Source: an uncultured Gammaproteobacteria bacterium
GTDB lineage: Bacteria; Pseudomonadota; Gammaproteobacteria; JACCXJ01
Assembly: GCA_963764725.1 (NCBI GenBank)
Contig: CAVXTM010000007.1
Location: forward strand, 29,230 to 93,229
DNA: 64,000 bases
Direction: 5' to 3'
Numbering within the stretch: the first letter of the stretch is position 1; the number at the start of each line of letters is the position of its first letter. This document shows, piece by piece, positions 1-64,000 of this stretch. The position numbers were made by a program, and so were the translations under genes. The notes beneath the pieces are model-generated. The model saw only the letters and a program-made list of their open reading frames with translations, did no database searches and had not been told where the DNA came from.

Positions 1-951
1 CTCCACTTTCAGGGACAATGCCCCACTCGGGTCGATGCCAAAGGCGCGGCCGATCAGGCGCGCCCCGCCGCAGGATAATTGTACTTTTTGCCCATAAACG
101 ACGTCATACCGTCGAGATTCATCGTAAAACGGAGCAAATCCGAAGCGTTCGAAGATCGTGAACGCCGTATGAAGTTCGTGCAGCAGGGCCGTGGCAAGGG
201 CATTTCGTGAAACGGCGCGCCCCAGCGCTGTCTGTATATCTGTATAAGGTTGTTCTATTTCGCGTAGTCTCCGTTGAGGAAACGCCACGTTGATACCGAT
301 CCCGGCCACGGCCGTGTGCTTCTTATGCGGCCCGACCCTGGTTTCAACGAGAATGCCGCCCAGCTTGCGGTTTTTCCACCAGATGTCATTCGGCCATTTT
401 ATCCCGACATCATCGATTCCCAGGTTTCTCAGAACGCGCACTGCGACGGTGGCCGTCGTCAACCCAAGCGACAACAGGAGCTCGGGAGCGACCCGGAGAT
501 CCCAGGCGACGGACATACATAACCCGCTTCCAAGGGGAGCGGTCCACGCTTTCCCGCGCCGCCCTCGACCGGCGCGCTGGAACTCGGCCAGGCACACATG
601 CCGGTGAGCATCTTCTCGGCCCGCTCTTTCTATAAGCGCCTGGTTAGTGGAATCGATCGAGAACGCTAGATCGATGCGATGAGGGGCAGAACCAGATCGT
701 TCTAGGGGTCTCACTATCCGATCCGCCTCGAGAAGCTCGATGGGGTGCTTTAATCTCAACCCGTCATCGCCCACAACCTCAAGTTCCACACCGTAAGAAC
801 CAAGCAAGGGGGCGAGTGTTCCTAATGGAGGTGTTTCACCGCCGAACGCTGAAGCCACACTGGCGGTGGAATAGATATTTCCGTCCGCGAGAAGCTTTAA
901 AAGCTGCTCATCCCGCGCCGGTTTAGGTAATAACGCCGATTCGGATGGCAC
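1..951 (-). CDS. birA: biotin--[acetyl-CoA-carboxylase] ligase / bio repressor BirA; the 3' end runs off the window
   Basis: Own minus-strand translation (absent from the ORF track because there is no in-window stop). It reads EQLLKLLADG, HVCLAEFQRAGRGRRGKAWTAPLGSGLCMSVAW, GIKWPNDIWWKNRKLGGILVE and GIGINV. GTG at 951 is the first start after the in-frame TAA at 988-990. Confidence 0.85.
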   Translation of the reverse strand, partial: MPSESALLPKPARDEQLLKLLADGNIYSTASVASAFGGETPPLGTLAPLLGSYGVELEVVGDDGLRLKHPIELLEADRIVRPLERSGSAPHRIDLAFSIDSTNQALIERAGREDAHRHVCLAEFQRAGRGRRGKAWTAPLGSGLCMSVAWDLRVAPELLLSLGLTTATVAVRVLRNLGIDDVGIKWPNDIWWKNRKLGGILVETRVGPHKKHTAVAGIGINVAFPQRRLREIEQPYTDIQTALGRAVSRNALATALLHELHTAFTIFERFGFAPFYDESRRYDVVYGQKVQLSCGGARLIGRAFGIDPSGALSLKVE

Positions 952-987
952 GGCAATGCTCTTAGATCGTCCCAGTCTAGGCGAATA

Positions 988-1821
988 TTATTCGCTATGA
1001 CGCGCCACCGGACGGGAGGGATCTGAGCACCATTCGCTCCAGGAGCCCGCATAAAGCCGGCTCATCTCCAGCCCGGCGTGCTTGATCGCCAGGAGATTAT
1101 GGCAGGCCGTCACACCGGAACCGCAATATACGGAGACCCGCTGTGGAGGCGTCTCTTTGAACAGCGTTGTGAATTGTAGGTGCAAGTCGTCCGCGGAGAG
1201 AAATAGACCTTCGGCATCGAGGTTGTCTTTCCACCAGCGATTTATCGCTCCGGGGATGTGGCCCGCCACGCGATCTATGGGCTCATGGTCTCCGCGATAG
1301 CGGGCGGGATCACGCGAATCCAGCAACAAGGATGCGCCGGCGAGCTCGTCGATCGTATGCAAGAGATGACGCTGAGGTGCGCCGTGAAAACCGCCCGCGG
1401 TGTTGGATTGTTCACCGGCGGTGACCGGAAAGTCCAGGGCGATCCATTGCTGCCACCCCCCGTCGAGGACGGCAACCTTGTCGTGTCCCATATAGCGGAG
1501 TAACCACCACAACCGCGCTGCGATGGAACCACCGGCGTCGTCGTAGGCCACGACCTGCGTGCTGTCTTCGATACCCAGGTGCCCAAATAGCGTTTCCAGC
1601 GCTTGCGGGCTTGGCAAAGGATGCCGCCCGTGGTCCATCAAAGGAGGACCGCTCAAGTCGTGTTCGAGATCGGCGTACACCGCGCCCCAAATATGACTCC
1701 CACGATAGGCTATCCGCCCCGCCAGCTCGTTCGTCAGATCAAACCGGCAATCAACGATAACCCACCTGGCCGCATCGAGATGCTCCTTTAAGCGGTCACG
1801 ATTAATGATCGTCTCGAACAT
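988..1821 (-). CDS. sseA: thiosulfate/3-mercaptopyruvate sulfurtransferase (tandem rhodanese)
   Basis: Two rhodanese-like halves, with active-site context VYCGSGVTACH. The likely start is MFETIINRD (ATG at 1821); the upstream 54 codons of the ORF look like a spurious extension. Confidence 0.8.
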   Translation of the reverse strand: MFETIINRDRLKEHLDAARWVIVDCRFDLTNELAGRIAYRGSHIWGAVYADLEHDLSGPPLMDHGRHPLPSPQALETLFGHLGIEDSTQVVAYDDAGGSIAARLWWLLRYMGHDKVAVLDGGWQQWIALDFPVTAGEQSNTAGGFHGAPQRHLLHTIDELAGASLLLDSRDPARYRGDHEPIDRVAGHIPGAINRWWKDNLDAEGLFLSADDLHLQFTTLFKETPPQRVSVYCGSGVTACHNLLAIKHAGLEMSRLYAGSWSEWCSDPSRPVARHSE

Positions 1822-2044
1822 AAGGCAAATCCTGCATCGACCCTCTGGCATCGGGATCCCACAAAAAGACCGTCGCGCGCAAGATGGAATCCCGCACACG
1901 CTTGAGCAGGAGAACAACCGAGATTCTATACGAAAATAGGTCGGATACGCATAGAGATCCCCCGCAAAACTTCTCGCGAGCAATCGCGCGGCCTGGTTAG
2001 CGGCCGCCCTCTTGTTGATTCAATCGTGAGAGCTTATGAATAAC

Positions 2045-3214
2045 CTAGGATTTACGGTCAAGCGGGGATGGATCGCTGAGCTGGCCCGCCACGCTATGGC
2101 CTGCAAGGTGCCGGAAGAAAGCGGAACGCTCGCTCGGAGTTAGCTCCGCGATAGCCGTGACTCGTTGGTAGAACTTTCGGAAGTCCTGCTTCACATTGTC
2201 AAAAAGCCGTTTGAATGCCCGGGTGTGCTCCCGATAGGTAACGATCGAGGAGAGCTTGGCATTGTTTAGGTCCCGCGCCATCCACGCATCGTAGCCCGAA
2301 TACCCCCCCCATTGGTCGCGTACCGCTTGGTACCGCTCGCGAAAATCTGTAAAAATGCCTTGTTTCGCGGCGCGCATCTCCGCTGAAATCAATCGCGATG
2401 CGTAGAGGTTTTGCAAGCGCCTCGCCGTATCGAGCACCAGCGCGACGAAAGCATCTTCGTGGCGCTTCGCTAAATCAAAATCTTTGAGTTTTTCATGCTG
2501 TTTGGTTTGCATCAGCCATTGCCGGACGCCTTGCGTGGCCACCGTCGTCGCAAAGGCTTCGTTGAAGGCGCTATCGCCGGGAACATAAACCGTTTGATGC
2601 GCCATTTCATGCAAGATAACCTCGCCGATCCGCGTGTCGCTCCAGCTTAGCATGGTGCTATAGACCGGATCTCGAAACCAGCCGAGCGTAGAGTAAGCCG
2701 TGACCCCGCCCACAAAAACGTCGTTGCCGGCCTTCGATAATCCCGCCGCCGCGCTATGAGCTCGGTTCTCGGAGAAGTAGCCGTGATAGCTCAAACAGCC
2801 TGCGAACGGGAAACACCAGTTCAAGGGGCTGAGTGAAAACTCCGGAGTTGCGAATACGTTCCATGCAACCGCCCTCCGATCGAGATCCACGAAGGTAAGA
2901 TAGCTGCCATTGTCAGTGAGGCCGAGCTTGTCGATCGCAAAGCTGCGCAGATCCAGAATCAGCTGCAGTTTATGTCTGATTGGCGCGGAGGTTTGCGGTT
3001 CGGCGATAACGGAACTGATCGGTTTCCTTTTTAATAGCAGAGCAGCTTGCCCCGTCACCGACTGGACGTAATAGCTCAAGTTCGCCCACGGGCAGTACAA
3101 AAGGAGCGATAAAACCAAAGGCGTGATCCAGTACATGGCCCCTGCACGCACGTCAGCACATTCTGCTACCAACCGTTGTATCATCGCATTCCTTCTCGTA
3201 AAACTTCGCTGCAA
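2045..3214 (-). CDS. predicted zinc aminopeptidase (HExxH; 'predicted aminopeptidase' family)
   Basis: 389-aa ORF with an N-terminal hydrophobic segment and the HEMAHQ zinc motif. Resembles the COG-type 'predicted aminopeptidase' family. Start uncertain. Confidence 0.65.
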   Translation of the reverse strand: MQRSFTRRNAMIQRLVAECADVRAGAMYWITPLVLSLLLYCPWANLSYYVQSVTGQAALLLKRKPISSVIAEPQTSAPIRHKLQLILDLRSFAIDKLGLTDNGSYLTFVDLDRRAVAWNVFATPEFSLSPLNWCFPFAGCLSYHGYFSENRAHSAAAGLSKAGNDVFVGGVTAYSTLGWFRDPVYSTMLSWSDTRIGEVILHEMAHQTVYVPGDSAFNEAFATTVATQGVRQWLMQTKQHEKLKDFDLAKRHEDAFVALVLDTARRLQNLYASRLISAEMRAAKQGIFTDFRERYQAVRDQWGGYSGYDAWMARDLNNAKLSSIVTYREHTRAFKRLFDNVKQDFRKFYQRVTAIAELTPSERSAFFRHLAGHSVAGQLSDPSPLDRKS

Positions 3215-3558
3215 TCGCAGGGAAACATACCCGTTCTATGGCGATTCCCGCGAGCCCGGAGCCCGGCGTAACAAATTAGCCGAAGATTCAGTATGCCAAG
3301 ACCATGCCGAAATAAAAAGTTCGGCAGTGGAATTTTTTAGATCAGGGTAGCGATAGTAGAGTGCGGGACACGCGTTTGGATTATGATCCCGTAAGACTGC
3401 TGGCGTAAAGTCATAGGTCGTAAGCTTCGAGGCAGACGACGCACGGCCTGTTGGGTGCAGGACGGTTATAATAAAGTCAGCAAGGAATGCGGCATCGCTT
3501 ACCGGTATAAGCTATGTTATCCGAGTTACACGCAATAATTTTTTAGTCAGGGATCGTT

Positions 3559-5391
<1,833 letters not shown>

Positions 5392-5401
5392 GAGCGGTAG
5401 G

Positions 5402-6778
5402 GTGGCCGAGCCGACGAAGTCTATGCAATATCGCGTTCTTCTCGTAGACGACGATCGGGACATGATCTCGCTGCTGTCCTCGTGGCTGAAGGATGCGGGT
5501 TTCGAGGTCGATCCCGTGCTGTCCGGAAGCGAGGCGATGGCTCGCATCGACGTTATTCGTCCTCACCTGGTGATCACCGATCTCGTGATGCAGGGTATGG
5601 ATGGCATGACCTTGCTGTCCAAGATCCACCGCCAGGACCCGCTGATGCCGGTGATCATGCTGAGCGGCAAGGCGCAAATCGCCGATGCCGTTAAAGCCAT
5701 GCACCTCGGGATCGCGGAGTTTCTAATCAAACCTATCGCCAAGGAAGAGCTCGTGGCCCGCGTACGGTATACGCTAAGGCTCGCGGCTGGCGAATCGGAC
5801 TCCGGATCGAATTTCGGCAAGGAAATAATATATCGCAGCGAGAAGATCAGCCAGCTCCTGGAACAAGCGAAGCTCCTCGCCGCGACCGACGTCACGATCT
5901 TGATCACCGGCGCCACGGGCACCGGCAAGGAAGCGCTGGCCAAGGCCATTCACGAGGGCGGTGCGCGCAAGGATCAGCCCTTTGTCGCGATCAACTGTGC
6001 CGCTATTCCCGAACAACTTCTCGAGTCGGAGTTATTTGGACACGAGAAGGGTGCGTTTACGGGCGCGCAAACGAAACATGAGGGGCTCTTCCAAGCGGCA
6101 AACAAAGGCACGATGTTTCTGGACGAAGTCGGCGACATGCCTTTGGGCTTACAAGTGAAGCTGTTGCGCGTGTTACAGGATTTTGCGGTGCGCCCCGTGG
6201 GATCGGTCCGCGGGATCCCCGTCAACGTTCGCGTGATCTCCGCGACCAACACGGATCTGGAACAAGGGGTCAAGTCCAGCCGGTTTCGGGAGGACCTGTA
6301 TTACCGGCTGAACGTGGTGCCGCTACACCTACCCCCCTTAGCAGAACGCCGCGAAGACATTCAGCCGCTCTTAAATCACTTCTTGAAACGTTTAAGCCAG
6401 CGCGACAATAAGAAACGGAAGCGCTTTGCACCGGAGGCGGTTGAATATTTAGCCTCGGCTCCGTGGCCCGGAAACATTCGGCAACTCATAAATGTCGTTG
6501 AATTATGCTGCGCCCTCACGAATACCGATATTATCCCGCTGGCCATGGCGCAAAGGGCGCTGCGGGACCAGCCCGCTCATGTTCAGACGTTAAAGGACGC
6601 CAAAGAGGATTTCGAGCGCAGTTATCTCGTGAGCGTCTTGCGGGTCACGAACGGCCACGTTTCTCACGCGGCGCGGCTCGCCGGACGCAATCGAACGGAA
6701 TTCTACAAGCTGCTTAAACAACATCATATCGAACCGGAAGAGTTTAGAACTTCGCGGCAAGCCTCAGAGGAAGATTAG
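5402..6778 (+). CDS. sigma-54-dependent response regulator (NtrC family: REC + AAA+ + Fis-type HTH)
   Basis: REC domain (LLVDDD...ITDLVMQGMDG), Walker A GATGTGKE, the GAFTGA motif and a C-terminal HTH. ATG at 5423 (MQYRVLLVDD) is an alternative start. Confidence 0.9.
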   Translation: MAEPTKSMQYRVLLVDDDRDMISLLSSWLKDAGFEVDPVLSGSEAMARIDVIRPHLVITDLVMQGMDGMTLLSKIHRQDPLMPVIMLSGKAQIADAVKAMHLGIAEFLIKPIAKEELVARVRYTLRLAAGESDSGSNFGKEIIYRSEKISQLLEQAKLLAATDVTILITGATGTGKEALAKAIHEGGARKDQPFVAINCAAIPEQLLESELFGHEKGAFTGAQTKHEGLFQAANKGTMFLDEVGDMPLGLQVKLLRVLQDFAVRPVGSVRGIPVNVRVISATNTDLEQGVKSSRFREDLYYRLNVVPLHLPPLAERREDIQPLLNHFLKRLSQRDNKKRKRFAPEAVEYLASAPWPGNIRQLINVVELCCALTNTDIIPLAMAQRALRDQPAHVQTLKDAKEDFERSYLVSVLRVTNGHVSHAARLAGRNRTEFYKLLKQHHIEPEEFRTSRQASEED

Positions 6779-6806
6779 GGTTCAGATCTTGCGATAAATA
6801 ATACCC

Positions 6807-7106
6807 ATGGCAATCAGAATTGTTCGCGTAGACCCGGAGCTGAAAGATCTTATTCCGGGCTTTTTGAATAATAGGCGGCAGGATGCATTGACGATTCGCG
6901 CAGCCTTAGCGCAAGAGGATATGGAAACGGTGCAGATCTTGGGTCATAGCATTAGAGGTTGCGCGGGCGGGTATGGTTTCAATGCCCTGAGTGAGCTTGG
7001 CGGGATTTTAGAACGAGGCGCGCAGAACCGGGACAGCGAAGCAATAACGAACGCCGTGGACGAGTTGCAGGCCTACCTGGAACAGATCGAGATTATCTAC
7101 GACTAA
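6807..7106 (+). CDS. histidine phosphotransfer (Hpt) domain protein
   Basis: 99 aa with HSIRGCAGGYGF, resembling the Hpt H-x-x-K/R-G motif. Lies between the response regulator and the hybrid kinase. Confidence 0.65.
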   Translation: MAIRIVRVDPELKDLIPGFLNNRRQDALTIRAALAQEDMETVQILGHSIRGCAGGYGFNALSELGGILERGAQNRDSEAITNAVDELQAYLEQIEIIYD

Positions 7107-7115
7107 TCCCGTAGA

Positions 7116-9779
7116 GTGGGGCGTTACCGCGTGAAAGAGGTACGGCACCCGTCGCGGCCGTTGATATATACCGTAAGCGCGATCTTCGGCGCGGCGTTTT
7201 CTTTACTGCTGGTGATGTTAGCGTGGCAGAATGCGCTCGAGGCCGAAAGAAAGGAATTTGCCTTTGACTCGATACTGCTAAGGGATACAGTCAAACTGAG
7301 CGCTTCGGTCGCTCATAACTCTCTTGACAATCTCGCCGCGCTTGTGGAGGGGCTGGACGCCTCTGTGATAGCCACATTACCCGCCTTTCTTAAGTCGCTG
7401 CTCGCGCGTCATCCATTCATCGAATCAATTTCTTTTCATAGGAGCGGCGTTCCACTAAATCACCTCTCGAAAGATATGGCGTTGAGACCGGATGCGGTCG
7501 GGGATCCTTCGCCCGCGGGCCCCGCTATCTTGTGGGGTAGCGGCGGCGACTTATACATTGGTCGAAGCCCCGTGAAGGAAGCGCTCTACAACGATCAGAT
7601 TCTCTCTGACCCGCGTTTTGCGGATGCCCTGCGCGCGGCGGTCGACACCGGTATGGTGGTCCCCGGCCCTCCGGCTTCGGCCACTGAGGGTATTCGTCCC
7701 TATACGCTCATCAAAGCGATCGGCACCGGTCCGGCGCAGGACGCCGGCGTGAACCAACGATCGAATTCGGTGCCCACCGCATTTGTGGCTATCCTCTTGA
7801 ATCCCGGCCATTTATTCAGCGAGTCCTTATTACGGGGCGATGTTTCGGTAAGATTGTATACGGAATCTCAGGGGGTCACGGGACGGCAACTCGTATTCCT
7901 GCAGCGCGCCGCCGTGGCGCCGGAAAACGCGAATTTTTCCATCAGCGCGTTCAAGCAAGAAACGCTTGCGCAGTTTCCCTATTATTCGATGAAGCTGGTC
8001 GTGGAAAGGCAGGTGCTTTGGAGGGAGATCGACAAGGGATTGATCGCTACCGCCATCGTCCTGGGAATCGGTGTGACGACATTAATCGTAGCCCTCGCCC
8101 GGGCGAGGGAAATACAGGCGTGGGAATTAAGCCGGCGGAATCAGGAAATCGAGCAGCAGGTCAGCTTGCAAACCAAAGAGCTTGCCGTTACCCGTGATGC
8201 GGCCATCAAGGCATCCACGGTGAAAACCGAGTTTCTGGCAAGCATGAGCCATGAGATCCGGACGCCGCTGAACGCGATTGTAGGCATGGGCGAGTTGCTC
8301 CGCGAAACGCCGCTGACGCGCGTGCAAAAACGCTACGTCGGTGTCTTCAAAAAGGCCGGAGAAGCACTGCTGGCGCTGGTAAATGACATACTGGACCTCT
8401 CGAAGATCGAAGCCGAGCAGTTGGTTCTCGAGAAAATCCCATTCAATTTACGAACTTTAATCGAAGAAACAGCCGATATTCACGCGTTGAGAGCCGACGA
8501 GAAGAATGTCGAGTTGCTCTGTCACATCGGCACGGATGTCCCGACCCATGTAAGGGGCGACGCGGCGCGGCTTCGCCAGATCCTGTTAAACCTTGTCGGG
8601 AATGCGATCAAATTCACCCATAAGGGCGAGGTAGTAGTCAAGGTCTCGTCCAATCCCGACATAAGCGATCCCTGTCGGCTTTTGTTCTCGATAGAGGATA
8701 CCGGGATCGGTATTCCCGCGGATAAAATCGCCACCATCTTCGATAGCTTTTCCCAAGCTGATTCATCCACGACCCGACATTACGGAGGAACGGGGCTCGG
8801 CCTCACGATTTCCAAGCGCTTGGTGGAGCTAATGGGTGGGTGGATACGTGCGGAGAGTGTCGAAGGGAAAGGTAGCGTTTTATCATTCGCGATCAGTCTG
8901 GGATCCGCCCCGGAACCTCAGGCTCGAATAGCTACGGATGTATCCTTTAATCTTAAGGACGTTCGGGTGCTCATCATCGATGATAATTCGACTAATCGAC
9001 TGATCTTGCGCGAAGTACTGAGCGCTCAAGGCGCATTGGTGAGCGAGGCCCGCGGTGGCGCGGAGGGCATCCAGGTATTCCGGGAGGCGAGGCGCATGGG
9101 ACAAGATTACGCTGTCGTCATTACCGATTGTCACATGCCGGAGGTCGATGGTTTTGCGGTGGTTGAGGCGTTGCGTACCGCGGGTGGATCGTGCAAAACG
9201 ATACTAATGGTATCCTCGTCGCAACTTTCCAGTGATATGAGCACAGCCCGTGCGCTCGGGATCGGCGCCTACTTGATCAAGCCGGTAAAGTCCGTGGAGC
9301 TGATCAAAGCGATCAACGTCGCCATGCTAAAAACCTTAGACGAAACGCAAGACCACATCGTCACGACGCCGCTACCCGAACGGCGCGCGGAAAATTTACC
9401 TATCTTATTGGTCGAAGACACGCCCGATAACCGGCTGCTGATCAAAGCTTATCTGCGGAAAACGCCTTACACAATCGAGGAGGCCGAAAATGGGAGCGTG
9501 GCGCTGCAGAAGTTCAAGACCCACGCCTATGGTCTGGTATTGATGGATATCCAGATGCCGGTGATGGACGGCCACCAGGCAACGCGCGCCATGCGCGAAT
9601 GGGAAACGGAACAGGGCCGCGATCCGACCCCGATTATCGCCCTGACGGCTCATGCCGTAAAGCAGGAAATGGATAAGAGTGTCGCCGCAGGATGCACGGA
9701 GCATTTAATCAAACCGATTAAGAAGGAAACGTTGTTGCAAATTGTCCAGAAATATTTGCCGGTGTCACCAGCGAGCTAG
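7116..9779 (+). CDS. hybrid sensor histidine kinase with two C-terminal receiver domains
   Basis: Two TM segments flank a sensor domain of about 270 aa. H-box SHEIRTPLNAIVGM, N/G boxes (NLVGNAIKFT, DTGIGI, GGTGLGL), then two REC domains (ITDCHMPEVDG and LMDIQMPVMDG). Confidence 0.9.
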   Translation: MGRYRVKEVRHPSRPLIYTVSAIFGAAFSLLLVMLAWQNALEAERKEFAFDSILLRDTVKLSASVAHNSLDNLAALVEGLDASVIATLPAFLKSLLARHPFIESISFHRSGVPLNHLSKDMALRPDAVGDPSPAGPAILWGSGGDLYIGRSPVKEALYNDQILSDPRFADALRAAVDTGMVVPGPPASATEGIRPYTLIKAIGTGPAQDAGVNQRSNSVPTAFVAILLNPGHLFSESLLRGDVSVRLYTESQGVTGRQLVFLQRAAVAPENANFSISAFKQETLAQFPYYSMKLVVERQVLWREIDKGLIATAIVLGIGVTTLIVALARAREIQAWELSRRNQEIEQQVSLQTKELAVTRDAAIKASTVKTEFLASMSHEIRTPLNAIVGMGELLRETPLTRVQKRYVGVFKKAGEALLALVNDILDLSKIEAEQLVLEKIPFNLRTLIEETADIHALRADEKNVELLCHIGTDVPTHVRGDAARLRQILLNLVGNAIKFTHKGEVVVKVSSNPDISDPCRLLFSIEDTGIGIPADKIATIFDSFSQADSSTTRHYGGTGLGLTISKRLVELMGGWIRAESVEGKGSVLSFAISLGSAPEPQARIATDVSFNLKDVRVLIIDDNSTNRLILREVLSAQGALVSEARGGAEGIQVFREARRMGQDYAVVITDCHMPEVDGFAVVEALRTAGGSCKTILMVSSSQLSSDMSTARALGIGAYLIKPVKSVELIKAINVAMLKTLDETQDHIVTTPLPERRAENLPILLVEDTPDNRLLIKAYLRKTPYTIEEAENGSVALQKFKTHAYGLVLMDIQMPVMDGHQATRAMREWETEQGRDPTPIIALTAHAVKQEMDKSVAAGCTEHLIKPIKKETLLQIVQKYLPVSPAS

Positions 9780-9794
9780 AACCCGCGGGTATCG

Positions 9795-10418
9795 TTAAGA
9801 AACATTCTGCGCCGCGACCATGAAATAAAGCATAGGGATCGAAAACATAGTATTGAAGCGGCTCGCCAACATCGCCGTGCGCGCTGCCGCTTTTTTCTCC
9901 TCGTCGGACGCCTCGACCATGCCCAGGACCTTTTGCTGGTTAGGCCAGATGATCATCCACACATTGTAGGCCATGATGAGGCCCATCCACATGCCGATCC
10001 CGATGTAGGTGTCCCGGCCACCGGTGCCGATGCCGAGGATAAGGGCGTTCACGATATAACCGTTCATGATCGCTACCAGGAGCCCGGTCACGACCGTCGA
10101 CAACGCGGCCCACCGGAACCAGAACAACGCGGTTGGCGCGATGACCTTGCTGATGGCGGGTTTGTGCTCATCGGGGATCTTGGGCATGGACGGGATCTGC
10201 ACGAAATTGAAGTACCACAGGAGCCCGATCCACATCACGCCGGAGACCACATGCAGCCACCGGAACAAGAAAGCAAACCAGAGCTGCGACGTCTCGACGG
10301 CGCCGACAGCGAGGGCTAAAACCGTGACCAGGACGGCCCCAAAGATAAGCGCTCGTTCGAGTTTATCTAAACCGACTTTGGCCAGCGTATCGAAGATTTT
10401 TACCATAATAGCGTTCAT
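9795..10418 (-). CDS. integral membrane protein (PuuD/CopD-like transmembrane domain; function uncertain)
   Basis: 207 aa with multiple TM helices. The FRWLHVVSGVMWIGLLWYFNF segment resembles urate-hydroxylase-type membrane domains. Confidence 0.45.
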   Translation of the reverse strand: MNAIMVKIFDTLAKVGLDKLERALIFGAVLVTVLALAVGAVETSQLWFAFLFRWLHVVSGVMWIGLLWYFNFVQIPSMPKIPDEHKPAISKVIAPTALFWFRWAALSTVVTGLLVAIMNGYIVNALILGIGTGGRDTYIGIGMWMGLIMAYNVWMIIWPNQQKVLGMVEASDEEKKAAARTAMLASRFNTMFSIPMLYFMVAAQNVS

Positions 10419-10689
10419 GACTCAGACTCCCCTTTTATTCTTCCAAACCCACGGATCCACACTACGTCAAGAAGGAGCGGATATCAATAACGATCTATGC
10501 CCCGAGAAAATCCAGTGTGAGCTTATGAGTAAATCTATCCAAACATATTTGAAATGTCGGGTACACCTCCGAAGTCCCTCTCCTTCCCCGACAGGCACCG
10601 ACTTGTGCAAGCCGCGCATGGTTTACAAAATAGACCGGGGCGCATGGTTTAGCAAATTCTTCTCCCTGTCCGTGCCATTGGCTGGGAGG

Positions 10690-11754
10690 GTCGATTGTTG
10701 CGCTGGTTTCGCTCATTGAGTACATCGCCAGAAGATGAAAGCTATAGCGTACTTCGCCACAGGAACTCGTGCAATCATGGTGCATGCCGATCGGTTCCTC
10801 GGCCAGCAATGTCTGAGACATAGAGCAGATGGCCTTTCCACTTGATTTCGCCATTATGTCGCACGGCCTTCGAGACCGGTCGACCTGCGAGTCGCGGCAT
10901 ACGCCACTGGCGGCAGCTTGCGTGGGATAACTCCTGGGCGAGGCCGTGTACCGTTCGACGAGGTGTTCGCCGTGCCGAGCGCTTCATGGCTACGCTCTGC
11001 GTTGTACTCGCTGACAAACGCGTTAAAGCGTTGCTGCTGGGCTTCGAGCGTCGCTGCAGGAGGCGCCACCGCGGCTTCTTTCAACGTGCCGATGCATGCG
11101 CTCATGTCGGCCATTAACGCGATCCGGCCGGCCAGGTTCCAATGCGCTCAGGGACGGATACCCAGCCGAGATGCGCACCAGGCCGACAGCCGACTCAACC
11201 CACCCACGCGCCAGCGAGGCAAAGGGGGCGCCGTTGTGCGGTCCGTATAGCTTCCGGGGCAATCCGTACTCGCGCGAAACGACCCATTCGAGACCAAGGC
11301 TGGACCTCGGCCCACGTCGGTCGTGCCAGACGCTCGGCACTGCAAGAGGTAACGGCTGAAGTTGTCCGTCATCGTCAGCGGGTAACAAGCGCGACGGCCG
11401 ATCGCCCAGGCACAGAAATCGCCTTTGAAGTCCGCGGCTCGCAAAGGAGCATTGGCGCCGTCGCAGTCGGAGCAAGCGGCTCGCTGTGAGGCGCCACCCG
11501 CCGACGGCGGCGGACGCGGACCCACCAGACGCCGCCCGCTTCAGAATCTCACCCGCCGTGCTGTCGGCGGGCGCAAGCCACCGCGGGATCTGATCACGGC
11601 GCAACCCATCCATCACCTTCTTCGGCCCAAAACGTTGATGCCGCAGTTTGTACTGAGGGAGAAGGGATTTCCAGATTTGTCGAAATCGGGCTGTGTAACA
11701 TTGGCTGAGTGAAAATCTACTGCACATCCAGCAGCATTTGAGTGTCACGGGCAT
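10690..11754 (-). pseudogene. IS481-family (rve integrase core) transposase remnant, 5'-truncated and multiply frameshifted
   Basis: Collinear transposase pieces lie in different minus-strand frames. They read YKLRHQRFGPKKVMDGL; DFKGDFCAWAIGRRACYPLTMTDNFSRYLLQC; GLPRKLYGPHNGAPFAS...NGRHERMH; QQQRFNAFVSEYNAERSHEALG; NGEIKWKGHLLYVSDIAG; LAEEPIGMHHD. Confidence 0.8.
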
Positions 11755-11796
11755 CGCTAGCGCATGATCGAACGCCCCGCGTATACACTATAATCC

Positions 11797-12462
11797 ATGG
11801 ACCCGATGGACCAAGGCATACGCTACCCGCCGAACCGGGTTCGTGACGCCTTGCATCGCGTGCTGTTCGGTCTCGTCGCGGCGCCGGGTCCCAGCTTTCA
11901 GGACTGGGTCTTACGCCATTTCTTCGAGCGTCTCTACCGGCGACCCAACCCCTGGTCTTACGAGGGTTCAGCGTATCAAAACCACAAATGCGGCCAGGCG
12001 CTCGCGCGGATCCCGCAGAACGCTTACGGGCGGGTGTTAGAGGTCGGGTGCGGGGAAGGGGCGTTCTCCGAGCGACTCCTCGCGGAGCGCGACGTGCGTG
12101 AGTTTATCGGCGTGGACATCTCCACGCGCGCGATCGACCGGGCAAAGAGCCGCTGTTCCCGGTACGAAAACGCGCGCTTCCACGCGGACAACATCTTCTC
12201 GGCGCGTCTCCCGGCTAGGTTTGACCTGATCGTCGTCTGCGAGGTCCTCTACTACCTCGGCGGATCGGCGCCGGATCTCGCGGCGTTGCTCATCCCGATG
12301 CTGTCTCCCCGCGGCCGCTTGCTCTTGGTGCATCTTTGGCCCGAGGCCGAACAGTTGCACCGCGCTTTCCTTGCGAGTGGCGATCTGAGCGTGCTCGATG
12401 AGCTCGTCGATCGGCACAGCGTGCGGCCGTTCTGTGCTTCTCTACTGGGGAGGAACCCTTGA
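11797..12462 (+). CDS. class I SAM-dependent methyltransferase (NodS-like)
   Basis: PNPWSYEGSAYQNHK followed by the SAM motif VLEVGCGEGAFS; 221 aa. Confidence 0.75.
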   Translation: MDPMDQGIRYPPNRVRDALHRVLFGLVAAPGPSFQDWVLRHFFERLYRRPNPWSYEGSAYQNHKCGQALARIPQNAYGRVLEVGCGEGAFSERLLAERDVREFIGVDISTRAIDRAKSRCSRYENARFHADNIFSARLPARFDLIVVCEVLYYLGGSAPDLAALLIPMLSPRGRLLLVHLWPEAEQLHRAFLASGDLSVLDELVDRHSVRPFCASLLGRNP

Positions 12463-12472
12463 AATCTATTTC

Positions 12473-12575
12473 CCCGGCCTTGCCGCGGGCACCTTAGCGA
12501 TGGGGTTTCCAAAGGGGAGAGGCGCACCTCTCCCCTTTGGTCGCCCCAGCAGGTTTATACCCCGTGGTGGCGAAT
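12473..12575 (+). repeat. triple-hairpin intergenic repeat, copy A
   Basis: Shares the core cttgccgcggg..ccttagc.atggggtttccaaaggggagaggcgca.ctctcccctttggtcgcccca with 27056-27160 (4 mismatches in a hand-aligned 70 nt) and, inverted, with 20735-20836. Lies between convergent genes. Confidence 0.85.
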
Positions 12576-12601
12576 TTAAGTTTACCCAAGCGCGATCGCG
12601 T

Positions 12602-13489
12602 TCAGTTTACCGCCTCCGCGGGCTTCGCCGCGGCGCCTTTCCTGATGGTGGCCACGGTAATGACAAGGATGCTCAGGAGCATTGCCCCGATACCGATTAT
12701 TTTGATTGCGGGAAACTCTTCGCCAAACACACCGTAACCGGCCAACAAGGTCACCGGACGTTGGGTAATGATCACCAAGGGCACACTGACCGAGACATCA
12801 CCGTGCGCCAAGGCGATCTGCATGAAGATAAAGCCGATGAGGCTGAATACGACGATGAATAGAACAGGCCAGAGAGTGATAAACGCGCTGAGACTTTCCC
12901 ACGACGTGATCGAAAAATAGCCGAGCTGCGAGGCGATCAGATTGGTATTCACCTTGAGAAAGATCTCCACGTTTCCGAAAGCGATCCCGGCGCAAGTGGC
13001 GAAATAGATTTCATGGATCGGGCGTTCGTCCCGCAACGCCCCCGCCACCAGAGCGATGATCGCGATCAATGACAGCCCGGTGACGACACCTAGTGGAAAT
13101 AGGTAGGTTTCGTGGCCTGTCGATGGATCGCTGACAAAAAGCAGGATGGCCGTACCCAAGATCGCAGTGATCACACCGATCCATTGCTCCCGGGAGAGAA
13201 TCTCCTGCAGGAACAGATAACCGAGGATCAAGGTAAAGACATAGGCAAAGTTCAGGAGCGGGTAGACCAGGGTGATATCCGCCAACGACTGGATCTCGAT
13301 GATGATCAGGTTGGCAATTGCCCCCGCCAGCCAACCCGCGAGCCAGAACTTGTTGCGGATCGCGGCCCGAGCCTTTTGTTTCCAGCTCGCGCGCTGCGGC
13401 AGCTCACGTTGGAGCGCATACTTGCAAAGCACGGCGCTTGCCCCGTACAGGACGCAACAAAAGATCACGATCGCTCCGTATAGAAACAT
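12602..13489 (-). CDS. DMT/EamA-like multi-pass membrane permease (uncertain)
   Basis: 295 aa, about 10 predicted TM helices arranged as two similar halves. Confidence 0.45.
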   Translation of the reverse strand: MFLYGAIVIFCCVLYGASAVLCKYALQRELPQRASWKQKARAAIRNKFWLAGWLAGAIANLIIIEIQSLADITLVYPLLNFAYVFTLILGYLFLQEILSREQWIGVITAILGTAILLFVSDPSTGHETYLFPLGVVTGLSLIAIIALVAGALRDERPIHEIYFATCAGIAFGNVEIFLKVNTNLIASQLGYFSITSWESLSAFITLWPVLFIVVFSLIGFIFMQIALAHGDVSVSVPLVIITQRPVTLLAGYGVFGEEFPAIKIIGIGAMLLSILVITVATIRKGAAAKPAEAVN

Positions 13490-13606
13490 TTATACTTCCG
13501 TTCCTTTGAGTCCGCGCGGACTGCGCAAGTGCTTAGCGGTTCGATGATGACACCAATCCGCGCCGATTGTAACCCCGTAGGATAAAATCAGCGCTCAAGT
13601 GAGGCT

Positions 13607-16195
13607 GTGATGAAAAACGCTGCGGCCGCTGGCGTCGATACGACCGCCTTGGCCTACCAGGTCGGGAAGAAGCTCGCCGTGCACATCGGCGCGCTGGTGA
13701 GCCTGGCAATCGTCACGCTTGCCCTCTGGGTCTTGTATCACACCCTGCACGAGATCCGTCTCCGTGACGTCATCAATAGTTTCAACGATCTCCCGGCTGC
13801 ATCGATCCTCTTAGCGTTCCTGATCACCGCGGTCAGCTACCTCGTCGTCACCGGCTACGACGTCCTCGCATTGCACCACCTTCAAAGGCCCTTACCGTAC
13901 TGGCGCACAGCGCTCGCCTCGTTCCTCGCCTCGGCGTTTGGCAATAACGTTGGGTTCACCATGCTCACCGGCGGCTCGATAAGGTATCGGATCTATTCGC
14001 AAGCGGGGCTCTCGGCGATCGAGATCGCCGGCGTCACCACCATGTGCTCCCTGACCACCGTGATGGGGATGGTCTTTATCTTCGCGGTGTCGCTGCTGTT
14101 TGCGAGCGGGGACGTCAGCGACACCGCGCTTCAACTCCCGCCGGGCGTGCGCCGCTACGTGGGCTTTTCCATCATGGCCGTGATAGTGGGGTACTTGATC
14201 GTGTCCGCCCTACGCCCGATCACTTTCACCACCGACAATTGGTCGCTGCGGCTCCCGACCGCCAAGACCGCCTTGGCGCAAGGCGGGCTGGCGACGCTCG
14301 ACCTGCTGCTTGTCGGCACCCTGATTTATACCCTGCTGCCAACGCATGCGGGAACCGACTTTATTAGCTTTTTAGGCATCTTCGCGCTCGCCATGATGGC
14401 CGGTAGCATGAGCAACGTCCCGGGCGGCATCGGGGTGTTCGAGACCGTACTGCTGCTCGGTCTTCCCGAGATCCCGCCCGCCGCGCTGCTAGGTTCCGTG
14501 CTCTTGTTCCGATGCGTATATTACCTCTCGCCCTTGAGCCTTGCGGCCATCCTGTTCGCCGCCTACGAGCTGGTCGTGCGGCGCGCCCGCATTCTTCGCA
14601 TCCGCGGCGCCGCCACCGATTGGCTGGCGGAGATTGGTCCTCAGATCATGAGCGTAATTATCGTTTTCGCCGGCATCGTCCTGCTTTTTTCGGGCGCCAT
14701 ACCCACCTACGGCGAGCGCCTACGGATCCTGCATGACTCCGTGCCGCTTGGCATTGTCGAGATCGCCCATCTCGTCGCTAGCGCGGCGGGGATTGGGCTC
14801 ATTATCCTCGCGCGCGGTATTTCCCGGCGCTTATCCAGGGCCTATGGTCTCTCGGCGCTACTACTCGGGCTCGGGATCCCAGCCGTCCTGCTTAAGGGCT
14901 TGGACTACCAGGAAGCCGTCATTCTCGCTACTGTCCTCATCGTGCTGCTACCCACGCGCAGGGAGTTTCACCGTCACTCTTCTCTGTTTAGCCAGGGGTT
15001 TACCGTGGAATGGGTCTCCGCGCTAACGGCGATCCTAGCGGTCACGGTTTGGCTCGGGCTCTTCAATTTTAAGCATCTGATCTACTCGCACGAGCTTTGG
15101 TGGCAATTCGCCTACGATGCCGATCTGCCGCGCTTCCTGCGCGCTATGTTCCTCGTCTTCGGGATCACGAGCGGCGTCATGCTTTTTAACCTACTCCGCC
15201 CGGACCCGGTACCCGAGCCTCTACATGATCTCGACAAAGTCCGGCGTATCGTGCGAACAGACCCCGATACGCGGGCGAACATCGCCCTTCTCGGCGACAA
15301 GCGCTTGCTTTTCAGCCACTCAGGAAATGCCTTCATCATGTACCAGGTCCAAGGCAAGAGCTGGGTCGCCTTGGGGGACCCCGTAGGCGCGCCGGACGAG
15401 CGGTCGCAGTTGCTCTGGACCTACCGCGAGCTATGTGACCGCTACGGCGGCTGGGCCGTGTTTTACTTGGTGGATGCCGCCAACCTTTCCCTGTACGTCG
15501 ACCTCGGACTCTCGCTCCTCAAGCTCGGGGATGAGGCTCGAGTGCGCTTGGATGAATTTTCACCCCTCAACGTCGCCAGCGCCCAATTGCGTGAGATACA
15601 CCGCGAGCTTCGCGAGCAAGGCATGCGTTTCGACATGGTGCGCTCCGCCGATGTCGCCCCGCTGCTCCCGGAGCTAAGAGAGGTCTCCGAGGCCTGGCTT
15701 CACGAAAAGCAAGCCCGTGAACAGGGCTTCTCTAAGGGATACTTCGACGAGAGTTACATTGGCCGGCTGCCCATCGCCGTGGTCCGCGCTGGGCAGCGCA
15801 TCGTCGCCTTTGCTATCTTGTGGGCCAGCCGCAACAAAGAGGAACTGGCGCTTGACCTCATGCGTTACCATCCCGATGCCCCGGCCGGGGTCATCGATTA
15901 TCTCTTAGTCGAGCTCATGCTCGGCGGCAAGGCGCAAGCTTATCGCTGGTTCAACCTCGGGATCGCCCCGCTCTCAAACTTCGACGCACACCCCCTCGCG
16001 CCCCTTTGGCAACGTGTCGGTAAGCTCATGTACCGGCAGAGCGAGCACTTCCAGAACATCGAAAGCCTGCGCCGTTACGAAGAGAACTTCAAACCCGTAT
16101 GGCGCCCAAAATACCTGGCCTCGCCGGGGGGCCTGAATCTGCCGAGGATCCTCCGGGACATCGGGCGCTTGATCGCGGACGGTCAAAGGGTGTAG
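13607..16195 (+). CDS. mprF: MprF-type bifunctional aminoacyl-phosphatidylglycerol synthase/flippase
   Basis: 862 aa. The N-terminal multi-TM half is LPG-synthase-TM-like. The C-terminal soluble half is typical of lysyl/alanyl-PG synthases (FIMYQVQGKSWVALGDPVG...YLVDAAN...FSKGYFDE...RYEENFKPVWRPKYLA). Confidence 0.85.
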   Translation: MMKNAAAAGVDTTALAYQVGKKLAVHIGALVSLAIVTLALWVLYHTLHEIRLRDVINSFNDLPAASILLAFLITAVSYLVVTGYDVLALHHLQRPLPYWRTALASFLASAFGNNVGFTMLTGGSIRYRIYSQAGLSAIEIAGVTTMCSLTTVMGMVFIFAVSLLFASGDVSDTALQLPPGVRRYVGFSIMAVIVGYLIVSALRPITFTTDNWSLRLPTAKTALAQGGLATLDLLLVGTLIYTLLPTHAGTDFISFLGIFALAMMAGSMSNVPGGIGVFETVLLLGLPEIPPAALLGSVLLFRCVYYLSPLSLAAILFAAYELVVRRARILRIRGAATDWLAEIGPQIMSVIIVFAGIVLLFSGAIPTYGERLRILHDSVPLGIVEIAHLVASAAGIGLIILARGISRRLSRAYGLSALLLGLGIPAVLLKGLDYQEAVILATVLIVLLPTRREFHRHSSLFSQGFTVEWVSALTAILAVTVWLGLFNFKHLIYSHELWWQFAYDADLPRFLRAMFLVFGITSGVMLFNLLRPDPVPEPLHDLDKVRRIVRTDPDTRANIALLGDKRLLFSHSGNAFIMYQVQGKSWVALGDPVGAPDERSQLLWTYRELCDRYGGWAVFYLVDAANLSLYVDLGLSLLKLGDEARVRLDEFSPLNVASAQLREIHRELREQGMRFDMVRSADVAPLLPELREVSEAWLHEKQAREQGFSKGYFDESYIGRLPIAVVRAGQRIVAFAILWASRNKEELALDLMRYHPDAPAGVIDYLLVELMLGGKAQAYRWFNLGIAPLSNFDAHPLAPLWQRVGKLMYRQSEHFQNIESLRRYEENFKPVWRPKYLASPGGLNLPRILRDIGRLIADGQRV

Positions 16196-16213
16196 CCGGA
16201 TGCTAGACCAGGC

Positions 16214-17342
16214 ATGAAAAACTACAAGATTGCGTTGGTGAGTGACTGGTACTATCCGCGGGTGGGCGGTATCGAGTACGCGATCGACGCGCTGGGCCGC
16301 GGGCTTGTCACGCTTGGTCACGAGGTACACATTATCGCGCGGCTTTACGGCCGCGCCTCGGCGAGCGAGACCAGCAATGGCCTACCGATCGTAAGGCTGG
16401 AGAGTTGCCCGCTATCGGAGTATCTCTTGTCTCCGCGGGGATATAGATCCCTGCGAGATATCTTGCGCGCAGGGGATTTCGATATCATTCATAGCCACGG
16501 CCTCGACTCGCCGATGGCGATGGTGTCTCTCACTATCGCCGCCAAGCTCGGGATCCCGAGCATTATCACCAGCCATTCGCTGCTGGGAGAGTCGCTTTCA
16601 CAACGCGCCCTCTCATCGGGCGCAAAGGTTGTTCTCCGGCCTGCACAAGCGATCATCGCCGTAAGCTCTCCCGTCGAGCGCCAGGCACGGGCGATGTTCA
16701 GGGGTGCGGTCTTTCGCATCCCGAACGGTATCGATACGAACTCGCCCAACGGAGCGCTGCAACCCATCGCCCTGCCCCAAGGCCATGGGCCGGTCGTCGC
16801 CACAGTGGCGCGCATGAATAAACGCAAAGGCGTGCAGGATCTCATCACCGTCGCCACGATGTTAGTACCAAAAGCACCCGGATCTCCTGTTCCTTATGGT
16901 CGGCGATGGACCCCTGCGACTGCGGCTCGAACAAGGGATCCAGGCGTCAGGGCTCGGCCGGCATTTCCTGTTTACCGGTGGCGTTTCCCGCGCGACCGTG
17001 TTACACCTTCTGGGCCAGTCCGATGTCTTCGTCTCGCCTTCGCCGCGCGAGGCCTTCGGGATCTGCGTGCTCGAGGCGTTTCTGAAAAAGGTCCCGGTCG
17101 TGGCCCGCGGAAACACCGGGGTTTCAGACATCATTAGCCACCAGCAGACGGGCTTCCTTGCGGACGACGTGGCCGGCATTGCACACTATATTGATACGCT
17201 CATCCAGGACCCGGAACTGCGTTCGGCCGTCGCTCGCCGGGCTCACGAAGAGCTCGACAAATACCAGTGGAACACGGTCGCCAGGCAGGTTGAGCAGGTT
17301 TATGCGCATGCCACTCGTGAAACGGGCCGTTATTTCGGTTGA
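16214..17342 (+). CDS. GT4 (GT-B) glycosyltransferase with a PIG-A-like N-terminus, interrupted by a +1 frameshift (pseudogene or sequence error)
   Basis: N-terminal ORF 16214-: KIALVSDWYYPRVGGIEYA...IIHSHGLDSP...ITSHSLLGE...VATVARMNKRKG. It continues in another frame from 16866: HPDLLFLMVGDGPLR...VFVSPSPREAFGICVLEAF...VVARGNTGVSDII. The frames join at the A4 run 16870-16873. Confidence 0.8.
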
Positions 17343-18091
17343 TGTAGAGCAAGACTGTCCGCCATTCCTCGATTCGATGCGCGGGGTCGAGGAGGGCTTG
17401 CCGCGGCTGTGCGCGATGTTCGCGGCCGAAAGCGTATCGGCAACGTTCTTTTCCACCGGCCGGATCGCCGAGCTATATCCGGAACGCATCAGGGATATCT
17501 GCGCCGGAGGCCATGAGCTGGGCGGTCACGGTTATTCACACCGGCGTTTCGATCACATGGAGAATGCAGAGGCAAGGACCGATCTGGCAAAGACGCGACA
17601 GGCGCTCGAGCCGTTCAATTCTCAGTTAACTTCCTTCCGTGCGCCCAATCTGCGACTGCCGGCACGCTATGTGTCTCTCCTCGGCGCCCACGGCTTCCAT
17701 GTCGATTCATCGCTGGCCGCTTACAAACCCCCTTTCGCGCGCACAACCGTGGTCGCAAACGGCATCACACGCGTTCCTGTGTCCGTGACCTCCTCCGTAC
17801 TGCGGCTGCCGCTACCACTCGTCAAGGCCGTGCTCGGGCGGGTGCGCGACCCGGTGCTGTTCGTGCACCCCTGGGAGTTCGTCGATATGTCGCGAGACGG
17901 GGATCCGCCTCGATTGCCGCTTCAATACGGGCGAGCCGGCGCTCGCAAACCTAAGTGCGATCATTCGCTGGCTCAAAGAGACCGGCTACCGATTCCTGAC
18001 CTTAAGCGAGTTTGCCTCTCAGAGCCACGCGGGATGGATCAGAAGGGTAAGATACGCGAGCGTATCGCCGAGGCGCCGGCTTAAAGCGTAA
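17302..18091 (+). CDS. polysaccharide deacetylase (NodB homology / CE4), interrupted by a +1 frameshift
   Basis: AVISVDVEQD...ATFFSTGRIAE...GHELGGHGYSH...FRAPNL...FVHPWEFVDM. The conserved tail RLDCRFNTGEPALANLSAIIRWLKETGYRFLTLSEFAS is in the +1 frame. Removing one G from the G4 run 17899-17902 restores a single ORF ending at 18091. Confidence 0.75.
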
Positions 18092-18774
18092 CCACGGCTC
18101 GCCAGCATCGCCTGGCACCGTTTGCGTTCCACTTGGCGCATATATTCGTGCTCATAAAGCAGCACCCGCGGCTGCCCGCTTTCAAAGTCTATCTGCCGGA
18201 GGATTTCGTGGTCGTGACCTTCGGTATCGATGCAGAGAACATCGACGCGGGTAACGGCATGTTTCCGCAGTAAGGAGCTCAAGGTCACGCAGTGCACGAT
18301 CTCCTCGACAACGTAGCGGTCGAGGTCGGGGATCGCCCAGCGGTGGGACAGCAGTACCTCGCGATGAAAGCTCCCCAAGCCCGCGCACCACTGAGGTAAA
18401 TACTCACAATCCTCCCGGATGCGAAACAACGCCCGTTGCTCTTCGCGGTGCGAAATAGCGGCGTTCTCAAAGATGAGATTCGGGTGAGCGCGATAATTTT
18501 CTTGGAGCCTTGCGAAATAACACCGCACCGGCTCGACCAATAGCCCCGGCCAGCGGTAACGCCGCACGTAGTGGTAGAGGGGATCGTAGATCACGCCGTC
18601 GTTGGCCCCGATCTGGATAAAAAACAAGTCCGGTATGGTAGCGGCGCAGTGGTCCATCACCTTGCGCAAGGTCGGCCACGGCGGCAATCGGCATAAGAGG
18701 TCGAATAGCTTGACGAGACCCAAGCGAAGCTTGAGCCGGGTGTCGAGCGGTGGCACGCTCAGGGCGGGCGGCAT
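18019..18774 (-). CDS. FkbM-family methyltransferase
   Basis: FIQIGANDGVIYDPL...LLVEPV...IDTEGHDHEIL pattern typical of Methyltransf_21/FkbM proteins. Confidence 0.75.
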   Translation of the reverse strand: MPPALSVPPLDTRLKLRLGLVKLFDLLCRLPPWPTLRKVMDHCAATIPDLFFIQIGANDGVIYDPLYHYVRRYRWPGLLVEPVRCYFARLQENYRAHPNLIFENAAISHREEQRALFRIREDCEYLPQWCAGLGSFHREVLLSHRWAIPDLDRYVVEEIVHCVTLSSLLRKHAVTRVDVLCIDTEGHDHEILRQIDFESGQPRVLLYEHEYMRQVERKRCQAMLASRGYALSRRLGDTLAYLTLLIHPAWL

Positions 18775-18777
18775 GCG

Positions 18778-19443
18778 CTAAGCACGCGCAAGCAAGCTAC
18801 GGTAGACCAGCAGCGTCCTTTGCCCGGCCGTCCACAGCGTCGCTAAGGCGAGAAGATAAATCACTTCGACCAAGAGGCCTGAGAGGAGACCAATGACCAG
18901 CAAGATCACCCGCTCCGGCCGAGTGACTAACCCTTCCGCGCATGCTATCCCCAAGATTTCCGCACGCGCCCGGACATAACTCGTCATCATCCCGCCGAAC
19001 ATCGCGATGAATACCGCCGCCGCGGCAAATCCGCGGCCTTCCTCCGCGAAGCGGTAGGCGATCGCTGCGAACATGCTCGCTTCCCCAACGCGATCGAGGA
19101 GCGAATCGAGAAACCCGCCCAGTTCCGTCACTCGACCTGTGATCCGCGCGAGCATACCGTCGACCATATCGAACGAGCCGGCGCCCCAGAAAAGCAGACC
19201 GGCGGCCACTGGGTATCCAAGCAAGAATACCCAGCTCGCGACAATGGCCACCAGGCAACTGACGAGCGTCACTTGGTTCGGCGACACGCCACAGCGGGCT
19301 AATCCGCGGGCGACCGCATCCGCCAAGGCGAGCACCCCGCGCTTCGGATAGCCGCCTATCAGAATAGCGAGCCGCCATCTTTTTGTGAGCGCCGAGATCA
19401 TGGTTTCAGGCCAAACGTAATCGCAGGTGACAACTTCCTTCAC
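18778..19443 (-). CDS. CDP-alcohol phosphatidyltransferase family protein (candidate phosphatidylinositol-phosphate synthase)
   Basis: Signature D-G-x2-A-R-x8-G-x3-D-x3-D is seen as DMVDGMLARITGRVTELGGFLDSLLDRVGE. About 6 TM helices. Lies 26 nt downstream of the MIPS gene. Confidence 0.85.
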   Translation of the reverse strand: MKEVVTCDYVWPETMISALTKRWRLAILIGGYPKRGVLALADAVARGLARCGVSPNQVTLVSCLVAIVASWVFLLGYPVAAGLLFWGAGSFDMVDGMLARITGRVTELGGFLDSLLDRVGEASMFAAIAYRFAEEGRGFAAAAVFIAMFGGMMTSYVRARAEILGIACAEGLVTRPERVILLVIGLLSGLLVEVIYLLALATLWTAGQRTLLVYRSLLARA

Positions 19444-19469
19444 GCTAGCGTGAAGGGCCGGCGGGATGC

Positions 19470-20630
19470 CTATGCGATGGCCGCCGGGACCTCCCGCCGA
19501 GTCTGATCGGCAAGCTCATGGGGATCTCGAAAACCGCCTTTGATGAAGGCTTCCGTCATCCTAAAGGCCTCATCGTCCTGAACCTGAAACGGCGGATGTT
19601 TGTAAAAAAAAGCCGAGGGCGCGTGCAACACCCCAGATTGACCTCGCTCCAGCGCCAGTTTGGCGCAACGAATGGCGTCGATGGCGACCCCCGCAGAGTT
19701 CGGCGAGTCTTCCACCGACAGCCTTAACTCGATATTTACTGGGACATCCCCGAAGATCCGACCTTCCATGCGAACGAAACACACTTTGTTGTCTTTCTGC
19801 CACGGGACGAAGTCACTCGGGCCGATATGGATGTTCTCCTCGGACAATCTCTCCCCCGCGACCGATTGGACCGCTTCGGTTTTGGAGCGTTTTTTCGATT
19901 TCACCCTTGCACGGTTCAGCATATTGAGGAAATCCGTATTACCGCCGGTATTGAGCTGGTAGGTGCGCTCCAGCTTCACGCCGCGTTTACGGAAGAGATC
20001 CGTGAGCACGCGGTGGGTAATGGTTGCCCCCAACTGGGATTTGATATCGTCGCCGATGAGCGGCAGCCGGGCTTCGTGAAAGCGGCGCGCCCATACCGGA
20101 TCACTGGCGATGAAAACAGGAATATTATTGACCAAGGCCAAGCCCGCCTTCAAGGCGCAACCGGCATAAAAGCGTGTCGCGTCCTCGGAACCGACCGGCA
20201 GGTAATTGACCAGTATCTCGGCGCCTGACTCCGACAATGCGCGCACCACGTCTTCTTCGCTCGGCTCGGGCGCAAATGCGGTGACGAAGCTATGCCGCTC
20301 ATCGTAATCGTGCATGTGCTCGGAAACCCCATCGAGCACACGGCCCATGCGCACCGTGACACCGGCTCTGGCGATGTCCCGATGAAACACCTGGGTACAG
20401 TTCGGCGGCGCAAAGATCGCTTGCGCGAGATCCTGGCCCACTTTACGCTTATCGATGTCGAAGGCCGCGACAACCTCGAGATCCCGCGGGAGGTACCCGC
20501 CGATGTCCCAGTGCATTAAGCCGACGGCCTCCTCCGGATTTTTCTCCGCATAGTAATGAATACCCTGGATCAGCGAAGAGGCGCAATTTCCAATGCCCAC
20601 CACTGCCAGCTTGACCTTTTTGTTGTTCAT
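19470..20630 (-). CDS. ino1: inositol-3-phosphate synthase (myo-inositol-1-phosphate synthase)
   Basis: 386 aa. N-terminal Rossmann KVKLAVVGIGNCASSLIQGIHYY, plus SQLGATITHRVL and NTGGNTDFLN segments typical of bacterial/archaeal MIPS. Confidence 0.9.
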   Translation of the reverse strand: MNNKKVKLAVVGIGNCASSLIQGIHYYAEKNPEEAVGLMHWDIGGYLPRDLEVVAAFDIDKRKVGQDLAQAIFAPPNCTQVFHRDIARAGVTVRMGRVLDGVSEHMHDYDERHSFVTAFAPEPSEEDVVRALSESGAEILVNYLPVGSEDATRFYAGCALKAGLALVNNIPVFIASDPVWARRFHEARLPLIGDDIKSQLGATITHRVLTDLFRKRGVKLERTYQLNTGGNTDFLNMLNRARVKSKKRSKTEAVQSVAGERLSEENIHIGPSDFVPWQKDNKVCFVRMEGRIFGDVPVNIELRLSVEDSPNSAGVAIDAIRCAKLALERGQSGVLHAPSAFFYKHPPFQVQDDEAFRMTEAFIKGGFRDPHELADQTRREVPAAIA

Positions 20631-20734
20631 TATTCGTTACCCTTATAGCCATACTCAGCGCTAAACAAAGTGCGTCGATGGTGACTTTAGGCGCCCTTCG
20701 GGGGTAAAGCAAGCGTGCAGAAATCAATATACTG

Positions 20735-20836
20735 CGCGGGCAGGGTATTAACCCCGCCCTTGACCAAAGGGGAGAGTCGCGCTTCCCCTTCGGAAACCCC
20801 ATCGCTAAGGTACCCGCGGCAAGACTGCGGGGTATG
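20735..20836 (-). repeat. triple-hairpin intergenic repeat, copy B (inverted orientation)
   Basis: The reverse complement reads cttgccgcgggtaccttagcgatggggtttccgaaggggaagcgcgactctcccctttggtc...gggcggggttaataccctgccc. Sits between the eutBC stop and the MIPS start. Confidence 0.8.
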
Positions 20837-20881
20837 CGTTTCATAAGAGCGTGGGACTCTGCGACGCACTATGCAGTCAAA

Positions 20882-23017
20882 TCATGCGGCTCCTGGTTCT
20901 TTGCCGAGGGCCACCCCGGAGCGGCGCTCCTCTAGCATACGCTTGACGTAGTGCGCGGTTTCGGCCGCGGCGCGCTCCGGGCGCTTGCCATGGGCGTGGA
21001 TACCGCAAACCGCGGTAGTGCAGGAATGATCGAGCCCTGGGTCCCACCGCGGGCGGCCCGCCGCATCGCGGCCATAGGTCAAGTAGGCGGAAAGTGTATC
21101 GAGACCGGTTCCGGGACGCTCCCCGATAAAATGCACGATCACGTCCGCACCGATCAAGGCGCCGATATGGTATCCGGCCCGCACCCGCCCATCGGTCACG
21201 ACGATATCGATATCGCCTAGGCGGCAATCGGCCAGGGCGTGCCTAAAGGCAGGCAGGACGGCGCGCAGGTTTTCGTTGACCGCGTTGGCATTGAGCCCAT
21301 CGGAAATCACGACTTGCACCTGCGGCTTGCGAGACGGATAGAGGGAGCGCACGGCCGCGCTATCAACGCTCCGGATGCGTTCACCGGCGGCCGGATGGGC
21401 GATGTAATCGTCCCGATTTTCGGCCGCGGATCGCACCCGAAGACGGCGCGGACACACATCACCGACCACGGCATCTGCCAAGCTGGCGTAAAGCGCGTTA
21501 CGGGCGTGGGTGTAGATCCCATCCAGCCGTGCCTGAACCTCGGGCGGCGCGGCATACGCTCCGGCATAGCCGTATCCGAGATCGAAGCCCTTTTGTTGCA
21601 TTGCCGCAAGCCGCTTGCGTCCTTCCTCGCACAGCAATTCCCTGGCTCGGGTGTCGCCGCCGGCCTTGCGGTAGGACGCATACAGATCGACCGTAGCCTC
21701 GGCCGGCGGCCGGACAGCACCGGCCGCTGACATGACACCGAGATCGGTCAAACGCTTCCGCATCTCGGTCGTAATGCGGCCGCCGCATAACTCTCTCAAG
21801 CGCGGGTGTTGCCGGAATGACGTGGTCATATAACCCAGCATCGGATCCGCATTCCCGGCCACCGCCATCAGGTAGGCAGGGGCGGCCTCGGCGACGATGG
21901 ACTGCGTCAGGCTGTGCAATTCTGCCGGGGCGACCCCCATGTGAAAAGTCGAGCAGACATCGAGGCCCATCGTCAACCCGTGGAGCTTCGCCATGACCGT
22001 GTCCTCGAGGCAGGTCCGGCGGAGCTGATCAGGGCTGCTAAAAACCTCGGGACCGATAAATCCGGCCACGTCGTTCACGATCATCCATGCGGGTCGATCC
22101 GGAAAACGCTTGCGTGACGCCTGTCCGATGGCCCTGGCGACGCCGTAGGTACGGGCTTCCAAAGTCACCATGTCGACGCCTTCGGCGGCGCCGTTGGTAA
22201 CCTCCGATCCCTGACCCGTCTCGAAATACAGGCCATCGAACCCGAACGCGAGATCGGCGATCCCACCGACATCCAGCCCGACCATGCCGAGCAAGGCCTT
22301 GGACGTTCCCGCGAGGCTCTGAAACCCCACATCCACGCGAGTCCGCCGGCGCGCCTCGGTCTGCTTCACGATATCGGAGAGCACGCAGTAGCGCGTCGGC
22401 AACTCCAGCCGATCCACCACGTTTTGCAGCAGACGTTCCAAGCGCACGATGGTCTCGACATCATCGCTCGCCGGGTTCAATCCTATGATCACATCGCCGC
22501 AGCCGTAGCACAGTCCTTCGAGGATAGAGAACAAGATCTCTTCTTCGTCATCGCCCGGGCTGTTGGGCTGGATGCGCGCGCCGAAATGCTCCGACGCCCC
22601 GAGGGCGACGCCCTCTGCGGGCCCCGTAGCGGGCAGAGGATTAAACAAGCGCTTGGCGATATGAGAAAGGTCGGCATTGTCCATCAGCTTGACGACCGCC
22701 GCGATCATCTCGCTGCTCAAGCGCGCGCCATACTCACGGGCCCAGCGCGGCCCCGCGGGCGCCAATAAGCTATCCTTAACCTGATTGAGCGTGAGACGTG
22801 CAATGTCACTGGGAACGGGCTTCAAGGTCCGCAACAGCGATTCGCTGAGGGCATCCTCGACCAGCACGGTCGCGGCCAGCGTCCGCAGCTTGACGGCGCC
22901 AAGTACCCGGCGAGCTTCCGAGCGTACGGCGTTATCACGGGTTCCGCCGACCAAAAGATCCCCTTCCTTGAAGTCATTCGCGAGGACGAAGAGTTTTTGC
23001 AGCGTTTGGCGATCCAC
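20882..23017 (-). CDS. eutBC: ethanolamine ammonia-lyase, fused large (EutB) and small (EutC) subunits
   Basis: A single 711-aa ORF. The N-terminal ~450 aa are EutB-like. The C-terminal part carries EutC segments QVQVVISDGLNANAV, IGERPGTGL and ...MLEERRSGVAL. Confidence 0.88.
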   Translation of the reverse strand: MDRQTLQKLFVLANDFKEGDLLVGGTRDNAVRSEARRVLGAVKLRTLAATVLVEDALSESLLRTLKPVPSDIARLTLNQVKDSLLAPAGPRWAREYGARLSSEMIAAVVKLMDNADLSHIAKRLFNPLPATGPAEGVALGASEHFGARIQPNSPGDDEEEILFSILEGLCYGCGDVIIGLNPASDDVETIVRLERLLQNVVDRLELPTRYCVLSDIVKQTEARRRTRVDVGFQSLAGTSKALLGMVGLDVGGIADLAFGFDGLYFETGQGSEVTNGAAEGVDMVTLEARTYGVARAIGQASRKRFPDRPAWMIVNDVAGFIGPEVFSSPDQLRRTCLEDTVMAKLHGLTMGLDVCSTFHMGVAPAELHSLTQSIVAEAAPAYLMAVAGNADPMLGYMTTSFRQHPRLRELCGGRITTEMRKRLTDLGVMSAAGAVRPPAEATVDLYASYRKAGGDTRARELLCEEGRKRLAAMQQKGFDLGYGYAGAYAAPPEVQARLDGIYTHARNALYASLADAVVGDVCPRRLRVRSAAENRDDYIAHPAAGERIRSVDSAAVRSLYPSRKPQVQVVISDGLNANAVNENLRAVLPAFRHALADCRLGDIDIVVTDGRVRAGYHIGALIGADVIVHFIGERPGTGLDTLSAYLTYGRDAAGRPRWDPGLDHSCTTAVCGIHAHGKRPERAAAETAHYVKRMLEERRSGVALGKEPGAA

Positions 23018-23029
23018 GTGCGGCGGCGA

Positions 23030-23308
23030 TCACTCCCGATCTCGGTGCACGCTGCCGGGAGGAAAGGCCGGAACGCATACCGCCATGTATTCGGCCCCCC
23101 GGGCGTGCTGTACTGGACCCACTCCCCAGCCCGGGGCGATCACGGCCTGCCCGCCGCTGACCTCGATGACGCTGCTTTTTGTCGTAACCCACAGGCTGCC
23201 CCGTAGCACCACGGTGTATTCATCGACTTCGGGTGTTTGGCCCGGCGACGATTGGAAAGACAGAAAATCGTGCGTCAACCGGCGCGAGCGCGCCGTGCCG
23301 CGCCGCAA
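23030..23308 (-). CDS. cupin-domain protein (N-terminus uncertain)
   Basis: EYTVVLRGSLWV...GQAVIAPG...YMAVCVPAFPPGSVHRD is beta-barrel cupin-like. It begins at a TTG just after an in-frame stop, so the 5' end may be damaged. Confidence 0.45.
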   Translation of the reverse strand: MRRGTARSRRLTHDFLSFQSSPGQTPEVDEYTVVLRGSLWVTTKSSVIEVSGGQAVIAPGWGVGPVQHARGAEYMAVCVPAFPPGSVHRDRE

Positions 23309-23347
23309 CGCACGGATAAAGGCGCATCAATTTTTTCGGACAACCGA

Positions 23348-23623
23348 TCAGAACCGTTTGGGTCTCCTGGGGCGATCATCGGTTTTCGGTCTGGCCACAT
23401 TGACCGTGATATTCCTTCCACTAAGCATCGACCCATTGAGCTCTTTAATGGCTTTCTCAGCTTCGGCCTGGATGGGCATCTCGACGAACGCGAAGCCCTT
23501 GGACTGGCTGCTGAATTTGTCCGTGATGATCTTAGCTGACTCGACTTGGCCGAATGCGGCAAACGCATTGCGCAGTTCATCGTCCGTGACCCGATACGAC
23601 AAGTTACCGACATAAATATTCAT
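23348..23623 (-). CDS. RRM-type RNA-binding protein
   Basis: RNP2 IYVGNL and RNP1 KGFAFVEM, with a basic C-terminal tail; 91 aa. Confidence 0.9.
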   Translation of the reverse strand: MNIYVGNLSYRVTDDELRNAFAAFGQVESAKIITDKFSSQSKGFAFVEMPIQAEAEKAIKELNGSMLSGRNITVNVARPKTDDRPRRPKRF

Positions 23624-23984
23624 AATCTATTCATCCCCGAAAATGCGCTATTGACTTAGGAACGCCAGAGCTCAACCAATAGCACAAAATTTGAGCACTG
23701 ACTCTCAATGCACTGATGAGTACCGTGTGCTTGGCACTCGGTACATCCAAAACTGTCGGCGTGTCTAACGGGTCCACGAGATACGCAGCGAAAATCGCTG
23801 AACGGGCGAGGTCGTTTGAAGTGTCAGAAAGCCGTAATCACTAAGCGGGCATCGTCGTTTCAAGGGGCATACCTTCCGCTTCGCTCGATAGCCACCTTGA
23901 GAGCGTAGTATAGCGTTTTTTTTACCGTGGTAGATAGGGATCACTGATGCCTGAAAAGTGCGTGTTCCGGCGGATCACAACGTA

Positions 23985-24497
23985 TCAAGGGAGCCCTTGG
24001 GTTCTGCGCAACTCCTTGGCGATCACACGCGCGAGATTCTTGTTCCGCGCATCGCGTAGCGCAAGCTCCGCGCCCGTCCTGACCATGGCCATGGTCAGGC
24101 TGCCGGCCAGTAATAGCAGCAGCATCGCGATCCCCCAAGCGAGAAAATACGAGAGCCTCAAGGCGTCCGGGGCGCGCGACTCCCTCGCGGGCGCCTCGTC
24201 CGAGGCCGCCGTGTACGAGGCCAGCACCCGATCCAGATGCGATCCAGATTCAACCGCTTTCGCCAGGACCTCGATACGGTGGGGCATGCGGTAAAGATTC
24301 CACGCTTCGATGACCACCTTAAGTCCTATCCACAGACCCGCAATCACTAGCACGACACCCAATAGCCGCACAAAGATGTCGATGTATTGAGTTGTCGCTG
24401 AGGCGAATCGTGACTCCTCGGGCAGCTCCTGCGGAGTGTATGACATCGCGAGTTTAGAGGGTCGGACTGGCCAGATTTTATCGGCTTCTACTCGCAC
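23985..24497 (-). CDS. hypothetical two-TM membrane protein
   Basis: ORF with two clear hydrophobic helices. MSYTPQEL (24446) is a plausible alternative start. No recognisable family. Confidence 0.4.
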   Translation of the reverse strand: MRVEADKIWPVRPSKLAMSYTPQELPEESRFASATTQYIDIFVRLLGVVLVIAGLWIGLKVVIEAWNLYRMPHRIEVLAKAVESGSHLDRVLASYTAASDEAPARESRAPDALRLSYFLAWGIAMLLLLLAGSLTMAMVRTGAELALRDARNKNLARVIAKELRRTQGLP

Positions 24498-24728
24498 GGC
24501 TGCGCTAGTATGTTATTCACGTTCGGTCTAACCGCCCGTATCGAGAAGGAGATCGTCGCAATGCGGCATGATCTATCAAGATCTCAGCGCCGTCAATTGG
24601 GCATTCGGCGCGTCCCCGCAAAAGCCGGTACCCTCGGATAGCGAGATCACCGGCAACGGGGTCACAAAGGGATAAGGTTTAATTTGGCATTCCCCCCGGC
24701 CTGTGTTCCAATTGAAGGGAGGTCCAGC

Positions 24729-26036
24729 ATGGAGGTCGCAATGGTATCTATTGCCGGAACCCGGCGGATAGCGCCGGGGGATGCTGAGGAGCCGCTGGCG
24801 TTTGCGCCGCGCTACGTTGCAGTGCGGCGCGCAACCGAAGAGTTGTGCCGGCCGCTTGCGACGGAAGATTACGGGCTGCAGGCCATGGCGGATGCAAGCC
24901 CACCGAAGTGGCATCTGGCGCATACCACCTGGTTTTTCGAAACCTTCCTGCTAAAACCGTTTCTGCACGCTTATTCGGTTTTCCATCCGCGGTTTGAATA
25001 TCTCTTCAACTCCTACTATCAAACGATCGGCGCGCAGTTTCCACGCACAGAGCGCGGTTTGTTATCCCGCCCCACGGTGGCAGAGGTCTATCGCTATCGC
25101 GCCCATGTGGACGCGGCCATGGCAGCGTTGCTGACGGAAGCAAGTGCAGACGATTTCGCCGAGGTCGCACGCCGCACGACACTCGGCTGTCATCACGAAC
25201 AACAGCATCAGGAGTTGTTGCTCACCGACATCAAGTACAACTTCTCACTCAATCCGCTGCGCCCGGCCTATCGCGCTGATTTGCCCGAAGCCCATAAACC
25301 GGGGCCCGCGCCATTGATTTGGATCGATTACCAGGGCGGTGTGCACGAGGTCGGCCACGCCGGTGCGGACTTCGCCTTCGATAACGAGCTGCCGCGGCAC
25401 AGCGTGTATCTCCGGCCTTATGCGCTCGCTGCGCGGCTCGTCACCTGCGGAGAATACCTCGAATTCATCGCAGCCGGCGGTTACCGCCGCCCCGATCTCT
25501 GGCTCGCCGATGGTTGGCGCACGGCATGCGAGCGCGGTTGGCAGGCGCCGCTTTACTGGGAGCAGATCGACGGGCGCTGGTGGCAGTTCACGCTTGCGGG
25601 AATGCGGTCGGTGAACGAGAACGAGCCGCTTTGTCATGTAAGCTTTTACGAAGCCGATGCCTACGCACGCTTTCTCGGCAAGCGTTTGCCGAGCGAGCAA
25701 GAGTGGGAAGTCGCCACCGGCGGATTACCGATTGCAGGCAACTTGCGCGACAGCGGTTATCTGCACCCGGTGCCGGCCGCGCCGGGCGCGTTGCCGCTGC
25801 AACGCTTTGGCGATGCATGGGAGTGGACGCAAAGCGCATATGCGCCGTATCCCGGCTATCGGCCGCCCGCAGGTGCGCTCGGCGAATATAACGGCAAGTT
25901 TATGGTGAACCAGATAGTGTTGCGCGGCGGCTCCTGCGCAACACCCGCGGATCACCTGCGCGCCACCTATCGCAACTTCTTCTATCCCGCGGATCGCTGG
26001 CAGTTCTCCGGCATACGCTTAGCGGAGGACAGATGA
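24729..26036 (+). CDS. egtB: ergothioneine biosynthesis sulfoxide synthase EgtB (DinB-like + FGE-sulfatase domains)
   Basis: LAHTTWFFETFLL, HHEQQHQELLLTDIKY, C-terminal GDAWEWTQSAY...RGGSCATP. An ATGA stop/start overlap links it to egtD. Confidence 0.85.
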   Translation: MEVAMVSIAGTRRIAPGDAEEPLAFAPRYVAVRRATEELCRPLATEDYGLQAMADASPPKWHLAHTTWFFETFLLKPFLHAYSVFHPRFEYLFNSYYQTIGAQFPRTERGLLSRPTVAEVYRYRAHVDAAMAALLTEASADDFAEVARRTTLGCHHEQQHQELLLTDIKYNFSLNPLRPAYRADLPEAHKPGPAPLIWIDYQGGVHEVGHAGADFAFDNELPRHSVYLRPYALAARLVTCGEYLEFIAAGGYRRPDLWLADGWRTACERGWQAPLYWEQIDGRWWQFTLAGMRSVNENEPLCHVSFYEADAYARFLGKRLPSEQEWEVATGGLPIAGNLRDSGYLHPVPAAPGALPLQRFGDAWEWTQSAYAPYPGYRPPAGALGEYNGKFMVNQIVLRGGSCATPADHLRATYRNFFYPADRWQFSGIRLAEDR

Positions 26037-26998
26037 AAATACAACCGGTACTTATCCACGGCGAGGCGCCGGAGAGTTCCGATTTTCGGTACAACGTGTT
26101 GCGCGGTTTGAGCGCACAACCGAAACACATTCCACCGAAGTTTTTTTACGATCGCCGTGGCTCGGCGCTTTTCGAGGATATCTGCCGTTTACCGGAGTAT
26201 TACCTGACGCGCATCGAAACGGCCATTCTAAGTCGCTGCGCCCGCGAAATCGCGAAGCTTACCGGTCCCGACAGCGTGCTAATCGAGCTTGGCAGCGGCG
26301 CAAGCCGCAAGGTGCGTCTGCTGCTAGAAACGCTGCGGCCGTCGGTTTACCTTGCGGTGGACATCTCGCGGGAATTCCTGCTCGATTCCACGCGCCGGCT
26401 TGCACGCGATTATCCATGGCTCGAAGTGCATGCTGCCTGCGCCGATTTGTGCACGCCGTTTTCGGTTACGGGCCTGCCGCAAGTGGGACGACGGCTTGCG
26501 TTCTATCCGGGATCGAGTATTGGCAACTTCGATCCGGACGAGGCACGCGCTTTACTGAGCGGCCTATGCCCGCTGCTCGGCCGCGACGGCGCGCTGGTGA
26601 TTGGCGTGGATTCGAAGAAAGACCCGTCGATTCTGCACGCCGCTTACAACGACAGTGCCGGTATTACCGCAATGTTCAATCTCAATCTGCTAGTGCGTCT
26701 GCGGCGCGAGTTACTCGCCGACGTTGATAGTGCAGCATTTGCGCACGCTGCGTTCTACAACCAAGCAGCCGGCCGCATCGAGATGCATCTGGTGAGTCTC
26801 CAAGCGCAACGCATTCGCGTTGACGGGGTGTCTTTCACGTTTGCGGAAGGGGAAACCATTCACACCGAAAGCTCCTACAAATACACGCCCGCCGAGTTCC
26901 ACGCGCTCGCCGACACCGCCGGTTACAAGGTTGAGCGCACCTGGACCGATCCGGACCAGATGTTCAGCGTGTACTACCTGCGCGTGGCGACCTATTGA
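26033..26998 (+). CDS. egtD: L-histidine N-alpha-methyltransferase EgtD
   Basis: PKFFYDRRGSALFEDICRLPEYYLTRIE, ELGSGASRK, SYKYT motifs typical of EgtD. Confidence 0.9.
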   Translation: MKIQPVLIHGEAPESSDFRYNVLRGLSAQPKHIPPKFFYDRRGSALFEDICRLPEYYLTRIETAILSRCAREIAKLTGPDSVLIELGSGASRKVRLLLETLRPSVYLAVDISREFLLDSTRRLARDYPWLEVHAACADLCTPFSVTGLPQVGRRLAFYPGSSIGNFDPDEARALLSGLCPLLGRDGALVIGVDSKKDPSILHAAYNDSAGITAMFNLNLLVRLRRELLADVDSAAFAHAAFYNQAAGRIEMHLVSLQAQRIRVDGVSFTFAEGETIHTESSYKYTPAEFHALADTAGYKVERTWTDPDQMFSVYYLRVATY

Positions 26999-27055
26999 CC
27001 ACCCGTCTATTACAGGAGCAACAGGCGCGGGTGCTTGACATCATTCTCAAATTTA

Positions 27056-27160
27056 TTCCCGCGGTCTTGCCGCGGGATCCTTAGCCATGGGGTTTCCAAA
27101 GGGGAGAGGCGCAGCTCTCCCCTTTGGTCGCCCCACGGGGTTCATACCCCGTGGTGGCGA
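27056..27160 (+). repeat. triple-hairpin intergenic repeat, copy C (all three stems perfect)
   Basis: cccgcgg-tcttg-ccgcggg (7 bp), ggggagag-gcgcag-ctctcccc (8 bp), ccacgggg-ttcata-ccccgtgg (8 bp). Lies between convergent egtD and the flippase-like gene. Confidence 0.85.
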
Positions 27161-27190
27161 AATCAAATTGATTCTCCTTCGGCGGAGCGA

Positions 27191-28156
27191 TCATGGCCGG
27201 ACGCGATCGAGCGCCTCGCGCCCGGCAAGCAACGCGGCGGCCAGTGAGAGCGGGACCAAGTGATAAACGGCGCGGTAGAGCAACAGCGCCGCCGTGAGAG
27301 ATTCGGTCGAAATCAAGCTTTGAAAGCTCAGGAGCAAGATGCTCTCAAAGACGCCGAGCCCGCCCGGCACATGGCTCACCATGCCCGCGAGCGTCGCGAC
27401 CGAATAGACGGCGAGGAAGGCGATGAAGGGCACATCCGGTGCGTTCAATAGCACGTACAAGCACCCCCCGGCGAACACGATGTCCGCGAGGGTGAAGAAC
27501 AACTGCGCCATCGCGATCCGCCCGCTCGGCAATCGAAACCGCCAACGGCCGATCGGCATCGGCGCGCGCCGGAAAAAGATCAGAACAGCCAAGGTCACGA
27601 ACAGGGCTAATCCGGAGACGCCGAGGCCGTGCAATAGTCCAGGCGGAACCGGTAGAAAGCGGCCAATGAGATCCGGGTGCAGGGTCAAAGCGGCCGCCCC
27701 CAGGACAAAGTTTCCGATCCCGTAGGCGACCATGCCAAAGAGGGTGACCTGGGCTACATCCAAGGTGCCGAGGCCGGCCGGGACATAGATACGGTAGCGC
27801 ACCGAACCGCCCGAGACGATGTTGACGCCCACGGTATTGGCAATCGCGCAACCGCAGAAAGCCGCAAAGGCCACGGTGCGAAAGGCCACCGCCTGCCCGA
27901 TGTAACGGAGCGCCGACCAGTCATAGCCGATGAGCACCGTGTAGCTCGCGGCCGTTAGTAAAAATGCGAGCCCCAATTGCCCGGGGGAAAGCTGCCGCAC
28001 CTCGGCGAGCATGCGGTTGACATCCAGCTCTTGCAGAAGGTGATAGATTGCTGCGCTCGCGGCCAAAAACAGGGCGAGCGACAAGAGCGGCATGAGCACG
28101 CGCTGCCCGCGGTTCGGCGGCACCATCGCCCGCGCGATCTCATTGGCATCCGTCAT
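27191..28156 (-). CDS. LPG-synthase-TM / UPF0104 'flippase-like' membrane protein
   Basis: Multi-TM protein resembling the N-terminal half of MprF (GGSVRYRIY, VPGGLGVFE motifs also occur in 13607-16195). Likely start MTDANEIA (28156); the track ORF extends into the repeat at 28163-28280. Confidence 0.7.
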   Translation of the reverse strand: MTDANEIARAMVPPNRGQRVLMPLLSLALFLAASAAIYHLLQELDVNRMLAEVRQLSPGQLGLAFLLTAASYTVLIGYDWSALRYIGQAVAFRTVAFAAFCGCAIANTVGVNIVSGGSVRYRIYVPAGLGTLDVAQVTLFGMVAYGIGNFVLGAAALTLHPDLIGRFLPVPPGLLHGLGVSGLALFVTLAVLIFFRRAPMPIGRWRFRLPSGRIAMAQLFFTLADIVFAGGCLYVLLNAPDVPFIAFLAVYSVATLAGMVSHVPGGLGVFESILLLSFQSLISTESLTAALLLYRAVYHLVPLSLAAALLAGREALDRVRP

Positions 28157-28162
28157 TGGGCG

Positions 28163-28280
28163 TCCATACTTACTCTTTCGACTTTGATCTGAGACAATCG
28201 GGTTGATGCGGACATTATACATTTGTGGATCGATGAACTAGACGCGGATGGTGCATCAGGTCGCTGGGAAGTTGCCGCTC
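28163..28280 (+). repeat. direct repeat, left copy (decayed duplicate of the promoter and first ~25 codons of the gene at 35216)
   Basis: Aligns without gaps to 35173-35290 at a constant offset of 7010 nt, about 105/118 identical by hand count. It reads MRTLYICGSMN* where the right copy reads MRALYICGSINQTRMLHQVARQLPQ. Confidence 0.85.
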
Positions 28281-28317
28281 TGGTAGCCACGATACTAGTT
28301 CACCGCGGAGGCATGAC

Positions 28318-29214
28318 ATGGGCGAATCGAAATCAAGGCTGCGGCAGCTGTGGAAGACCTTCGAATGCGAGGAAGCCAAGATGGTGGTAGTGCCGTTCGG
28401 CCCCGACCGGATCCGGATCGCACCCCCGAGCGCGCCAGCCTGGGAAGCGCTTGCAGCGGTCTTGCGGCACCATCACTACGACATCCGCACCACCGACGCC
28501 GACAGCTTCAACTGCCGCAATATCAAGGGTACTAACCAGAAGAGCCTCCACTCCTACGGCATTGCGCTCGACATCAACTGCAACACCAACCCGTATCTGC
28601 GGACCCCCGACAAGCGGAAAGTGCGCTTCTCCAACCAGGCGACTCAGGCCGAGCGCGGCGAGGACGTGCGGCTCGGCACCGCTGACACCGACATGACGCC
28701 AGAGCTGATCGCCGACGCGCTCGCGATCAGGACCAAGGGTGGCCAGCAGGTCCTCGAATGGGGCGGCTCGTGGGAGTCGGTCAAGGACTCGATGCATTTC
28801 GAGATCGGCGTGTCGCCCGAGGAGCTCACCACCGGTATCGACACGGCGACCGTCGCCGGCTGGGATGAGCCTGAATCCGGCCAGACCCCGGGGATGTCGA
28901 CGGTGCCGGTGCCGCCACCCGCGGCGGCGGGCAGTGGCGACCCGCATGTGGTCATCGCCCGAGACGGCCTGAAGCTCCGCGGGGGAACCGGCACCGAATT
29001 CCCGGCCATCCGCACCCTCCCGACCGACACGAAGGTAAATGTACTCGCCCGCGAGGGGCAATGGGCACTCGTGGATCTCCAGGGCGACGGCCGCGCCGAC
29101 GGCTTCGTGCACCTCGGTTTCCTACGCCCCGTGACCACCGATGGTGCCGGGGTTGCGTTGCCGCGCGCCCATGGCCGGCCGCCGCGATGTCCTCGGTCTC
29201 GTTACGGTCGATGA
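28318..29214 (+). CDS. peptidase M15 (VanY/D-Ala-D-Ala carboxypeptidase-like) with a C-terminal SH3b-like domain
   Basis: HSYGIALDIN and DSMHFE zinc-ligand motifs, a Pro/Ala linker, then VVIARDGLKLRGGTGTEFPAIRTLPTDTKVNVLAREGQWALVDL. No signal peptide. Confidence 0.7.
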   Translation: MGESKSRLRQLWKTFECEEAKMVVVPFGPDRIRIAPPSAPAWEALAAVLRHHHYDIRTTDADSFNCRNIKGTNQKSLHSYGIALDINCNTNPYLRTPDKRKVRFSNQATQAERGEDVRLGTADTDMTPELIADALAIRTKGGQQVLEWGGSWESVKDSMHFEIGVSPEELTTGIDTATVAGWDEPESGQTPGMSTVPVPPPAAAGSGDPHVVIARDGLKLRGGTGTEFPAIRTLPTDTKVNVLAREGQWALVDLQGDGRADGFVHLGFLRPVTTDGAGVALPRAHGRPPRCPRSRYGR

Positions 29215-29767
29215 GGTCGCGCAGATGTTCCCCCCAGCAACAAAGCGATCGAAGATCGAGGCCAACCTCCCGTTCGTGCTCTCCGGGCTCCGCGCCCGTG
29301 TGATCACCGACCGGCCGATGGTCCTGATGGCGCTCGCTACCATCCGCGCCGAGACCGAGGGCTTCGTCCCGATCAGCGAAGGTATCAGCCGCTTCAACAC
29401 GCGGACCACGCCCTTCGACCTCTACGATGCCGGAACTGAAAAAGCTCGCGACCTCGGCAACACGCGGCCAGGCGACGGGCCTGCCTTCAAGGGGCGCGGC
29501 TACATCCAGCTCACGGGAAGGTTCAACTACACCCGTATCGGCCTACAGGTTTCCGCCGATCTCGTCGGAGACCCCGAACTCGCCAACAATCCGGCGACTG
29601 CCGGCCTGATCCTCGCGCAGTTCCTCAAGAACAAGGAAACCGCGATCCGCGCCGCGCTGGCGAGTGACGACCTCAGGCAGGCGCGTAAGCTCGTCAACGG
29701 TGGGAGCCACGGATTCGACCACTTCAAGGATACCTACGATCGAGGGTTGAGGGTGCTGCCGGCCTGA
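29171..29767 (+). CDS. glycoside hydrolase family 19-like muramidase/chitinase (endolysin-like)
   Basis: VTVDEVAQMFP..., LGNTRPGDGPAFKGRGYIQLTGRFNY, VNGGSHGFD. The start is 29141 or 29171. It overlaps the end of the M15 gene in another frame. Confidence 0.7.
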   Translation: MAGRRDVLGLVTVDEVAQMFPPATKRSKIEANLPFVLSGLRARVITDRPMVLMALATIRAETEGFVPISEGISRFNTRTTPFDLYDAGTEKARDLGNTRPGDGPAFKGRGYIQLTGRFNYTRIGLQVSADLVGDPELANNPATAGLILAQFLKNKETAIRAALASDDLRQARKLVNGGSHGFDHFKDTYDRGLRVLPA

Positions 29768-29800
29768 CGAACTCGTAAGGCCGCCGCGTGAAAAACGCGG

Positions 29801-30235
29801 TTAGTGCTCCATCCTTTCCCAGTCCCTGACTTTGCCGGGGACGATGCGGAACAGGGGGTGCGGGCGGGGCCGCTCGAGCGCCCGATAGCTGCGGTACCGC
29901 TCGGGCGCGCGCTGGCGCAGCTTCGATTTGAGGTGGCGCCATTCGTAGAGGAGTTGGCCGCGCGTCTCCGCGAGCTTGCTGGCGGACGGTCGCCGCCCGA
30001 TCTTGCTCGTGTCGAAGCAATAGCCGCGTTTCTTCGCCTCGCGGGCGATCCCGGCGAGGAACGCGGCGATCGCCGCGAGCGGCTCCGGATGCGACCGGAA
30101 ACGCTCGATCTGCGGGTGATACCGGTAGCCGCGCGTTGCCCCCTGCAACACCTTCTGGGCGAGCAGAGCCTCGCGCCACGCCGCAACCAGGCCCTTTGCG
30201 TCGAGGTAGCAGGGATGGACCGTCCAGAGTCGCAT
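29801..30235 (-). CDS. pyrimidine-dimer DNA glycosylase (endonuclease V / DenV-like)
   Basis: MRLWTVHPCYLDAKGLVAAWREALLAQKVLQGATRGYRYHPQ is characteristic of the Pyr_excise family. Confidence 0.8.
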   Translation of the reverse strand: MRLWTVHPCYLDAKGLVAAWREALLAQKVLQGATRGYRYHPQIERFRSHPEPLAAIAAFLAGIAREAKKRGYCFDTSKIGRRPSASKLAETRGQLLYEWRHLKSKLRQRAPERYRSYRALERPRPHPLFRIVPGKVRDWERMEH

Positions 30236-30348
30236 GGCGCAAGAACAATAATGAACCGTTGGCGGCTACAATACCGCGACCTGACGAAACGGAATAGGCG
30301 TCTACGAAAGCGTGCGGTTCGACGCACCACCCTCATCGAGACCCTTGC

Positions 30349-31251
30349 ATGCGATTGCGATCCGTCTTGGCGGGCTCCGCCCTCGCCCTCGGCACCCTGC
30401 TTAGCAGCGGTTGCGCGCGCCTGATATTTGGAATCGCCAATAGCGGCTTGCCGCCGCCGGAAGCCACTGTGGCGTTCGCACCGGACCTGGGCCTGTCGCT
30501 GGACCTGTACCGGCCTCAGGGTCTTGGCGCACGCACCGCGCCGGTGGTGGTGTTCTTCTACGGTGGCGCCTGGCAACGCGGCGAGCGCGATCAATTCCGT
30601 TTCGTCGGCCGGCGACTGGCGCAACAGGGCATCCTCGCGATCGTCGCCGATTACCGCACCTACCCGCGGGCGATGTTTCCGGACTTTGTCGACGATGCCG
30701 CCCGCGCGGTGGCGTGGACCTATGCGCACGCACGCGATTTCGGTGGGGACCCGCGACGCCTGTTCCTGGCGGGGTATTCGGCAGGCGCGCAGATCGCCGC
30801 CCTGCTCGGCACGGACCAGCGCTACCTCCAACCGTACGGCCTGAAGCCGCGCCATCTGTCTGGTGTGATCGGCCTGGCGGGACCCTACGACTTCGCCATC
30901 ACCGGACAGTACACCAAGGTGTTCGGTCCGCCCGCGCAATGGCCGCAGGCACAGGCGATCAACTTCATCGACGGATCCGAACCCGGGTTTCTGTTGATTC
31001 ACGGTGAGCACGACCGGGTGGTCGAGGCACGCGACAGCGTCGAACTGGCCCAAAAACTCCGGCAGCACGATGTCGGCGCCGAGCTCGTCATCCTGCCCGG
31101 TGCCGGCCACGCCGCACCGCTGCTGGGCCTGTACGACCCTCAACGTTGGCCGCAAGTGCTACCGGCGATCCTGGATTTCGTGCGCGAAGGTGCGGACGCA
31201 ACGGCTTCGGCTTCGCAGCCACGATCACCACAGCAGCCGCAACCATTGTGA
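30349..31251 (+). CDS. alpha/beta-hydrolase lipoprotein (esterase/lipase-like)
   Basis: Signal plus lipobox-like LLSSGC, oxyanion FFYGGAW, nucleophile elbow GYSAGA, HGEHDRVV, GAGH. Confidence 0.8.
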   Translation: MRLRSVLAGSALALGTLLSSGCARLIFGIANSGLPPPEATVAFAPDLGLSLDLYRPQGLGARTAPVVVFFYGGAWQRGERDQFRFVGRRLAQQGILAIVADYRTYPRAMFPDFVDDAARAVAWTYAHARDFGGDPRRLFLAGYSAGAQIAALLGTDQRYLQPYGLKPRHLSGVIGLAGPYDFAITGQYTKVFGPPAQWPQAQAINFIDGSEPGFLLIHGEHDRVVEARDSVELAQKLRQHDVGAELVILPGAGHAAPLLGLYDPQRWPQVLPAILDFVREGADATASASQPRSPQQPQPL

Positions 31252-31288
31252 CGTCCGCCAGCACCTTGAGCTTGACCGCACAGGGCTC

Positions 31289-31700
31289 CTAACCTCTCAA
31301 ACCCTGCACGTAGGCGGCGGTAACAGGGTCGCGCGGCGCTTCGAACACCTGCTGCGTCTCGCCGAACTCAATCAGCCGTCCCACACCGTCCGTAACCCAG
31401 AACACACCGCAGTGGTCGGCGATGCGCTGGGCCTGAGCGAGGTTATGGGTCACGATGACCACCGTGTAGCAGCCGCGGAACCCGGCGATGAGGTCTTCGA
31501 CTACGCCGCTGGAGACGGGATCCAACGCCGAGCAAGGCTCGTCCATAAGCAGCACCTGCGGTTTGAGCGCGATGGCGCGCGATGCACAAGCGCTGACGCT
31601 GCAACGTCCCTCCTTGCGGGTAAACCGGCCCATATTCGGCGAAGGGTGGCTCATTCCAGCCTCTCCGTGCCAAGGTCCTCGCCCGAGCGCACGCGCGCCG
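31289..31700 (-). pseudogene. pstB: phosphate ABC transporter ATPase PstB remnant (C-terminal half, frameshifted)
   Basis: ALKPQVLLMDEPCSALDPVSS...VTHNLAQAQRIADH...FEAPRDPVTAAYV is in one frame. The signature/Q-rich piece (..QRQRLCIAR) is in another. The N-terminal Walker A half is absent. Confidence 0.7.
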
Positions 31701-32025
31701 CCAGGAAGTCCACCGGAAAGCTGATCCGGCAGCACCCCAAGTCAATGGCCTCGTGCCGGAGGGTCTTGAGCCGCAATTGCAAGCCGTGAGCTATCCGGTA
31801 GCAGACCCGCTGGCCCTTGCGGATGCCTTCGATCACACCGGCCTCGCGCAGAATCCGCAGATGGTGGGACACGTGCGGCTGCTGCTTGCCGATCTCCTCG
31901 ACCAGATCGCTTACGCACTTTTCGCGCACCAGCAGGGACTCCAGGATCCGCAGCCGCGTCTCGTCCGCCAGGGCCCGCAGGACATTGGCGCATTCCCGCT
32001 CGCTGATATCCGTTTTGAGCGCCAT
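31651..32025 (-). CDS. arsR: ArsR/SmtB-family transcriptional regulator
   Basis: MALKTDISERECANVLRALADETRLRILESLLVREKCVSDLVEEIGKQQPHVSHHLRILREAGVI. Its start overlaps the arsM-like stop (TGATG). Its 3' end runs into the pstB remnant. Confidence 0.8.
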   Translation of the reverse strand: MALKTDISERECANVLRALADETRLRILESLLVREKCVSDLVEEIGKQQPHVSHHLRILREAGVIEGIRKGQRVCYRIAHGLQLRLKTLRHEAIDLGCCRISFPVDFLAARVRSGEDLGTERLE

Positions 32026-33227
32026 CAGCAGCAACTCCCACCGGGCCCGCAGGCGACCACTTCGCCCGCGATGGGCTCGCCGGCCCGATTGATGACGGCG
32101 AAATGCGGGGTGTATGGCCCGGATTCCAGCACGTCCAGGGTTTTCGAGCAAATCTCCAGGGGCATGCCTCGCCGGTAGGTATGGTGGTCGTCGTCGTCCG
32201 CCTCTACGAACGGACCGGTGAAGATGGCGAAGTCGCCCTTCCAAACGCACGGCGCCGCCGCCGGGGGAATCGAGATCAGTCGCTCATCGGTGACGCTCAA
32301 GGAGACGGGCGTCTCGGACAGGAGGAGCAGCCGCTCGAACGGTGACGTCTTTAGCAATTGGGTCACACGCGCAGACACTGCCTGCGGCACCCCGCGGCGG
32401 TATGCATTCCCGAGCTCGTCTACCGCCCGGCTGAACGGCCCCAGCAGCGTGGCGTACCGCGCCCCGTGGAACTCGCCGGTCTCGGATAGCTTGAAGCCGG
32501 CGAGCGTCAGGGAGAAGAAATGAATGCCGTCAATGAACCGCCATGGGGAGAACTTGATCTGGTGTACTCCCAGGAACCCGGCGTCCACCAGGCCTCCTAG
32601 ATAATCGGCCGAATGCAGCGCGCCCGAGAGACAGTCGCCCCACTTCTGGGTGTCATGGACCAGGTAGTTCGGCACCCGCTGATCGGCCACGATATCCGAA
32701 ATCGTGAAGCGCCCGCCCGGGCGGATCACGCGGTACATCTCGCGGAAGACCCTGGCCTTGTCCGGCGCCAGGTTGATCACGCAGTTCGAGATGACCAGGT
32801 CCACAGAGCCGTCCGCGGTCGGCAGGGCTTCGGCTTGCCCTTTTCGGAATTCGGTGTTAGGCGCTGCATAGCCGAGGTTGGCCGCCACGAGCGGCGCACT
32901 ACGCCTGGCCAACGCCAGCATCTCATCGGTCATATCCACGCCGATCACCCGGCCGGAAGGTCCCACCAGCCGCGCGGCCTCGAAACAGTCAATGCCGCCG
33001 CCGGAGCCGATGTCCAGGACGGTCTCGCCCGGCCGCACCGTTGCCAGACCGGCCGGCGCGCCGCAGCCATAGGAAGCCCCGAGCACCTCCTTGGGCATGA
33101 ATCGGCCTAGGTCCTCGAAGTTGTAGCTGGTCGGGCAGCACATCTGCTCCCCGGTCGCCAGCGCTCTGGCGTATCGCTCGCTCACCTGCCGTGTGATGGT
33201 CTCGTCCGCCATAGCACCTCGGCTCAA
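32025..33227 (-). CDS. arsM: arsenite S-adenosylmethionine methyltransferase-like protein
   Basis: CCPTSY...ASYGCGAP cysteine motifs, SAM motif VLDIGSGGGID, VISNCVINL; 400 aa with a C-terminal extension. Confidence 0.8.
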   Translation of the reverse strand: MSRGAMADETITRQVSERYARALATGEQMCCPTSYNFEDLGRFMPKEVLGASYGCGAPAGLATVRPGETVLDIGSGGGIDCFEAARLVGPSGRVIGVDMTDEMLALARRSAPLVAANLGYAAPNTEFRKGQAEALPTADGSVDLVISNCVINLAPDKARVFREMYRVIRPGGRFTISDIVADQRVPNYLVHDTQKWGDCLSGALHSADYLGGLVDAGFLGVHQIKFSPWRFIDGIHFFSLTLAGFKLSETGEFHGARYATLLGPFSRAVDELGNAYRRGVPQAVSARVTQLLKTSPFERLLLLSETPVSLSVTDERLISIPPAAAPCVWKGDFAIFTGPFVEADDDDHHTYRRGMPLEICSKTLDVLESGPYTPHFAVINRAGEPIAGEVVACGPGGSCC

Positions 33228-33585
33228 AAATCGGGTTATACGTATATCAAGATAACTACATATATCAGCCGCAGCCTGGGTCGGTCAATACGGTGGGCCT
33301 CAATCCCAAGGCCACACCGTTTAGCCCACCGAGTCGGCGGGGATCAGGCGCGTCGAGCCGCCCTCGAGGGTGCGAGCGATGAGCGGGGGACTCGACGTTC
33401 CGCCTTGCGACGATCGTTACAACCGTAACCGAATCGGTTTCATTTGTAAGCAAATACTGCGGTTTTGAAATCCTCCGGTAAGGCAGTCTCCCTACGCTAG
33501 CTCCAAGCATACGGCCATCGGACGCCGAGCAAGCGAGCCCGTTGCGAAGCATTCCATTGAAGTAAGCCGACTGAGGAGAACCCAA

Positions 33586-33780
33586 ATGAACGCATTGACT
33601 TCAGAACCGACGAAAGAATTACTCAGGTTACTTAATAATCGCTATGGCGATGGGACCGTGTACCTGCCGAGCGGCGAATCGGCGGCGCTCTATTATTCAT
33701 GCATTGAGCATGGTTATATCAGCGAGGACGGATTCATTACCCGGCAAGGCCGCGAACTGGCGACGCATTACTTTTCCTGA
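33586..33780 (+). CDS. small hypothetical protein (64 aa)
   Basis: ORF preceded by GAGGAG about 8 nt upstream of the ATG. No recognisable family. Confidence 0.3.
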   Translation: MNALTSEPTKELLRLLNNRYGDGTVYLPSGESAALYYSCIEHGYISEDGFITRQGRELATHYFS

Positions 33781-33904
33781 ACGGGGCGCGAGTCGAGGCG
33801 GACAAGTTATCGACGTATTCTCGATATTTCCCTGGGCGGACTATTGGTTGCATCCCCTCATTTGCTAAGATGCGCTTTGCCGGGAGCGCCCCCGCGCCGT
33901 TGGA

Positions 33905-34879
33905 GTGAGTATGGATTCTCTCCGCCTAGTTGCTGCAACCCTTATCGTGAGCTTGTGGCTCGTGGCCTGCGGAGAAGACCGTACCGCGCCTCAGCCCACC
34001 GTGCTGCGATTCGGCTACGACAACTGGCCCGGGTATTACCCGGCCCTCATTGCCGCGGAGGAAGGATTTTTCGCCGAACAAGGCGTACGCGTTGAGTGTA
34101 CCAAACACGACAATAGCGACGCGTTGTTAGCAGACTTCGCGGCCGGCCGCTACGATGCGGTCGGTATTTCGCTTGGCGACATTGTTAATCTTTACCTCGT
34201 GATTCCCGACATCCGAGTTATTTTAGTCACCAACATCTCGGATGGGGGCGATGCCGTGCTTGTCCGTGCCGACATTCAATCGATCGAGCAGTTGAAAGGC
34301 AAGAACTTCGGCGTAAATCTGGGCAGCTTTGCGGAGTTGTTCGTGGTCACCGTGCTCGAGATACACGGTCTCTCACCGGCGGATCTCCGCCTCATTGATA
34401 CCGATGCGGCGGAAATTCCGGCGAAATTGAAGAGCGGTGAGCTAGACGCGGGCCACACCTGGGAACCCTTCGTGAGTGAGGGACAAGCGGACGGCGCGCG
34501 CGTGCTATTTACCAGCACCGCGACCCCCGGCCTCATCCAAGACGTGGTCGCCGTGCGCGGGGAGGTAGCTCGCCGATACCCGAACGCGCTCCGGGCCTTC
34601 ATCAAGGGTTGGTTTAAGGCCGTGGATCACTGGAAGGCGCACCCGGCTCGGGGAAATGCCGTGGCCGCAATGGTTCTCAACGTGGAGCCGACAACGATCT
34701 CTCTGCAGGGCATGCGGTTAACGACTCTCGCGGACAACCTCGCGCTGTTCAGGCCAGGCGAGACGACGGCCTCTGTCTACCATACGGTACGACTTTACGT
34801 AAACTTCTTTGTCGGCGCGGGCGGTCTCATCCGCAAGCCTGATGTTCACCAAATCTTGGATCCCCAGTTCTTGAAATGA
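33905..34879 (+). CDS. ABC-transporter substrate-binding lipoprotein (NMT1/SsuA-like, nitrate/sulfonate/bicarbonate family)
   Basis: Lipobox LVAC. LRFGYDNWPGYYP and GVNLGSF...LDAGHTWEPF patterns are typical of NMT1/THI5-like binding proteins. Confidence 0.75.
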   Translation: MSMDSLRLVAATLIVSLWLVACGEDRTAPQPTVLRFGYDNWPGYYPALIAAEEGFFAEQGVRVECTKHDNSDALLADFAAGRYDAVGISLGDIVNLYLVIPDIRVILVTNISDGGDAVLVRADIQSIEQLKGKNFGVNLGSFAELFVVTVLEIHGLSPADLRLIDTDAAEIPAKLKSGELDAGHTWEPFVSEGQADGARVLFTSTATPGLIQDVVAVRGEVARRYPNALRAFIKGWFKAVDHWKAHPARGNAVAAMVLNVEPTTISLQGMRLTTLADNLALFRPGETTASVYHTVRLYVNFFVGAGGLIRKPDVHQILDPQFLK

Positions 34880-34996
34880 GGGTACTCCATCGACACACTC
34901 CCACCGCTAGTGCAGGGACCGCTTTAGATGCGCTCTGTGCTGGCGCGCTTGCATCGCGCAGGCCGTCAGTCGCTATCAGGGTGCTCACCGCTCGCG

Positions 34997-35179
34997 CTAT
35001 TCCAAGGGGACTTCGCCTCCAAAGCTAGCACCCGGGCGAGAGCCACGTAGGGGTTTCTTGAGCAAAGCCAGTATCCCCGCACGTTGCGCTTTTTGGATAA
35101 GCTCGGCACCCCCGAATCCGCTCATAAGCAAATGGGGATCTCCGGCCGCAACATGCGCAGGCGCGCGATCTTTCCGCAC
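34997..35179 (-). pseudogene. C-terminal fragment of a response-regulator receiver domain
   Basis: ...PHLLMSGFGGAELIQKAQRAGILALLKKPL resembles REC beta4-alpha5. There are no N-terminal Asp pocket residues. The fragment ends at the right direct repeat. Confidence 0.4.
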
Positions 35180-35290
35180 TTACTCTTTTGACTTTGATCT
35201 GAGACAATCGGGCTGATGCGGGCATTATACATTTGTGGATCGATAAACCAGACGCGGATGTTGCATCAGGTCGCGCGGCAGTTGCCGCAA
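35173..35290 (+). repeat. direct repeat, right copy (functional 5' end of the gene at 35216)
   Basis: See 28163-28280. Confidence 0.85.
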
Positions 35291-36163
35291 TTCGAGGCCT
35301 ACTTCACGCCCTACTACTGTGATGGTTTCAAAAAACTGGTTTGCCGCACCGGGCTGCTCGACTTTACGGTCATGGGCGGTCAGTTCTTGCAGCGAACGCT
35401 AAAATATTTGGAGACGCATCGGCTCGCCCTGGACCTCGAAGGACGGAACGGCCGCTATGATCTGGTCGTCACCTGCAGCGATCTCATCGTCCCGCGCAAC
35501 ATCTTGGAGACCAAGCTGGTGTTGGTGCAGGAAGGCATGACCGATCCCGAGACGCTTTCGTTTCACCTCGTCAAAGTGCTCAAGCTACCCCGCTGGATCG
35601 CGCAGACCGCGGCCACGGGACTCTCGGATTTGTACGATATTTTCTGCGTTGCTTCCGACGGCTACCGGGACCTCTTCATCCGCAAGGGCGTGCGGCCGGA
35701 CAAGATCCGCGTGACGGGGATCCCGAATTTCGATGATTGCGCGAGCTTTCTCAGCAACGATTTTCCTTACCGGGACTATGTCCTGGTAGCGACCTCCGAT
35801 CGCCGCGAGACGTATAACTACGAGAACCGCAAGCGCTTCATCTATAAGGCCAACGGGATCGCCGATGGGCGCCGAGTCATTTTCAAGTTTCACCCCAACG
35901 AGAACGCCGAACGCGCCCGCCGGGAAGTAGAGCGTTATTCGCCCGGTGCGCTCAGCTTCACCGATGGCAATACCGACCATATGATCGCCAACTGCAAGGC
36001 CCTGGTGACGCGCTTTTCCTCGGTAGTTTATGTCGCGGCCGCGCTCGACAAGGAAGTGCATTGCGATCTCCCGGCCGATGAGGTCAAACGCCTGCTGCCG
36101 CTCCAAAACGGCGGGCGCTCGGCCGCCAACATCGCGAACGAATGCCTGGCGCTTTTCGGTTAG
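35216..36163 (+). CDS. GT-B-fold transferase-like protein (TagF/CDP-glycerol glycerophosphotransferase-like or capsule-synthesis-like; uncertain)
   Basis: 315 aa. RVTGIPNFDD..., YVLVATSDRRE..., KFHPNEN... resemble the C-terminal half of TagF-like/GT-B enzymes. The family call is from memory only. Confidence 0.45.
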   Translation: MRALYICGSINQTRMLHQVARQLPQFEAYFTPYYCDGFKKLVCRTGLLDFTVMGGQFLQRTLKYLETHRLALDLEGRNGRYDLVVTCSDLIVPRNILETKLVLVQEGMTDPETLSFHLVKVLKLPRWIAQTAATGLSDLYDIFCVASDGYRDLFIRKGVRPDKIRVTGIPNFDDCASFLSNDFPYRDYVLVATSDRRETYNYENRKRFIYKANGIADGRRVIFKFHPNENAERARREVERYSPGALSFTDGNTDHMIANCKALVTRFSSVVYVAAALDKEVHCDLPADEVKRLLPLQNGGRSAANIANECLALFG

Positions 36164-36164
36164 C

Positions 36165-36974
36165 ATGAACGTGATCGTGATTCAGGCCCGGATGCGCTCG
36201 ACGCGCTTGCCCAGCAAGGTGATGCTGGACCTCTGCGGTGCGCCGCTCATCGTTCGCATGCTCGAACGGGTGCAACGGATCACAACACCGGCGAGGATCG
36301 TGGTAGCCGTCACTACCGAGGCAGCCGATGATGGCCTGTTCGATGTCTGCCGCGCGCACGGATTCGAGGTCTTCCGGGGCCATCCGACTGATCTTCTCGA
36401 CCGCCATTACCAAGCGGCGCGCGCCTGCGGGGCCGAGGTGGTGGCCAAGGTGCCATCGGACTGCCCGCTCATCGATCCGGCGATCATCGACGCCGTATTC
36501 GAGCGCTACGCTCAAGGTGATTGCGACTATGCGAGCAACCTGCATCCGCCCTCGTACCCCGATGGCAACGATGCCGAGGTGATGTCGATGAGCGCGCTCG
36601 CTAGCGCCTGGCGGGAAGCCACGCAGGGCTTCGAGCGCGAGCACACCACGCCCTTTCTCTGGGAACGTGGCGAACGCTTCCGGATCGCAAATGTCGCCTG
36701 GGGCCCGCGCCCCGGCGGCGCGCCGGTCCGAGACTATTCGATGTCGCACCGCTGGACGCTCGACTATCCCGAGGATTACGAATTCATCCGCCGGGTGTAC
36801 ACGGCGCTGTATCCGCGGATCCCGGCGTTCGGAATCGAGGACATCTTGCGGCTCTTGGAGCGCGCGCCTTATCTACAGGCCATCAACGCACGCTACGCCG
36901 GCGTTAACTGGTATCGCCATCACCTGGGTGAGCTGCGTACGATCACCGCAGCCCAGACACGGGTGATCGGATAG
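36165..36974 (+). CDS. SpsF-like cytidylyltransferase (CTP_transf_3 / acylneuraminate cytidylyltransferase superfamily)
   Basis: MNVIVIQARMRSTRLPSKVMLDLCGAPLI...RGHPTDLLDRHY...DYASN...HRWTLDYPEDYEF is the typical SpsF pattern. Confidence 0.8.
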   Translation: MNVIVIQARMRSTRLPSKVMLDLCGAPLIVRMLERVQRITTPARIVVAVTTEAADDGLFDVCRAHGFEVFRGHPTDLLDRHYQAARACGAEVVAKVPSDCPLIDPAIIDAVFERYAQGDCDYASNLHPPSYPDGNDAEVMSMSALASAWREATQGFEREHTTPFLWERGERFRIANVAWGPRPGGAPVRDYSMSHRWTLDYPEDYEFIRRVYTALYPRIPAFGIEDILRLLERAPYLQAINARYAGVNWYRHHLGELRTITAAQTRVIG

Positions 36975-37034
36975 GCGCATGCAAAACGAGCGACTCATGG
37001 CGCTGAGCCACCGGGTACGCCATGGGGCCCGGAG

Positions 37035-38384
37035 TTGATGATGCCAAACCGGATCGAGTTCAACGCCGAGCTTCCGGCCATCGAACAATCGAATGCGCTG
37101 TGGTCACGCGCGCAGGGTCTCATCCCCGCCGGCACGCAAACCCTGGCCAAGGGGCCGACGCAGTTCTCCGAAGGCGTCGCGCCCAAATACCTCCTGCGCG
37201 GGAAGGGCGCCCGGGTATGGGACGTCGATGGCAACGAGTATCTCGATTACAACATGGGCATCGGGCCCATTATCCTCGGCTATTGCCATGAAGCCGTCGA
37301 TGAAGCCATCCGTCGGCAACTCTCGAATGGCATTTCGTTCTCGCTCATGCACCCGCTCGAGGTTGAGCTGGCCGAGCTCATGCGCGCGTGCATCCCTAAC
37401 GCCGAGTCGGTGCGTTTCTCCAAGACCGGTTGTGACGTCACCAGCGCCGCGGTGCGCTTATCTCGTGCGTATACGCGCCGCGAGAAAGTGCTCTGCTACG
37501 GTTATCACGGCTGGCACGATTGGTACATCGTGGTCACCGATCGCAACGCCGGGATCCCGGCCTGCGCCGCGGAGCTCACCCACACGTTCAACTATAACGA
37601 CATCAACTCGGTTGCGCGCTCCATCGACGGCGATACGGCCTGCGTCATCCTGGAACCTTTTGTCTTCGAGCGCGAACAAAACGGATTTCTCGCCGAGCTG
37701 CGGAAGATCTGCGATCGCAACGGTACGCTGCTGATCTTCGATGAGATGTGGACCGGCTTCCGCTGCGCGCTCGGAGGCGCCCAAGAGTACCTCGGCGTGC
37801 GAGCCGACATGAGCCTGTTTTCTAAGGCCATGGCCAACGGCATGCCGATCTCGGCCATCACCGGTCGCCGCGACGTCATGGCGCTCCTGGAAAAAGACGT
37901 GTTCTTCTTTACCACCTTCGGGGGCGAGGCGTTGTCGCTGGCCGCCGCCATCGCCTGCATCGAATTCATTCGCGACCATGGGGTCATCCGGCACCTGGCA
38001 GAGGTGGGGCAACAATTGTCGGCGGGATTGAAAAATATCGTGAGCAAGCTTGCACTGGACTATGTCTCCCTCACGGGCTATCCCTTCCGCACCCTGCTAA
38101 GCTTCTCGCCGGCCGCGGGGGATCCCTTGGAAATGAAGACCCTGGTGCAACAGGAGCTCATCCGGCGCGGGATCTTATGGAGCGGCATCCATAACCTCTG
38201 CCATGCACACGGGTCCGCGGACATCGACTACACGCTCGAAGCCTACGCGGCGGTCCTGCCGATCCTTAAGCAGGCCATCGAGGCCAACGACATCGCTTCG
38301 CGCCTTAAAGGTCGCCTACTGCAGCCGGTGTTCCGCAAGACCAGCCACTTTAACACCAAGCCCAGCCCCCCCGTGCCAACATAA
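37035..38384 (+). CDS. class-III PLP aminotransferase (glutamate-1-semialdehyde aminomutase-like)
   Basis: GARVWDVDGNEYLDY, SKTGCDVTSAAVRLSRAYT, LIFDEMWTGFR, FSKAMANGMPISA (Lys in the PLP motif). Confidence 0.85.
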   Translation: MMMPNRIEFNAELPAIEQSNALWSRAQGLIPAGTQTLAKGPTQFSEGVAPKYLLRGKGARVWDVDGNEYLDYNMGIGPIILGYCHEAVDEAIRRQLSNGISFSLMHPLEVELAELMRACIPNAESVRFSKTGCDVTSAAVRLSRAYTRREKVLCYGYHGWHDWYIVVTDRNAGIPACAAELTHTFNYNDINSVARSIDGDTACVILEPFVFEREQNGFLAELRKICDRNGTLLIFDEMWTGFRCALGGAQEYLGVRADMSLFSKAMANGMPISAITGRRDVMALLEKDVFFFTTFGGEALSLAAAIACIEFIRDHGVIRHLAEVGQQLSAGLKNIVSKLALDYVSLTGYPFRTLLSFSPAAGDPLEMKTLVQQELIRRGILWSGIHNLCHAHGSADIDYTLEAYAAVLPILKQAIEANDIASRLKGRLLQPVFRKTSHFNTKPSPPVPT

Positions 38385-38393
38385 CTGAGACAT

Positions 38394-38421
38394 CGGTAGT
38401 ATCTCAGTTTGAATTTCGGCT
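38394..38421 (+). repeat. 28-nt inverted repeat, left arm
   Basis: cggtagtatctcagtttgaatttcggct. The reverse complement of 43731-43758 is cggtagtttctcagtttgaatttcggct (27/28 identical). Confidence 0.85.
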
Positions 38422-38511
38422 ATCGGGGCCGCCTTTGCACGCTATCGTCGTGCGTTCCGTATGCGCGCCGGCTTGCCTGCCTGAAGCGCGATTGGCTCGG
38501 AAGCGAGCGCA

Positions 38512-39405
38512 TCATTGCCGCTGCGTCGCGTTCGCTACGTTACCCGCTTGCGCTCTTACGTCCGCTTGAGGCCGTGGACCTTCGACGACGACCGCATATT
38601 TCTCGCGCATCTTACTATAAATCGCATCCGCGATTTCCTTGCGACGCGCCGCCATCCATTCGCGCCGCACTGCTTCGCGCACTTCCGAGAGCAACCTTGA
38701 TCGTCCTTTCGTTCGCTCGCTCACATGGACGAGATGCCATCCGTAGCCGGACTGCACCGGCCCTGCCCAGCGGCCGGGCTCCAATTGCGCGATCTGCCGC
38801 GCAAATCCATCGCCGAACACGCGTGCGACCTCGCCGACGCTTGAAAGCGGCAACTCACGGGGCAACATCGTAGTATCCCCCAGCTCCGGCGCGATATTCT
38901 TTCCGGCGCCATTCAGCTGCGCGAGGGCTTTCGACGCCGCGGCGGATGCGCTTTCACCGCGGCGGATCGCGTTGAAATAAACCTGCGAAAATGCGATTGC
39001 CGGCTCGATGCGAAATTCTTCCGGATGCTTGTCGAGCCAACTCTGCAAATCCTGATCGGTTGGTGCCGCGACGGCGCTCGCATCTTCGGTCAGAAATTCG
39101 AGCTTCTGCCGCATGCGTCGGCGGACGATGGTGTCGTCCTTGTCCAGGCCCATTGCCAACGCCTCGCGGTAAAGCACCTCCTCCCTGATGTAGTCCTCGA
39201 CCAGCCCATCGAGCTCTTGCTGTGACGGTGGACGATGCCAGATGCCTGAAAAGCCAGTCACGAGATGCTCGACCTTGCCCCGGTCGACGACGATCTTGCC
39301 TTCTTGAGGTGCGTCGCGATTGGCGTTGAAGTGGAACAGCAGAAAGACAACCGCCCCCAGTGCAAGAAAATGCACCAGGGGCTCGCGCAGGAACTTGCCT
39401 ATCAA
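38512..39405 (-). CDS. membrane-anchored parvulin-type peptidyl-prolyl isomerase
   Basis: N-terminal TM helix and a C-terminal PpiC-type domain with GPVQSGYGWHLVHV. Confidence 0.75.
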   Translation of the reverse strand: MIGKFLREPLVHFLALGAVVFLLFHFNANRDAPQEGKIVVDRGKVEHLVTGFSGIWHRPPSQQELDGLVEDYIREEVLYREALAMGLDKDDTIVRRRMRQKLEFLTEDASAVAAPTDQDLQSWLDKHPEEFRIEPAIAFSQVYFNAIRRGESASAAASKALAQLNGAGKNIAPELGDTTMLPRELPLSSVGEVARVFGDGFARQIAQLEPGRWAGPVQSGYGWHLVHVSERTKGRSRLLSEVREAVRREWMAARRKEIADAIYSKMREKYAVVVEGPRPQADVRAQAGNVANATQRQ

Positions 39406-39418
39406 GATGGTTCTCCGC

Positions 39419-41371
39419 TTAGCTCTTGGGCGGCGTGTACCAGATCGGCGAAGTGTACGCGCGCTCGGTCGTCGTCATCGGGACTTCCTTGGGCATCTTC
39501 ACGTTGAACTTCTTGGCGTCATACGCGGTCCAGCGCGGCGTGGGGATTTCGATGACGCGCCCGTAGTAGAAGGCCCGCTGCGTGGGATCGAAGTCCGGAT
39601 CTTTCCAGACGGCGATCAATTCCGGCGCACCGATAGTGTTGGTCCACGTCGCATTCGCGACGTCGACCGTGTTGCCTACCTGCGGCACCTTGCCGTCGCT
39701 ACTTCGCTTGCGATCGCCTGACCAGACCACGTCATAGATCTTCTCGTGCACCTCACCCTTCGCGTCAAGCCAGCCCTTGATGATCTGATAGCGATCGAGG
39801 TTCGCACCGATAGGATCCTTGAGCGCGGCAACAAGGAACGTTGGCGCCTTGCCAGCAGGCGCGGCCGGGAGGTCGCCGCCCATCGGCACGCCTTTGGTGT
39901 AGCCGCTTTCTCCAGGCATGCGGTTGCCCGTGTCCTTCGCGTCGAAATCGAAACCGCCGAACAAGCGCACGACCATCCGTGGCCCGGTGGTGGCATACGT
40001 CTCGCGGCGATGCATCGCGTCGAAGATGGACTCGCGCGTGTTCTCGCGCGCCCAGACCGCGGCGTAGCCGGATGCAGTCTGTTCCCAGCCCATGATCACA
40101 GCCTTGTCCGTCTTGACGAACGGATGCGTTGCCCGAGTCGGGCTCGGCTCGGACGACGTAGTCTTGCCGAAGAAGTTGTCCTCTTCGACGGCAGCAAGGC
40201 CGGTGTGCGCGTCGGTCGAGCCGATCATCCCGAACTTGTAAGGATTAACGCCAAACTCCTGTTCGAGTTTGAGACCGTTCTTGAGCGCTGAACGGGCGTA
40301 CTCGAACTCCAGCATCTCTGGCTTCTTCAGTTCGCTTAGATCCAGATTGCCCTTGTCCCAGCGCTCGAAATTAGCGAACTCGTCGTTGGGCGAGAGGAAC
40401 GGATGGGTCTCGCCGTCGCCTTTGATCTGCGTGGCTTCGTAGAGGCGCTCCCACTTGGCGCGGATCTCGGCATACTCGCGGTCTACTGGCTTGCCCGTGA
40501 ACGACTCGATGATCGGAAACATGCGACCGTTCGACAGGTTGCCGTTGTGCGCAATGGCGAGTACGTCCCCGCCAGTCTTCTGTTCGTAGGCGGCCATCCA
40601 TTTCCACAGGTCGCGCGGGTTATCGCTGCCGAGAGGCTTCATCGTGATGAATGGCTCGACCAGCGCCGCCTTGGCACCGTTGTCGCGGAAGATCACGTTA
40701 CGATGAAGGTTGTTTCCTCCGGTGTTCGAGGTCCACTCGTAGCCGATGAAGGCGGTGAAGCGACCGGGGTCATTGGCCTCCTCGGCCGCCTTGATGGTTT
40801 CTTGCCAGGCTGTGTGGTAAGTGGAGGTTCCAGGCAGTGAAAGCAGTGCTTTCGGAAAGGTCCCCTGAGAGAAGGCGATGATCATCTCAATCGCAGCGTC
40901 TGCGCCCTTGCCCGATTCGATCATGTCGTACCACTTCCGGCCTTGCGGGTCGGCCAGCAACTTGGGGTCACCTGCGAGAAGCTGCGGGAAGAACCCCATG
41001 TTGTCGGAGTGGTCGGCAACCACAAGGAAGTCGAGAGGACGGGAGAGCTTGACCGGTTGGCCGCTCGATGCGGTGAGCTCTTCGCCTTTTGCGAGACGGT
41101 AGGCATCCTTCGGCGCCAGCCGGGCGCCGAAGGCGCCGGCGTCGAAGGAGAACGAGGTGTGCAAGTGCGTGTCGCCGAACAACGGGCGGGTCGGGAAGTT
41201 GCGGCCCGCATACGGCGAGTAAGGCCGTTGTTTGAACGCCTGTTCGGCCGACTCCTTGTCGAGCGTGCCGATGTCCGTCGTGGCCGCCTGTTGAGCGAAC
41301 AGCGGCGGCGCGAAACCGATGGCGAAGGCCACCGCGAGCGTTCTCAACGCGATATTCATTTGCGGTTTCAT
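39419..41371 (-). CDS. secreted DUF3604-family (PHP-like metal-dependent) protein
   Basis: Signal peptide MKPQMNIALRTLAVAFAIGFAPPLFAQQ, and FGDTHLHTSFSFDA typical of DUF3604. The track ORF extends to 41422. Confidence 0.75.
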   Translation of the reverse strand: MKPQMNIALRTLAVAFAIGFAPPLFAQQAATTDIGTLDKESAEQAFKQRPYSPYAGRNFPTRPLFGDTHLHTSFSFDAGAFGARLAPKDAYRLAKGEELTASSGQPVKLSRPLDFLVVADHSDNMGFFPQLLAGDPKLLADPQGRKWYDMIESGKGADAAIEMIIAFSQGTFPKALLSLPGTSTYHTAWQETIKAAEEANDPGRFTAFIGYEWTSNTGGNNLHRNVIFRDNGAKAALVEPFITMKPLGSDNPRDLWKWMAAYEQKTGGDVLAIAHNGNLSNGRMFPIIESFTGKPVDREYAEIRAKWERLYEATQIKGDGETHPFLSPNDEFANFERWDKGNLDLSELKKPEMLEFEYARSALKNGLKLEQEFGVNPYKFGMIGSTDAHTGLAAVEEDNFFGKTTSSEPSPTRATHPFVKTDKAVIMGWEQTASGYAAVWARENTRESIFDAMHRRETYATTGPRMVVRLFGGFDFDAKDTGNRMPGESGYTKGVPMGGDLPAAPAGKAPTFLVAALKDPIGANLDRYQIIKGWLDAKGEVHEKIYDVVWSGDRKRSSDGKVPQVGNTVDVANATWTNTIGAPELIAVWKDPDFDPTQRAFYYGRVIEIPTPRWTAYDAKKFNVKMPKEVPMTTTERAYTSPIWYTPPKS

Positions 41372-41634
41372 GGAGTGTGCTGTCCTCTCGTTAGTGGCTC
41401 CGTGATTGTGAGACGATGGCATTTCAATCCTTCTTTAAGCCCACAACCTCGATCCGTCCATCGGCGCACGGTCGAGGCCGTAATTGAGCCGGCTGCTTAG
41501 CTGCGGCCAGAATCATACTCGAGCTTGGCGTCATGATGGCAGGCAAGTGGGTGTCGCTGCGGCATATCGACACCAATTGCAGCTCACGTTACATCCTAAA
41601 CACGACCTGCACAGTGGGACCTTTCCCCTCGCAT

Positions 41635-41730
41635 GGCATTTTCCCAGAGCAGCCGCTATTTAGGGTCGAGCCCTGCTAGACGCGAATGTCGCAGTCGCTG
41701 TTGCTGCGCGCGGACGAGGTGATTCAATGA
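41635..41730 (+). pseudogene. terminal remnant of an ABC-transporter substrate-binding protein gene
   Basis: ...IFPEQPLFRVEP / stop / ...SQSLLLRADEVIQ* resembles the conserved C-terminus (..PVEQPTKFELV...P.SLL.RADEVIE) of one binding-protein family. The rest of the gene is absent. Confidence 0.4.
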
Positions 41731-42343
41731 TCGAAGTTTCCAGGTTGTTTCCGGCTTTCGCGTTACTTTGCGCGGTCGCTGGGTAAAATGATACGTTGAA
41801 CGTCAGCTTTGTAGAAGACCGACCGGCCGCTTAGGGTCGGGTACCGACTTCTCGACATCCAGTCGCATACCGGCCAATTGCCGCCGGTGGCGAATGGCAG
41901 CTTCCCGGCTTCCCGAGTGGTCACCGTGGCCGCTCTGAATGCCGCCGACGCGCTCGGCGGCGGCGTGACTTCGCTGTGGATGGCGTCCCAATAACGCACC
42001 TATTATCGGGCAGGGCGTGACGACGCGCGGGCGTGTCGTTGCGCCGGCCGCTACCGCAAGGCTCGTGCGTCTGCGCGAGCGCGTCGTAGAATATGCGACC
42101 GCGTTGAAGCGCGCCTAAGCAATTCGAGAGCGGGTTCTCGAAAGTCCGATAAGGGGCCTTACGTTAACCTCCGGGTTCAGGACCGACTTGTCGCCTCTAG
42201 CGGAACCCTGCGACTGACGAGCTTCCCGCGGCAACACGACGCTTCGATCGCGCGCAGCACTCTGTGGCGTCTGGCCGTTTGCGGGCGAGGCTGATGGCCA
42301 ACCGGCACCAGTACCTGCACCACCAATGACGAGTTCTGCGCGC

Positions 42344-43525
42344 CTAGCTGGCGCTGCGTGCCAACTTCCAGAGAAAGTATCCTGGAAGCTCAAGTGGCCC
42401 ACGAACGTTCAGCACGGCGCTAATGACATCTGCAACCTTCTTGGCCGACGTTGCTTGAAGAAGTAATGCGAGGGGAGTGGTCGGACCAGCATACAACGCT
42501 GCCGTTACCCCGGTGACCGCCGCCAACATTAAGTCGTTCTTCATCGTGCGCTTGACACGGCGGAGTTCCTTGTCAACTTCGCGCACCTGCTGCTCCATGA
42601 CTTCACGCTGTATGTCCTCTAGCGCGTGGGCGAAACGGACCGGATCACCGATATCCCGCAGCCCCGCTAGTTTCTGCCGTAGGACAACTCGGAAATCGCG
42701 AAATGCCTCGTAGCATTCAGCGCGAACATGCACGAGATCGGACACCGAGACCGATTGAATAACCGGTAGTTCGAGTCGTAGCGCGAGTTGGCCGATTTCA
42801 AGCTCCCCACGCTCTACGGGCTCGGTCGCTATGCGCAATAATTCTTTGTGAAGCTGGAAGGACGGCGCCAACATGCTCTCAAATAGTCGGGCCCTCGGCA
42901 GGTTGTGCAGAACTTCATGCATGAAGAGTTCAGTCATTGACTTGCGTATAGCTGATACAGCTGAACGGAGAGCGTCCGGACCGTCCCGCACGTTCGACAC
43001 GAGGTTTGTGAGCCATGTGTCAATAGCGTCGCTCACGCTTGTCTCCAAGGGCTGACGCGAGGCTTCGATCGCGCTGCGCTCCCGCTCTTCGCCTGGCCAC
43101 GCGCCCAAAGGCGCAACAAAAAACAGGACGCCGGCCGCCACCATCGGCGTCATGTCCTTCATGTAACGGGCCTCCTTTGCCGCGAGTACTCGGTCGTTGG
43201 GAGAGAACACCGGCGCCGGGATCAAGACGCGGTCGAAGTACAGCAGGCTTTGTTTGAGCTCAGCGACAGCAGGCAAGCCAACAGGCCAGCCGGCCAAGCC
43301 GCCGTGCAGGAGCGAGAATGTGGAGGAAGCGTTTCCAGCTACAATTTCGTCAGCAACTGCGCCGCCATTGGCTACCATGTAATTGAGGTAGCGCAAGACC
43401 TCTAGCTCCCAGTCTCGCTGCGCGATACGGGCGTACTCCTCCTCGATGTCCTCTTCATTGAAGAAAAAGCTGTTTACGAGAAAATCGTAGAGCACACGTG
43501 CCATCCCGATACGATGGACCACCAT
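42344..43525 (-). CDS. hypothetical protein (393 aa, no recognisable family)
   Basis: Long uninterrupted ORF flanked by non-coding DNA on both sides. The alternative start is MARVLYDF. C-terminal hydrophobic stretch LMLAAVTGVTAALYAG. Confidence 0.5.
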   Translation of the reverse strand: MVVHRIGMARVLYDFLVNSFFFNEEDIEEEYARIAQRDWELEVLRYLNYMVANGGAVADEIVAGNASSTFSLLHGGLAGWPVGLPAVAELKQSLLYFDRVLIPAPVFSPNDRVLAAKEARYMKDMTPMVAAGVLFFVAPLGAWPGEERERSAIEASRQPLETSVSDAIDTWLTNLVSNVRDGPDALRSAVSAIRKSMTELFMHEVLHNLPRARLFESMLAPSFQLHKELLRIATEPVERGELEIGQLALRLELPVIQSVSVSDLVHVRAECYEAFRDFRVVLRQKLAGLRDIGDPVRFAHALEDIQREVMEQQVREVDKELRRVKRTMKNDLMLAAVTGVTAALYAGPTTPLALLLQATSAKKVADVISAVLNVRGPLELPGYFLWKLARSAS

Positions 43526-43730
43526 GTGGCCGCCGTCAAATTGAAGTAACCGCGTACTCGGTGTGCATGTCCGTCACGAAACTCCCTCCGCCCCTCGGAG
43601 ATCGCGACCCAGCGTGCGACTATCCCGACGTCCGCCGGGGTTGGTGAGTCGCCCCGGTTCCTACTGAGGTATCGCCGATGACCGCTTTGCGGCGTCAACC
43701 TTGAGAGCCCTACGTCTGGACTGGGTCGGA

Positions 43731-43758
43731 AGCCGAAATTCAAACTGAGAAACTACCG
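43731..43758 (-). repeat. 28-nt inverted repeat, right arm
   Basis: See 38394-38421. Confidence 0.85.
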
Positions 43759-43898
43759 AGACATCTTTCCCCGTCTAAATTAATGTAGAGGATGGGGAGG
43801 ATCAATATGAGTCGCATTGGAAGGAATTTGATACATCTTGGAGTAAATGGTGCGGCTGCTCGCTAGCGTCCGCCGCGCCAGATCGTGGGCGCTCAGGC

Positions 43899-46586
43899 TC
43901 AATGCGCTTCGTCCCAGTTAGCGCCCACGCCGATATCCACCACCAAGGGCGTCGTGAGCTCCGCGGCCCCTGCCATGATGCGTTCGAGCCTCGCGCGCGC
44001 CTGCTCGACCGCATCTTCCGCGGTTTCGAGCACCAGCTCGTCGTGGACCTGCATAATCAGCTTAGCGTTGATTCTCTCCTCATGGAGCCAGCGATCGACT
44101 TCGATCATCGCCCGCTTGATGATATCGGCGGCAGTCCCTTGCATCGGAGCGTTGATGGCCGTGCGTTCCGCGTACTGGCGGCGCTGGGTATTTCTGGAAT
44201 TGATCTCGGGTAGATACAGGCGGCGGTGATAGACCGTCTCGACGTAGCCTTGCCGTCGGGCGCGTACCCGGGTCTCGTCCATGAAAGCTTTTACCCCCGG
44301 ATAGCGGGAAAAATAGCGGTCGATATAGTTCTGGGCCGCGCCGCGATCGATCCCGAGCTGGCGGGCCAGCCCGAAGGCGGACATGCCATAGATGAGGCCG
44401 AAATTGATGGCCTTGGCCGCGCGCCGTTGCTCGGCGCCGACCGTTTCGGCTTTGAGCCCGAAGATCTCCGCGGCGGTGGCGCGATGAATATCCTGTCCGG
44501 TCGCAAAGGCTTGCCGCAGCAGAGGATCACCCGAAAGATGCGCCATGATCCGCAGCTCGATTTGTGAGTAGTCGGCCGCCACCAAGCGGCTTCCGGGCGG
44601 CGCCACGAAAGCCCGCCGGATGCGCCGCCCCTCCTCGGTGCGCACCGGTATGTTTTGGAGATTCGGGTCCGCGGATGACAGGCGTCCGGTCGCGGCCACG
44701 GCCTGATGGTAGCTCGTATGCACCCGTCCGGTGTGCGCATTGATCTGCCGCGGAAGCTTGTCTGTGTAAGTTGATTTCAGTTTCGCGAGGCCACGATATT
44801 CGAGTATCAATCGCGGTAAGGGATACTCGATGGCCAGGTCCTGGAGCACTGACTCGCCCGTGGAGGGCTGCCCCGTGGGTGTCTTGGCACTAACGGGTAA
44901 GCCGAGCTTGTGGTACAAAATTTCCTGGATCTGTTTCGGCGAATCGAGATTGAAGGACTCGCCCGCGAGCGCATGCGCTTCGGCCTCGACGTCGGACAGC
45001 CGCCCGCCCAAGGCCCGGCTCTGCTCGCGCAACATTTCCGCATCGATTTGAACACCGTTGCGTTCCATGCGCGACAAGACCGGCACCAGCGGTACTTCCA
45101 TCTCTTCGTAGAGCCGGCGCAGCCCGGCCTCTTCGGCGAGCCGCGGCCAGAACGTTTGATGCAATCGCAAACACACCTCCGCATCTTCCGCGGCATAGGT
45201 CGCGGCTCGATCGACAGGCACCTGGTTGAAGCTGATCTGGTGAGATCCCTTACCCGCCACGTCCTCAAACAGAATCGTGCGCACCCCCAGATACTTGAGT
45301 GCCAGGGAATCCAGATCGTGGCGGGTGGCGGTACTATCGAGCACATAGGACTCCAGCATCGAGTCGCAGCGGATCCCACGCAACTCCACGCCGTGGTTCG
45401 CCAATACGCTCATATCGTACTTGAGGTTGTGGCCGAGCTTCGGCCGTAACGGGTCCTCAAGGATCGGCCGGAGCGCGTTGAGCACTTCCTCGCGCGATAA
45501 TTGCCGAGGGGCGCCCGGATAATCATGAGCGACCGGTACATATGCCGCTTCCCCGGCTCGGAGAGAAAACGAGACGCCCACGAGTTCCGCCTGCATGTAG
45601 TCCAAACTGGTGGTCTCGGTATCAAAGGCGATAAGCTCCGCATGCCTGAGCCGCTCTATCCATCGATCGAGCTGTCCACGGTCCAGGATCGTTTCATAGC
45701 CGGCGGCTTCGACCGGCGGCTCGGGCCGGGGCGCCTCTTCGAGCAGATCGTTCAACCAGGTCTTGAACTCAAGCTGGGTGAAGAGCGCTTTCAGCGCCTC
45801 GTTGTCTGGGGGCCGCGGCTTGAGATCCTTCGGTGCGGCATCGAGGGGGACCGCGCAGGCGATCGTGACCAGCTTTTTGGAAAGGGCAAGCTGCTGCATG
45901 CTCGCGCGCAAGTTATCCCCCAATGTCCCTTTGATGTCCCCGGCATGGGCGAGCAGATTATCGAGACAACGGTATTGCTTGAGCCAGGCCACGGCGGTTT
46001 TGGGTCCGACCTTCGGCACCCCGGGGACATTGTCGATCTTATCTCCGATCAAGCTCAAATAATCGACGATAAGCGCGGGCGGGACCCCGAATTTGCGCTC
46101 GACGCCTTGCGCATCCATGACACTATTGTCCATCGTGTTCACCAGGCTCACCGCCTCGCTGACCACTTGCGCGAAGTCCTTATCACCGGTTGCGATGAGG
46201 GTGCGAAGACCGGCTTCGACCGCTTGGACCGCCAGGGTTCCGATGACATCGTCGGCTTCTACGCCGTCGATCACAAGCATCGGGACACCCATGGCGCGTA
46301 CGACCGCGTGCAGGGGCTCGACCTGAAGCCGTAACTCCTCCGGCATGGAGGGGCGGTGTGCCTTGTAGGCGGGATACATTTCATCGCGAAAGGTCTTGCC
46401 CTTGGCATCGAATACCACCGCCAGGTAGTTCGGTGTATAGTCCTTCAACAGCCGGCGCAGCATGAAGATAAACCCGTGAATGGCTCCCGTTGGTTCTCCG
46501 CGCGAGGTGCTCAGCCGAGGCAGGGCGTGAAACGCGCGGTAAAGATAAGAGGAACCGTCAACCAGAACTAAGAGCTCTTCCGTCAT
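43899..46586 (-). CDS. polA: DNA polymerase I
   Basis: 5'-nuclease LVDGSSYLYRAFHA, 3'-5' exonuclease IAFDTETTSLD, polymerase motifs DYSQIELRIMAH, RRAAKAINFGLIYG and QVHDELV. The start is MTEELLVLVDG (46586), not the 61-codon upstream extension. Confidence 0.97.
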   Translation of the reverse strand: MTEELLVLVDGSSYLYRAFHALPRLSTSRGEPTGAIHGFIFMLRRLLKDYTPNYLAVVFDAKGKTFRDEMYPAYKAHRPSMPEELRLQVEPLHAVVRAMGVPMLVIDGVEADDVIGTLAVQAVEAGLRTLIATGDKDFAQVVSEAVSLVNTMDNSVMDAQGVERKFGVPPALIVDYLSLIGDKIDNVPGVPKVGPKTAVAWLKQYRCLDNLLAHAGDIKGTLGDNLRASMQQLALSKKLVTIACAVPLDAAPKDLKPRPPDNEALKALFTQLEFKTWLNDLLEEAPRPEPPVEAAGYETILDRGQLDRWIERLRHAELIAFDTETTSLDYMQAELVGVSFSLRAGEAAYVPVAHDYPGAPRQLSREEVLNALRPILEDPLRPKLGHNLKYDMSVLANHGVELRGIRCDSMLESYVLDSTATRHDLDSLALKYLGVRTILFEDVAGKGSHQISFNQVPVDRAATYAAEDAEVCLRLHQTFWPRLAEEAGLRRLYEEMEVPLVPVLSRMERNGVQIDAEMLREQSRALGGRLSDVEAEAHALAGESFNLDSPKQIQEILYHKLGLPVSAKTPTGQPSTGESVLQDLAIEYPLPRLILEYRGLAKLKSTYTDKLPRQINAHTGRVHTSYHQAVAATGRLSSADPNLQNIPVRTEEGRRIRRAFVAPPGSRLVAADYSQIELRIMAHLSGDPLLRQAFATGQDIHRATAAEIFGLKAETVGAEQRRAAKAINFGLIYGMSAFGLARQLGIDRGAAQNYIDRYFSRYPGVKAFMDETRVRARRQGYVETVYHRRLYLPEINSRNTQRRQYAERTAINAPMQGTAADIIKRAMIEVDRWLHEERINAKLIMQVHDELVLETAEDAVEQARARLERIMAGAAELTTPLVVDIGVGANWDEAH

Positions 46587-46620
46587 GGTGTCTGTTTGAA
46601 AAGTCTGCTGATGGTCCATT

Positions 46621-47343
46621 ATGAATAAGAACACTAAAGCCGGCCACCCGGCGCTCGCGCCCATCAACGATACGGCGCTCGTGCGCGAATCATGGAAGGT
46701 GTTCCAGATCATGGCGGAGTTCGTCGAGGGGTTCGAGCGTTTGGCCGCGATCCGGCCCTCGGTTAGCATCTTCGGGTCCGCCCGTTTCGGCGCCGAGCAT
46801 CCTTATTCCAAGCTGGCCGAAGAGATCGGGCATAGTGTATCGGATGCGGGTTTCTCGGTGGTCACCGGAGGGGGACCGGGGATCATGGAGGCCGCGAACA
46901 AGGGCGCCTACGCGGGTCGCTCACCGAGCATCGGGCTCAACATGCAACTAGGGGAAGAGCGCGGTAATGCCTTCCAAAATATCAGGCTGAATTTTCGCCA
47001 TTTCTTCCCCCGCAAGGTGATGTTCGTCAAATACGCTTCAGCCTACGTCGTGCTACCGGGTGGGTTCGGCACCCTGGATGAGCTGGCCGAGATCTTGACA
47101 CTGGTCCAAACCGGCAAGACGCGGAAGATCCCGATCATCCTGGTCGGAAGCGACTTTTGGCGTGGTTTGATCGAGTGGTTCAGGAGTACCTTGGTCGGCG
47201 AAGCCACTATTGACGCTACGGATATTGACCTGTTTGAGGTAGTAGATCATCCGCGCGAGGTGGTCGATGCGATCTTCCGGCATTATGAACATCGTGGGTT
47301 TGCGCTCTCGGCGGAAGAGCAAGAAACGCTCATGCACTTATGA
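46621..47343 (+). CDS. LOG-family / TIGR00730 nucleotide-binding protein (cytokinin riboside 5'-monophosphate phosphoribohydrolase-like)
   Basis: GGGPGIMEAANKGA and PGGFGTLDELAE motifs. Confidence 0.85.
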   Translation: MNKNTKAGHPALAPINDTALVRESWKVFQIMAEFVEGFERLAAIRPSVSIFGSARFGAEHPYSKLAEEIGHSVSDAGFSVVTGGGPGIMEAANKGAYAGRSPSIGLNMQLGEERGNAFQNIRLNFRHFFPRKVMFVKYASAYVVLPGGFGTLDELAEILTLVQTGKTRKIPIILVGSDFWRGLIEWFRSTLVGEATIDATDIDLFEVVDHPREVVDAIFRHYEHRGFALSAEEQETLMHL

Positions 47344-47446
47344 ACCGCAGGCAATGCGCCCGTCACGGGCGTCCTTAAGCGTATTAGCGGGTACCTGCGC
47401 CGCGTGTGCTACAATCCGCAGAGACGGCAATCACAGCGCTAGGAAT

Positions 47447-47797
47447 ATGCATCGAATGAGGCTATTGGCCTTGGGAATTTTTTACGCGGCGCAAGTCAGC
47501 GCCACGGAACCCGGTGTGCCCGCGAATTTGGAACCGCTGCCGGAAGCCGCCCCGCCCCCTACCGAGCCGGTTCAAAGCGGCGAATCCCTCGAGCCGGACA
47601 TTCGAATTATCCAAAAGAAAGACGCGATCATCGAAGAATATCGCGTGAACGGAAATCTTTATATGGTCAAGGTTATCCCCACCGTGGGTAAACCCTACTA
47701 CTTGCTCGACCAAGACGGGGACGGGCGCATGGAAACCAATATGAGCTCAATCTACTCCGATTTCGTGGTACCTCAATGGGTGCTCTTCAGTTGGTGA
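47447..47797 (+). CDS. secreted DUF2782-family protein
   Basis: Signal peptide MHRMRLLALGIFYAAQVSA, then ...IEEYRVNGNLYMVKVIPTVGKPYYLLDQDGDG. Confidence 0.65.
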   Translation: MHRMRLLALGIFYAAQVSATEPGVPANLEPLPEAAPPPTEPVQSGESLEPDIRIIQKKDAIIEEYRVNGNLYMVKVIPTVGKPYYLLDQDGDGRMETNMSSIYSDFVVPQWVLFSW

Positions 47798-47866
47798 GGA
47801 TAGACTGCCCCGAGCCTGGAGATCGCGCCTGCGTAGTCGTTTAGGCCAGAGTAGCTCAGCAAGCGC

Positions 47867-49135
47867 ATGGCGGTTCCTCAGCCCTTAAACATTCAAGCCT
47901 ACATGCAGGACATCGGGCGCCGCGCGCGCGCTGCGTCCTGGGCGATGGCCCGTGCCGCGACCGCGCTTAAAAACACGGCCCTGACCCGCATCGCCGAAAC
48001 CATTGAACGCAACCAGCAAGCGCTGCTCGAGGCCAATGGGCGGGATCTGGCGGCCGGTGCCGGGTTGGACGCCGCATTGCTCGATCGATTAGAGCTCAAC
48101 CCGACGCGAGTGCGCGCGATGGCGTCCGGGTTGCGCGAAATCGCCGCGCTGCCCGATCCCGTGGGCGAGATCACCGGCTTGCAATACCGCCCCTCGGGAA
48201 TTCAGGTCGGGCGCATGCGCGTGCCGCTGGGGGTCATCGGCATCATCTATGAGTCGCGTCCGAACGTGACCGCCGACGTCGCGGGTTTGACTCTGAAATC
48301 CGGGAACGCCGTGATCCTGCGCGGGGGCTCCGAGGCGTTGCACTCAAACCAGGCCATCGCATCCTGCGTCCATGAGGGATTGGCCGTCACGGGACTGCCG
48401 CTTGATGCCGCGCAGCTCGTCGAGACCACGGACCGCGCCGCGGTCGGCGAGCTCCTGCGCATGACGGACTTCGTCGATGTGATCGTGCCGCGCGGGGGTA
48501 AGGGACTCGTCGCGCGCATCAGCGAAGAGGCAAGGGTTCCCGTGATCAAACACCTAGACGGGGTGTGTCACGTCTACATCGACGAGCGCGCCGATCTCGA
48601 CAAGGCAGTCACCGTAGCTATCAACGCCAAGACCCAGCGCTACGGCACCTGCAACGCCATGGAGACCTTGCTGGTGGCCGAATCGGTGGCGCCGGCCGCC
48701 CTCGGGCGTTTAGGCCCGATGTATCGGGAGAAAGGCGTGGAGCTGAGAGGTTGCCGAATCACCTGTCGCTTGTTGCCTTATGCGGTCCCGGCCGCCGAGG
48801 ATGATTGGTATGCGGAGTACCTGGCCCCGATCCTCGCCGTGCGCGTGGTGCGCGATCTCGACCAGGCGATCGACCACATTCGCCGCTACGGCTCCCAGCA
48901 TACCGACGCCATCGTGACCGAAGATCTCACCCGCGCCCGCCGGTTTCTTACCGAGGTCGATTCCAGCTCCGTGATGGTGAACGCCTCGACCCGTTTCGCC
49001 GATGGCTACGAATACGGGCTCGGCGCCGAAGTCGGGATCAGCACTGATAAACTCCACGCCCGCGGGCCGGTGGGCCTCGAAGGACTCACCTCGCAGAAGT
49101 TTATCGTGTTCGGAGACGGCCACGTTCGCAAGTAA
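47867..49135 (+). CDS. proA: gamma-glutamyl phosphate reductase
   Basis: 422 aa, [25 protein letters not shown] motifs. Confidence 0.95.
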
Positions 49136-49141
49136 CTGCGG

Positions 49142-49789
49142 ATGACGGCCGTAGGCATCCTCGGAGGCACCTTCGATCCCATCCATCATGGCCATCTGCG
49201 CTTGGCGCTGGAGATGGCAGCCGCGCTCGAACTCGCGGCCGTACGCTTGCTACCCTTGCATACGCCGCCGCACCGAGAGCCGCCGATGGCCCTCCCCGAG
49301 CTACGCTTGCTGATGATCCTGGCCGCGATCGAGGGTCAAGGAACCCTGCTCGCCGATGACCGGGAGATCAACCGCCAGGGGATCTCGTATACCGTGGATA
49401 CACTGGCCGAGTTCCGCCGCGAGCACGCCGATGTTCCGCTGTGCCTGATCCTCGGGATGGATGCATTCCTGAGTCTGCCCACCTGGCGCCACTGGGAGAG
49501 AATCATCGAACTCGCCCATATTGCCGTTGCGCATCGCCACGACGCCGCTCCCTCGACCCCTGGCGTACTACGCGAATTGTTGGACCGGAACCGAACCGAT
49601 GATCCCAAGGATCTGGATCGGGCTCCCGCCGGGCGCGTCTACTTCGCCGCGATCCCGGCGCTCGAGATCTCCGCCTCCGGCATTCGTAAACGCATCGCCG
49701 CCGGAGATAACGTGCATTTTTTGCTGCCGGAACCGGTGCTGCAATTGATCCACCGCTACGGTCTATACAGAGTCGCTAATTCTCTATGA
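49142..49789 (+). CDS. nadD: nicotinate-nucleotide adenylyltransferase
   Basis: GILGGTFDPIHHGHL and ISASGIRKR motifs. ATGA overlap with rsfS. Confidence 0.92.
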   Translation: MTAVGILGGTFDPIHHGHLRLALEMAAALELAAVRLLPLHTPPHREPPMALPELRLLMILAAIEGQGTLLADDREINRQGISYTVDTLAEFRREHADVPLCLILGMDAFLSLPTWRHWERIIELAHIAVAHRHDAAPSTPGVLRELLDRNRTDDPKDLDRAPAGRVYFAAIPALEISASGIRKRIAAGDNVHFLLPEPVLQLIHRYGLYRVANSL

Positions 49790-50154
49790 ATCCCCAACAA
49801 CTCGCCGATCTCGTAACCACAGCCTTAGCAGACATCAAAGCCTTTGATATCCAGGTGCTCGACGTACACGAGATGACCAGCATCACCGATATCATGGTGA
49901 TCGCCAGCGGCCGCTCGAATCGCCAGATCAAAGCCATGGCCGGCAAGGTCGTAGAGGCGGCGCGCGCCGCGGGAATCAAACCCATTGGAATCGAGGGCGA
50001 GGGCCAAGCCGAATGGGTCTTGGTCGATCTCGGCGATGTGGTCGTACACGCGATGCAACCCGCGACCCGGGACTTCTACCAGTTGGAAAAACTCTGGGGC
50101 CAGGTCGAAGAGAGCTGCAAGCATCTCCTGGACACTCACCACGCGGTTCCCTGA
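49786..50154 (+). CDS. rsfS: ribosome silencing factor
   Basis: Iojap-like: DIKAFDIQVLDV...TDIMVIASGRSNRQIKA...EWVLVDLGDVVVHAM. Confidence 0.9.
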   Translation: MNPQQLADLVTTALADIKAFDIQVLDVHEMTSITDIMVIASGRSNRQIKAMAGKVVEAARAAGIKPIGIEGEGQAEWVLVDLGDVVVHAMQPATRDFYQLEKLWGQVEESCKHLLDTHHAVP

Positions 50155-50186
50155 TCATCCACGCCGTGGGCCGCTGCGGCTTCTCC

Positions 50187-50678
50187 ATGCGCATCCACCT
50201 CCTCTGCGTCACGCATCGCGTACCGGCGTGGGTGAAAGCCGCGTTCGAGGAATACGCGATGCGACTCCCGCCGAGTTGCCGGCTCGGGCTGGTCGAGATC
50301 AGAGCGGCGCGCCGGCCGGCTCACGCCGATCCGGCTCGCGCGCGCGAGGAGGAGGCTTCGCGCTTGCTGAAGGCAGTCCCAGGTAGCGCCGGAATCGTTG
50401 CTCTCGCGGAACACGGCGAAGCCTGGACCACGGCCGAACTCGCGCGGCACCTCGGTTCCTGGACCCAAGCCTCGAACGACGTCGCCCTCTTGATCGGCGG
50501 CGCCGACGGCCTGGCGCGACGTTGCTTGCAACAGGCCAACCACGTGTGGTCGCTGTCGGCGTTAACCTTGCCGCACGCCCTGGTGCGCGTCATCGTCGCC
50601 GAGCAAATCTACCGGGCGTGGAGCCTATTGCAACATCATCCCTACCATCGGGCAGCGTGCGCGCCGCGCTCTATCTGA
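50187..50678 (+). CDS. rlmH: 23S rRNA (pseudouridine1915-N3)-methyltransferase
   Basis: MRIHLLCV...LLIGGADGL...[35 protein letters not shown]. Confidence 0.9.
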
Positions 50679-50896
50679 ACTCCGAATCGCCCCGCCGCCA
50701 GGCGCTGCTCGGGCAGCTTGGCGTTGCATTCGTCACGATTTCGGCGGCCATCGATGAGACCTGGAATGGCGTCGAGACACCTGCGTGCCACGTCGAGCGC
50801 CTGGCGCTCGAAAAAGCCCATGAAACCGCGGAGCTTCTGCGCGCGGCGGGCATCGAGATCTTGGCTCCTGCGCCGCGTGCTCTCGACCGCGACTGA
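50657..50896 (+). pseudogene. maf: Maf-like nucleotide pyrophosphatase, N-terminal ~80 codons only
   Basis: [31 protein letters not shown]...VERLALEKA matches the Maf N-terminus. The frame closes at TGA 50894-50896. A full-length Maf (~190-200 aa) would run into the opposite-strand gene at 51053. Confidence 0.7.
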
Positions 50897-51052
50897 TATC
50901 ACGTCCTGGGGGGGGCACAGCGGGTTTGAACAGATCCTCAGCGAGTAGAGCTCGTTTCTTGCTCCCCCAGCCTTGCACTTTTGCGCGGCACAGGTCCGCT
51001 CGCCGCCCCTAAAATCCAAGTGCCTAAGGCACCTCTACCTTACCACGAAGTT

Positions 51053-51784
51053 TTAGGCGGTTTGCGCGCGTCGGAGATCAATGGCTTTCCGCCATCGTTC
51101 AACGCGTGTTCGTATGGGCGCTGAGCTGGGAGTTAAATAGCCGAGCCGTAACAATTCGCGTATGTCCGCGCGCGTCGGCTTGGCCCTGGTGCGAAACAGA
51201 AAATCGGCAAAGGGAAAGACGACATTGTGGTTTCGACGGGTGTCTTGATGATGGAGGAAATGATTTATCGCTAAGAACCTGAAAAATGCCCAATCCTTGT
51301 AAAACACGCTCCGCGGAATGTGCATCTGACGGTGAAACATGCTCCACAAACGATTGTGTGCCAGTGCTGTGACTAGAAAAATGCCGCCGCCGTAAATCGA
51401 CAGCCAGAATATCGGGGCCCAGAGAGGAAAAGCCGCGACGAGCATCAACACTGTTTCCCTGAGGGGTATAGGCAGGTTTTCCTCGCGTCCGATCTCGTCG
51501 GGCTCATAGTCGAACTCTCTGTACCATCTCGCATGATGACGTATCGCATGGGCTTCGAACGCATCGAGAACATAAGGGAAGGCCCTGTAGACTCGCGCGG
51601 GCAACGGTTTGCCGTGCATTAGGCGCTTGTGAATTTGATGCTCTCCGATGGAAATGTACGTGTAGCTGAAAGCGATCCACCCCAGGCCGGCCAACATGTC
51701 GGGTATCATGATTTCTTGGTGTGATACACGTTGTAAGAATTTATCCGAAGCGCTCATGATAGGAAACGCAATTGATTTCCGCAA
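51053..51784 (-). CDS. fatty-acid hydroxylase / sterol-desaturase superfamily membrane protein
   Basis: Histidine boxes HQIHKRLMH, HAIRHH, HRQMH and HFLHH within a TM protein. Confidence 0.6.
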   Translation of the reverse strand: MRKSIAFPIMSASDKFLQRVSHQEIMIPDMLAGLGWIAFSYTYISIGEHQIHKRLMHGKPLPARVYRAFPYVLDAFEAHAIRHHARWYREFDYEPDEIGREENLPIPLRETVLMLVAAFPLWAPIFWLSIYGGGIFLVTALAHNRLWSMFHRQMHIPRSVFYKDWAFFRFLAINHFLHHQDTRRNHNVVFPFADFLFRTRAKPTRADIRELLRLGYLTPSSAPIRTRVERWRKAIDLRRAQTA

Positions 51785-51908
51785 CGAGTAGCGGCCGGAT
51801 TAAACAGACGTCAGCTGGATTTTCTGATGTTGGCAGACGGCATGGATGCATTGGCTTCCCAGCGCCAAGGAACGCTAAACAACCACCGGCTTGGTGTGAT
51901 GATAATTG

Positions 51909-54900
51909 TCACGATAGTTGGGTATGCTTAGGGAGCTTCATATAGTATTTATTCAGGCTCGTATAATAGGCAGCTGCATCCGGGAACCTTGAAGCCGCGT
52001 GGATTTTTGAATCGACCATCGACAACACAACTCCACTCATGCGGCCTCCTGCGCTTGCGATCATCTTTATTCCATACTTAACGATTTCTCGGCGTGTCGA
52101 GGCCCATTTTGCTATGTACACGGTGGTATCGACTTTTGTTGCAAGAACGCGTGAATCCGTGACCGCCATCACCGGCGGCGAATCTAGGATTACTAAGTCG
52201 AATTTGCTTGCCAACTGGTCGAGTAAAACGTCTAACCGCTCGGAATTGATATAGTAATTCGGGTTTGTGACAGGGCGTCCGGCACATATCACGCAGGCGC
52301 CAGATGCTTCGTCTGTCCGGATTGCGTCGTCAAAAGATACTTCGTCGTCCAAGATCTCGATAAGACCCGGTTCGCGTTTGATGCCTAGGGTACTGTGAAT
52401 TTTCGGAGTTCTAAGATCGGCGTCGACAATAAGTACCTGTTGCCCAGTGAGTGCCCACAGTCTCGCTAAGCACAAAGCGATTGTTGTCTTACCTTCCAGT
52501 GGCAATGACGAAGCGATAAGAACGGTTCTTGGCGGCACGCCTAGCGGACTGAAACGAATACTCGTGTAAAGCGCGTGAAACGACTCGGTGATCGCCGATC
52601 GGGGCTGTTTTAGAATATATGATTCTAGTTTTCTTCCAATATTGCCAAATCCACCGAACTTGGGGATCGAACCAAGAGCTGGCAATCCGACGGCACGTTC
52701 AATCTGTTCGCTACTCCGAAAGCCTGGGTCCAGCTCCTCGATGACGTATACAACAGTGAACGCAATAAACAGGGAAACGACGAAGGCCAGGGCAAGGATT
52801 AATTTTTTTCTCGGATGAGTCGGTTTGATGGGCACATCTGCATAAGAGATGACATGCGCATCAGCCTGCCGTGCCCCAAGATATTCTTGCGAGTTCGATT
52901 CCTTTGTACGCGTCAAGAAGGTCTCTAAAAGCACCTTATTCGCATCGGCTTCCGCTTGCAATGATCGTAATTGAACATCGCTTTCGTTGGACTTGGCCAC
53001 CTGCTTCTCAAGCTCTCTTAGTCGTGACTGAAACGCATATTCGCGGGCGCTGGCAATATCAGCCTCGTGCTGCAATCCTCGAGAAATCTTACCGATTTCC
53101 GCCTCTATCTTGGTTTGCAAATCGCGCCTTTCAGCTTGTAGCTGCAGCATGGTAGGATGTCTTTCCCCGAGATCCTCGGAAAGCTCGGCAGACTTGCGCG
53201 CTAGCTCTGTTTCTTGTCCTCTGAGCGCCTGGATCAAACCAGATCCGAGTACTTCTGCAATAGAATCGGCGCTACCGTCCGCTGAAGTTAACCCTCGTCT
53301 TTGCTCTCTGAGGCGCGCCTGCGCGGCCGCTCTCTCCGCTCGTGCCTGGACTAACTGTGTGTTTAATTCAGAGATTTCCTGCGCCACCAAAGTCCCGTCG
53401 CGGCCTTGGATTAAACCGGCCTCCCGGCGGTATTTTTCTACTGCCTTCTCGGAGTCCTCAACTTGCTTACGTACCGCGGCAATACGCTCGTCCAGCCATT
53501 CGGTCGTTTGTCGGGCCGCCCCGAGCTTGTTTTCGATCCGCGCCCCAATATATAGGTCGGCAACAGCGTTTGCTATATTGGAAGCCTTTTCGGCGCCCTC
53601 TGACGCAAATGCCACAGTGATTACCCGCGATTGCCCCTTCGGAGCGACGCTGAGTTGTCCTAGAAAGGTATCAATGACCGCTGCTCGCTCACGCGCTTGA
53701 CGTTGCGCATCGGACTCCGGCTCTTCTTCCGGAGAGCTAAACACCTGTGCCACTGTTTTCTTCAGTTGCTCGATAAACTCGGCAAATTCTGTTTTCGATT
53801 GCAATGCGGCGTTAAATTCTGGGTCTTGCACTAGTTTCAGCTGATCTACGGCTTTGCCCGCCATGCTACGTCCGAGAAGGACCTCGATCTCGCTGGCAAT
53901 GGTCTGGGAATCCATAGGCAGATTCGGCATCACTTCCGGGATGCCGATGTTTACGCGTTCCTGGCCGTCAACCATGATCGCCGCTTCAGCCTCGTATCGT
54001 GGAGTCAACATGAATAAAACCACGGTCGTTAACGCCAGCAATGCGCCTACGACACCCATCAGTATCCATCTTCGCCGCCGTAGTGTAGAAAAAACGTCTG
54101 CTAACGAGATTGACGAGCTCGCGCTAACAAGTGCCTCACCAGAGGCCGCTTCATTGGACATCATCAAAGGCCGCCCGGGGTTATTGATTAACGACGATCC
54201 GGGATTGTTTATGGTAGTAATACCGCTCATGTCCTTATCTTCGCGCCGGCGCTTTACATGTAGCTCGCCGCTTTTGACCCGTCGGCGACGCCAGGCCGAA
54301 ATTTGTGCAGTGGAAATGCCTTCCCGATCGAAGATCTCCAGGACTTGAGTAACATTATTGCAACGCCCTACCTGCTTAAGAATCCGGCGTTCACGATCGG
54401 CATCGAAATAGCGACGCTCGTATTCCCCCTCCGGCGCGTTATCGTCTTGCGGGAAGTCTTCTATTGAGTCTCCAAGGGCTTGGAGCAGGGAATGCAGCTC
54501 GTTAGCCTCTGGTCTAACAGCTTGGCGCTGGATACGTCTTATTGTGTCGGCAAGAGATCGGAGGAGGGAACGAGATGCCGTAGCCACGGGCGCATTATCC
54601 GGTCGCGGAGTATGCTCTATCGATTCGGTCACAAAGGCATCCGTGATCTCATGCATAAACGCGTCTATGATCGAACTCTTTGAACCAACCTCTTTAGGTC
54701 TGCCATGCCGGCGCCGCCAATGCCCGACTTGGGCAGTTAAAACACCTTGTTTATCAAGTAGTTCCACGATCTGACCCGCATTCGTGCAGCGCTCAATCTC
54801 CGCCAGAAGGCGGTGTTCGTTCTTCAGGTTGGAATAGGGCAGCTCGTGTTCGGCGGGGTCTTCATTCTCGGGCGTGCCATCCTCTTGCGGGGAATCTTCG

Positions 54901-55088
54901 ATTGATTCCGTAAGAAATCGGCGCAGGGAACGAAGTTCCTCAGCCTCACGTGGGTTATCGTCTTCCGGGATCCGTGCTATTGATTTGATAATGGCTCGGA
55001 GCAGAGAACGGTGTTCTTTAGCCTTTGGCAGGTCGTCTTCCTGCAAGCTATGTCTTGTTGATTCCGTCATAACTGCCTCTATTCTCAA
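51909..55088 (-). CDS. Wzc/EpsG-type polysaccharide co-polymerase tyrosine autokinase with a ~308-aa repeated N-terminal extension
   Basis: From aa ~309 the architecture is typical Wzc: RRRRW plus TM1, a Wzz-like periplasmic/coiled-coil region, TM2, Walker A LPLEGKT, A' VLIVDADLR, B LVILDSPP and a Tyr-containing tail AAYYTSLNKYYMK. Upstream and in frame lie two ~125-aa modules. Confidence 0.85.
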   Translation of the reverse strand: MRIEAVMTESTRHSLQEDDLPKAKEHRSLLRAIIKSIARIPEDDNPREAEELRSLRRFLTESIEDSPQEDGTPENEDPAEHELPYSNLKNEHRLLAEIERCTNAGQIVELLDKQGVLTAQVGHWRRRHGRPKEVGSKSSIIDAFMHEITDAFVTESIEHTPRPDNAPVATASRSLLRSLADTIRRIQRQAVRPEANELHSLLQALGDSIEDFPQDDNAPEGEYERRYFDADRERRILKQVGRCNNVTQVLEIFDREGISTAQISAWRRRRVKSGELHVKRRREDKDMSGITTINNPGSSLINNPGRPLMMSNEAASGEALVSASSSISLADVFSTLRRRRWILMGVVGALLALTTVVLFMLTPRYEAEAAIMVDGQERVNIGIPEVMPNLPMDSQTIASEIEVLLGRSMAGKAVDQLKLVQDPEFNAALQSKTEFAEFIEQLKKTVAQVFSSPEEEPESDAQRQARERAAVIDTFLGQLSVAPKGQSRVITVAFASEGAEKASNIANAVADLYIGARIENKLGAARQTTEWLDERIAAVRKQVEDSEKAVEKYRREAGLIQGRDGTLVAQEISELNTQLVQARAERAAAQARLREQRRGLTSADGSADSIAEVLGSGLIQALRGQETELARKSAELSEDLGERHPTMLQLQAERRDLQTKIEAEIGKISRGLQHEADIASAREYAFQSRLRELEKQVAKSNESDVQLRSLQAEADANKVLLETFLTRTKESNSQEYLGARQADAHVISYADVPIKPTHPRKKLILALAFVVSLFIAFTVVYVIEELDPGFRSSEQIERAVGLPALGSIPKFGGFGNIGRKLESYILKQPRSAITESFHALYTSIRFSPLGVPPRTVLIASSLPLEGKTTIALCLARLWALTGQQVLIVDADLRTPKIHSTLGIKREPGLIEILDDEVSFDDAIRTDEASGACVICAGRPVTNPNYYINSERLDVLLDQLASKFDLVILDSPPVMAVTDSRVLATKVDTTVYIAKWASTRREIVKYGIKMIASAGGRMSGVVLSMVDSKIHAASRFPDAAAYYTSLNKYYMKLPKHTQLS

Positions 55089-55803
55089 ACTTTTAGTGCT
55101 ATCCCGCTACCCTTATCACGAATTGATTCCGAAGGCCTTGCTTCTTTCCAATCATCAATTTCCTCTTGTAGTGGGCATGCGTCCGGGTAATACCCTCGCA
55201 AAAAAGTATATACGCCTTTTCATGCGTACGATTCATATGATTCCACTCGAGGCGCCCCCATCGCCAAGGGCAAAGGATTGCAGACTGCTGTGTGCGTTTG
55301 TGCCTTCCATGTTCTTACCCCATGTCCGTGCGAGGCGCTGACGGCCGTTTTTCAATGGGTGCGGAGCGAAAAGATAAACCTTCTTGCCCGCGTTGCAAGG
55401 ACAGCAGATCCACTATCCTAAGGTATTAAACATACTAGAGCCTGATCGGGTTCAGATGTCAATAGTGGACTACAAATACCTAACGCAATAAGCTGTAACC
55501 GTTAGCACTTACGGCCAATCCGGCGTGCGTTAACGGCGCGAAAACGATACCGGGGCCGATTTATTCGGAGAAGCATCGCTTCAATAGGGAGTATAGTTAC
55601 CGAATAGAGTACTATTAGAGATGGAGACTTTGAGCCTACAAGATCGAAAATTCGAATTTGAAAGCGTACTAAGAAAACAAAAAACGGGAAGTAGAACACA
55701 AAAAAATACTAGATCCCTGAAAGGCTTGTACGGTCAAACGTGCCACGTCGAAGAATGCTAGCCGAGAATATGGCGGGTTGAGGATCATCAGGAGGGACGC
55801 ACT

Positions 55804-57246
55804 GTGAATAGTGTTCAGTACATGGATAACCTAAGGGGTTCTCGTGGATTGATTCGTCCGGATCAATCCACGTTGAACGGGATGCTCCGCGTGATAGATG
55901 GAGCTATTATCGCCGGGAGCTTATGGGCTGCCTGTTCGATTTATGGGGTGCTTTGGCCGGACCAATATAATTGGGTGGCCATTTGCGCAGTAGCCTTCTT
56001 TTTATGGTTCTCAGAAAATAACGGCCTCTATAGCTCTCGGCGTGGCATTCTCTTACGTGAAGAGACGAGCCAGGTTTTAAAGGCATGGCTGCATTCCGTC
56101 GTGGGCCTATTGCTCCTGGCCTATCTCACGCATAAATCAACAGAGTACTCCCGGCGAATAATATTAACCTGGGTTGCCCTCGTGCCTGTATGCCTAGTCG
56201 GTATACGTTGTAGTCTGCGTATTCTCCTACGCTACGTTCGCGCACTAGGATACAACTCGCGCAAGGTGGCGATCGTAGGATTAAGTGAATTAGCGGGTCG
56301 GGTGGCCCATGTAATTCATAGCAGGCCAGATCTCGGGATGGAATTGTCCGGGTTTTACGACGATAGGCAGCCGAATAATGGTAGAACGCTCGGTATTAAC
56401 ACAAACCTAGCTCCTATTCGGGGTGGTTTCGATAACTTACTGCAGGATGCACGTACAGGGCTAGTAGACGTAATCTACGTTGTTTCGCCGTTACGTGCCG
56501 AACAGCGGGTAAAGGATCTGATCTTTAAGCTCGCAGACACTACAGCATCGGTTTACGTGGTGCCTGACTTTTTTACGTTCGATCTGTTGCGCGCTCGTTG
56601 GATGAGCCTGGATGGAATCCCGGCTGTGAGCATCCATGACACGCCGTTCGATGGCGTAGACGGCGTATTTAAGCGCATGGAAGATATTATTGTCGCTAGC
56701 ACTTGTTTAGTCGCCGTTTCGATTCCAATGGTGTTTATCGCTATAGGCATTAGGCTTTCCTCTCCAGGCCCGATCCTTTTTAAGCAACGCCGTTATGGCA
56801 TCAATGGGGAAAAGATAGACGTTTTGAAGTTTCGAACAATGACCGTCTGCGAGAACGGAGCGAGCGTAAATCAGGCCAAAGAAAACGATCCGCGCGTCAC
56901 CAAGTTGGGTCGCTTCTTGCGCAGAACGTCACTGGATGAGTTGCCGCAATTCATTAACGTCTTGCAAGGTCAAATGTCCATCGTCGGCCCACGTCCACAT
57001 GCCGTAGCCCACAATGAAGAATACCGCTCCTTGCTGCAAGGTTACATGTTACGGCACAAAGTAAAACCTGGCATCACCGGTTGGGCACAGATTAACGGCC
57101 TGCGTGGCGAGACAGATACCATCGATAAAATGCAAATGCGACTACAATTTGATCTTGACTATATTCGATCGTGGTCACCGTATTTCGATCTGAAAATTAT
57201 CCTTACTACGATGTTCATAGTCTTTCTCGGAAAGAACGCCTATTAA
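55804..57246 (+). CDS. undecaprenyl-phosphate hexose-1-phosphate transferase (WcaJ/WbaP-type initiating sugar transferase)
   Basis: N-terminal TM bundle plus a C-terminal bacterial sugar transferase domain (KFRTM, DPRVTKLGRFLRRTSLDELPQFINVLQGQMSIVGPRP). Confidence 0.9.
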   Translation: MNSVQYMDNLRGSRGLIRPDQSTLNGMLRVIDGAIIAGSLWAACSIYGVLWPDQYNWVAICAVAFFLWFSENNGLYSSRRGILLREETSQVLKAWLHSVVGLLLLAYLTHKSTEYSRRIILTWVALVPVCLVGIRCSLRILLRYVRALGYNSRKVAIVGLSELAGRVAHVIHSRPDLGMELSGFYDDRQPNNGRTLGINTNLAPIRGGFDNLLQDARTGLVDVIYVVSPLRAEQRVKDLIFKLADTTASVYVVPDFFTFDLLRARWMSLDGIPAVSIHDTPFDGVDGVFKRMEDIIVASTCLVAVSIPMVFIAIGIRLSSPGPILFKQRRYGINGEKIDVLKFRTMTVCENGASVNQAKENDPRVTKLGRFLRRTSLDELPQFINVLQGQMSIVGPRPHAVAHNEEYRSLLQGYMLRHKVKPGITGWAQINGLRGETDTIDKMQMRLQFDLDYIRSWSPYFDLKIILTTMFIVFLGKNAY

Positions 57247-57343
57247 TACCCCTCCGTAGTGAAGATTGCCGCAGAGATCCGTGTTGCAGCCGTATATCGG
57301 AAACATTAACGCTGGGCCTTGAAATCGTCCAGGGAGTTGAAAT

Positions 57344-58393
57344 ATGCGTGTTTTAGTGACTGGACATTGTGGCTACATTGGCAGCGTGCTCGTACCGATG
57401 CTTCTCTGTGAAGGGCATGAGGTCGTCGGACTAGACAGCGACTTATTCGAACGCTGCACCTTTACGGGAACGCTAGCCGATGTACCGCATGTAAAAAAAG
57501 ACATCCGCGATGTCAATAAAACCGATCTCGTCGGGTTCGATGCGATTATTCACCTAGCCGGATTATCCAATGATCCCCTGGGAGATTACAAACCAAGTTT
57601 AACGGAGGAAATTAATGAGAAGGCATCCATACGCCTCGCCACACTCGCGAAAGAGGTCGGCGTTCGTAGATTCCTGTTTGCTTCGTCTTGCAGTAACTAC
57701 GGTGCCGCCGGTAGCGATTTTCTAACGGAAACAGCTCCGTTCAACCCTGTAACACCTTATGGCCTATCCAAAGTTAACGTGGAAAAAGCCGTCTCTAGGC
57801 TTGCGGATAACACCTTCAGTCCCACCTTCTTGCGTGCCTCTACGGCCTATGGTCTCTCGCCCCGCTTACGCTTCGACCTCGTCTTAAATAATCTAATCGC
57901 CTGGGCATTTACTTCAGGTCGCGTATATATGAAAAGCGATGGAACACCTTGGCGGCCCATCGTACACGTGGAGGACATAGCACGGGCATATGCGAGTATC
58001 TTAACTGCGCCGCGCGGGCTGATACACAACGAGGCATTCAATATAGGCGCGACGTCGGAGAATTATCAAATTTGCGACCTTGCAGAAATCGTAAAGGATA
58101 TAGTGCCGAATTGCCGTATCGAATATGCGCCCGATGCGAGTCCCGATTTGCGTTGCTACCGAGTCGATTGCACTAAGATTGCAAAAACTTTACACGGTTT
58201 TAAACCTCAATGGACAGCCCGCCGAGGGGCCGAGCAATTGTATCTGGCATATAACAATGTAGGCTTGACGATCGAAGATTTTGAAGGGGAGAAATTCAAG
58301 CGCATTTCTCACGTAACAAAATTAATCGCGGACGGTATGCTGGATGACTCGTTGCGTCCACGGTCCGCCCAAGAAACCGCTGCTATGGCCTAA
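57344..58393 (+). CDS. NAD-dependent epimerase/dehydratase (extended SDR)
   Basis: VLVTGHCGYIGS Rossmann motif and the YxxxK catalytic pair in PYGLSKVNVEK. Confidence 0.85.
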   Translation: MRVLVTGHCGYIGSVLVPMLLCEGHEVVGLDSDLFERCTFTGTLADVPHVKKDIRDVNKTDLVGFDAIIHLAGLSNDPLGDYKPSLTEEINEKASIRLATLAKEVGVRRFLFASSCSNYGAAGSDFLTETAPFNPVTPYGLSKVNVEKAVSRLADNTFSPTFLRASTAYGLSPRLRFDLVLNNLIAWAFTSGRVYMKSDGTPWRPIVHVEDIARAYASILTAPRGLIHNEAFNIGATSENYQICDLAEIVKDIVPNCRIEYAPDASPDLRCYRVDCTKIAKTLHGFKPQWTARRGAEQLYLAYNNVGLTIEDFEGEKFKRISHVTKLIADGMLDDSLRPRSAQETAAMA

Positions 58394-58498
58394 ACGGCTC
58401 ACGAGGAGAAAGACACGAATAGATAGCCTGCCACTTATCGTTGTCACGGCCGGTGTAGCGAGCCGCATCGTACTAAGATGACTGAGGAGAGAGGTTAA

Positions 58499-59272
58499 AT
58501 GAAAGCAGTGATACTCGCAGGTGGATTTGGCACCAGGATCAGCGAGGAAAGCAGCATAAGGCCTAAGCCGATGGTGGAGATTGGAGACCGGCCCATACTA
58601 TGGCACGTCATGAAAATCTACTCCGCCCACGGTATCAACGAATTTATCATCTGCTGCGGCTACAGAGGATACGTGATCAAGGAGTTTTTTACAAACTATT
58701 ATCTGCATTACTCCGATGTAACTTTCGATATACGTAATAATTCAATGAAGGTGCGTCAAAGCAGTGCCGAACCGTGGATAGTCACACTCGTCGATACGGG
58801 TATTGACGTAATGACTGGAGGTCGAATTAAGCGGGTACGCGATTATATCGAGAACGAAACGTTCTGCCTTACCTACGGAGATGGTGTTAGCGACGTGAAC
58901 ATTCGTGAACTTGTAGCCTTTCATCGCCGGCAGGCGACGTTAGCTACACTCACCGCTGTACAGATGGAAGGCCGATTTGGTGCGTTTAAACTTGACGAAT
59001 GCGATACAAAGATTGGAAGCTTCCGGGAAAAGCCAAAAGGTGATGGAGCGTGGATCAACGGCGGTTTCTTTGTACTGGAACCGCAAGTTTTGGATTTAAT
59101 CACCGATGATTCGACCGTCTGGGAACAAGAACCGCTGACCACCTTAGCCCATGCAGGACAATTGTCGGCTTACCGTCACCCGGGCTTTTGGCACTGTTTG
59201 GATACGTTGAGGGATAAAAACGTACTAGAGCAGGCTTGGCAAAGCGGGGTTCCCCCTTGGAAAGTCTGGTGA
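58499..59272 (+). CDS. rfbF: glucose-1-phosphate cytidylyltransferase
   Basis: MKAVILAGGFGTRISEE...KPMVEIGDRPILWHVMKIYSAHGINEFIICCGYRGYVIKEFF...FWHCLDTLRDK. Close to Salmonella RfbF as I recall it. Confidence 0.92.
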   Translation: MKAVILAGGFGTRISEESSIRPKPMVEIGDRPILWHVMKIYSAHGINEFIICCGYRGYVIKEFFTNYYLHYSDVTFDIRNNSMKVRQSSAEPWIVTLVDTGIDVMTGGRIKRVRDYIENETFCLTYGDGVSDVNIRELVAFHRRQATLATLTAVQMEGRFGAFKLDECDTKIGSFREKPKGDGAWINGGFFVLEPQVLDLITDDSTVWEQEPLTTLAHAGQLSAYRHPGFWHCLDTLRDKNVLEQAWQSGVPPWKVW

Positions 59273-59353
59273 AAGCCTGTAGCCTTTTTAACGCGCTCTG
59301 CGTCTTCTTATGCGGCCCTAACGTAGACCCAGCTGCATAAATTCTGTTGTTTA

Positions 59354-59623
59354 GTGGCTAGAAAAACGCGCCGGTCAGGGTTTTATCGGGTCTTAAGCTT
59401 TTCGCTGCACATATCAGCATTCGCCATCGTTCCCTTTTTATTCGCACTCGAGTCGAATTCCTTCGTAACCAAAGCGTGGAGCAGGTGGCTTTCGAAATTA
59501 CAGGATCGCGATATCCACATTGTCCACATAATGAACCTTTTCTACTGGGAGCACTGGGCCCGAAACTTCGGCGCGATAGGTCAAGCCGAGTGGGTCATCA
59601 TTAAGGACGAATTCACCGTATAG
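59354..59623 (+). CDS. hypothetical ORF, possibly a gene remnant
   Basis: 89-aa ORF filling the rfbF-alr gap. No recognisable family, weak coding evidence. Confidence 0.2.
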   Translation: MARKTRRSGFYRVLSFSLHISAFAIVPFLFALESNSFVTKAWSRWLSKLQDRDIHIVHIMNLFYWEHWARNFGAIGQAEWVIIKDEFTV

Positions 59624-59629
59624 CTCGCT

Positions 59630-60799
59630 GTGAGTTCGCACACTAACGCCTTAATGATTTTAGCACCGGCTAACGCGATTATGGTGCCCACCCGTGCGAT
59701 TATCGATCTCGCCGCACTTCGACACAATATTAACATTGTCAAATCCTGTAATTCTCCCGGCACACTCATCCTCGCCATGCTTAAAGCAAACGCATACGGG
59801 CATGGACTCGTCGAGATTGCCAGAGAAGCCGCGGCTGCTGGAGTTGAGTTTTTCGGGATCGCTCGTGTGGAAGAGGGACTGGTGCTGCGCAGGGCTGGCT
59901 TTAGGCAACACCTTCTGCTTCTCGAAATCGTTAGAGGCGAGAGAGCGGAGGTTGCCATTTCGGAGGGACTCGAGCTCACGGTTGCGTCGCTGTCGAATGC
60001 ACGGGAGTTGGATAAGGTCGCAATGAAACTTGGAAGGCGGGTGGTCCTCCATGTCAAAGTTGATACGGGAATGGGGCGAATCGGGATGCACCACGCAGCG
60101 GCTGCAAAAGAAATCGTAGAGATCGCGAGGCTTCGGAATGTCACTATCGGCAGCGTCTTTAGCCATTTCGCCACCTCCGAAGACCCTGATCAAACCTTCG
60201 CGCGCGAGCAGCTTGGCCACTTTCACGCTGTCCTCGAAAACCTTGATCGCGAGGGCGTAAAGGTTCCCCTCCGTCATTTTGCCAATAGCGGTGCCATCAT
60301 GACGCTTCCAGAAGCCCACTTCGATATGGTCCGCGCCGGTATCATGTTATATGGCTACGCGCCGGGCGAAGGTATGGATGCGCGTGGACTACGTCCGGTG
60401 ATGTCACTGGTGTCCACGGTGAATTTTCTCAAGACGGTCGAGGCTGGCACCTCCATTTCGTATAACCGCTACTATGTCCCAGAAACAACGCAGATCGCGA
60501 CGGTTCTGGCCGGTTACGCGGACGGATTCTCGCGGTTACTAACCGGGAAGGGTCACGTGCTGATCAAAGGCCGACGCTATCCTATCGTTGGAACGGTCTG
60601 TATGGATATGATCATGGTCGACGTTGGGATGGATGAAGAGGTGCAGGAGGGTGACAGTGTCACGTTGATGGGGCAAGACGGCGCTGAATGGATCACAGCT
60701 TGGGATATCGCCAGTCTTAGCGAGACGATTCCGTACGAAATTACCTGTCACATCGCCGGCAGGATCCCGCTCATCTACGTGAACCCATCAGGATCCTAA
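59630..60799 (+). CDS. alr: alanine racemase
   Basis: PLP-lysine motif AMLKANAYGHG and C-terminal VCMDMIMVDV. MVPTRAIIDL is an alternative start. Confidence 0.9.
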   Translation: MSSHTNALMILAPANAIMVPTRAIIDLAALRHNINIVKSCNSPGTLILAMLKANAYGHGLVEIAREAAAAGVEFFGIARVEEGLVLRRAGFRQHLLLLEIVRGERAEVAISEGLELTVASLSNARELDKVAMKLGRRVVLHVKVDTGMGRIGMHHAAAAKEIVEIARLRNVTIGSVFSHFATSEDPDQTFAREQLGHFHAVLENLDREGVKVPLRHFANSGAIMTLPEAHFDMVRAGIMLYGYAPGEGMDARGLRPVMSLVSTVNFLKTVEAGTSISYNRYYVPETTQIATVLAGYADGFSRLLTGKGHVLIKGRRYPIVGTVCMDMIMVDVGMDEEVQEGDSVTLMGQDGAEWITAWDIASLSETIPYEITCHIAGRIPLIYVNPSGS

Positions 60800-61057
60800 T
60801 GATGCTGCAGCCTAAAGCCCCTTTAGCCTACGCGATATTCAAACCTCCAGGCGGATTTGGGGGATCCCAGGTATTCAGCTGGTGGCGACGCGTCGATCAC
60901 GTGGCTGTTGAAATCAGAAATGTTTTAACTGCTTCAATAGGCCAATCCGTTTGACGAAAAGCAACGGACCATGGCTAGCGCTCGTGACGTTGTCGATGAC
61001 ACGCGAGGCGTTGGAATAGCTCTACACTGTGGGAATTCGAACAAGACGGTTACCAGG

Positions 61058-61603
61058 ATGCTCTTTTTCGAAACAGCATTGAAAGGCGCATACTTGATCG
61101 AACCGCAACCGAGAGTCGATCCGCGGGGCCTTTTCGCGAGGACTTTTTGCGTCGAAGAATTTAAAGCCCACGGTCTAAACGTTTTCGTTGCTCAATGCAA
61201 TCTATCGTTGAACTTTAAAAGAGGAACCTTACGTGGATTGCACTATCAAACCTCTCCCGCAAGCGAGACGAAGCTAGTCCGCTGCACGGCGGGTGCGATC
61301 TTCGATGTCATCGTCGACCTGCGTCCCGGCTCTTCCACCTATCTAGGCCACTGTTATATAGAATTAACTTCGGAAAATCGACGCATGTTATACATCCCCG
61401 CGATGTTCGCACATGGATTTCAGACTTTGGTCGACGACACTGAGGTGTTTTATCAGATGGGTAGCTCTTATGTCCCTGCTTGCCAGCATGGTTTGCGTTA
61501 TGATGACCCTACGCTCGATATTAAATGGCCAATTCCGGTTACCGAAATCGCTGACAAGGATCTTGCCTGGCCGTTGCTGGCGACAAGTCAGAATGCTCGA
61601 TGA
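61058..61603 (+). CDS. dTDP-4-dehydrorhamnose 3,5-epimerase-family (RmlC-like cupin) sugar epimerase
   Basis: DPRGLFARTF...RGLHYQ...ETKLVRCTAGAIFDVIVDLR...LYIPAMFAHGFQTL; start MLFFETALKG. Confidence 0.85.
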   Translation: MLFFETALKGAYLIEPQPRVDPRGLFARTFCVEEFKAHGLNVFVAQCNLSLNFKRGTLRGLHYQTSPASETKLVRCTAGAIFDVIVDLRPGSSTYLGHCYIELTSENRRMLYIPAMFAHGFQTLVDDTEVFYQMGSSYVPACQHGLRYDDPTLDIKWPIPVTEIADKDLAWPLLATSQNAR

Positions 61604-61769
61604 TCGCGCTAACAGATAGCCAACCAGGCATTGGCGGTGCGAAGTGATCGGATTGATTCCGGCAACTCCGGTCGGCGTTCGGACTTCAGGTCCATCCTTG
61701 CCGTCGCAGCACGGCTGCGACTGAGTGTGCGCTTCTGACGGTTAACCCGAACCACTCACGCCTGGGAAT

Positions 61770-62666
61770 ATGTTCGGCACCCTAGAGCTTCAGTTCACGG
61801 CCTCGTGGCGATCGTATGTCGATCTGTGTAAGCCGCGCGTAGTTGCATTGATCATGCTTACGGCTATCGTCGGCATGCTGCTCGCGCCATCGCTCGCGCT
61901 CCAACCCTTGATTTGCGGTACGGCCGGAATCGCATTGGCGGCTGCCGCGGCCGCGGTTATCAATCACGTGGCTGATCATCGAATCGACGCATTAATGATC
62001 CGGACCCAGCATAGACCGCTGCCGCAAGGATCCGTAGACAAGTCCCACGCGCTGATCTTCGCGGCGATAATGAGTGCGGCGTCAATGACGTTATTGATCG
62101 CCTATGTCAACCTGTTGACGGCGGTCTTAACGGCAGTGTCTCTGATCGGCTATGCTGTGGTATACACACTGTACCTGAAGCGAGCGACACCGCAAAACAT
62201 TGTCATCGGCGGGGCAGCCGGAGCGGCGCCTCCGGTTCTAGGCTGGGTTGCGATGACCGGCACCATCGATCCCCACGCCTTGTTGTTGTTTCTGATCATT
62301 TTCGCCTGGACACCGCCGCACTTCTGGTCGCTGGCCATTTACCGCCGCCATGACTACGCGCGCGCGGACATCCCAATGCTGCCCATTACCCACGGAGTCG
62401 ACTACACACGCCTGCAGATCTTTCTTTACACCGTGATTTTATCCGTGGTGAGCTTACTACCCTTCGCAACGTATATGAGTGGAATGCTTTATCTTACGGG
62501 CGCCATCGTTCTCGATGCGCTCTTCCTGTATCACGTCGTGCGCATGCAACGCGATCCTACCGACCGTTGGGCAATGAAGACCTTTACCTTTTCGATCGTC
62601 TATCTGGCGGGGCTGTTCTTGTTGCTCCTGGCCGACCGCGTGGCGACCATCCATGCCCTCCTTTAG
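61770..62666 (+). CDS. cyoE: protoheme IX farnesyltransferase (heme O synthase)
   Basis: UbiA-type prenyltransferase: YVDLCKPRVVALIM, NHVADHRIDALMIRTQHRPLP, IGGAAGAAPPVLGW, FAWTPPHFW. Confidence 0.92.
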   Translation: MFGTLELQFTASWRSYVDLCKPRVVALIMLTAIVGMLLAPSLALQPLICGTAGIALAAAAAAVINHVADHRIDALMIRTQHRPLPQGSVDKSHALIFAAIMSAASMTLLIAYVNLLTAVLTAVSLIGYAVVYTLYLKRATPQNIVIGGAAGAAPPVLGWVAMTGTIDPHALLLFLIIFAWTPPHFWSLAIYRRHDYARADIPMLPITHGVDYTRLQIFLYTVILSVVSLLPFATYMSGMLYLTGAIVLDALFLYHVVRMQRDPTDRWAMKTFTFSIVYLAGLFLLLLADRVATIHALL

Positions 62667-62875
62667 ACCGGCCCCCCGGCGACGACAACTCAGCAGTGGG
62701 TTCGATCACAAACCACGCCGGTTACTGGAGCTTTGGGTATTGCGTTATGCGCGCTTCCTGCTGGCGGCGGCTTAGCGGCTATATGCGCCCCCCACAGGAA
62801 TACTGTTTCGCGGTTTTTCCTAGCGCTCTATTTGACCTCGACCTGGTATCGCGTGCGCCAATAACGCCCGGCGGA

Positions 62876-63766
62876 TCACTGACTCGGCGCGGGGAGCAAT
62901 GGCGTGGCGTCGAGCGTCAAGCGCAGTTTTTTGAAGGCGGACTTCTCGAGTTGCCGGATCCGTTCCGCCGAGACCGCGTACTTGCGCGCGAGATCGTGGA
63001 GTGTGCATTTGTCCTCTTGCAACCACCGCCGGGTCACAATGTCCCGGCTGCGTTGGTCAAGGGTAGCCAGCGCCGTATTCAGGAGCTCTTCCCGATCGTG
63101 ATGCATCTCGTCATTTTCGGCCAGCGCCTGGGGCTCGAAGCGCCGATCCTCCAGGTAATTCGCGGGCGCCGCGGCATCCTCATCGTTGGCGTGATCATAG
63201 GACGTGTCGAAGGCGTTAAGGCGCTCTTCCATCTCCACGACGGTCCGTGGATGCACCCCGAGATCCCGCGCCACGTCTTGCACTTCCTCTTGGCTCATCC
63301 ACCCGAGGCGTTTCTTGGCGTTGCGCAGATTGAAGAATAGCTTACGCTGGGCCTTGGTGGTGGCGACTTTGACGATGCGCCAGTTGCGCAAGATGAACTC
63401 ATGCATCTCGGCGCGGATCCAGTGCACGGCGAAGGATACTAACCGTACGCCGACGGCCGGGTCAAAACGCTTGACGGCCTTCATGAGACCGATATTGCCT
63501 TCCTGGATCAGATCCGCCTGCGCCAAGCCGTAACCGTTGTACCCGCGCGCCACGCGCACCACAAAGCGTAGATGCGACATGACCAATCGGCGGGCGGCGT
63601 CTAAATCATCATCGTGGCGATATCGCAGCGCCAGTTCCTGCTCCTCGGCGGCGCTCAGCATCGGTATCCGATTGACGGAATTGATGTAGGTCGCAAGGGA
63701 GCCCGTGGGCAGCGTAAGCGGTAATTCCAAGGCTTGGGTCATCGAAGCTATTTTCTCCGTATTCAC
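62876..63766 (-). CDS. rpoH: RNA polymerase sigma-32 (heat-shock sigma factor)
   Basis: Regions 2-4 of a sigma-70 family protein plus the RpoH box QRKLFFNLR. Confidence 0.95.
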
Positions 63767-63845
63767 GTTGGCTAGTTTAGCACCCCTCGGATAAGAGTGC
63801 TATTTTAACCATAGGTTCCTGCAGCGGCGCGCTCACAGCGAGGAC

Positions 63846-64000
63846 TCAATGGTCACTCGTGGGGCCATCTAATAAGGCATCGACGAACTCCGTAGGATCG
63901 AATTCCTTGAGGTCATCGATTTTTTCACCCAGCCCGATAAATCGGATCGGGATCTTGAGGCGTTCTGCCAAGGCAAAGACGATCCCTCCGCGCGCCGTCC
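63846..64000 (-). CDS. ftsY: signal recognition particle receptor FtsY, C-terminal end only (5' part beyond the window)
   Basis: Own translation: ...ARGGIVFALAERLKIPIRFIGLGEKIDDLKEFDPTEFVDALLDGPTSDH*, the conserved SRP-GTPase C-terminus. Confidence 0.85.
   Translation of the reverse strand, partial: TARGGIVFALAERLKIPIRFIGLGEKIDDLKEFDPTEFVDALLDGPTSDH

What the first reader, a model, noticed from the sequence alone, without database searches (positions are those of the whole stretch)
12602..20630. Candidate inositol / hexosaminyl-inositol phospholipid pathway
Seen: seven genes lie between the IS remnant with repeat A and repeat B. They are a DMT-like permease, a full-length MprF-type synthase/flippase, a GT4 glycosyltransferase 19 nt downstream of it, an overlapping NodB/CE4 deacetylase, and convergently an FkbM methyltransferase, a CDP-alcohol phosphatidyltransferase (DMVDGMLARITGRVTELGGFLDSLLDRVGE) and inositol-3-phosphate synthase. 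Established: MIPS plus a CDP-alcohol phosphatidyltransferase is the bacterial/archaeal route to phosphatidylinositol phosphate. In GPI-type pathways, PI is GlcNAc-ylated by the GT4 enzyme PIG-A and then de-N-acetylated. Inference: from memory, the GT4 N-terminal region (KIALVSDWYYPRVGGIEYA...IIHSHGLDSPMA...ITSHSLLGE) resembles the PIG-A N-terminal region (VSDFFYPNMGGVE...IIHSH...HSLFG). It is followed by a deacetylase, though of CE4 type rather than PIG-L/LmbE type. That suggests a GlcN-PI-like (GPI-core-like) lipid, possibly methylated by FkbM and flipped or aminoacylated by MprF. Inositol lipids are uncommon in Proteobacteria, and I do not know of this gene combination being described. Caveats: there is no PIP phosphatase here, and the GT4 and deacetylase each carry a frameshift.
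Basis: partly seen in the sequence, partly recalled or inferred. Interest (0 to 1): 0.72.

Follow-up and report, generated by a model that had tools for sequence, protein, structure and literature searches.

The report
Candidate glucosaminyl-inositol phospholipid gene cluster
This stretch of an uncultured cave-type gammaproteobacterium carries a conserved seven-gene set that most likely builds an inositol phospholipid and decorates it with an amino sugar, much like the first steps of eukaryotic GPI-anchor synthesis, although in this genome the two sugar-decorating genes are broken.

Summary
All seven genes are at the stated coordinates, and both frameshifts are real single-base insertions (G16874 in the GT4, about A17895 in the CE4). 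These insertions are absent from the 6-7 relatives that cover each site.

- The CDP-alcohol transferase groups with PIP/archaetidylinositol-phosphate synthases, not PgsA/Pss, and keeps the inositol-phosphate-binding residues.
- The GT4 is not a generic EPS enzyme. With its CE4 partner it forms a family whose other members sit in Methanosarcinales as flippase>GT4>CE4 operons. M. barkeri makes a lipid with a GPI-core head group.
- The genes stay linked. At least six differently arranged gammaproteobacterial clusters combine MIPS, PIP synthase, FkbM, GT4, CE4, MprF and EamA. One deeply diverged architecture uses non-orthologous GT4 and CE4.

What fails is formal PIG-A membership. The Pfam PIGA score is below threshold, 0 of 12 eukaryotic PIG-A motifs match, and the family profile ranks BshA above PimA.

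The product is inferred, not shown. Best reading: a GlcN-(methyl)inositol phospholipid pathway, a new variant of the GT + deacetylase + MprF-type flippase logic known from HexSDF and GpgSDF. The decoration branch is decayed in this strain.

The parts
19470..20630 (-). myo-inositol-3-phosphate synthase (MIPS), 386 aa, intact
   Evidence: Pfam Inos-1-P_synth 124 bits. TIGR03450 scores 436 bits, below its mycothiol-specific cutoff of 638. It is 70-77% identical to the MIPS genes in the other cluster architectures. dN/dS is about 0.07.
18778..19443 (-). CDP-alcohol phosphatidyltransferase of the PIP / archaetidylinositol-phosphate synthase type (probable true start 19401)
   Evidence: The full CDP-OH motif is present. 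NCBIfam gives AIP synthase 134.6, PIP synthase 124.6, PgsA 27.6 and PssA 29.1 bits. The best PDB hits are PIP synthases 5d91 (71.7 bits) and 6h53 (67 bits). The M. tuberculosis ino-P pocket residues S132, K135, R137, R152 and R155 align to S, R, R, R, R. R195 lies outside that alignment; its counterpart is inferred from the conserved 'QR' in the alignments to the other two solved PIP synthases.
18019..18774 (-). FkbM-family SAM methyltransferase, starting 3 nt after the stop codon of the PIP synthase gene
   Evidence: Methyltransf_21 58 bits. It is found next to the CDP-OH gene, the GT4-CE4 pair or MprF-MIPS in every bacterial architecture examined. There is no PDB relative.
16214..17342 (+). 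GT4 retaining glycosyltransferase, 375 aa when corrected; disrupted by a +1 insertion (G16874)
   Evidence: Pfam Glyco_transf_4 and Glycos_transf_1. Intact 375-aa orthologues at about 90% identity, then 42-58% identity to other gammaproteobacterial and Methanosarcinales proteins. The insertion is absent from all 7 relatives that cover the site. AF2 model pLDDT 91, GT-B fold.
17302..18090 (+). CE4 (NodB-type) de-N-acetylase with no signal peptide; disrupted by a +1 insertion at 17894/17895
   Evidence: Polysacc_deac_1 59 bits. It is 54-60% identical to the partner genes in archaeal and bacterial loci. D14/E16/D18, H71-x4-H76, R113-x-P115 and H189 are invariant. The insertion is absent from all 6 relatives that cover the site.
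13607..16195 (+). Full-length MprF (flippase domain plus aminoacyl-lipid synthase domain), 18 nt upstream of the GT4
   Evidence: NF033480 845 bits, above the cutoff of 600. Orthologues at 41-57% identity lie in an operon with MIPS and a CE4 in Methylococcales-type clusters. It occupies the position held by a flippase-only LPG_synthase_TM gene in archaeal and deltaproteobacterial loci.
12602..13489 (-). EamA/DMT 10-TM membrane protein (possible lipid or precursor transporter)
   Evidence: EamA 39 bits, with weak ArnE similarity. A 43%-identical homologue sits beside GT4', CE4', MIPS and MprF in L174.
11797..12462 (+). NodS-like class I methyltransferase (linked only within the ~90% clade; membership uncertain)
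   Evidence: NodS 63 bits. It is syntenic in L001, L003-L005, L091, L093 and L098 and absent from the other architectures.
12472..12542 (.).
   Evidence: It is an insertion relative to L003, L004 and L005.
20762..20830 (.).
   Evidence: A third copy lies at 27094-27129.
27191..28222 (-). Stand-alone LPG_synthase_TM flippase-like gene, 6.5 kb away (possible dedicated flippase; not shown to be linked)
   Evidence: Pfam LPG_synthase_TM 40 bits. It is 35% identical to the N-terminal domain of the MprF at 13607-16195. NF033480 matches the N-terminal 299 positions only.

Best explanation
The region encodes a membrane-lipid head-group pathway. Two convergent operons carry it.

Proposed steps:
1. MIPS makes inositol-3-phosphate from glucose-6-phosphate.
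2. The PIP-synthase-type CDP-alcohol transferase couples it to CDP-diacylglycerol, giving phosphatidylinositol phosphate. An unlinked phosphatase then gives PI.
3. The cytoplasmic GT4 adds an N-acetylhexosamine, probably GlcNAc from UDP-GlcNAc, to the inositol head group.
4. The cytoplasmic CE4 removes the acetyl group. This leaves a free amine and a zwitterionic, less anionic GlcN-PI-like lipid.
5. The FkbM enzyme methylates the head group. Which atom it methylates is unknown.
6. MprF, and possibly the EamA protein, moves the product to the outer leaflet or further aminoacylates it.

Shown: gene identities, family placement, conserved catalytic residues, and recurrent linkage in many lineages. 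Inferred: the donor sugar, the acceptor, the order of steps, the methylation site and the role of MprF.

In the window's own genome the GT4 and CE4 each carry a +1 frameshift. This strain most likely stops at (methyl-)PI plus aminoacyl-PG. Its close relatives have the full pathway.
For: **Inositol-lipid half.**
- MIPS and a CDP-OH transferase are adjacent and co-oriented.
- The transferase scores 134.6 and 124.6 bits on the AIP and PIP synthase models, against 27-29 on PgsA/PssA.
- Its best solved relatives are bona fide PIP synthases.
- It conserves the ino-P-binding residues defined in M. tuberculosis PgsA1 (PMC6506517).

**Amino-sugar half.**
- GT4 and CE4 overlap and are conserved as a pair in about 120 loci.
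- In archaea and a deltaproteobacterium they follow an MprF-like flippase gene. This is the same three-part logic as HexSDF (PMC10128005) and GpgSDF (PMC12713373).
- The CE4 catalytic and metal-binding residues are invariant.

**Link between the halves.** The following arrangements were found.
- Window clade: MprF>GT4>CE4> <FkbM<PIPS<MIPS.
- L095: LpxK>KdsB>GT4>CE4> <FkbM<PIPS.
- L096: <MIPS GT4>CE4> <FkbM.
- L083/84: MIPS>PIPS>FkbM> <CE4.
- L089 plus L011, from one MAG: MIPS>PIPS>FkbM on one contig and GT4>CE4 on another.
- L012/13/119: GT4>CE4>FkbM.
- L170-174: EamA>GT4'> <CE4'<MIPS<MprF | FkbM> <PIPS', with non-orthologous GT4 and CE4.

**Archaeal relatives.** M. barkeri, whose genome carries the orthologous trio, makes an ether lipid with the GPI-core GlcN-inositol head group (stated in PMC2446393). 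The M. barkeri orthologue matches 8 of 10 archaeal-type PIG-A motifs from that paper.

**Other support.** An 'LPG synthase' homologue also accompanies the Bacteroidetes inositol-lipid clusters (PMC9246714). All genes show purifying selection, with dN/dS of 0.06-0.35.
Against: - No lipid chemistry exists for any of these organisms.
- The GT4 acceptor cannot be read from sequence. The family profile ranks BshA (131.8 bits, malate acceptor) above PimA (119.4), and Foldseek does not discriminate between BshA, MshA and PimA.
- Pfam PIGA is sub-threshold and the eukaryotic PIG-A motifs are absent.
- None of the archaeal loci links the trio to MIPS or AIP synthase.
- Some bacterial loci have GT4-CE4-FkbM with only housekeeping neighbours. 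One lineage keeps CE4 beside MIPS-PIPS-FkbM without any GT4.
- No PIP phosphatase is in the window. Candidates appear only elsewhere: Metallophos in L089 and an IMPase-family gene in L173.
- The MprF is a canonical aminoacyl-PG synthase by score. Its N-terminal domain is not specifically related to the archaeal flippase.
Confidence: 0.58

Rival explanations
1. Two unrelated lipid modules sit side by side. MIPS-PIPS-FkbM makes a (methylated) inositol phospholipid. MprF-GT4-CE4 independently converts another lipid (phosphatidylglycerol or a glycosyl-diacylglycerol) into an amino-sugar lipid, as GpgSDF makes GlcN-PG and HexSDF makes HNHDRG. The adjacency would reflect a shared membrane-charge remodelling role, not one pathway.
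For: The GT + deacetylase + MprF-like flippase trio is experimentally tied to PG and glycolipid acceptors (PMC12713373; PMC10128005). Archaeal trios are never next to inositol genes. L012/L013 have GT4-CE4-FkbM without inositol genes nearby. L003 keeps MprF-GT4-CE4 intact although FkbM is truncated and PIPS and MIPS are absent from the remaining 9 kb of the locus.
Against: The GT4 is not a GpgS orthologue (33-47 bits against a cutoff of 480). GT4-CE4 are found next to MIPS and/or PIPS in three independently arranged clusters: the window clade, L095 and L096. A non-orthologous GT4'/CE4' pair again sits with MIPS in L174. FkbM bridges both modules. CE4 alone stays with MIPS-PIPS-FkbM in L083/84.
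Confidence: 0.2
2. The GT4 acts on soluble inositol-3-phosphate, as MshA does, and CE4 deacetylates the product. The GlcN-inositol phosphate then either serves as the alcohol substrate of the CDP-alcohol transferase (same lipid class, different order of steps) or remains a soluble metabolite such as a compatible solute or thiol precursor.
For: MIPS + GT4 + deacetylase mirrors the first steps of mycothiol synthesis (described in PMC7278568). BshA and MshA are among the best structural and profile matches. No PIP phosphatase is encoded in the window, which a pathway glycosylating before lipid attachment might not need.
Against: No cysteine ligase or acetyltransferase is linked. A membrane CDP-alcohol transferase, MprF or a flippase, and EamA are consistently linked, which points to a lipid end product. 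MshA models score low (62-83 bits against a cutoff of 462).
Confidence: 0.12
3. The cluster is non-functional debris in this genome and its arrangement is accidental: an IS-scarred region with pseudogenes and no coherent function.
For: There is an IS remnant at 10492-11740, two frameshifted genes and dispersed repeats.
Against: Relatives carry the whole cluster intact and syntenic at 92-94% nucleotide identity, with dN/dS of 0.06-0.35. The gene set recurs in distant lineages. Only GT4 and CE4 are hit, which looks like coordinated loss of one branch rather than general decay.
Confidence: 0.04

Closest known systems
Eukaryotic GPI-anchor initiation (PIG-A GlcNAc transfer to PI, PIG-L de-N-acetylation, then flipping of GlcN-PI)
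   Same: The proposed chemistry and topology match: a cytoplasmic GT4 enzyme puts GlcNAc on PI, a cytoplasmic deacetylase frees the amine, and the lipid is then translocated. The N-terminal 'SDWYYPxxGGIE' and 'IIHSHG' segments resemble PIG-A motifs CM1 and CM4 (CM1ar matches).
   Different: The deacetylase is CE4, not PIG-L/LmbE. There are no accessory subunits and the GT4 has no transmembrane segment. Pfam PIGA is below threshold and 0 of 12 eukaryotic PIG-A motifs match. The putative flippase is MprF-type. An FkbM methyltransferase is added.
Methanosarcinales flippase>GT4>CE4 operon (contains the 'putative PIG-A' of M. barkeri and M. acetivorans discussed by Oswal et al. 2008); presumed route to glucosaminyl-archaetidylinositol
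   Same: GT4 is 42-49% identical and CE4 54-56% identical. They show the same overlap and order, with invariant catalytic residues.
   Different: The archaeal operon has a flippase-only gene instead of full MprF, has no FkbM, and is not linked to MIPS or AIP synthase. [quoted passage not shown]
HexSDF (C. difficile) and GpgSDF (P. aeruginosa) amino-sugar lipid operons
   Same: They share the three-part logic: a glycosyltransferase adds HexNAc to a membrane lipid, a deacetylase exposes the amine, and an MprF-like flippase is encoded alongside. The outcome is lower net negative membrane charge.
   Different: The enzymes are not orthologous. GpgS scores 33-47 bits against a cutoff of 480. HexS is annotated as MGDG-synthase-like. 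GpgD is COG3233. The acceptors there are PG and a glycosyl-diradylglycerol, whereas here the linked genes point to PI.
Bacterial PI pathway (MIPS + PIP synthase + PIP phosphatase) of Actinobacteria and Bacteroidetes
   Same: MIPS lies next to a PIP-synthase-type CDP-alcohol transferase with a conserved ino-P pocket. An LPG-synthase-like neighbour also occurs in Bacteroidetes clusters (PMC9246714).
   Different: The host is a gammaproteobacterium. Scores are below the NCBIfam equivalog cutoffs. There is no PgpA-like PIP phosphatase and no sphingolipid branch. The pathway is coupled to GT4, CE4, FkbM and MprF.
PimA (mycobacterial PI alpha-mannosyltransferase)
   Same: It is the best single-sequence PDB hit (98.8 bits, about 26% identity over the full length). 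It is a peripheral GT4 enzyme acting on the inositol ring of PI.
   Different: PimA uses GDP-mannose and has no deacetylase partner. With the family profile, BshA outranks PimA.

Membership tests
PIP / archaetidylinositol-phosphate synthase (CDP-alcohol phosphatidyltransferase subfamily) | CDP-alcohol motif D-x2-D-G-x2-A-R-x8-G-x3-D-x3-D | tested here: met
   DMVDGMLARITGRVTELGGFLDSLLD read directly from the sequence; Pfam PF01066 57 bits.
PIP / archaetidylinositol-phosphate synthase (CDP-alcohol phosphatidyltransferase subfamily) | Scores best on PIPS/AIPS models rather than PgsA/PssA/Cls, and reaches the curated equivalog cutoff | tested here: inconclusive
   The ranking is met: AIPS 134.6, PIPS 124.6, BT_1523-type 109, DIPPS 65, PssA 29, PgsA 28 bits. 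The cutoffs of 180 and 170 are not reached. The best PDB hits are PIP synthases.
PIP / archaetidylinositol-phosphate synthase (CDP-alcohol phosphatidyltransferase subfamily) | Positively charged inositol-phosphate pocket (M. tuberculosis PgsA1 S132, K135, R137, R152, R155, R195) | tested here: met
   The phmmer alignments place S, R, R, R, R of 'TSYVRARAE...RPER' on S132, K135, R137, R152 and R155. R195 is outside the M. tuberculosis alignment; the 'GQR' arginine is conserved in the alignments to the other two solved PIP synthases (residues from PMC6506517).
PIP / archaetidylinositol-phosphate synthase (CDP-alcohol phosphatidyltransferase subfamily) | Catalyses CDP-DAG + inositol-3-P -> PIP | not testable with these tools
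   Needs an enzyme assay or lipidomics.
PIG-A (GPI GlcNAc transferase catalytic subunit) | Pfam PIGA domain (PF08288) at or above the gathering score of 27 bits | tested here: not met
   24.8 bits for the window N-terminal part; 22.3 for the intact orthologue P0006; 18-26 for archaeal and metagenomic relatives. Only profile positions 40-87 are matched.
PIG-A (GPI GlcNAc transferase catalytic subunit) | Eukaryote-exclusive PIG-A motifs CM1-CM12 (Oswal et al. 2008) | tested here: not met
   0 of 12 motifs match, and none of the relaxed sub-variants tested match (motifs).
PIG-A (GPI GlcNAc transferase catalytic subunit) | Relaxed eukaryote+archaea motifs (CM1ar-CM12ar) | tested here: inconclusive
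   The window GT4 matches 3 of 10 (CM1ar, CM9ar, CM12ar). The M. barkeri orthologue matches 8 of 10. A control GT4 (L171) matches 0 of 10.
PIG-A (GPI GlcNAc transferase catalytic subunit) | Transfers GlcNAc from UDP-GlcNAc to the inositol of PI | not testable with these tools
   Supported only by the CE4 partner and by linkage to MIPS and PIPS.
HexSDF/GpgSDF-type amino-sugar lipid system | Adjacent glycosyltransferase, deacetylase and MprF-like flippase genes | tested here: met
   MprF>GT4>CE4 in the window and its clade. Flippase>GT4>CE4 in archaeal and deltaproteobacterial loci.
HexSDF/GpgSDF-type amino-sugar lipid system | Orthology of the glycosyltransferase to GpgS (NF053787 cutoff 480) | tested here: not met
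   33.6-47.6 bits.
MprF (bifunctional aminoacyl-PG synthase/flippase) | Full-length match to NF033480 above the cutoff, with both the LPG_synthase_TM and LPG_synthase_C domains | tested here: met
   845.5 bits against a cutoff of 600, covering positions 5-840 of 841. Both Pfam domains are present.
CE4 carbohydrate esterase (NodB homology domain) | Polysacc_deac_1 domain with metal-binding Asp/His/His and catalytic residues | tested here: met
   59 bits. D14, E16, D18, H71, H76, R113, P115 and H189 are invariant across 10 bacterial and archaeal members. The reading frame is broken in the window.
Myo-inositol-3-phosphate synthase | Inos-1-P_synth domain and full-length similarity to prokaryotic MIPS | tested here: met
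   PF01658 124 bits. TIGR03450 436 bits over positions 1-355 of 355, below the mycothiol-specific equivalog cutoff of 638.
FkbM methyltransferase family | Methyltransf_21 / TIGR01444 domain above the cutoff | tested here: met
   58 bits (cutoff 22.7) and 57.1 bits (cutoff 37.7). The substrate is unknown.

The most novel reading that the evidence does not exclude
Gammaproteobacteria and Methanosarcinales share a prokaryotic counterpart of the first two steps of GPI-anchor biosynthesis. In it, a PIG-A-like GT4 and a CE4 deacetylase (a non-orthologous replacement of PIG-L) make GlcN-inositol phospholipid, and an MprF-family protein flips it. In bacteria this is hard-wired to de novo inositol and PIP synthesis and to an FkbM methylation, giving a previously unreported methylated GlcN-PI membrane lipid. 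The same genes would be the long-missing enzymes for glucosaminyl-archaetidylinositol in Methanosarcina.
Probability: 0.45. Interest if true: 0.82.

Novelty: new variant of a known kind. Interest (0 to 1): 0.66.

Why it matters
Inositol lipids are rare in Bacteria, and no proteobacterial GlcN-PI-type lipid or pathway has been described in the literature searched here.

If the prediction holds, it has three consequences.
- It adds a new class of charge-modifying membrane lipid to Gram-negative bacteria. Relatives of these genes occur in Methylococcales/Crenotrichaceae-type methanotroph MAGs and in cave and subsurface Gammaproteobacteria.
- It names concrete candidate genes for glucosaminyl-archaetidylinositol of Methanosarcina. 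That GPI-core head group was reported in 1992, and no PIG-A-type activity has been demonstrated in archaea.
- It bears on how the GPI-initiation chemistry arose, because the same two reactions would be carried out with a different deacetylase fold and an MprF-type flippase.

The prediction is directly testable by expressing an intact relative's cluster in E. coli.

Tried and rejected
- **Composite transposon bounded by repeats A and B: rejected.** The repeat is a dispersed palindromic element with a third copy at 27.1 kb. It is present or absent independently in relatives that have the same gene order.
- **Archaeal origin of the whole cluster: rejected for PIPS.** Its relatives are bacterial. 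A midpoint-rooted NJ tree of the GT4 leaves the direction of transfer open.
- **MprF N-domain as the orthologue of the archaeal trio flippase: rejected.** There is no specific similarity beyond the PGGxGxxE motif.
- **Assigning the GT4 acceptor from solved structures: inconclusive.** PimA is first with one sequence, BshA is first with the family profile, and Foldseek does not discriminate.
- **GpgS/GlcN-PG orthology: rejected**.
- **NodS-like methyltransferase as a conserved member (NodB/NodS analogy): not supported.** It is linked only within the ~90% clade, and the weak hits near Methanosarcina loci look generic.
- **Search for a PIP phosphatase in the window: none found**. The only candidates are in other loci.
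- **Frameshifts as random sequencing errors: unlikely.** They are the only two intragenic window-specific indels in about 20 kb and hit the two partner genes. Read-level data were not available.
- **dN/dS to detect relaxed selection on the pseudogenes: uninformative** at pairwise level.
- **Literature searches for glucosaminyl-archaetidylinositol biosynthesis genes or bacterial GlcN-PI: nothing found**. Koga's 1993 review could not be fetched.

Full report
**What is in the window.**
- 12602-13489(-): an EamA/DMT membrane protein.
- 13607-16195(+): a full-length MprF (NF033480, 845 bits against a cutoff of 600).
- 16214-17342(+): a GT4 glycosyltransferase starting 18 nt after the MprF stop codon.
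- 17302-18090(+): a CE4 deacetylase overlapping the GT4 end by 41 nt.
- 18019-18774(-): an FkbM methyltransferase, convergent with the CE4.
- 18778-19443(-): a CDP-alcohol phosphatidyltransferase.
- 19470-20630(-): MIPS.

The flanks are a NodS-like methyltransferase (11797-12462) and a fused EutBC (20882-23017).

The closest relatives (about 90% protein identity, 92-94% nucleotide identity) are uncultured 'Chromatiales'/Gammaproteobacteria MAGs. Two of them are named for cave sites, Frasassi and Lehman Caves.

**Frameshifts, IS remnant and repeats.** The relatives carry the whole cluster intact and collinear: GT4 375 aa, CE4 243 aa.
- The window differs by one extra G at 16874 and one extra base at 17894/5. 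Both are absent from every relative that covers the site, 7 and 6 respectively.
- Across about 20 kb of alignable sequence, these are the only window-specific frame-changing indels that lie inside genes. All the others are intergenic or at gene ends. That pattern argues for real, coordinated loss of the GT4-CE4 pair rather than random assembly error. Only read data can settle it.
- The IS remnant is a 1.25-kb insertion (10492-11740) that is missing from relatives.
A third copy lies at 27094-27129, and the element is variably present in relatives. They are not cluster boundaries.

**The inositol half.** The transferase has the exact CDP-alcohol motif.
- It scores 134.6 bits on the archaetidylinositol-phosphate synthase model and 124.6 on the PIP synthase model. 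It scores 65 for DIPP synthase and 27-29 for PgsA/PssA. The equivalog cutoffs (180 and 170) are not reached.
- Against solved structures, the best matches are the PIP synthases of Renibacterium (71.7 bits) and M. tuberculosis (67 bits). PssA and PgsA score about 20.
- The residues that line the inositol-phosphate pocket of M. tuberculosis PgsA1 (S132, K135, R137, R152, R155; PMC6506517) align to S, R, R, R, R in the window protein. R195 lies outside that alignment. A matching arginine ('GQR') is conserved in the alignments to the other two solved PIP synthases.
- Its sequence relatives are bacterial, not archaeal.

The enzyme is a PIP-synthase-type protein sitting next to MIPS.

**The amino-sugar half.** The reconstructed GT4 has about 90% orthologues. 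Beyond these, it is 46-58% identical to proteins from other Gammaproteobacteria MAGs and metagenomes, and 42-49% identical to Methanosarcinales proteins from Methanosarcina, Methanolobus, Methanococcoides and Methanomethylovorans.
- In about 120 fetched loci the GT4 is almost always followed by the orthologous CE4 (46-61% identity), overlapping it.
- In archaea and one deltaproteobacterial MAG, the pair is preceded by a 320-330-aa LPG_synthase_TM 'flippase-like' gene.
- This is the same three-part logic as HexSDF in C. difficile and GpgSDF in P. aeruginosa. There, a glycosyltransferase adds HexNAc to a membrane lipid, a deacetylase frees the amine, and an MprF-like flippase is co-encoded (PMC10128005, PMC12713373).
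- The GT4 here is not a GpgS orthologue (33-47 bits against 480).
- The CE4 alignment shows invariant D14/E16/D18, H71-x4-H76, R113-x-P115 and H189 across bacteria and archaea. There is no signal peptide, so deacetylation is cytoplasmic.

**Is the GT4 a PIG-A?** Formally, no.
- Pfam PIGA scores 18-26 bits (cutoff 27) and covers only part of the model, in the window protein and in all relatives tested.
- Using the published PIG-A motif set (Oswal et al. 2008, PMC2446393), the window GT4 matches none of the twelve eukaryotic motifs and 3 of the 10 relaxed eukaryote+archaea motifs.
- The M. barkeri orthologue matches 8 of 10, and a control GT4 matches none. This makes it likely, by inference, that the M. 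barkeri orthologue is the 'putative PIG-A' of that paper.
- The same paper records that M. barkeri has an ether phospholipid bearing the GPI-core head group, and that no PIG-A activity has been shown in archaea.
- Homology to solved enzymes does not fix the acceptor. PimA (a PI mannosyltransferase) is the best hit for the single sequence (98.8 bits). The family profile ranks BshA (131.8 bits) above PimA (119.4). Foldseek with a pLDDT-91 model puts BshA, MshA, SPS and PimA together.

**Linkage across lineages is the main new evidence.** The two halves are found together in several differently arranged clusters.
- (a) Window clade: NodS | EamA | MprF>GT4>CE4> <FkbM<PIPS<MIPS <EutBC.
- (b) L095: LpxK>KdsB>GT4(52%)>CE4> <FkbM<PIPS, then the contig ends.
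- (c) L096: <MIPS GT4(47%)>CE4> <FkbM <Fur....
- (d) L083/84: EutBC>MIPS>PIPS(63%)>FkbM> <CE4(60%), with no GT4.
- (e) One MAG with PSD>MIPS>PIPS(60%)>FkbM>Metallophos on one contig (L089) and GT4(52%)>CE4 on another (L011).
- (f) L012, L013 and L119: GT4>CE4>FkbM among housekeeping genes.
- (g) A deeply diverged 'type B' architecture in Methylococcales-type and other MAGs (L170-L174): EamA>GT4'> <CE4'<MIPS(70-73%)<MprF(41-57%, NF033480 766 bits) | FkbM(52-56%)> <PIPS'. Here GT4' and CE4' belong to other subfamilies, and an IMPase-family gene is nearby in L173.

In one architecture the GT4 and CE4 roles are filled by non-orthologous enzymes. That is hard to explain unless the functions (inositol lipid synthesis, HexNAc transfer, de-N-acetylation, methylation, MprF) belong to one system.

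An independent precedent is the 'lysyl-PG synthase' homologue conserved beside both types of Bacteroidetes inositol-lipid clusters (PMC9246714).

**Caveats on the linkage.**
- Archaeal trios are never next to MIPS or AIP synthase.
- Architecture (f) has no inositol genes within the flanks.
- L003, a close relative, keeps MprF-GT4-CE4, but FkbM is truncated and followed by a UvrA-like/TIR defence island.
- Most bacterial examples are Gammaproteobacteria, so some arrangements may share ancestry. EutBC synteny links (a) and (d).
- The MprF N-terminal domain is not specifically related to the archaeal flippase. The MprF is by score an ordinary aminoacyl-PG synthase, so its role (flipping, aminoacylating PI or GlcN-PI, or only co-regulated charge remodelling) is open.
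- No PIP phosphatase is in the window.

**Most likely mechanism.** The proposed route has six steps.
1. MIPS makes inositol-3-P.
2. PIPS makes PIP.
3. An unlinked phosphatase gives PI.
4. GT4 makes HexNAc-PI.
5. CE4 makes HexN-PI.
6. FkbM methylates the head group, and MprF and/or EamA translocate it.

The result would be a zwitterionic, GPI-core-like lipid that lowers membrane negative charge. Gene identities, conserved residues and linkage are shown. The donor, the acceptor, the order of steps, the methylation site and the MprF role are inferred. In the window's strain the GT4-CE4 branch is broken, so only the PI/(methyl-)PI and aminoacyl-PG branches are expected.

I put this at about 0.58. 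The rivals are:
- two independent modules with a non-inositol acceptor (0.2);
- an MshA-like route through soluble GlcN-inositol-P (0.12);
- accidental debris (0.04).

**Novelty.** The components and the trio logic are known. The combination is new as far as the searchable literature shows. It comprises de novo inositol and PIP synthesis hard-wired to a PIG-A-like GT4, a CE4 deacetylase, an FkbM methyltransferase and MprF in Proteobacteria, with orthologues of the GT4-CE4 pair in Methanosarcinales. I rate it a new variant of a known kind. Interest is moderately high because it is directly testable and because it nominates genes for an archaeal lipid whose biosynthesis is unassigned.

Noticed in passing
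window 10492-11740: A degenerate IS-type transposase remnant, with several frameshifted ORFs carrying integrase-core-like motifs. It is inserted between the Urate_ox_N-like gene and the NodS-like gene and is absent from all relatives.
   Followed up: partly
window 12472-12542, 20762-20830, 27094-27129: A palindromic intergenic repeat (core GACCAAAGGGGAGAG...). There are 5 matches against 0.04 expected. It is variably present in relatives, so it looks like a REP/MITE-like element.
   Followed up: partly
window 20882-23017 (-): A fused EutB-EutC ethanolamine ammonia-lyase (711 aa) lies directly next to MIPS. The same adjacency is kept in the 63-77%-identical L083/L084 lineage. It is unclear whether it is functionally tied to the lipid cluster (head-group turnover?) or is only syntenic.
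   Followed up: no
window 24684-26998 (+): EgtB-like (DinB_2 + FGE-sulfatase) and EgtD-like (Methyltransf_33) genes form an ergothioneine biosynthesis pair just downstream of the region.
   Followed up: no
window 27191-28222 (-): A stand-alone LPG_synthase_TM 'flippase-only' gene, 35% identical to the N-terminal domain of the MprF at 13607-16195. It could be a dedicated flippase of the HexF/GpgF kind.
   Followed up: partly
window 11797-12462 (+): A NodS-like methyltransferase upstream of the cluster. A NodB-type deacetylase together with a NodS-type N-methylase recalls Nod-factor chemistry. However, the gene is linked only within the ~90% clade.
   Followed up: partly
L003 11821-20889: In one close relative FkbM is truncated. 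It is followed by a 1863-aa double UvrA-like ATPase and a TIR-domain protein, which looks like a defence island. PIPS, MIPS and EutBC are missing from this position.
   Followed up: partly
L171 9505-10347 and L170 7499-8299: A 266-280-aa membrane protein with histidine boxes (HRYYSH, HRYHHVH, HDHxDHH) but no Pfam hit. It looks like a fatty-acid desaturase and sits inside the type-B cluster, next to a Patatin lipase (L171/L172 only), a DUF374 acyltransferase-like gene and a second FkbM.
   Followed up: no
L089 8728-9532; L173 419-1225: A Metallophos phosphoesterase directly downstream of MIPS-PIPS-FkbM, and an IMPase-family protein near the type-B cluster. Both are candidate PIP or inositol-phosphate phosphatases missing from the window.
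   Followed up: no
L025, L028, L030, L043, L103, L106, L118: Some Methanosarcina-type loci have the flippase-like gene (seen in L103, L106, L118) and the GT4 but no detectable CE4, with a weak NodS-like methyltransferase hit 3-7 kb upstream. They may be a paralogous system.
   Followed up: no
window 5402-9779 (+): A sigma-54-dependent response regulator and a hybrid histidine kinase lie upstream. They are syntenic in relatives. Whether they regulate the cluster was not examined.
   Followed up: no

What the first reader, a model, noticed from the sequence alone, without database searches (positions are those of the whole stretch)
54165..55088. The Wzc-type tyrosine kinase carries a tandemly duplicated ~308-aa cytoplasmic N-terminal extension with transposase-like HTH segments
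Seen: a typical Wzc N-terminus (MMSNEAASGE...STLRRRRW plus TM1) begins only at codon 309 (ATG 54164). Upstream and in frame, with no stop, lie two similar modules (about aa 8-133 and about aa 150-275). Each has three copies of an acidic S-I-E-x-x-P-x-x-D-x-x-P-like motif: TESTRHSLQEDDLP, KSIARIPEDDNP, TESIEDSPQEDGTP / TESIEHTPRPDNAP, DTIRRIQRQAVRP, GDSIEDFPQDDNAP. Each then ends in a segment such as RRILKQVGRCNNVTQVLEIFDREGISTAQISAWRRRRVKSGE (module 1: HRLLAEIERCTNAGQIVELLDKQGVLTAQVGHWRRRHGRPKE). A short INNPG duplication follows. Established: Wzc N-termini are normally about 30 cytoplasmic residues. The positive-inside RRRR places the extension in the cytoplasm. Inference: from memory, the terminal segments resemble the IS3 OrfA-type helix-turn-helix (...gis.stly.WRkk...). 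The kinase may therefore carry DNA-binding modules, coupling polymer export or phosphorylation directly to transcription. Alternatively, an upstream gene has fused in frame, and the internal ATG at 54164 yields a conventional isoform. I do not know of this architecture being described.
Basis: partly seen in the sequence, partly recalled or inferred. Interest (0 to 1): 0.65.

Follow-up and report, generated by a model that had tools for sequence, protein, structure and literature searches.

The report
Polysaccharide-export kinase with captured transposase DNA-binding modules
In a genus of uncultured cave and soil methane-oxidising bacteria, the membrane tyrosine kinase that controls polysaccharide export carries a real, conserved 302-residue cytoplasmic front end built from two copies of a module ending in a DNA-binding-type fold borrowed from insertion-sequence transposases, so the export machine may bind DNA itself; that function is untested.

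Summary
The gene (51909-55070, minus strand, 1053 aa from ATG 55070) is a Wzc/ExoP-type PCP-2a tyrosine autokinase. Its conventional N-terminus begins only at residue 303.

Residues 1-302 form two modules that are 40% identical (E 4e-31). Each module has three acidic helix-plus-S-I-E-D-x-P-Q-D-D units followed by a basic three-helix segment.

The extension behaves as coding sequence:
- 17 distinct orthologous sequences keep it open.
- All indels are whole codons.
- dN/dS is 0.39, against 0.29 for the core. The second HTH scores 0.26.
- Conservation stops exactly at a conserved AGAGG-N5-ATG.
- Metatranscriptome contigs cover it.

The terminal segments are homologous to IS3/IS66 OrfA/TnpA proteins (Pfam HTH_Tnp_1). 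HMMER gives E down to 1.6e-6 against 1.84 billion proteins, and hhalign gives 97.5% probability. They fall below Pfam's own threshold.

The architecture is confined to one genus (USC-gamma / wb1-P19 methanotrophs). It forms a single cluster among 1.84 billion representatives, and I found no description of it.

DNA binding is an inference only. The topology would be ToxR-like, possibly acting on the 715-nt divergent promoter region. A protein-docking role is the main rival.

Verdict: a new variant of a known kind, of moderate interest.

The parts
51909..55070 (-). Whole gene: 1053-aa PCP-2a / BY-kinase (Wzc/ExoP/'GumC family') with an N-terminal extension. The stop codon is 51909-51911.
   Evidence: ORF. 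Pfam Wzz 326-417, GNVR 709-782, AAA_31 866-983 in TTG-start numbering. TIGR01007 scores 113.9 against a cut-off of 108.05.
55076..55080 (-). Shine-Dalgarno AGAGG, five bases before ATG 55070-55068.
   Evidence: Read from the sequence. AGAGG or GGAGG in 12 of the 14 upstream sequences aligned and TGAGG in two, with the ATG in all (seven loci). Conservation with whole-codon indels starts here; upstream there are large indels.
54846..55070 (-). Module 1, acidic helical repeats (aa 1-75; net charge -9).
   Evidence: Unit shuffle tests and charge. AF2 helices 11-32 and 40-58 with pLDDT 75-79. dN/dS 0.35.
54693..54845 (-). Module 1, OrfA-type HTH segment (aa 76-126: ELPYSNLKNEHRLLAEIERCTNAGQIVELLDKQGVLTAQVGHWRRRHG).
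   Evidence: AF2 gives three helices, 85-93, 98-108 and 112-122, with pLDDT 65-81. Aligns without gaps to OrfA proteins. Relaxed constraint, dN/dS 0.69.
54565..54695 (-). Linker plus first unit of module 2 (KEVGSKSSIIDAFMHEITDAFVTESIEHTPRPDNAPVATASRS). It includes one of the best-conserved stretches of the extension and is shared at DNA level with an unrelated BY-kinase gene.
   Evidence: Conservation in 15-residue blocks is 0.92-0.96 across this stretch, peaking at 0.96 for aa 136-150; only the module-2 HTH block aa 226-240 is higher, at 0.98. 94.7% nt identity over 131 nt, without gaps, to L004:3261-3391, the 5' end of P0009. The same junction appears in RNA contig X26.
54423..54632 (-). Module 2, acidic helical repeats (aa 147-216; net charge -6).
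   Evidence: dN/dS 0.41-0.42.
54267..54422 (-). Module 2, OrfA-type HTH segment (aa 217-268: YERRYFDADRERRILKQVGRCNNVTQVLEIFDREGISTAQISAWRRRRVKSG).
   Evidence: NCBIfam IS66_ISRel24_TnpA E 0.0017. hhalign 97.5%, E 7e-12, to a profile of OrfA proteins. 35% identity over 51 aa without gaps to an IS-remnant OrfA in a same-genus genome, E 2e-9. AF2 with a deeper alignment gives three helices at pLDDT ~80. dN/dS 0.26.
54165..54266 (-). Basic tail (ELHVKRRRE) and the NNPG-containing linker leading to the conventional N-terminus (aa 269-302).
   Evidence: Read from the sequence. Predicted disordered. dN/dS 0.36.
53997..54164 (-). Conventional Wzc-type cytoplasmic N-terminus (MMSNEAASGE...RRRRW) and TM1 (aa 303-358).
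   Evidence: Kyte-Doolittle maximum at residue 336. Paralogues in related genomes have only about 27-63 residues from their nearest in-frame Met to TM1.
55089..55803 (.). 715-nt divergent intergenic region shared with the initiating sugar transferase gene (55804-57246, +). Candidate target of the HTH modules. Contains a conserved TTGACA (55462-55457), a 19-nt spacer, TAGTAT (55437-55432), and a ~190-nt conserved block at 55290-55475.
   Evidence: Alignment of 14 upstream regions. Pfam Bac_transf for the neighbouring gene. RNA contigs cover the region. Its role as a target is inference only.

Best explanation
**What it is.** A single translated protein: a Wzc/ExoP-type inner-membrane polysaccharide co-polymerase and tyrosine autokinase. 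In one genus of USC-gamma methanotrophs it has gained a 302-residue cytoplasmic N-terminal domain.

**How the domain arose.** It came from an old tandem duplication of one module. Each module has three acidic amphipathic-helix units (...RSLLxxLxxSIEDxPQDDxxP) followed by a basic three-helix HTH. The HTH descends from the N-terminal DNA-binding domain of IS3/IS66-type OrfA/TnpA proteins, that is, a domesticated transposase HTH. No transposase, no inverted repeats and no leucine zipper remain.

**Shown:**
- the architecture;
- an open frame and purifying selection;
- homology of the HTH segments to OrfA/TnpA proteins;
- restriction to one genus;
- transcription of the extension.

**Inferred mechanism, about 45% likely.** The extension sits on the cytoplasmic face next to TM1, so the protein has the topology of a ToxR/CadC-like membrane-tethered regulator.
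- The HTHs bind DNA, mainly the better-conserved second one (net charge +8 with its tail).
- The most plausible target is the conserved 715-nt region between this gene and the divergent initiating glycosyltransferase operon.
- Wzc-type kinases cycle between octamers and dissociated, phosphorylated forms (my own knowledge of E. coli Wzc). That cycling would change the local valency of the HTHs and so couple export state to transcription.
- The acidic repeats could mask the basic HTHs or dock a partner protein.
For: **Kinase identity.** Pfam and NCBIfam hits.

**Modules.** 40% identity, E 4e-31. Nested units are significant against shuffles.

**Translation.**
- 17 distinct sequences from genomes and metagenomes are all open over 1040-1054 aa.
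- Indels in the extension are whole codons. Variable sites by codon position are 53/51/99.
- dN/dS is 0.39 for the extension against 0.29 for the core; the module-2 HTH scores 0.26.
- A cave-metagenome contig aligns without gaps over 51806-55131 but with gaps upstream.
- A conserved SD and ATG mark the conservation boundary.
- RNA contigs cover 54432-55234 and 54548-54768.

**HTH homology.**
- In the HMMER search of 1.84 billion representatives, all 29 non-orthologous hits are small proteins matching profile positions ~65-130 (E 1.6e-6 to 1e-3). 24 of the 29 are PF01527.
- NCBIfam assigns them to IS66 TnpA, IS3 transposase or the IS2 repressor.
- hhalign gives 97.5% probability.
- The gap-free alignment keeps an invariant C, G and W-R.
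- A same-genus IS remnant has an OrfA next to an rve_3 fragment.
- AF2 predicts a three-helix fold.

**Charge pattern.** Acidic repeats and basic HTHs.

**Uniqueness.**
Against: - Neither module reaches any Pfam threshold on its own.
- Foldseek against the PDB found nothing with E below 2.6. HTH and homeodomain folds lead the list, but not significantly.
- No sequence match to a solved structure.
- The module-1 HTH evolves under relaxed constraint, 0.69.
- The conserved Arg pair at the end of helix 2 of OrfA proteins (LLRREG) reads FDREG in module 2 and LDKQG in module 1. This could weaken DNA contacts.
- No repeated operator-like motif or IS-type inverted repeat stood out in the intergenic region.
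- The segment shared at 94.7% nucleotide identity with an unrelated BY-kinase gene, and containing the best-conserved repeat-region block (aa 136-150, 0.96), is a repeat unit rather than an HTH. This hints that peptide docking may matter as much as DNA binding.
- Whether an internal start also yields a conventional isoform is unknown.
Confidence: 0.55

Rival explanations
1. The extension is translated and selected, but it works through protein contacts, not DNA. The acidic helix-plus-SIEDxPQDD units would be docking or autoregulatory peptides, for example for the kinase ring, the cognate phosphatase or a glycosyltransferase. The HTH-derived helices would be only a structural scaffold that has lost DNA binding.
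For: - One of the most conserved stretches of the extension is a repeat unit with its linker, not an HTH: conservation peaks at 0.96 for aa 136-150, and only the module-2 HTH block aa 226-240 is higher, at 0.98.
- The same 131 nt are found in frame at the very N-terminus of an unrelated BY-kinase that has no HTH. That gene is transcribed elsewhere.
- The module-1 HTH is relaxed, dN/dS 0.69.
- The Arg pair of OrfA helix 2 is replaced by D/K-containing residues.
- Six copies of one short motif look like multivalent docking.
Against: - The module-2 HTH is the most strongly constrained part of the extension (dN/dS 0.26; conservation 0.94-0.98) and keeps the W-R-R-R basic tail.
- The ancestral family binds DNA, as IS OrfA/TnpA proteins and the IS2 repressor do (own knowledge).
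- The shared 131-nt stretch is a recent transfer at 94.7% nt identity. Its presence therefore says little about selection.
Confidence: 0.3
2. The main functional product is a conventional Wzc that initiates at ATG 54167/54164. The long form would be a minor isoform, and the upstream frame would mainly serve translational or mRNA-level regulation.
For: - A Met codon is kept at this position in all orthologues.
- A weak GGGCGG lies upstream of it.
- No protein-level data exist.
Against: - Purifying selection acts on the amino-acid sequence of the upstream 302 codons, at almost the same level as the core.
- All indels are whole codons.
- A strong conserved SD lies at ATG 55070, and none comparable lies at 54164.
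- Third-codon wobble runs straight through the supposed internal ribosome-binding site.
Confidence: 0.1
3. Artefact: the extension is not part of the gene. It would be a missed stop or frameshift, or two separate genes, with module 1 as a stand-alone OrfA-like protein and module 2 joined to Wzc.
For: Some database entries are split: P0040 and P0043 (module 1 alone, frameshifted at the linker) and P0039 (module 2 plus the start of the core).
Against: - P0039, the split entry that reaches the core, carries a further frameshift inside the conserved periplasmic core. The split entries P0039-P0041 and P0043 are held only in ENA metagenome assemblies, which points to assembly error.
- 17 independent distinct sequences are uninterrupted, including seven species representatives of the genus and nine JGI contigs.
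- Cave metagenome contigs show no indel in the coding part.
Confidence: 0.03

Closest known systems
Wzc / Etk / ExoP-type PCP-2a bacterial tyrosine autokinases (BY-kinases)
   Same: - Residues 303-1053 have the full layout: a short cytoplasmic N-terminus with an RRRRW motif, TM1, a Wzz/GNVR periplasmic coiled-coil domain, TM2, and a P-loop kinase.
- The kinase has Walker A (LEGKT), A' (VDADLR) and B (LVILDSPP) motifs and C-terminal tyrosines.
- It sits in a small sugar-nucleotide and initiating-transferase cluster.
   Different: - A 302-aa structured cytoplasmic extension precedes the usual N-terminus. Paralogues in related genomes have only about 27-63 residues before TM1, counted from the nearest in-frame Met.
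- The Tyr cluster is small: YY...YY, four Tyr in the last 22 residues.
- Scores fall below the equivalog cut-offs for Wzc and ExoP. NCBI names the orthologues 'GumC family protein'.
IS3 / IS66 OrfA-TnpA N-terminal HTH (Pfam PF01527 HTH_Tnp_1; NCBIfam IS66_ISRel24_TnpA; IS2 repressor TnpA)
   Same: - A ~52-residue three-helix segment with the pattern RRxF..x..RIL...xRC...xQ...L.REG...xQ...WRRxR.
- It aligns without gaps at 30-35% identity.
   Different: - It does not reach the Pfam gathering score.
- There is no downstream leucine zipper, frameshift site, OrfB/DDE domain or terminal inverted repeats.
- It is duplicated, preceded by acidic repeats, and fused to a membrane protein. It is a domesticated domain, not a mobile element.
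ToxR / CadC / TcpP-type membrane-tethered one-component transcription regulators
   Same: The order is the same: an N-terminal cytoplasmic DNA-binding-type domain, one TM helix, then a periplasmic domain. This allows transcription control from the membrane. That order is shown here; the function is inferred.
   Different: - The DNA-binding domain of that family is a winged helix of the OmpR type. Here it is a transposase-type tri-helical HTH, present twice.
- The protein continues into a second TM helix and a kinase.
- No DNA binding has been demonstrated.
Kinases with a functional link to DNA or DNA-binding proteins: B. subtilis YabT (PMC3708118), S. pneumoniae CpsD (PMC4574921), PtkA phosphorylating FatR in its HTH (PMC3814354)
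   Same: - YabT's abstract describes a putative transmembrane Ser/Thr kinase with a DNA-binding motif that is essential for its activation.
- CpsD, by its paper's title and abstract, is a BY-kinase whose autophosphorylation connects capsule synthesis with the cell cycle.
- FatR-type repressors lose DNA binding when tyrosine-phosphorylated in their HTH domain.
- Together these show that kinase-DNA coupling at or near the membrane has precedents.
   Different: In those cases the DNA-binding element either is not a fused HTH domain of a BY-kinase or lies on a separate protein. None involves a transposase-derived HTH fused to the PCP-2a N-terminus.

Membership tests
PCP-2a / BY-kinase (Wzc-type) | Wzz (PF02706) and GNVR (PF13807) periplasmic co-polymerase domain between two TM helices | tested here: met
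   Wzz E 5e-13 (49.6 bits against a cut-off of 25.5). GNVR E 4.6e-7 (30.1 against 27.7). TM1 shows as the hydropathy peak at residue 336. TM2 (LILALAFVVSLFIAFTVVYVI) was read from the sequence.
PCP-2a / BY-kinase (Wzc-type) | C-terminal P-loop autokinase domain with Walker A, A' and B motifs | tested here: met
   TIGR01007 tyrosine autokinase domain scores 113.9 bits against a cut-off of 108.05. AAA_31 scores 35.9 against 27. The motifs LEGKT, VDADLR and LVILDSPP were read.
PCP-2a / BY-kinase (Wzc-type) | C-terminal tyrosine cluster as the autophosphorylation site | tested here: inconclusive
   There are four Tyr in the last 22 residues (AAAYYTSLNKYYMKLPKHTQLS), conserved in orthologues. This is sparser than in Wzc or in P0009 (YGYGTYAYAYAYKR). 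Phosphorylation is not testable here.
PCP-2a / BY-kinase (Wzc-type) | Equivalog-level identity with E. coli Wzc/Etk or the ExoP family | tested here: not met
   NF008568 Wzc scores 164 bits against a cut-off of 1068. TIGR01005 scores 339.5 against 411.7. The gene is a member of the broad family but not an orthologue of a characterised protein.
HTH_Tnp_1 (PF01527) transposase OrfA/TnpA HTH | Match to the family model above Pfam's gathering score | tested here: not met
   No Pfam hit at E <= 1 for the extension or for either module. The only direct model hit is NCBIfam IS66_ISRel24_TnpA at E 0.0017, 19 bits against a cut-off of 74.
HTH_Tnp_1 (PF01527) transposase OrfA/TnpA HTH | Demonstrable homology to family members | tested here: met
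   The module profile finds 29 small proteins at library-wide E 1.6e-6 to 1e-3, and 24 of them match PF01527. hhalign gives 97.5%, E 7e-12. That profile was built from those same hits, so the value is optimistic. Pairwise E is 2e-9 to a same-genus IS-remnant OrfA.
HTH_Tnp_1 (PF01527) transposase OrfA/TnpA HTH | Tri-helical HTH fold | tested here: inconclusive
   AF2 predicts three helices in both segments, with pLDDT 65-81 and ~80. Foldseek against the PDB gives a best E of 2.6. The top hits are Lrp/AsnC, homeodomain, MarR and DeoR DNA-binding domains, none significant.
HTH_Tnp_1 (PF01527) transposase OrfA/TnpA HTH | Part of an insertion sequence (adjacent DDE/rve transposase, terminal inverted repeats) | tested here: not met
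   No transposase ORF or IS-type inverted repeats lie next to the gene. The position and sequence are syntenic and stable across the genus. The domain is therefore domesticated.
ToxR-like membrane-tethered transcription regulators | N-terminal cytoplasmic DNA-binding domain, then a TM helix, then a periplasmic domain | tested here: met
   Cytoplasmic placement follows from the known PCP-2a topology, in which the kinase domain is cytoplasmic and there are two TM helices.
ToxR-like membrane-tethered transcription regulators | OmpR-type winged-helix DNA-binding domain and demonstrated promoter binding | tested here: not met
   There is no Trans_reg_C or other winged-helix hit. DNA binding is not testable with these tools. 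This is a resemblance in how the protein may work, not family membership.

The most novel reading that the evidence does not exclude
The polysaccharide co-polymerase/tyrosine kinase is itself a membrane-anchored transcription factor. Its two domesticated transposase HTHs would bind the shared promoter region of the exopolysaccharide cluster. Binding would be switched by the kinase's oligomeric and phosphorylation cycle, with the acidic repeats acting as an intramolecular DNA mimic or gate. Polymer export state would then feed back directly on gene expression with no separate regulator.
Probability: 0.3. Interest if true: 0.75.

Novelty: new variant of a known kind. Interest (0 to 1): 0.55.

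Why it matters
**For BY-kinase biology.** BY-kinases are known to control polymer assembly and to phosphorylate separate regulators. A BY-kinase that carries its own DNA-binding modules would be a new and very direct way to couple envelope polysaccharide export to transcription.

**For domain evolution.** It is also a clean bacterial case of a transposase DNA-binding domain being domesticated, duplicated and fused to a housekeeping-type membrane machine.

**For the hosts.** The carriers are USC-gamma / wb1-P19 atmospheric methane oxidisers. They are uncultured and ecologically important in caves and dry soils. Matrix production is plausibly relevant to their life on rock and desert surfaces.

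**If the modules do not bind DNA.** The finding still defines a conserved, lineage-specific cytoplasmic domain of an EPS kinase, with a repeated peptide motif that has also moved into another kinase gene.

Tried and rejected
- **Pfam** on the extension and on each module gave no hit at E <= 1.
- **Profile searches against PDB sequences** gave only chance matches.
- **Foldseek against the PDB** with the HTH model gave nothing significant. The full-extension AF2 model is too weak (mean pLDDT 50.4) to search with.
- **Rfam** on 49000-58000 gave no hit.
- **An RfaH ops/JUMPStart element (GGCGGTAG)** in the long leader is absent from 55089-55803.
- **Folding of the conserved leader block** is not better than shuffles, z -0.27.
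- **The sigma-70 scan** found no site in 55000-55900. The conserved TTGACA/TAGTAT pair has a 19-nt spacer, outside the scan's 16-18 nt limit.
- **Paralogues of the module in the same genome:** none.
- **Single-module or stand-alone ancestral forms:** none found in 185,579 species genomes or in JGI metagenomes. The only short forms are frameshifted assemblies.
- **A transcription start site** could not be located. The runs are held only as contigs, without direction or read ends.
- **Programmed frameshifting at the linker**, as in IS3 elements, was considered and rejected. There is no slippery heptamer, and the split entries differ by an inserted base inside error-laden contigs.

Full report
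**1. What is there**

The minus strand carries one long ORF, 51909..55088.
- Its C-terminal 751 residues are a complete Wzc/ExoP-type PCP-2a tyrosine autokinase. In TTG-start numbering, Pfam places Wzz at 326-417, GNVR at 709-782 and AAA_31 at 866-983. The TIGR01007 autokinase domain scores above its cut-off.
- The usual short cytoplasmic N-terminus (MMSNEAASGE...RRRRW) and TM1 begin at ATG 54167/54164. The frame stays open for a further 302 codons upstream of that.
- The real start is ATG 55070, not the TTG at 55088 that a mechanical ORF list gives. The ATG and an AGAGG five bases upstream of it are conserved in all orthologues. The TTG reads TTC in most of them. Upstream of ~55093 the alignment breaks into large indels.
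- The gene lies in a lower-GC island (0.51 against 0.61 in the flank). The island sits between rsfS-rlmH-maf and a small sugar-nucleotide cluster. The gene is divergent from an initiating Bac_transf sugar transferase across 715 nt.

**2. Anatomy of the extension**

- Residues 1-146 and 147-302 are two copies of one module, 40% identical over 143 residues with one 4-residue gap, E 4e-31.
- Each module begins with three related units: an amphipathic helix followed by an acidic proline-containing tail. The consensus is roughly RSLLxxLxxSIEDxPQDDxxPE. Unit pairs within a module score z 5.4-8.5 against 2000 shuffles.
- These parts are acidic, with net charge -9 and -6.
- Each module ends in a basic segment of about 52 residues, with net charge +3 in module 1 and +8 in module 2 including its KRRR tail.
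- No part of residues 1-302 is hydrophobic enough to cross the membrane. The kinase domain of PCP-2a proteins is cytoplasmic and there are two TM helices, so the extension must be cytoplasmic.
- AF2 on the whole extension is weak overall (mean pLDDT 50). It does give a helical hairpin for the repeats of module 1 (pLDDT 75-79) and three short helices for each terminal segment.
- With a deeper alignment, the module-2 segment folds as three helices (20-32, 36-46, 50-63) at pLDDT about 80.

**3. Is it translated?**

Seven species representatives of the same genus have the extension, with no stop, in open frames of 1058-1075 aa. Two genus members lack it; both are under 90% complete. Five public genomes and nine JGI metagenome contigs add further full-length copies. 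After removing duplicates there are 17 distinct sequences, all open over 1040-1054 aa.

In the seven-locus alignment all indels in the extension are whole codons (1, 3, 4 or 9), and variable sites by codon position are 53/51/99.

| Segment | Pooled dN/dS |
|---|---|
| Whole extension | 0.39 |
| Core | 0.29 |
| Module-2 HTH | 0.26 |
| Acidic repeats | 0.35-0.42 |
| Module-1 HTH | 0.69 |
| Conventional Wzc cytoplasmic N-terminus | 0.57 |

- Amino-acid conservation of the extension (0.923) equals that of the core (0.929).
- A 13-kb cave-metagenome contig aligns without gaps from 51806 to 55131 and then needs gaps and skips in the intergenic region.
- Metatranscriptome contigs cover 54432-54717, 54823-55234 and 54548-54768, some at 99.5% identity. 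The extension and at least 164 nt of leader are therefore on RNA.
- Split database entries exist (module 1 alone; module 2 plus the start of the core). The entry that reaches the core, P0039, has a second frameshift inside the conserved core, and most of the split entries are held only in ENA metagenome assemblies. I treat them as assembly errors.
- I cannot exclude that ATG 54164 also initiates a conventional isoform. No SD-like conservation beyond coding wobble is seen there.

**4. What the terminal segments are**

- A profile of the two modules was run with HMMER against 1.84 billion representative proteins. It found one cluster with the whole module (the orthologues) and 29 further proteins at E 1.6e-6 to 1e-3. 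All 29 are 80-212 aa long and match only profile positions ~65-130.
- 24 of the 29 match Pfam HTH_Tnp_1, PF01527. NCBIfam places them with IS66 TnpA, IS3 transposases and the IS2 repressor TnpA.
- The extension itself gives a weak direct hit to IS66_ISRel24_TnpA, E 0.0017.
- A profile-profile comparison gives 97.5% probability, E 7e-12, over 52 columns. The target profile was built from the HMMER hits, so that value is optimistic. The library-wide HMMER E-values stand on their own.
- The alignment has no gaps and shares an invariant Cys, Gly and Trp-Arg.
- A genome of the same genus carries an IS remnant whose OrfA is 35% identical to the module-2 segment over 51 residues (E 2e-9). That OrfA lies next to an rve_3 integrase fragment.
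- Formal Pfam membership is not met. Foldseek against the PDB is not significant, although the best-ranked folds are HTH or homeodomain DNA-binding domains.
- Nothing else of an IS is present: no OrfB, no inverted repeats, no leucine zipper. The locus is syntenic across the genus. This is a domesticated domain.

**5. Distribution**

- The window's genome has no second copy of the module. At E <= 1e-20 it has only this one BY-kinase homologue.
- The extension is absent from the six genomes of the two sister genera and from 46 other genomes of the class.
- The closest core homologues in the sister genera are only 25-29% identical. Their N-termini before TM1 are short: about 27-63 residues from the nearest in-frame Met, against 334 here.
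- Record titles identify the genus as the 'Chromatiales bacterium USCg_Taylor' group, with MAGs from the Frasassi and Lehman Caves. This is the USC-gamma / wb1-P19 methanotroph genus described in bioRxiv 10.1101/2024.08.23.608578.
- Full-text searches found no description of a BY-kinase or polysaccharide co-polymerase with an HTH or other N-terminal extension of this kind.

**6. How it most likely works**

*Shown:* a selected, transcribed cytoplasmic domain made of acidic repeats and two transposase-derived tri-helical segments, fused in front of TM1 of an EPS kinase.

*Inferred:*
- The ancestral family binds DNA sequence-specifically. IS OrfA/TnpA proteins bind IS ends, and the IS2 protein is a repressor (own knowledge of these families).
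- The second HTH is as constrained as the periplasmic domain.
- The order of parts matches ToxR/CadC-type regulators.

My best reading is a membrane-tethered DNA-binding function, most plausibly on the conserved divergent promoter region. That region holds a fully conserved TTGACA, a 19-nt spacer and TAGTAT at 55462-55432, inside a ~190-nt conserved block. The oligomeric and phosphorylation cycle known for Wzc would modulate binding. The acidic repeats would gate or dock. I put this at about 45% for the functional part and about 90% for the structural and evolutionary part.

The main rival (30%) is a protein-docking role.
- One of the most conserved stretches is a repeat unit plus linker.
- Exactly these 131 nt recur, 94.7% identical and in frame, as the N-terminus of an otherwise unrelated BY-kinase that has no HTH. 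That gene is a singleton in the databases. Its junction is independently seen in a soil metatranscriptome contig.
- The module-1 HTH is relaxed, and the OrfA Arg pair at the end of helix 2 is not kept.

**7. Verdict**

It is untested for function.
- It is a new variant of a known kind: a BY-kinase with a domesticated, duplicated transposase HTH domain. It is confined to one uncultured genus.
- Interest is moderate (0.55). It would be clearly higher if DNA binding were demonstrated.

Noticed in passing
window 54565-54695; L004:3261-3391: A 131-nt stretch (the linker plus the first unit of module 2) is 94.7% identical, without gaps and in frame, to the very 5' end of an otherwise unrelated BY-kinase gene (P0009, 32% aa identity elsewhere). 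That gene lies on a Logan contig from another organism. The same break point, at 54695, appears in a soil metatranscriptome contig (X26). P0009 is a singleton and has no orthologue in the genus. This looks like a recent short gene conversion or transfer between two kinase genes.
   Followed up: partly
window 55290-55475 (minus strand): A ~190-nt non-coding block is almost invariant across 14 orthologous loci, while its surroundings are full of indels. It begins with TTGACA (55462-55457), a 19-nt spacer and TAGTAT (55437-55432). That would give the kinase gene a leader of about 355 nt. There is no Rfam hit, and the predicted fold is no better than shuffles.
   Followed up: partly
window ~55093 (between leader and SD); L005, L008, L009, L014 and others: Most of the aligned orthologous loci (10 of 14) carry extra sequence of about 45-95 nt just upstream of the SD; it is missing in the window and three other loci. 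In its longer forms it contains an inverted repeat (GGCCACTGAATAGTGA...). It could be a small mobile element or a regulatory hairpin.
   Followed up: no
window 51053-51784 (minus strand): The 243-aa ORF directly downstream of the kinase has no Pfam hit. It shows histidine-box motifs (HQIHKRLMH, HHARWY, HRQMH, HFLHHQD) typical of membrane fatty-acid hydroxylases or desaturases. An ORF of 218-234 aa occupies the same position in three orthologous loci.
   Followed up: no
L005:4658-6031: In one orthologous contig a DDE_Tnp_1_4 transposase gene sits immediately downstream of the kinase gene, replacing the usual neighbour. The island is a target for IS insertion.
   Followed up: no
window 50522-50896 versus L003, L006, L008, L009: The maf gene at the island boundary is short in the window (124-aa ORF) but 205-242 aa in orthologous loci.
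   Followed up: no
G000 whole genome; L023 and L028: The window's genome has only this extended BY-kinase homologue at E <= 1e-20. Two other species of the genus also carry a second, distant Wzc-like gene (25-26% identity) with a conventional ~41-residue N-terminus.
   Followed up: partly
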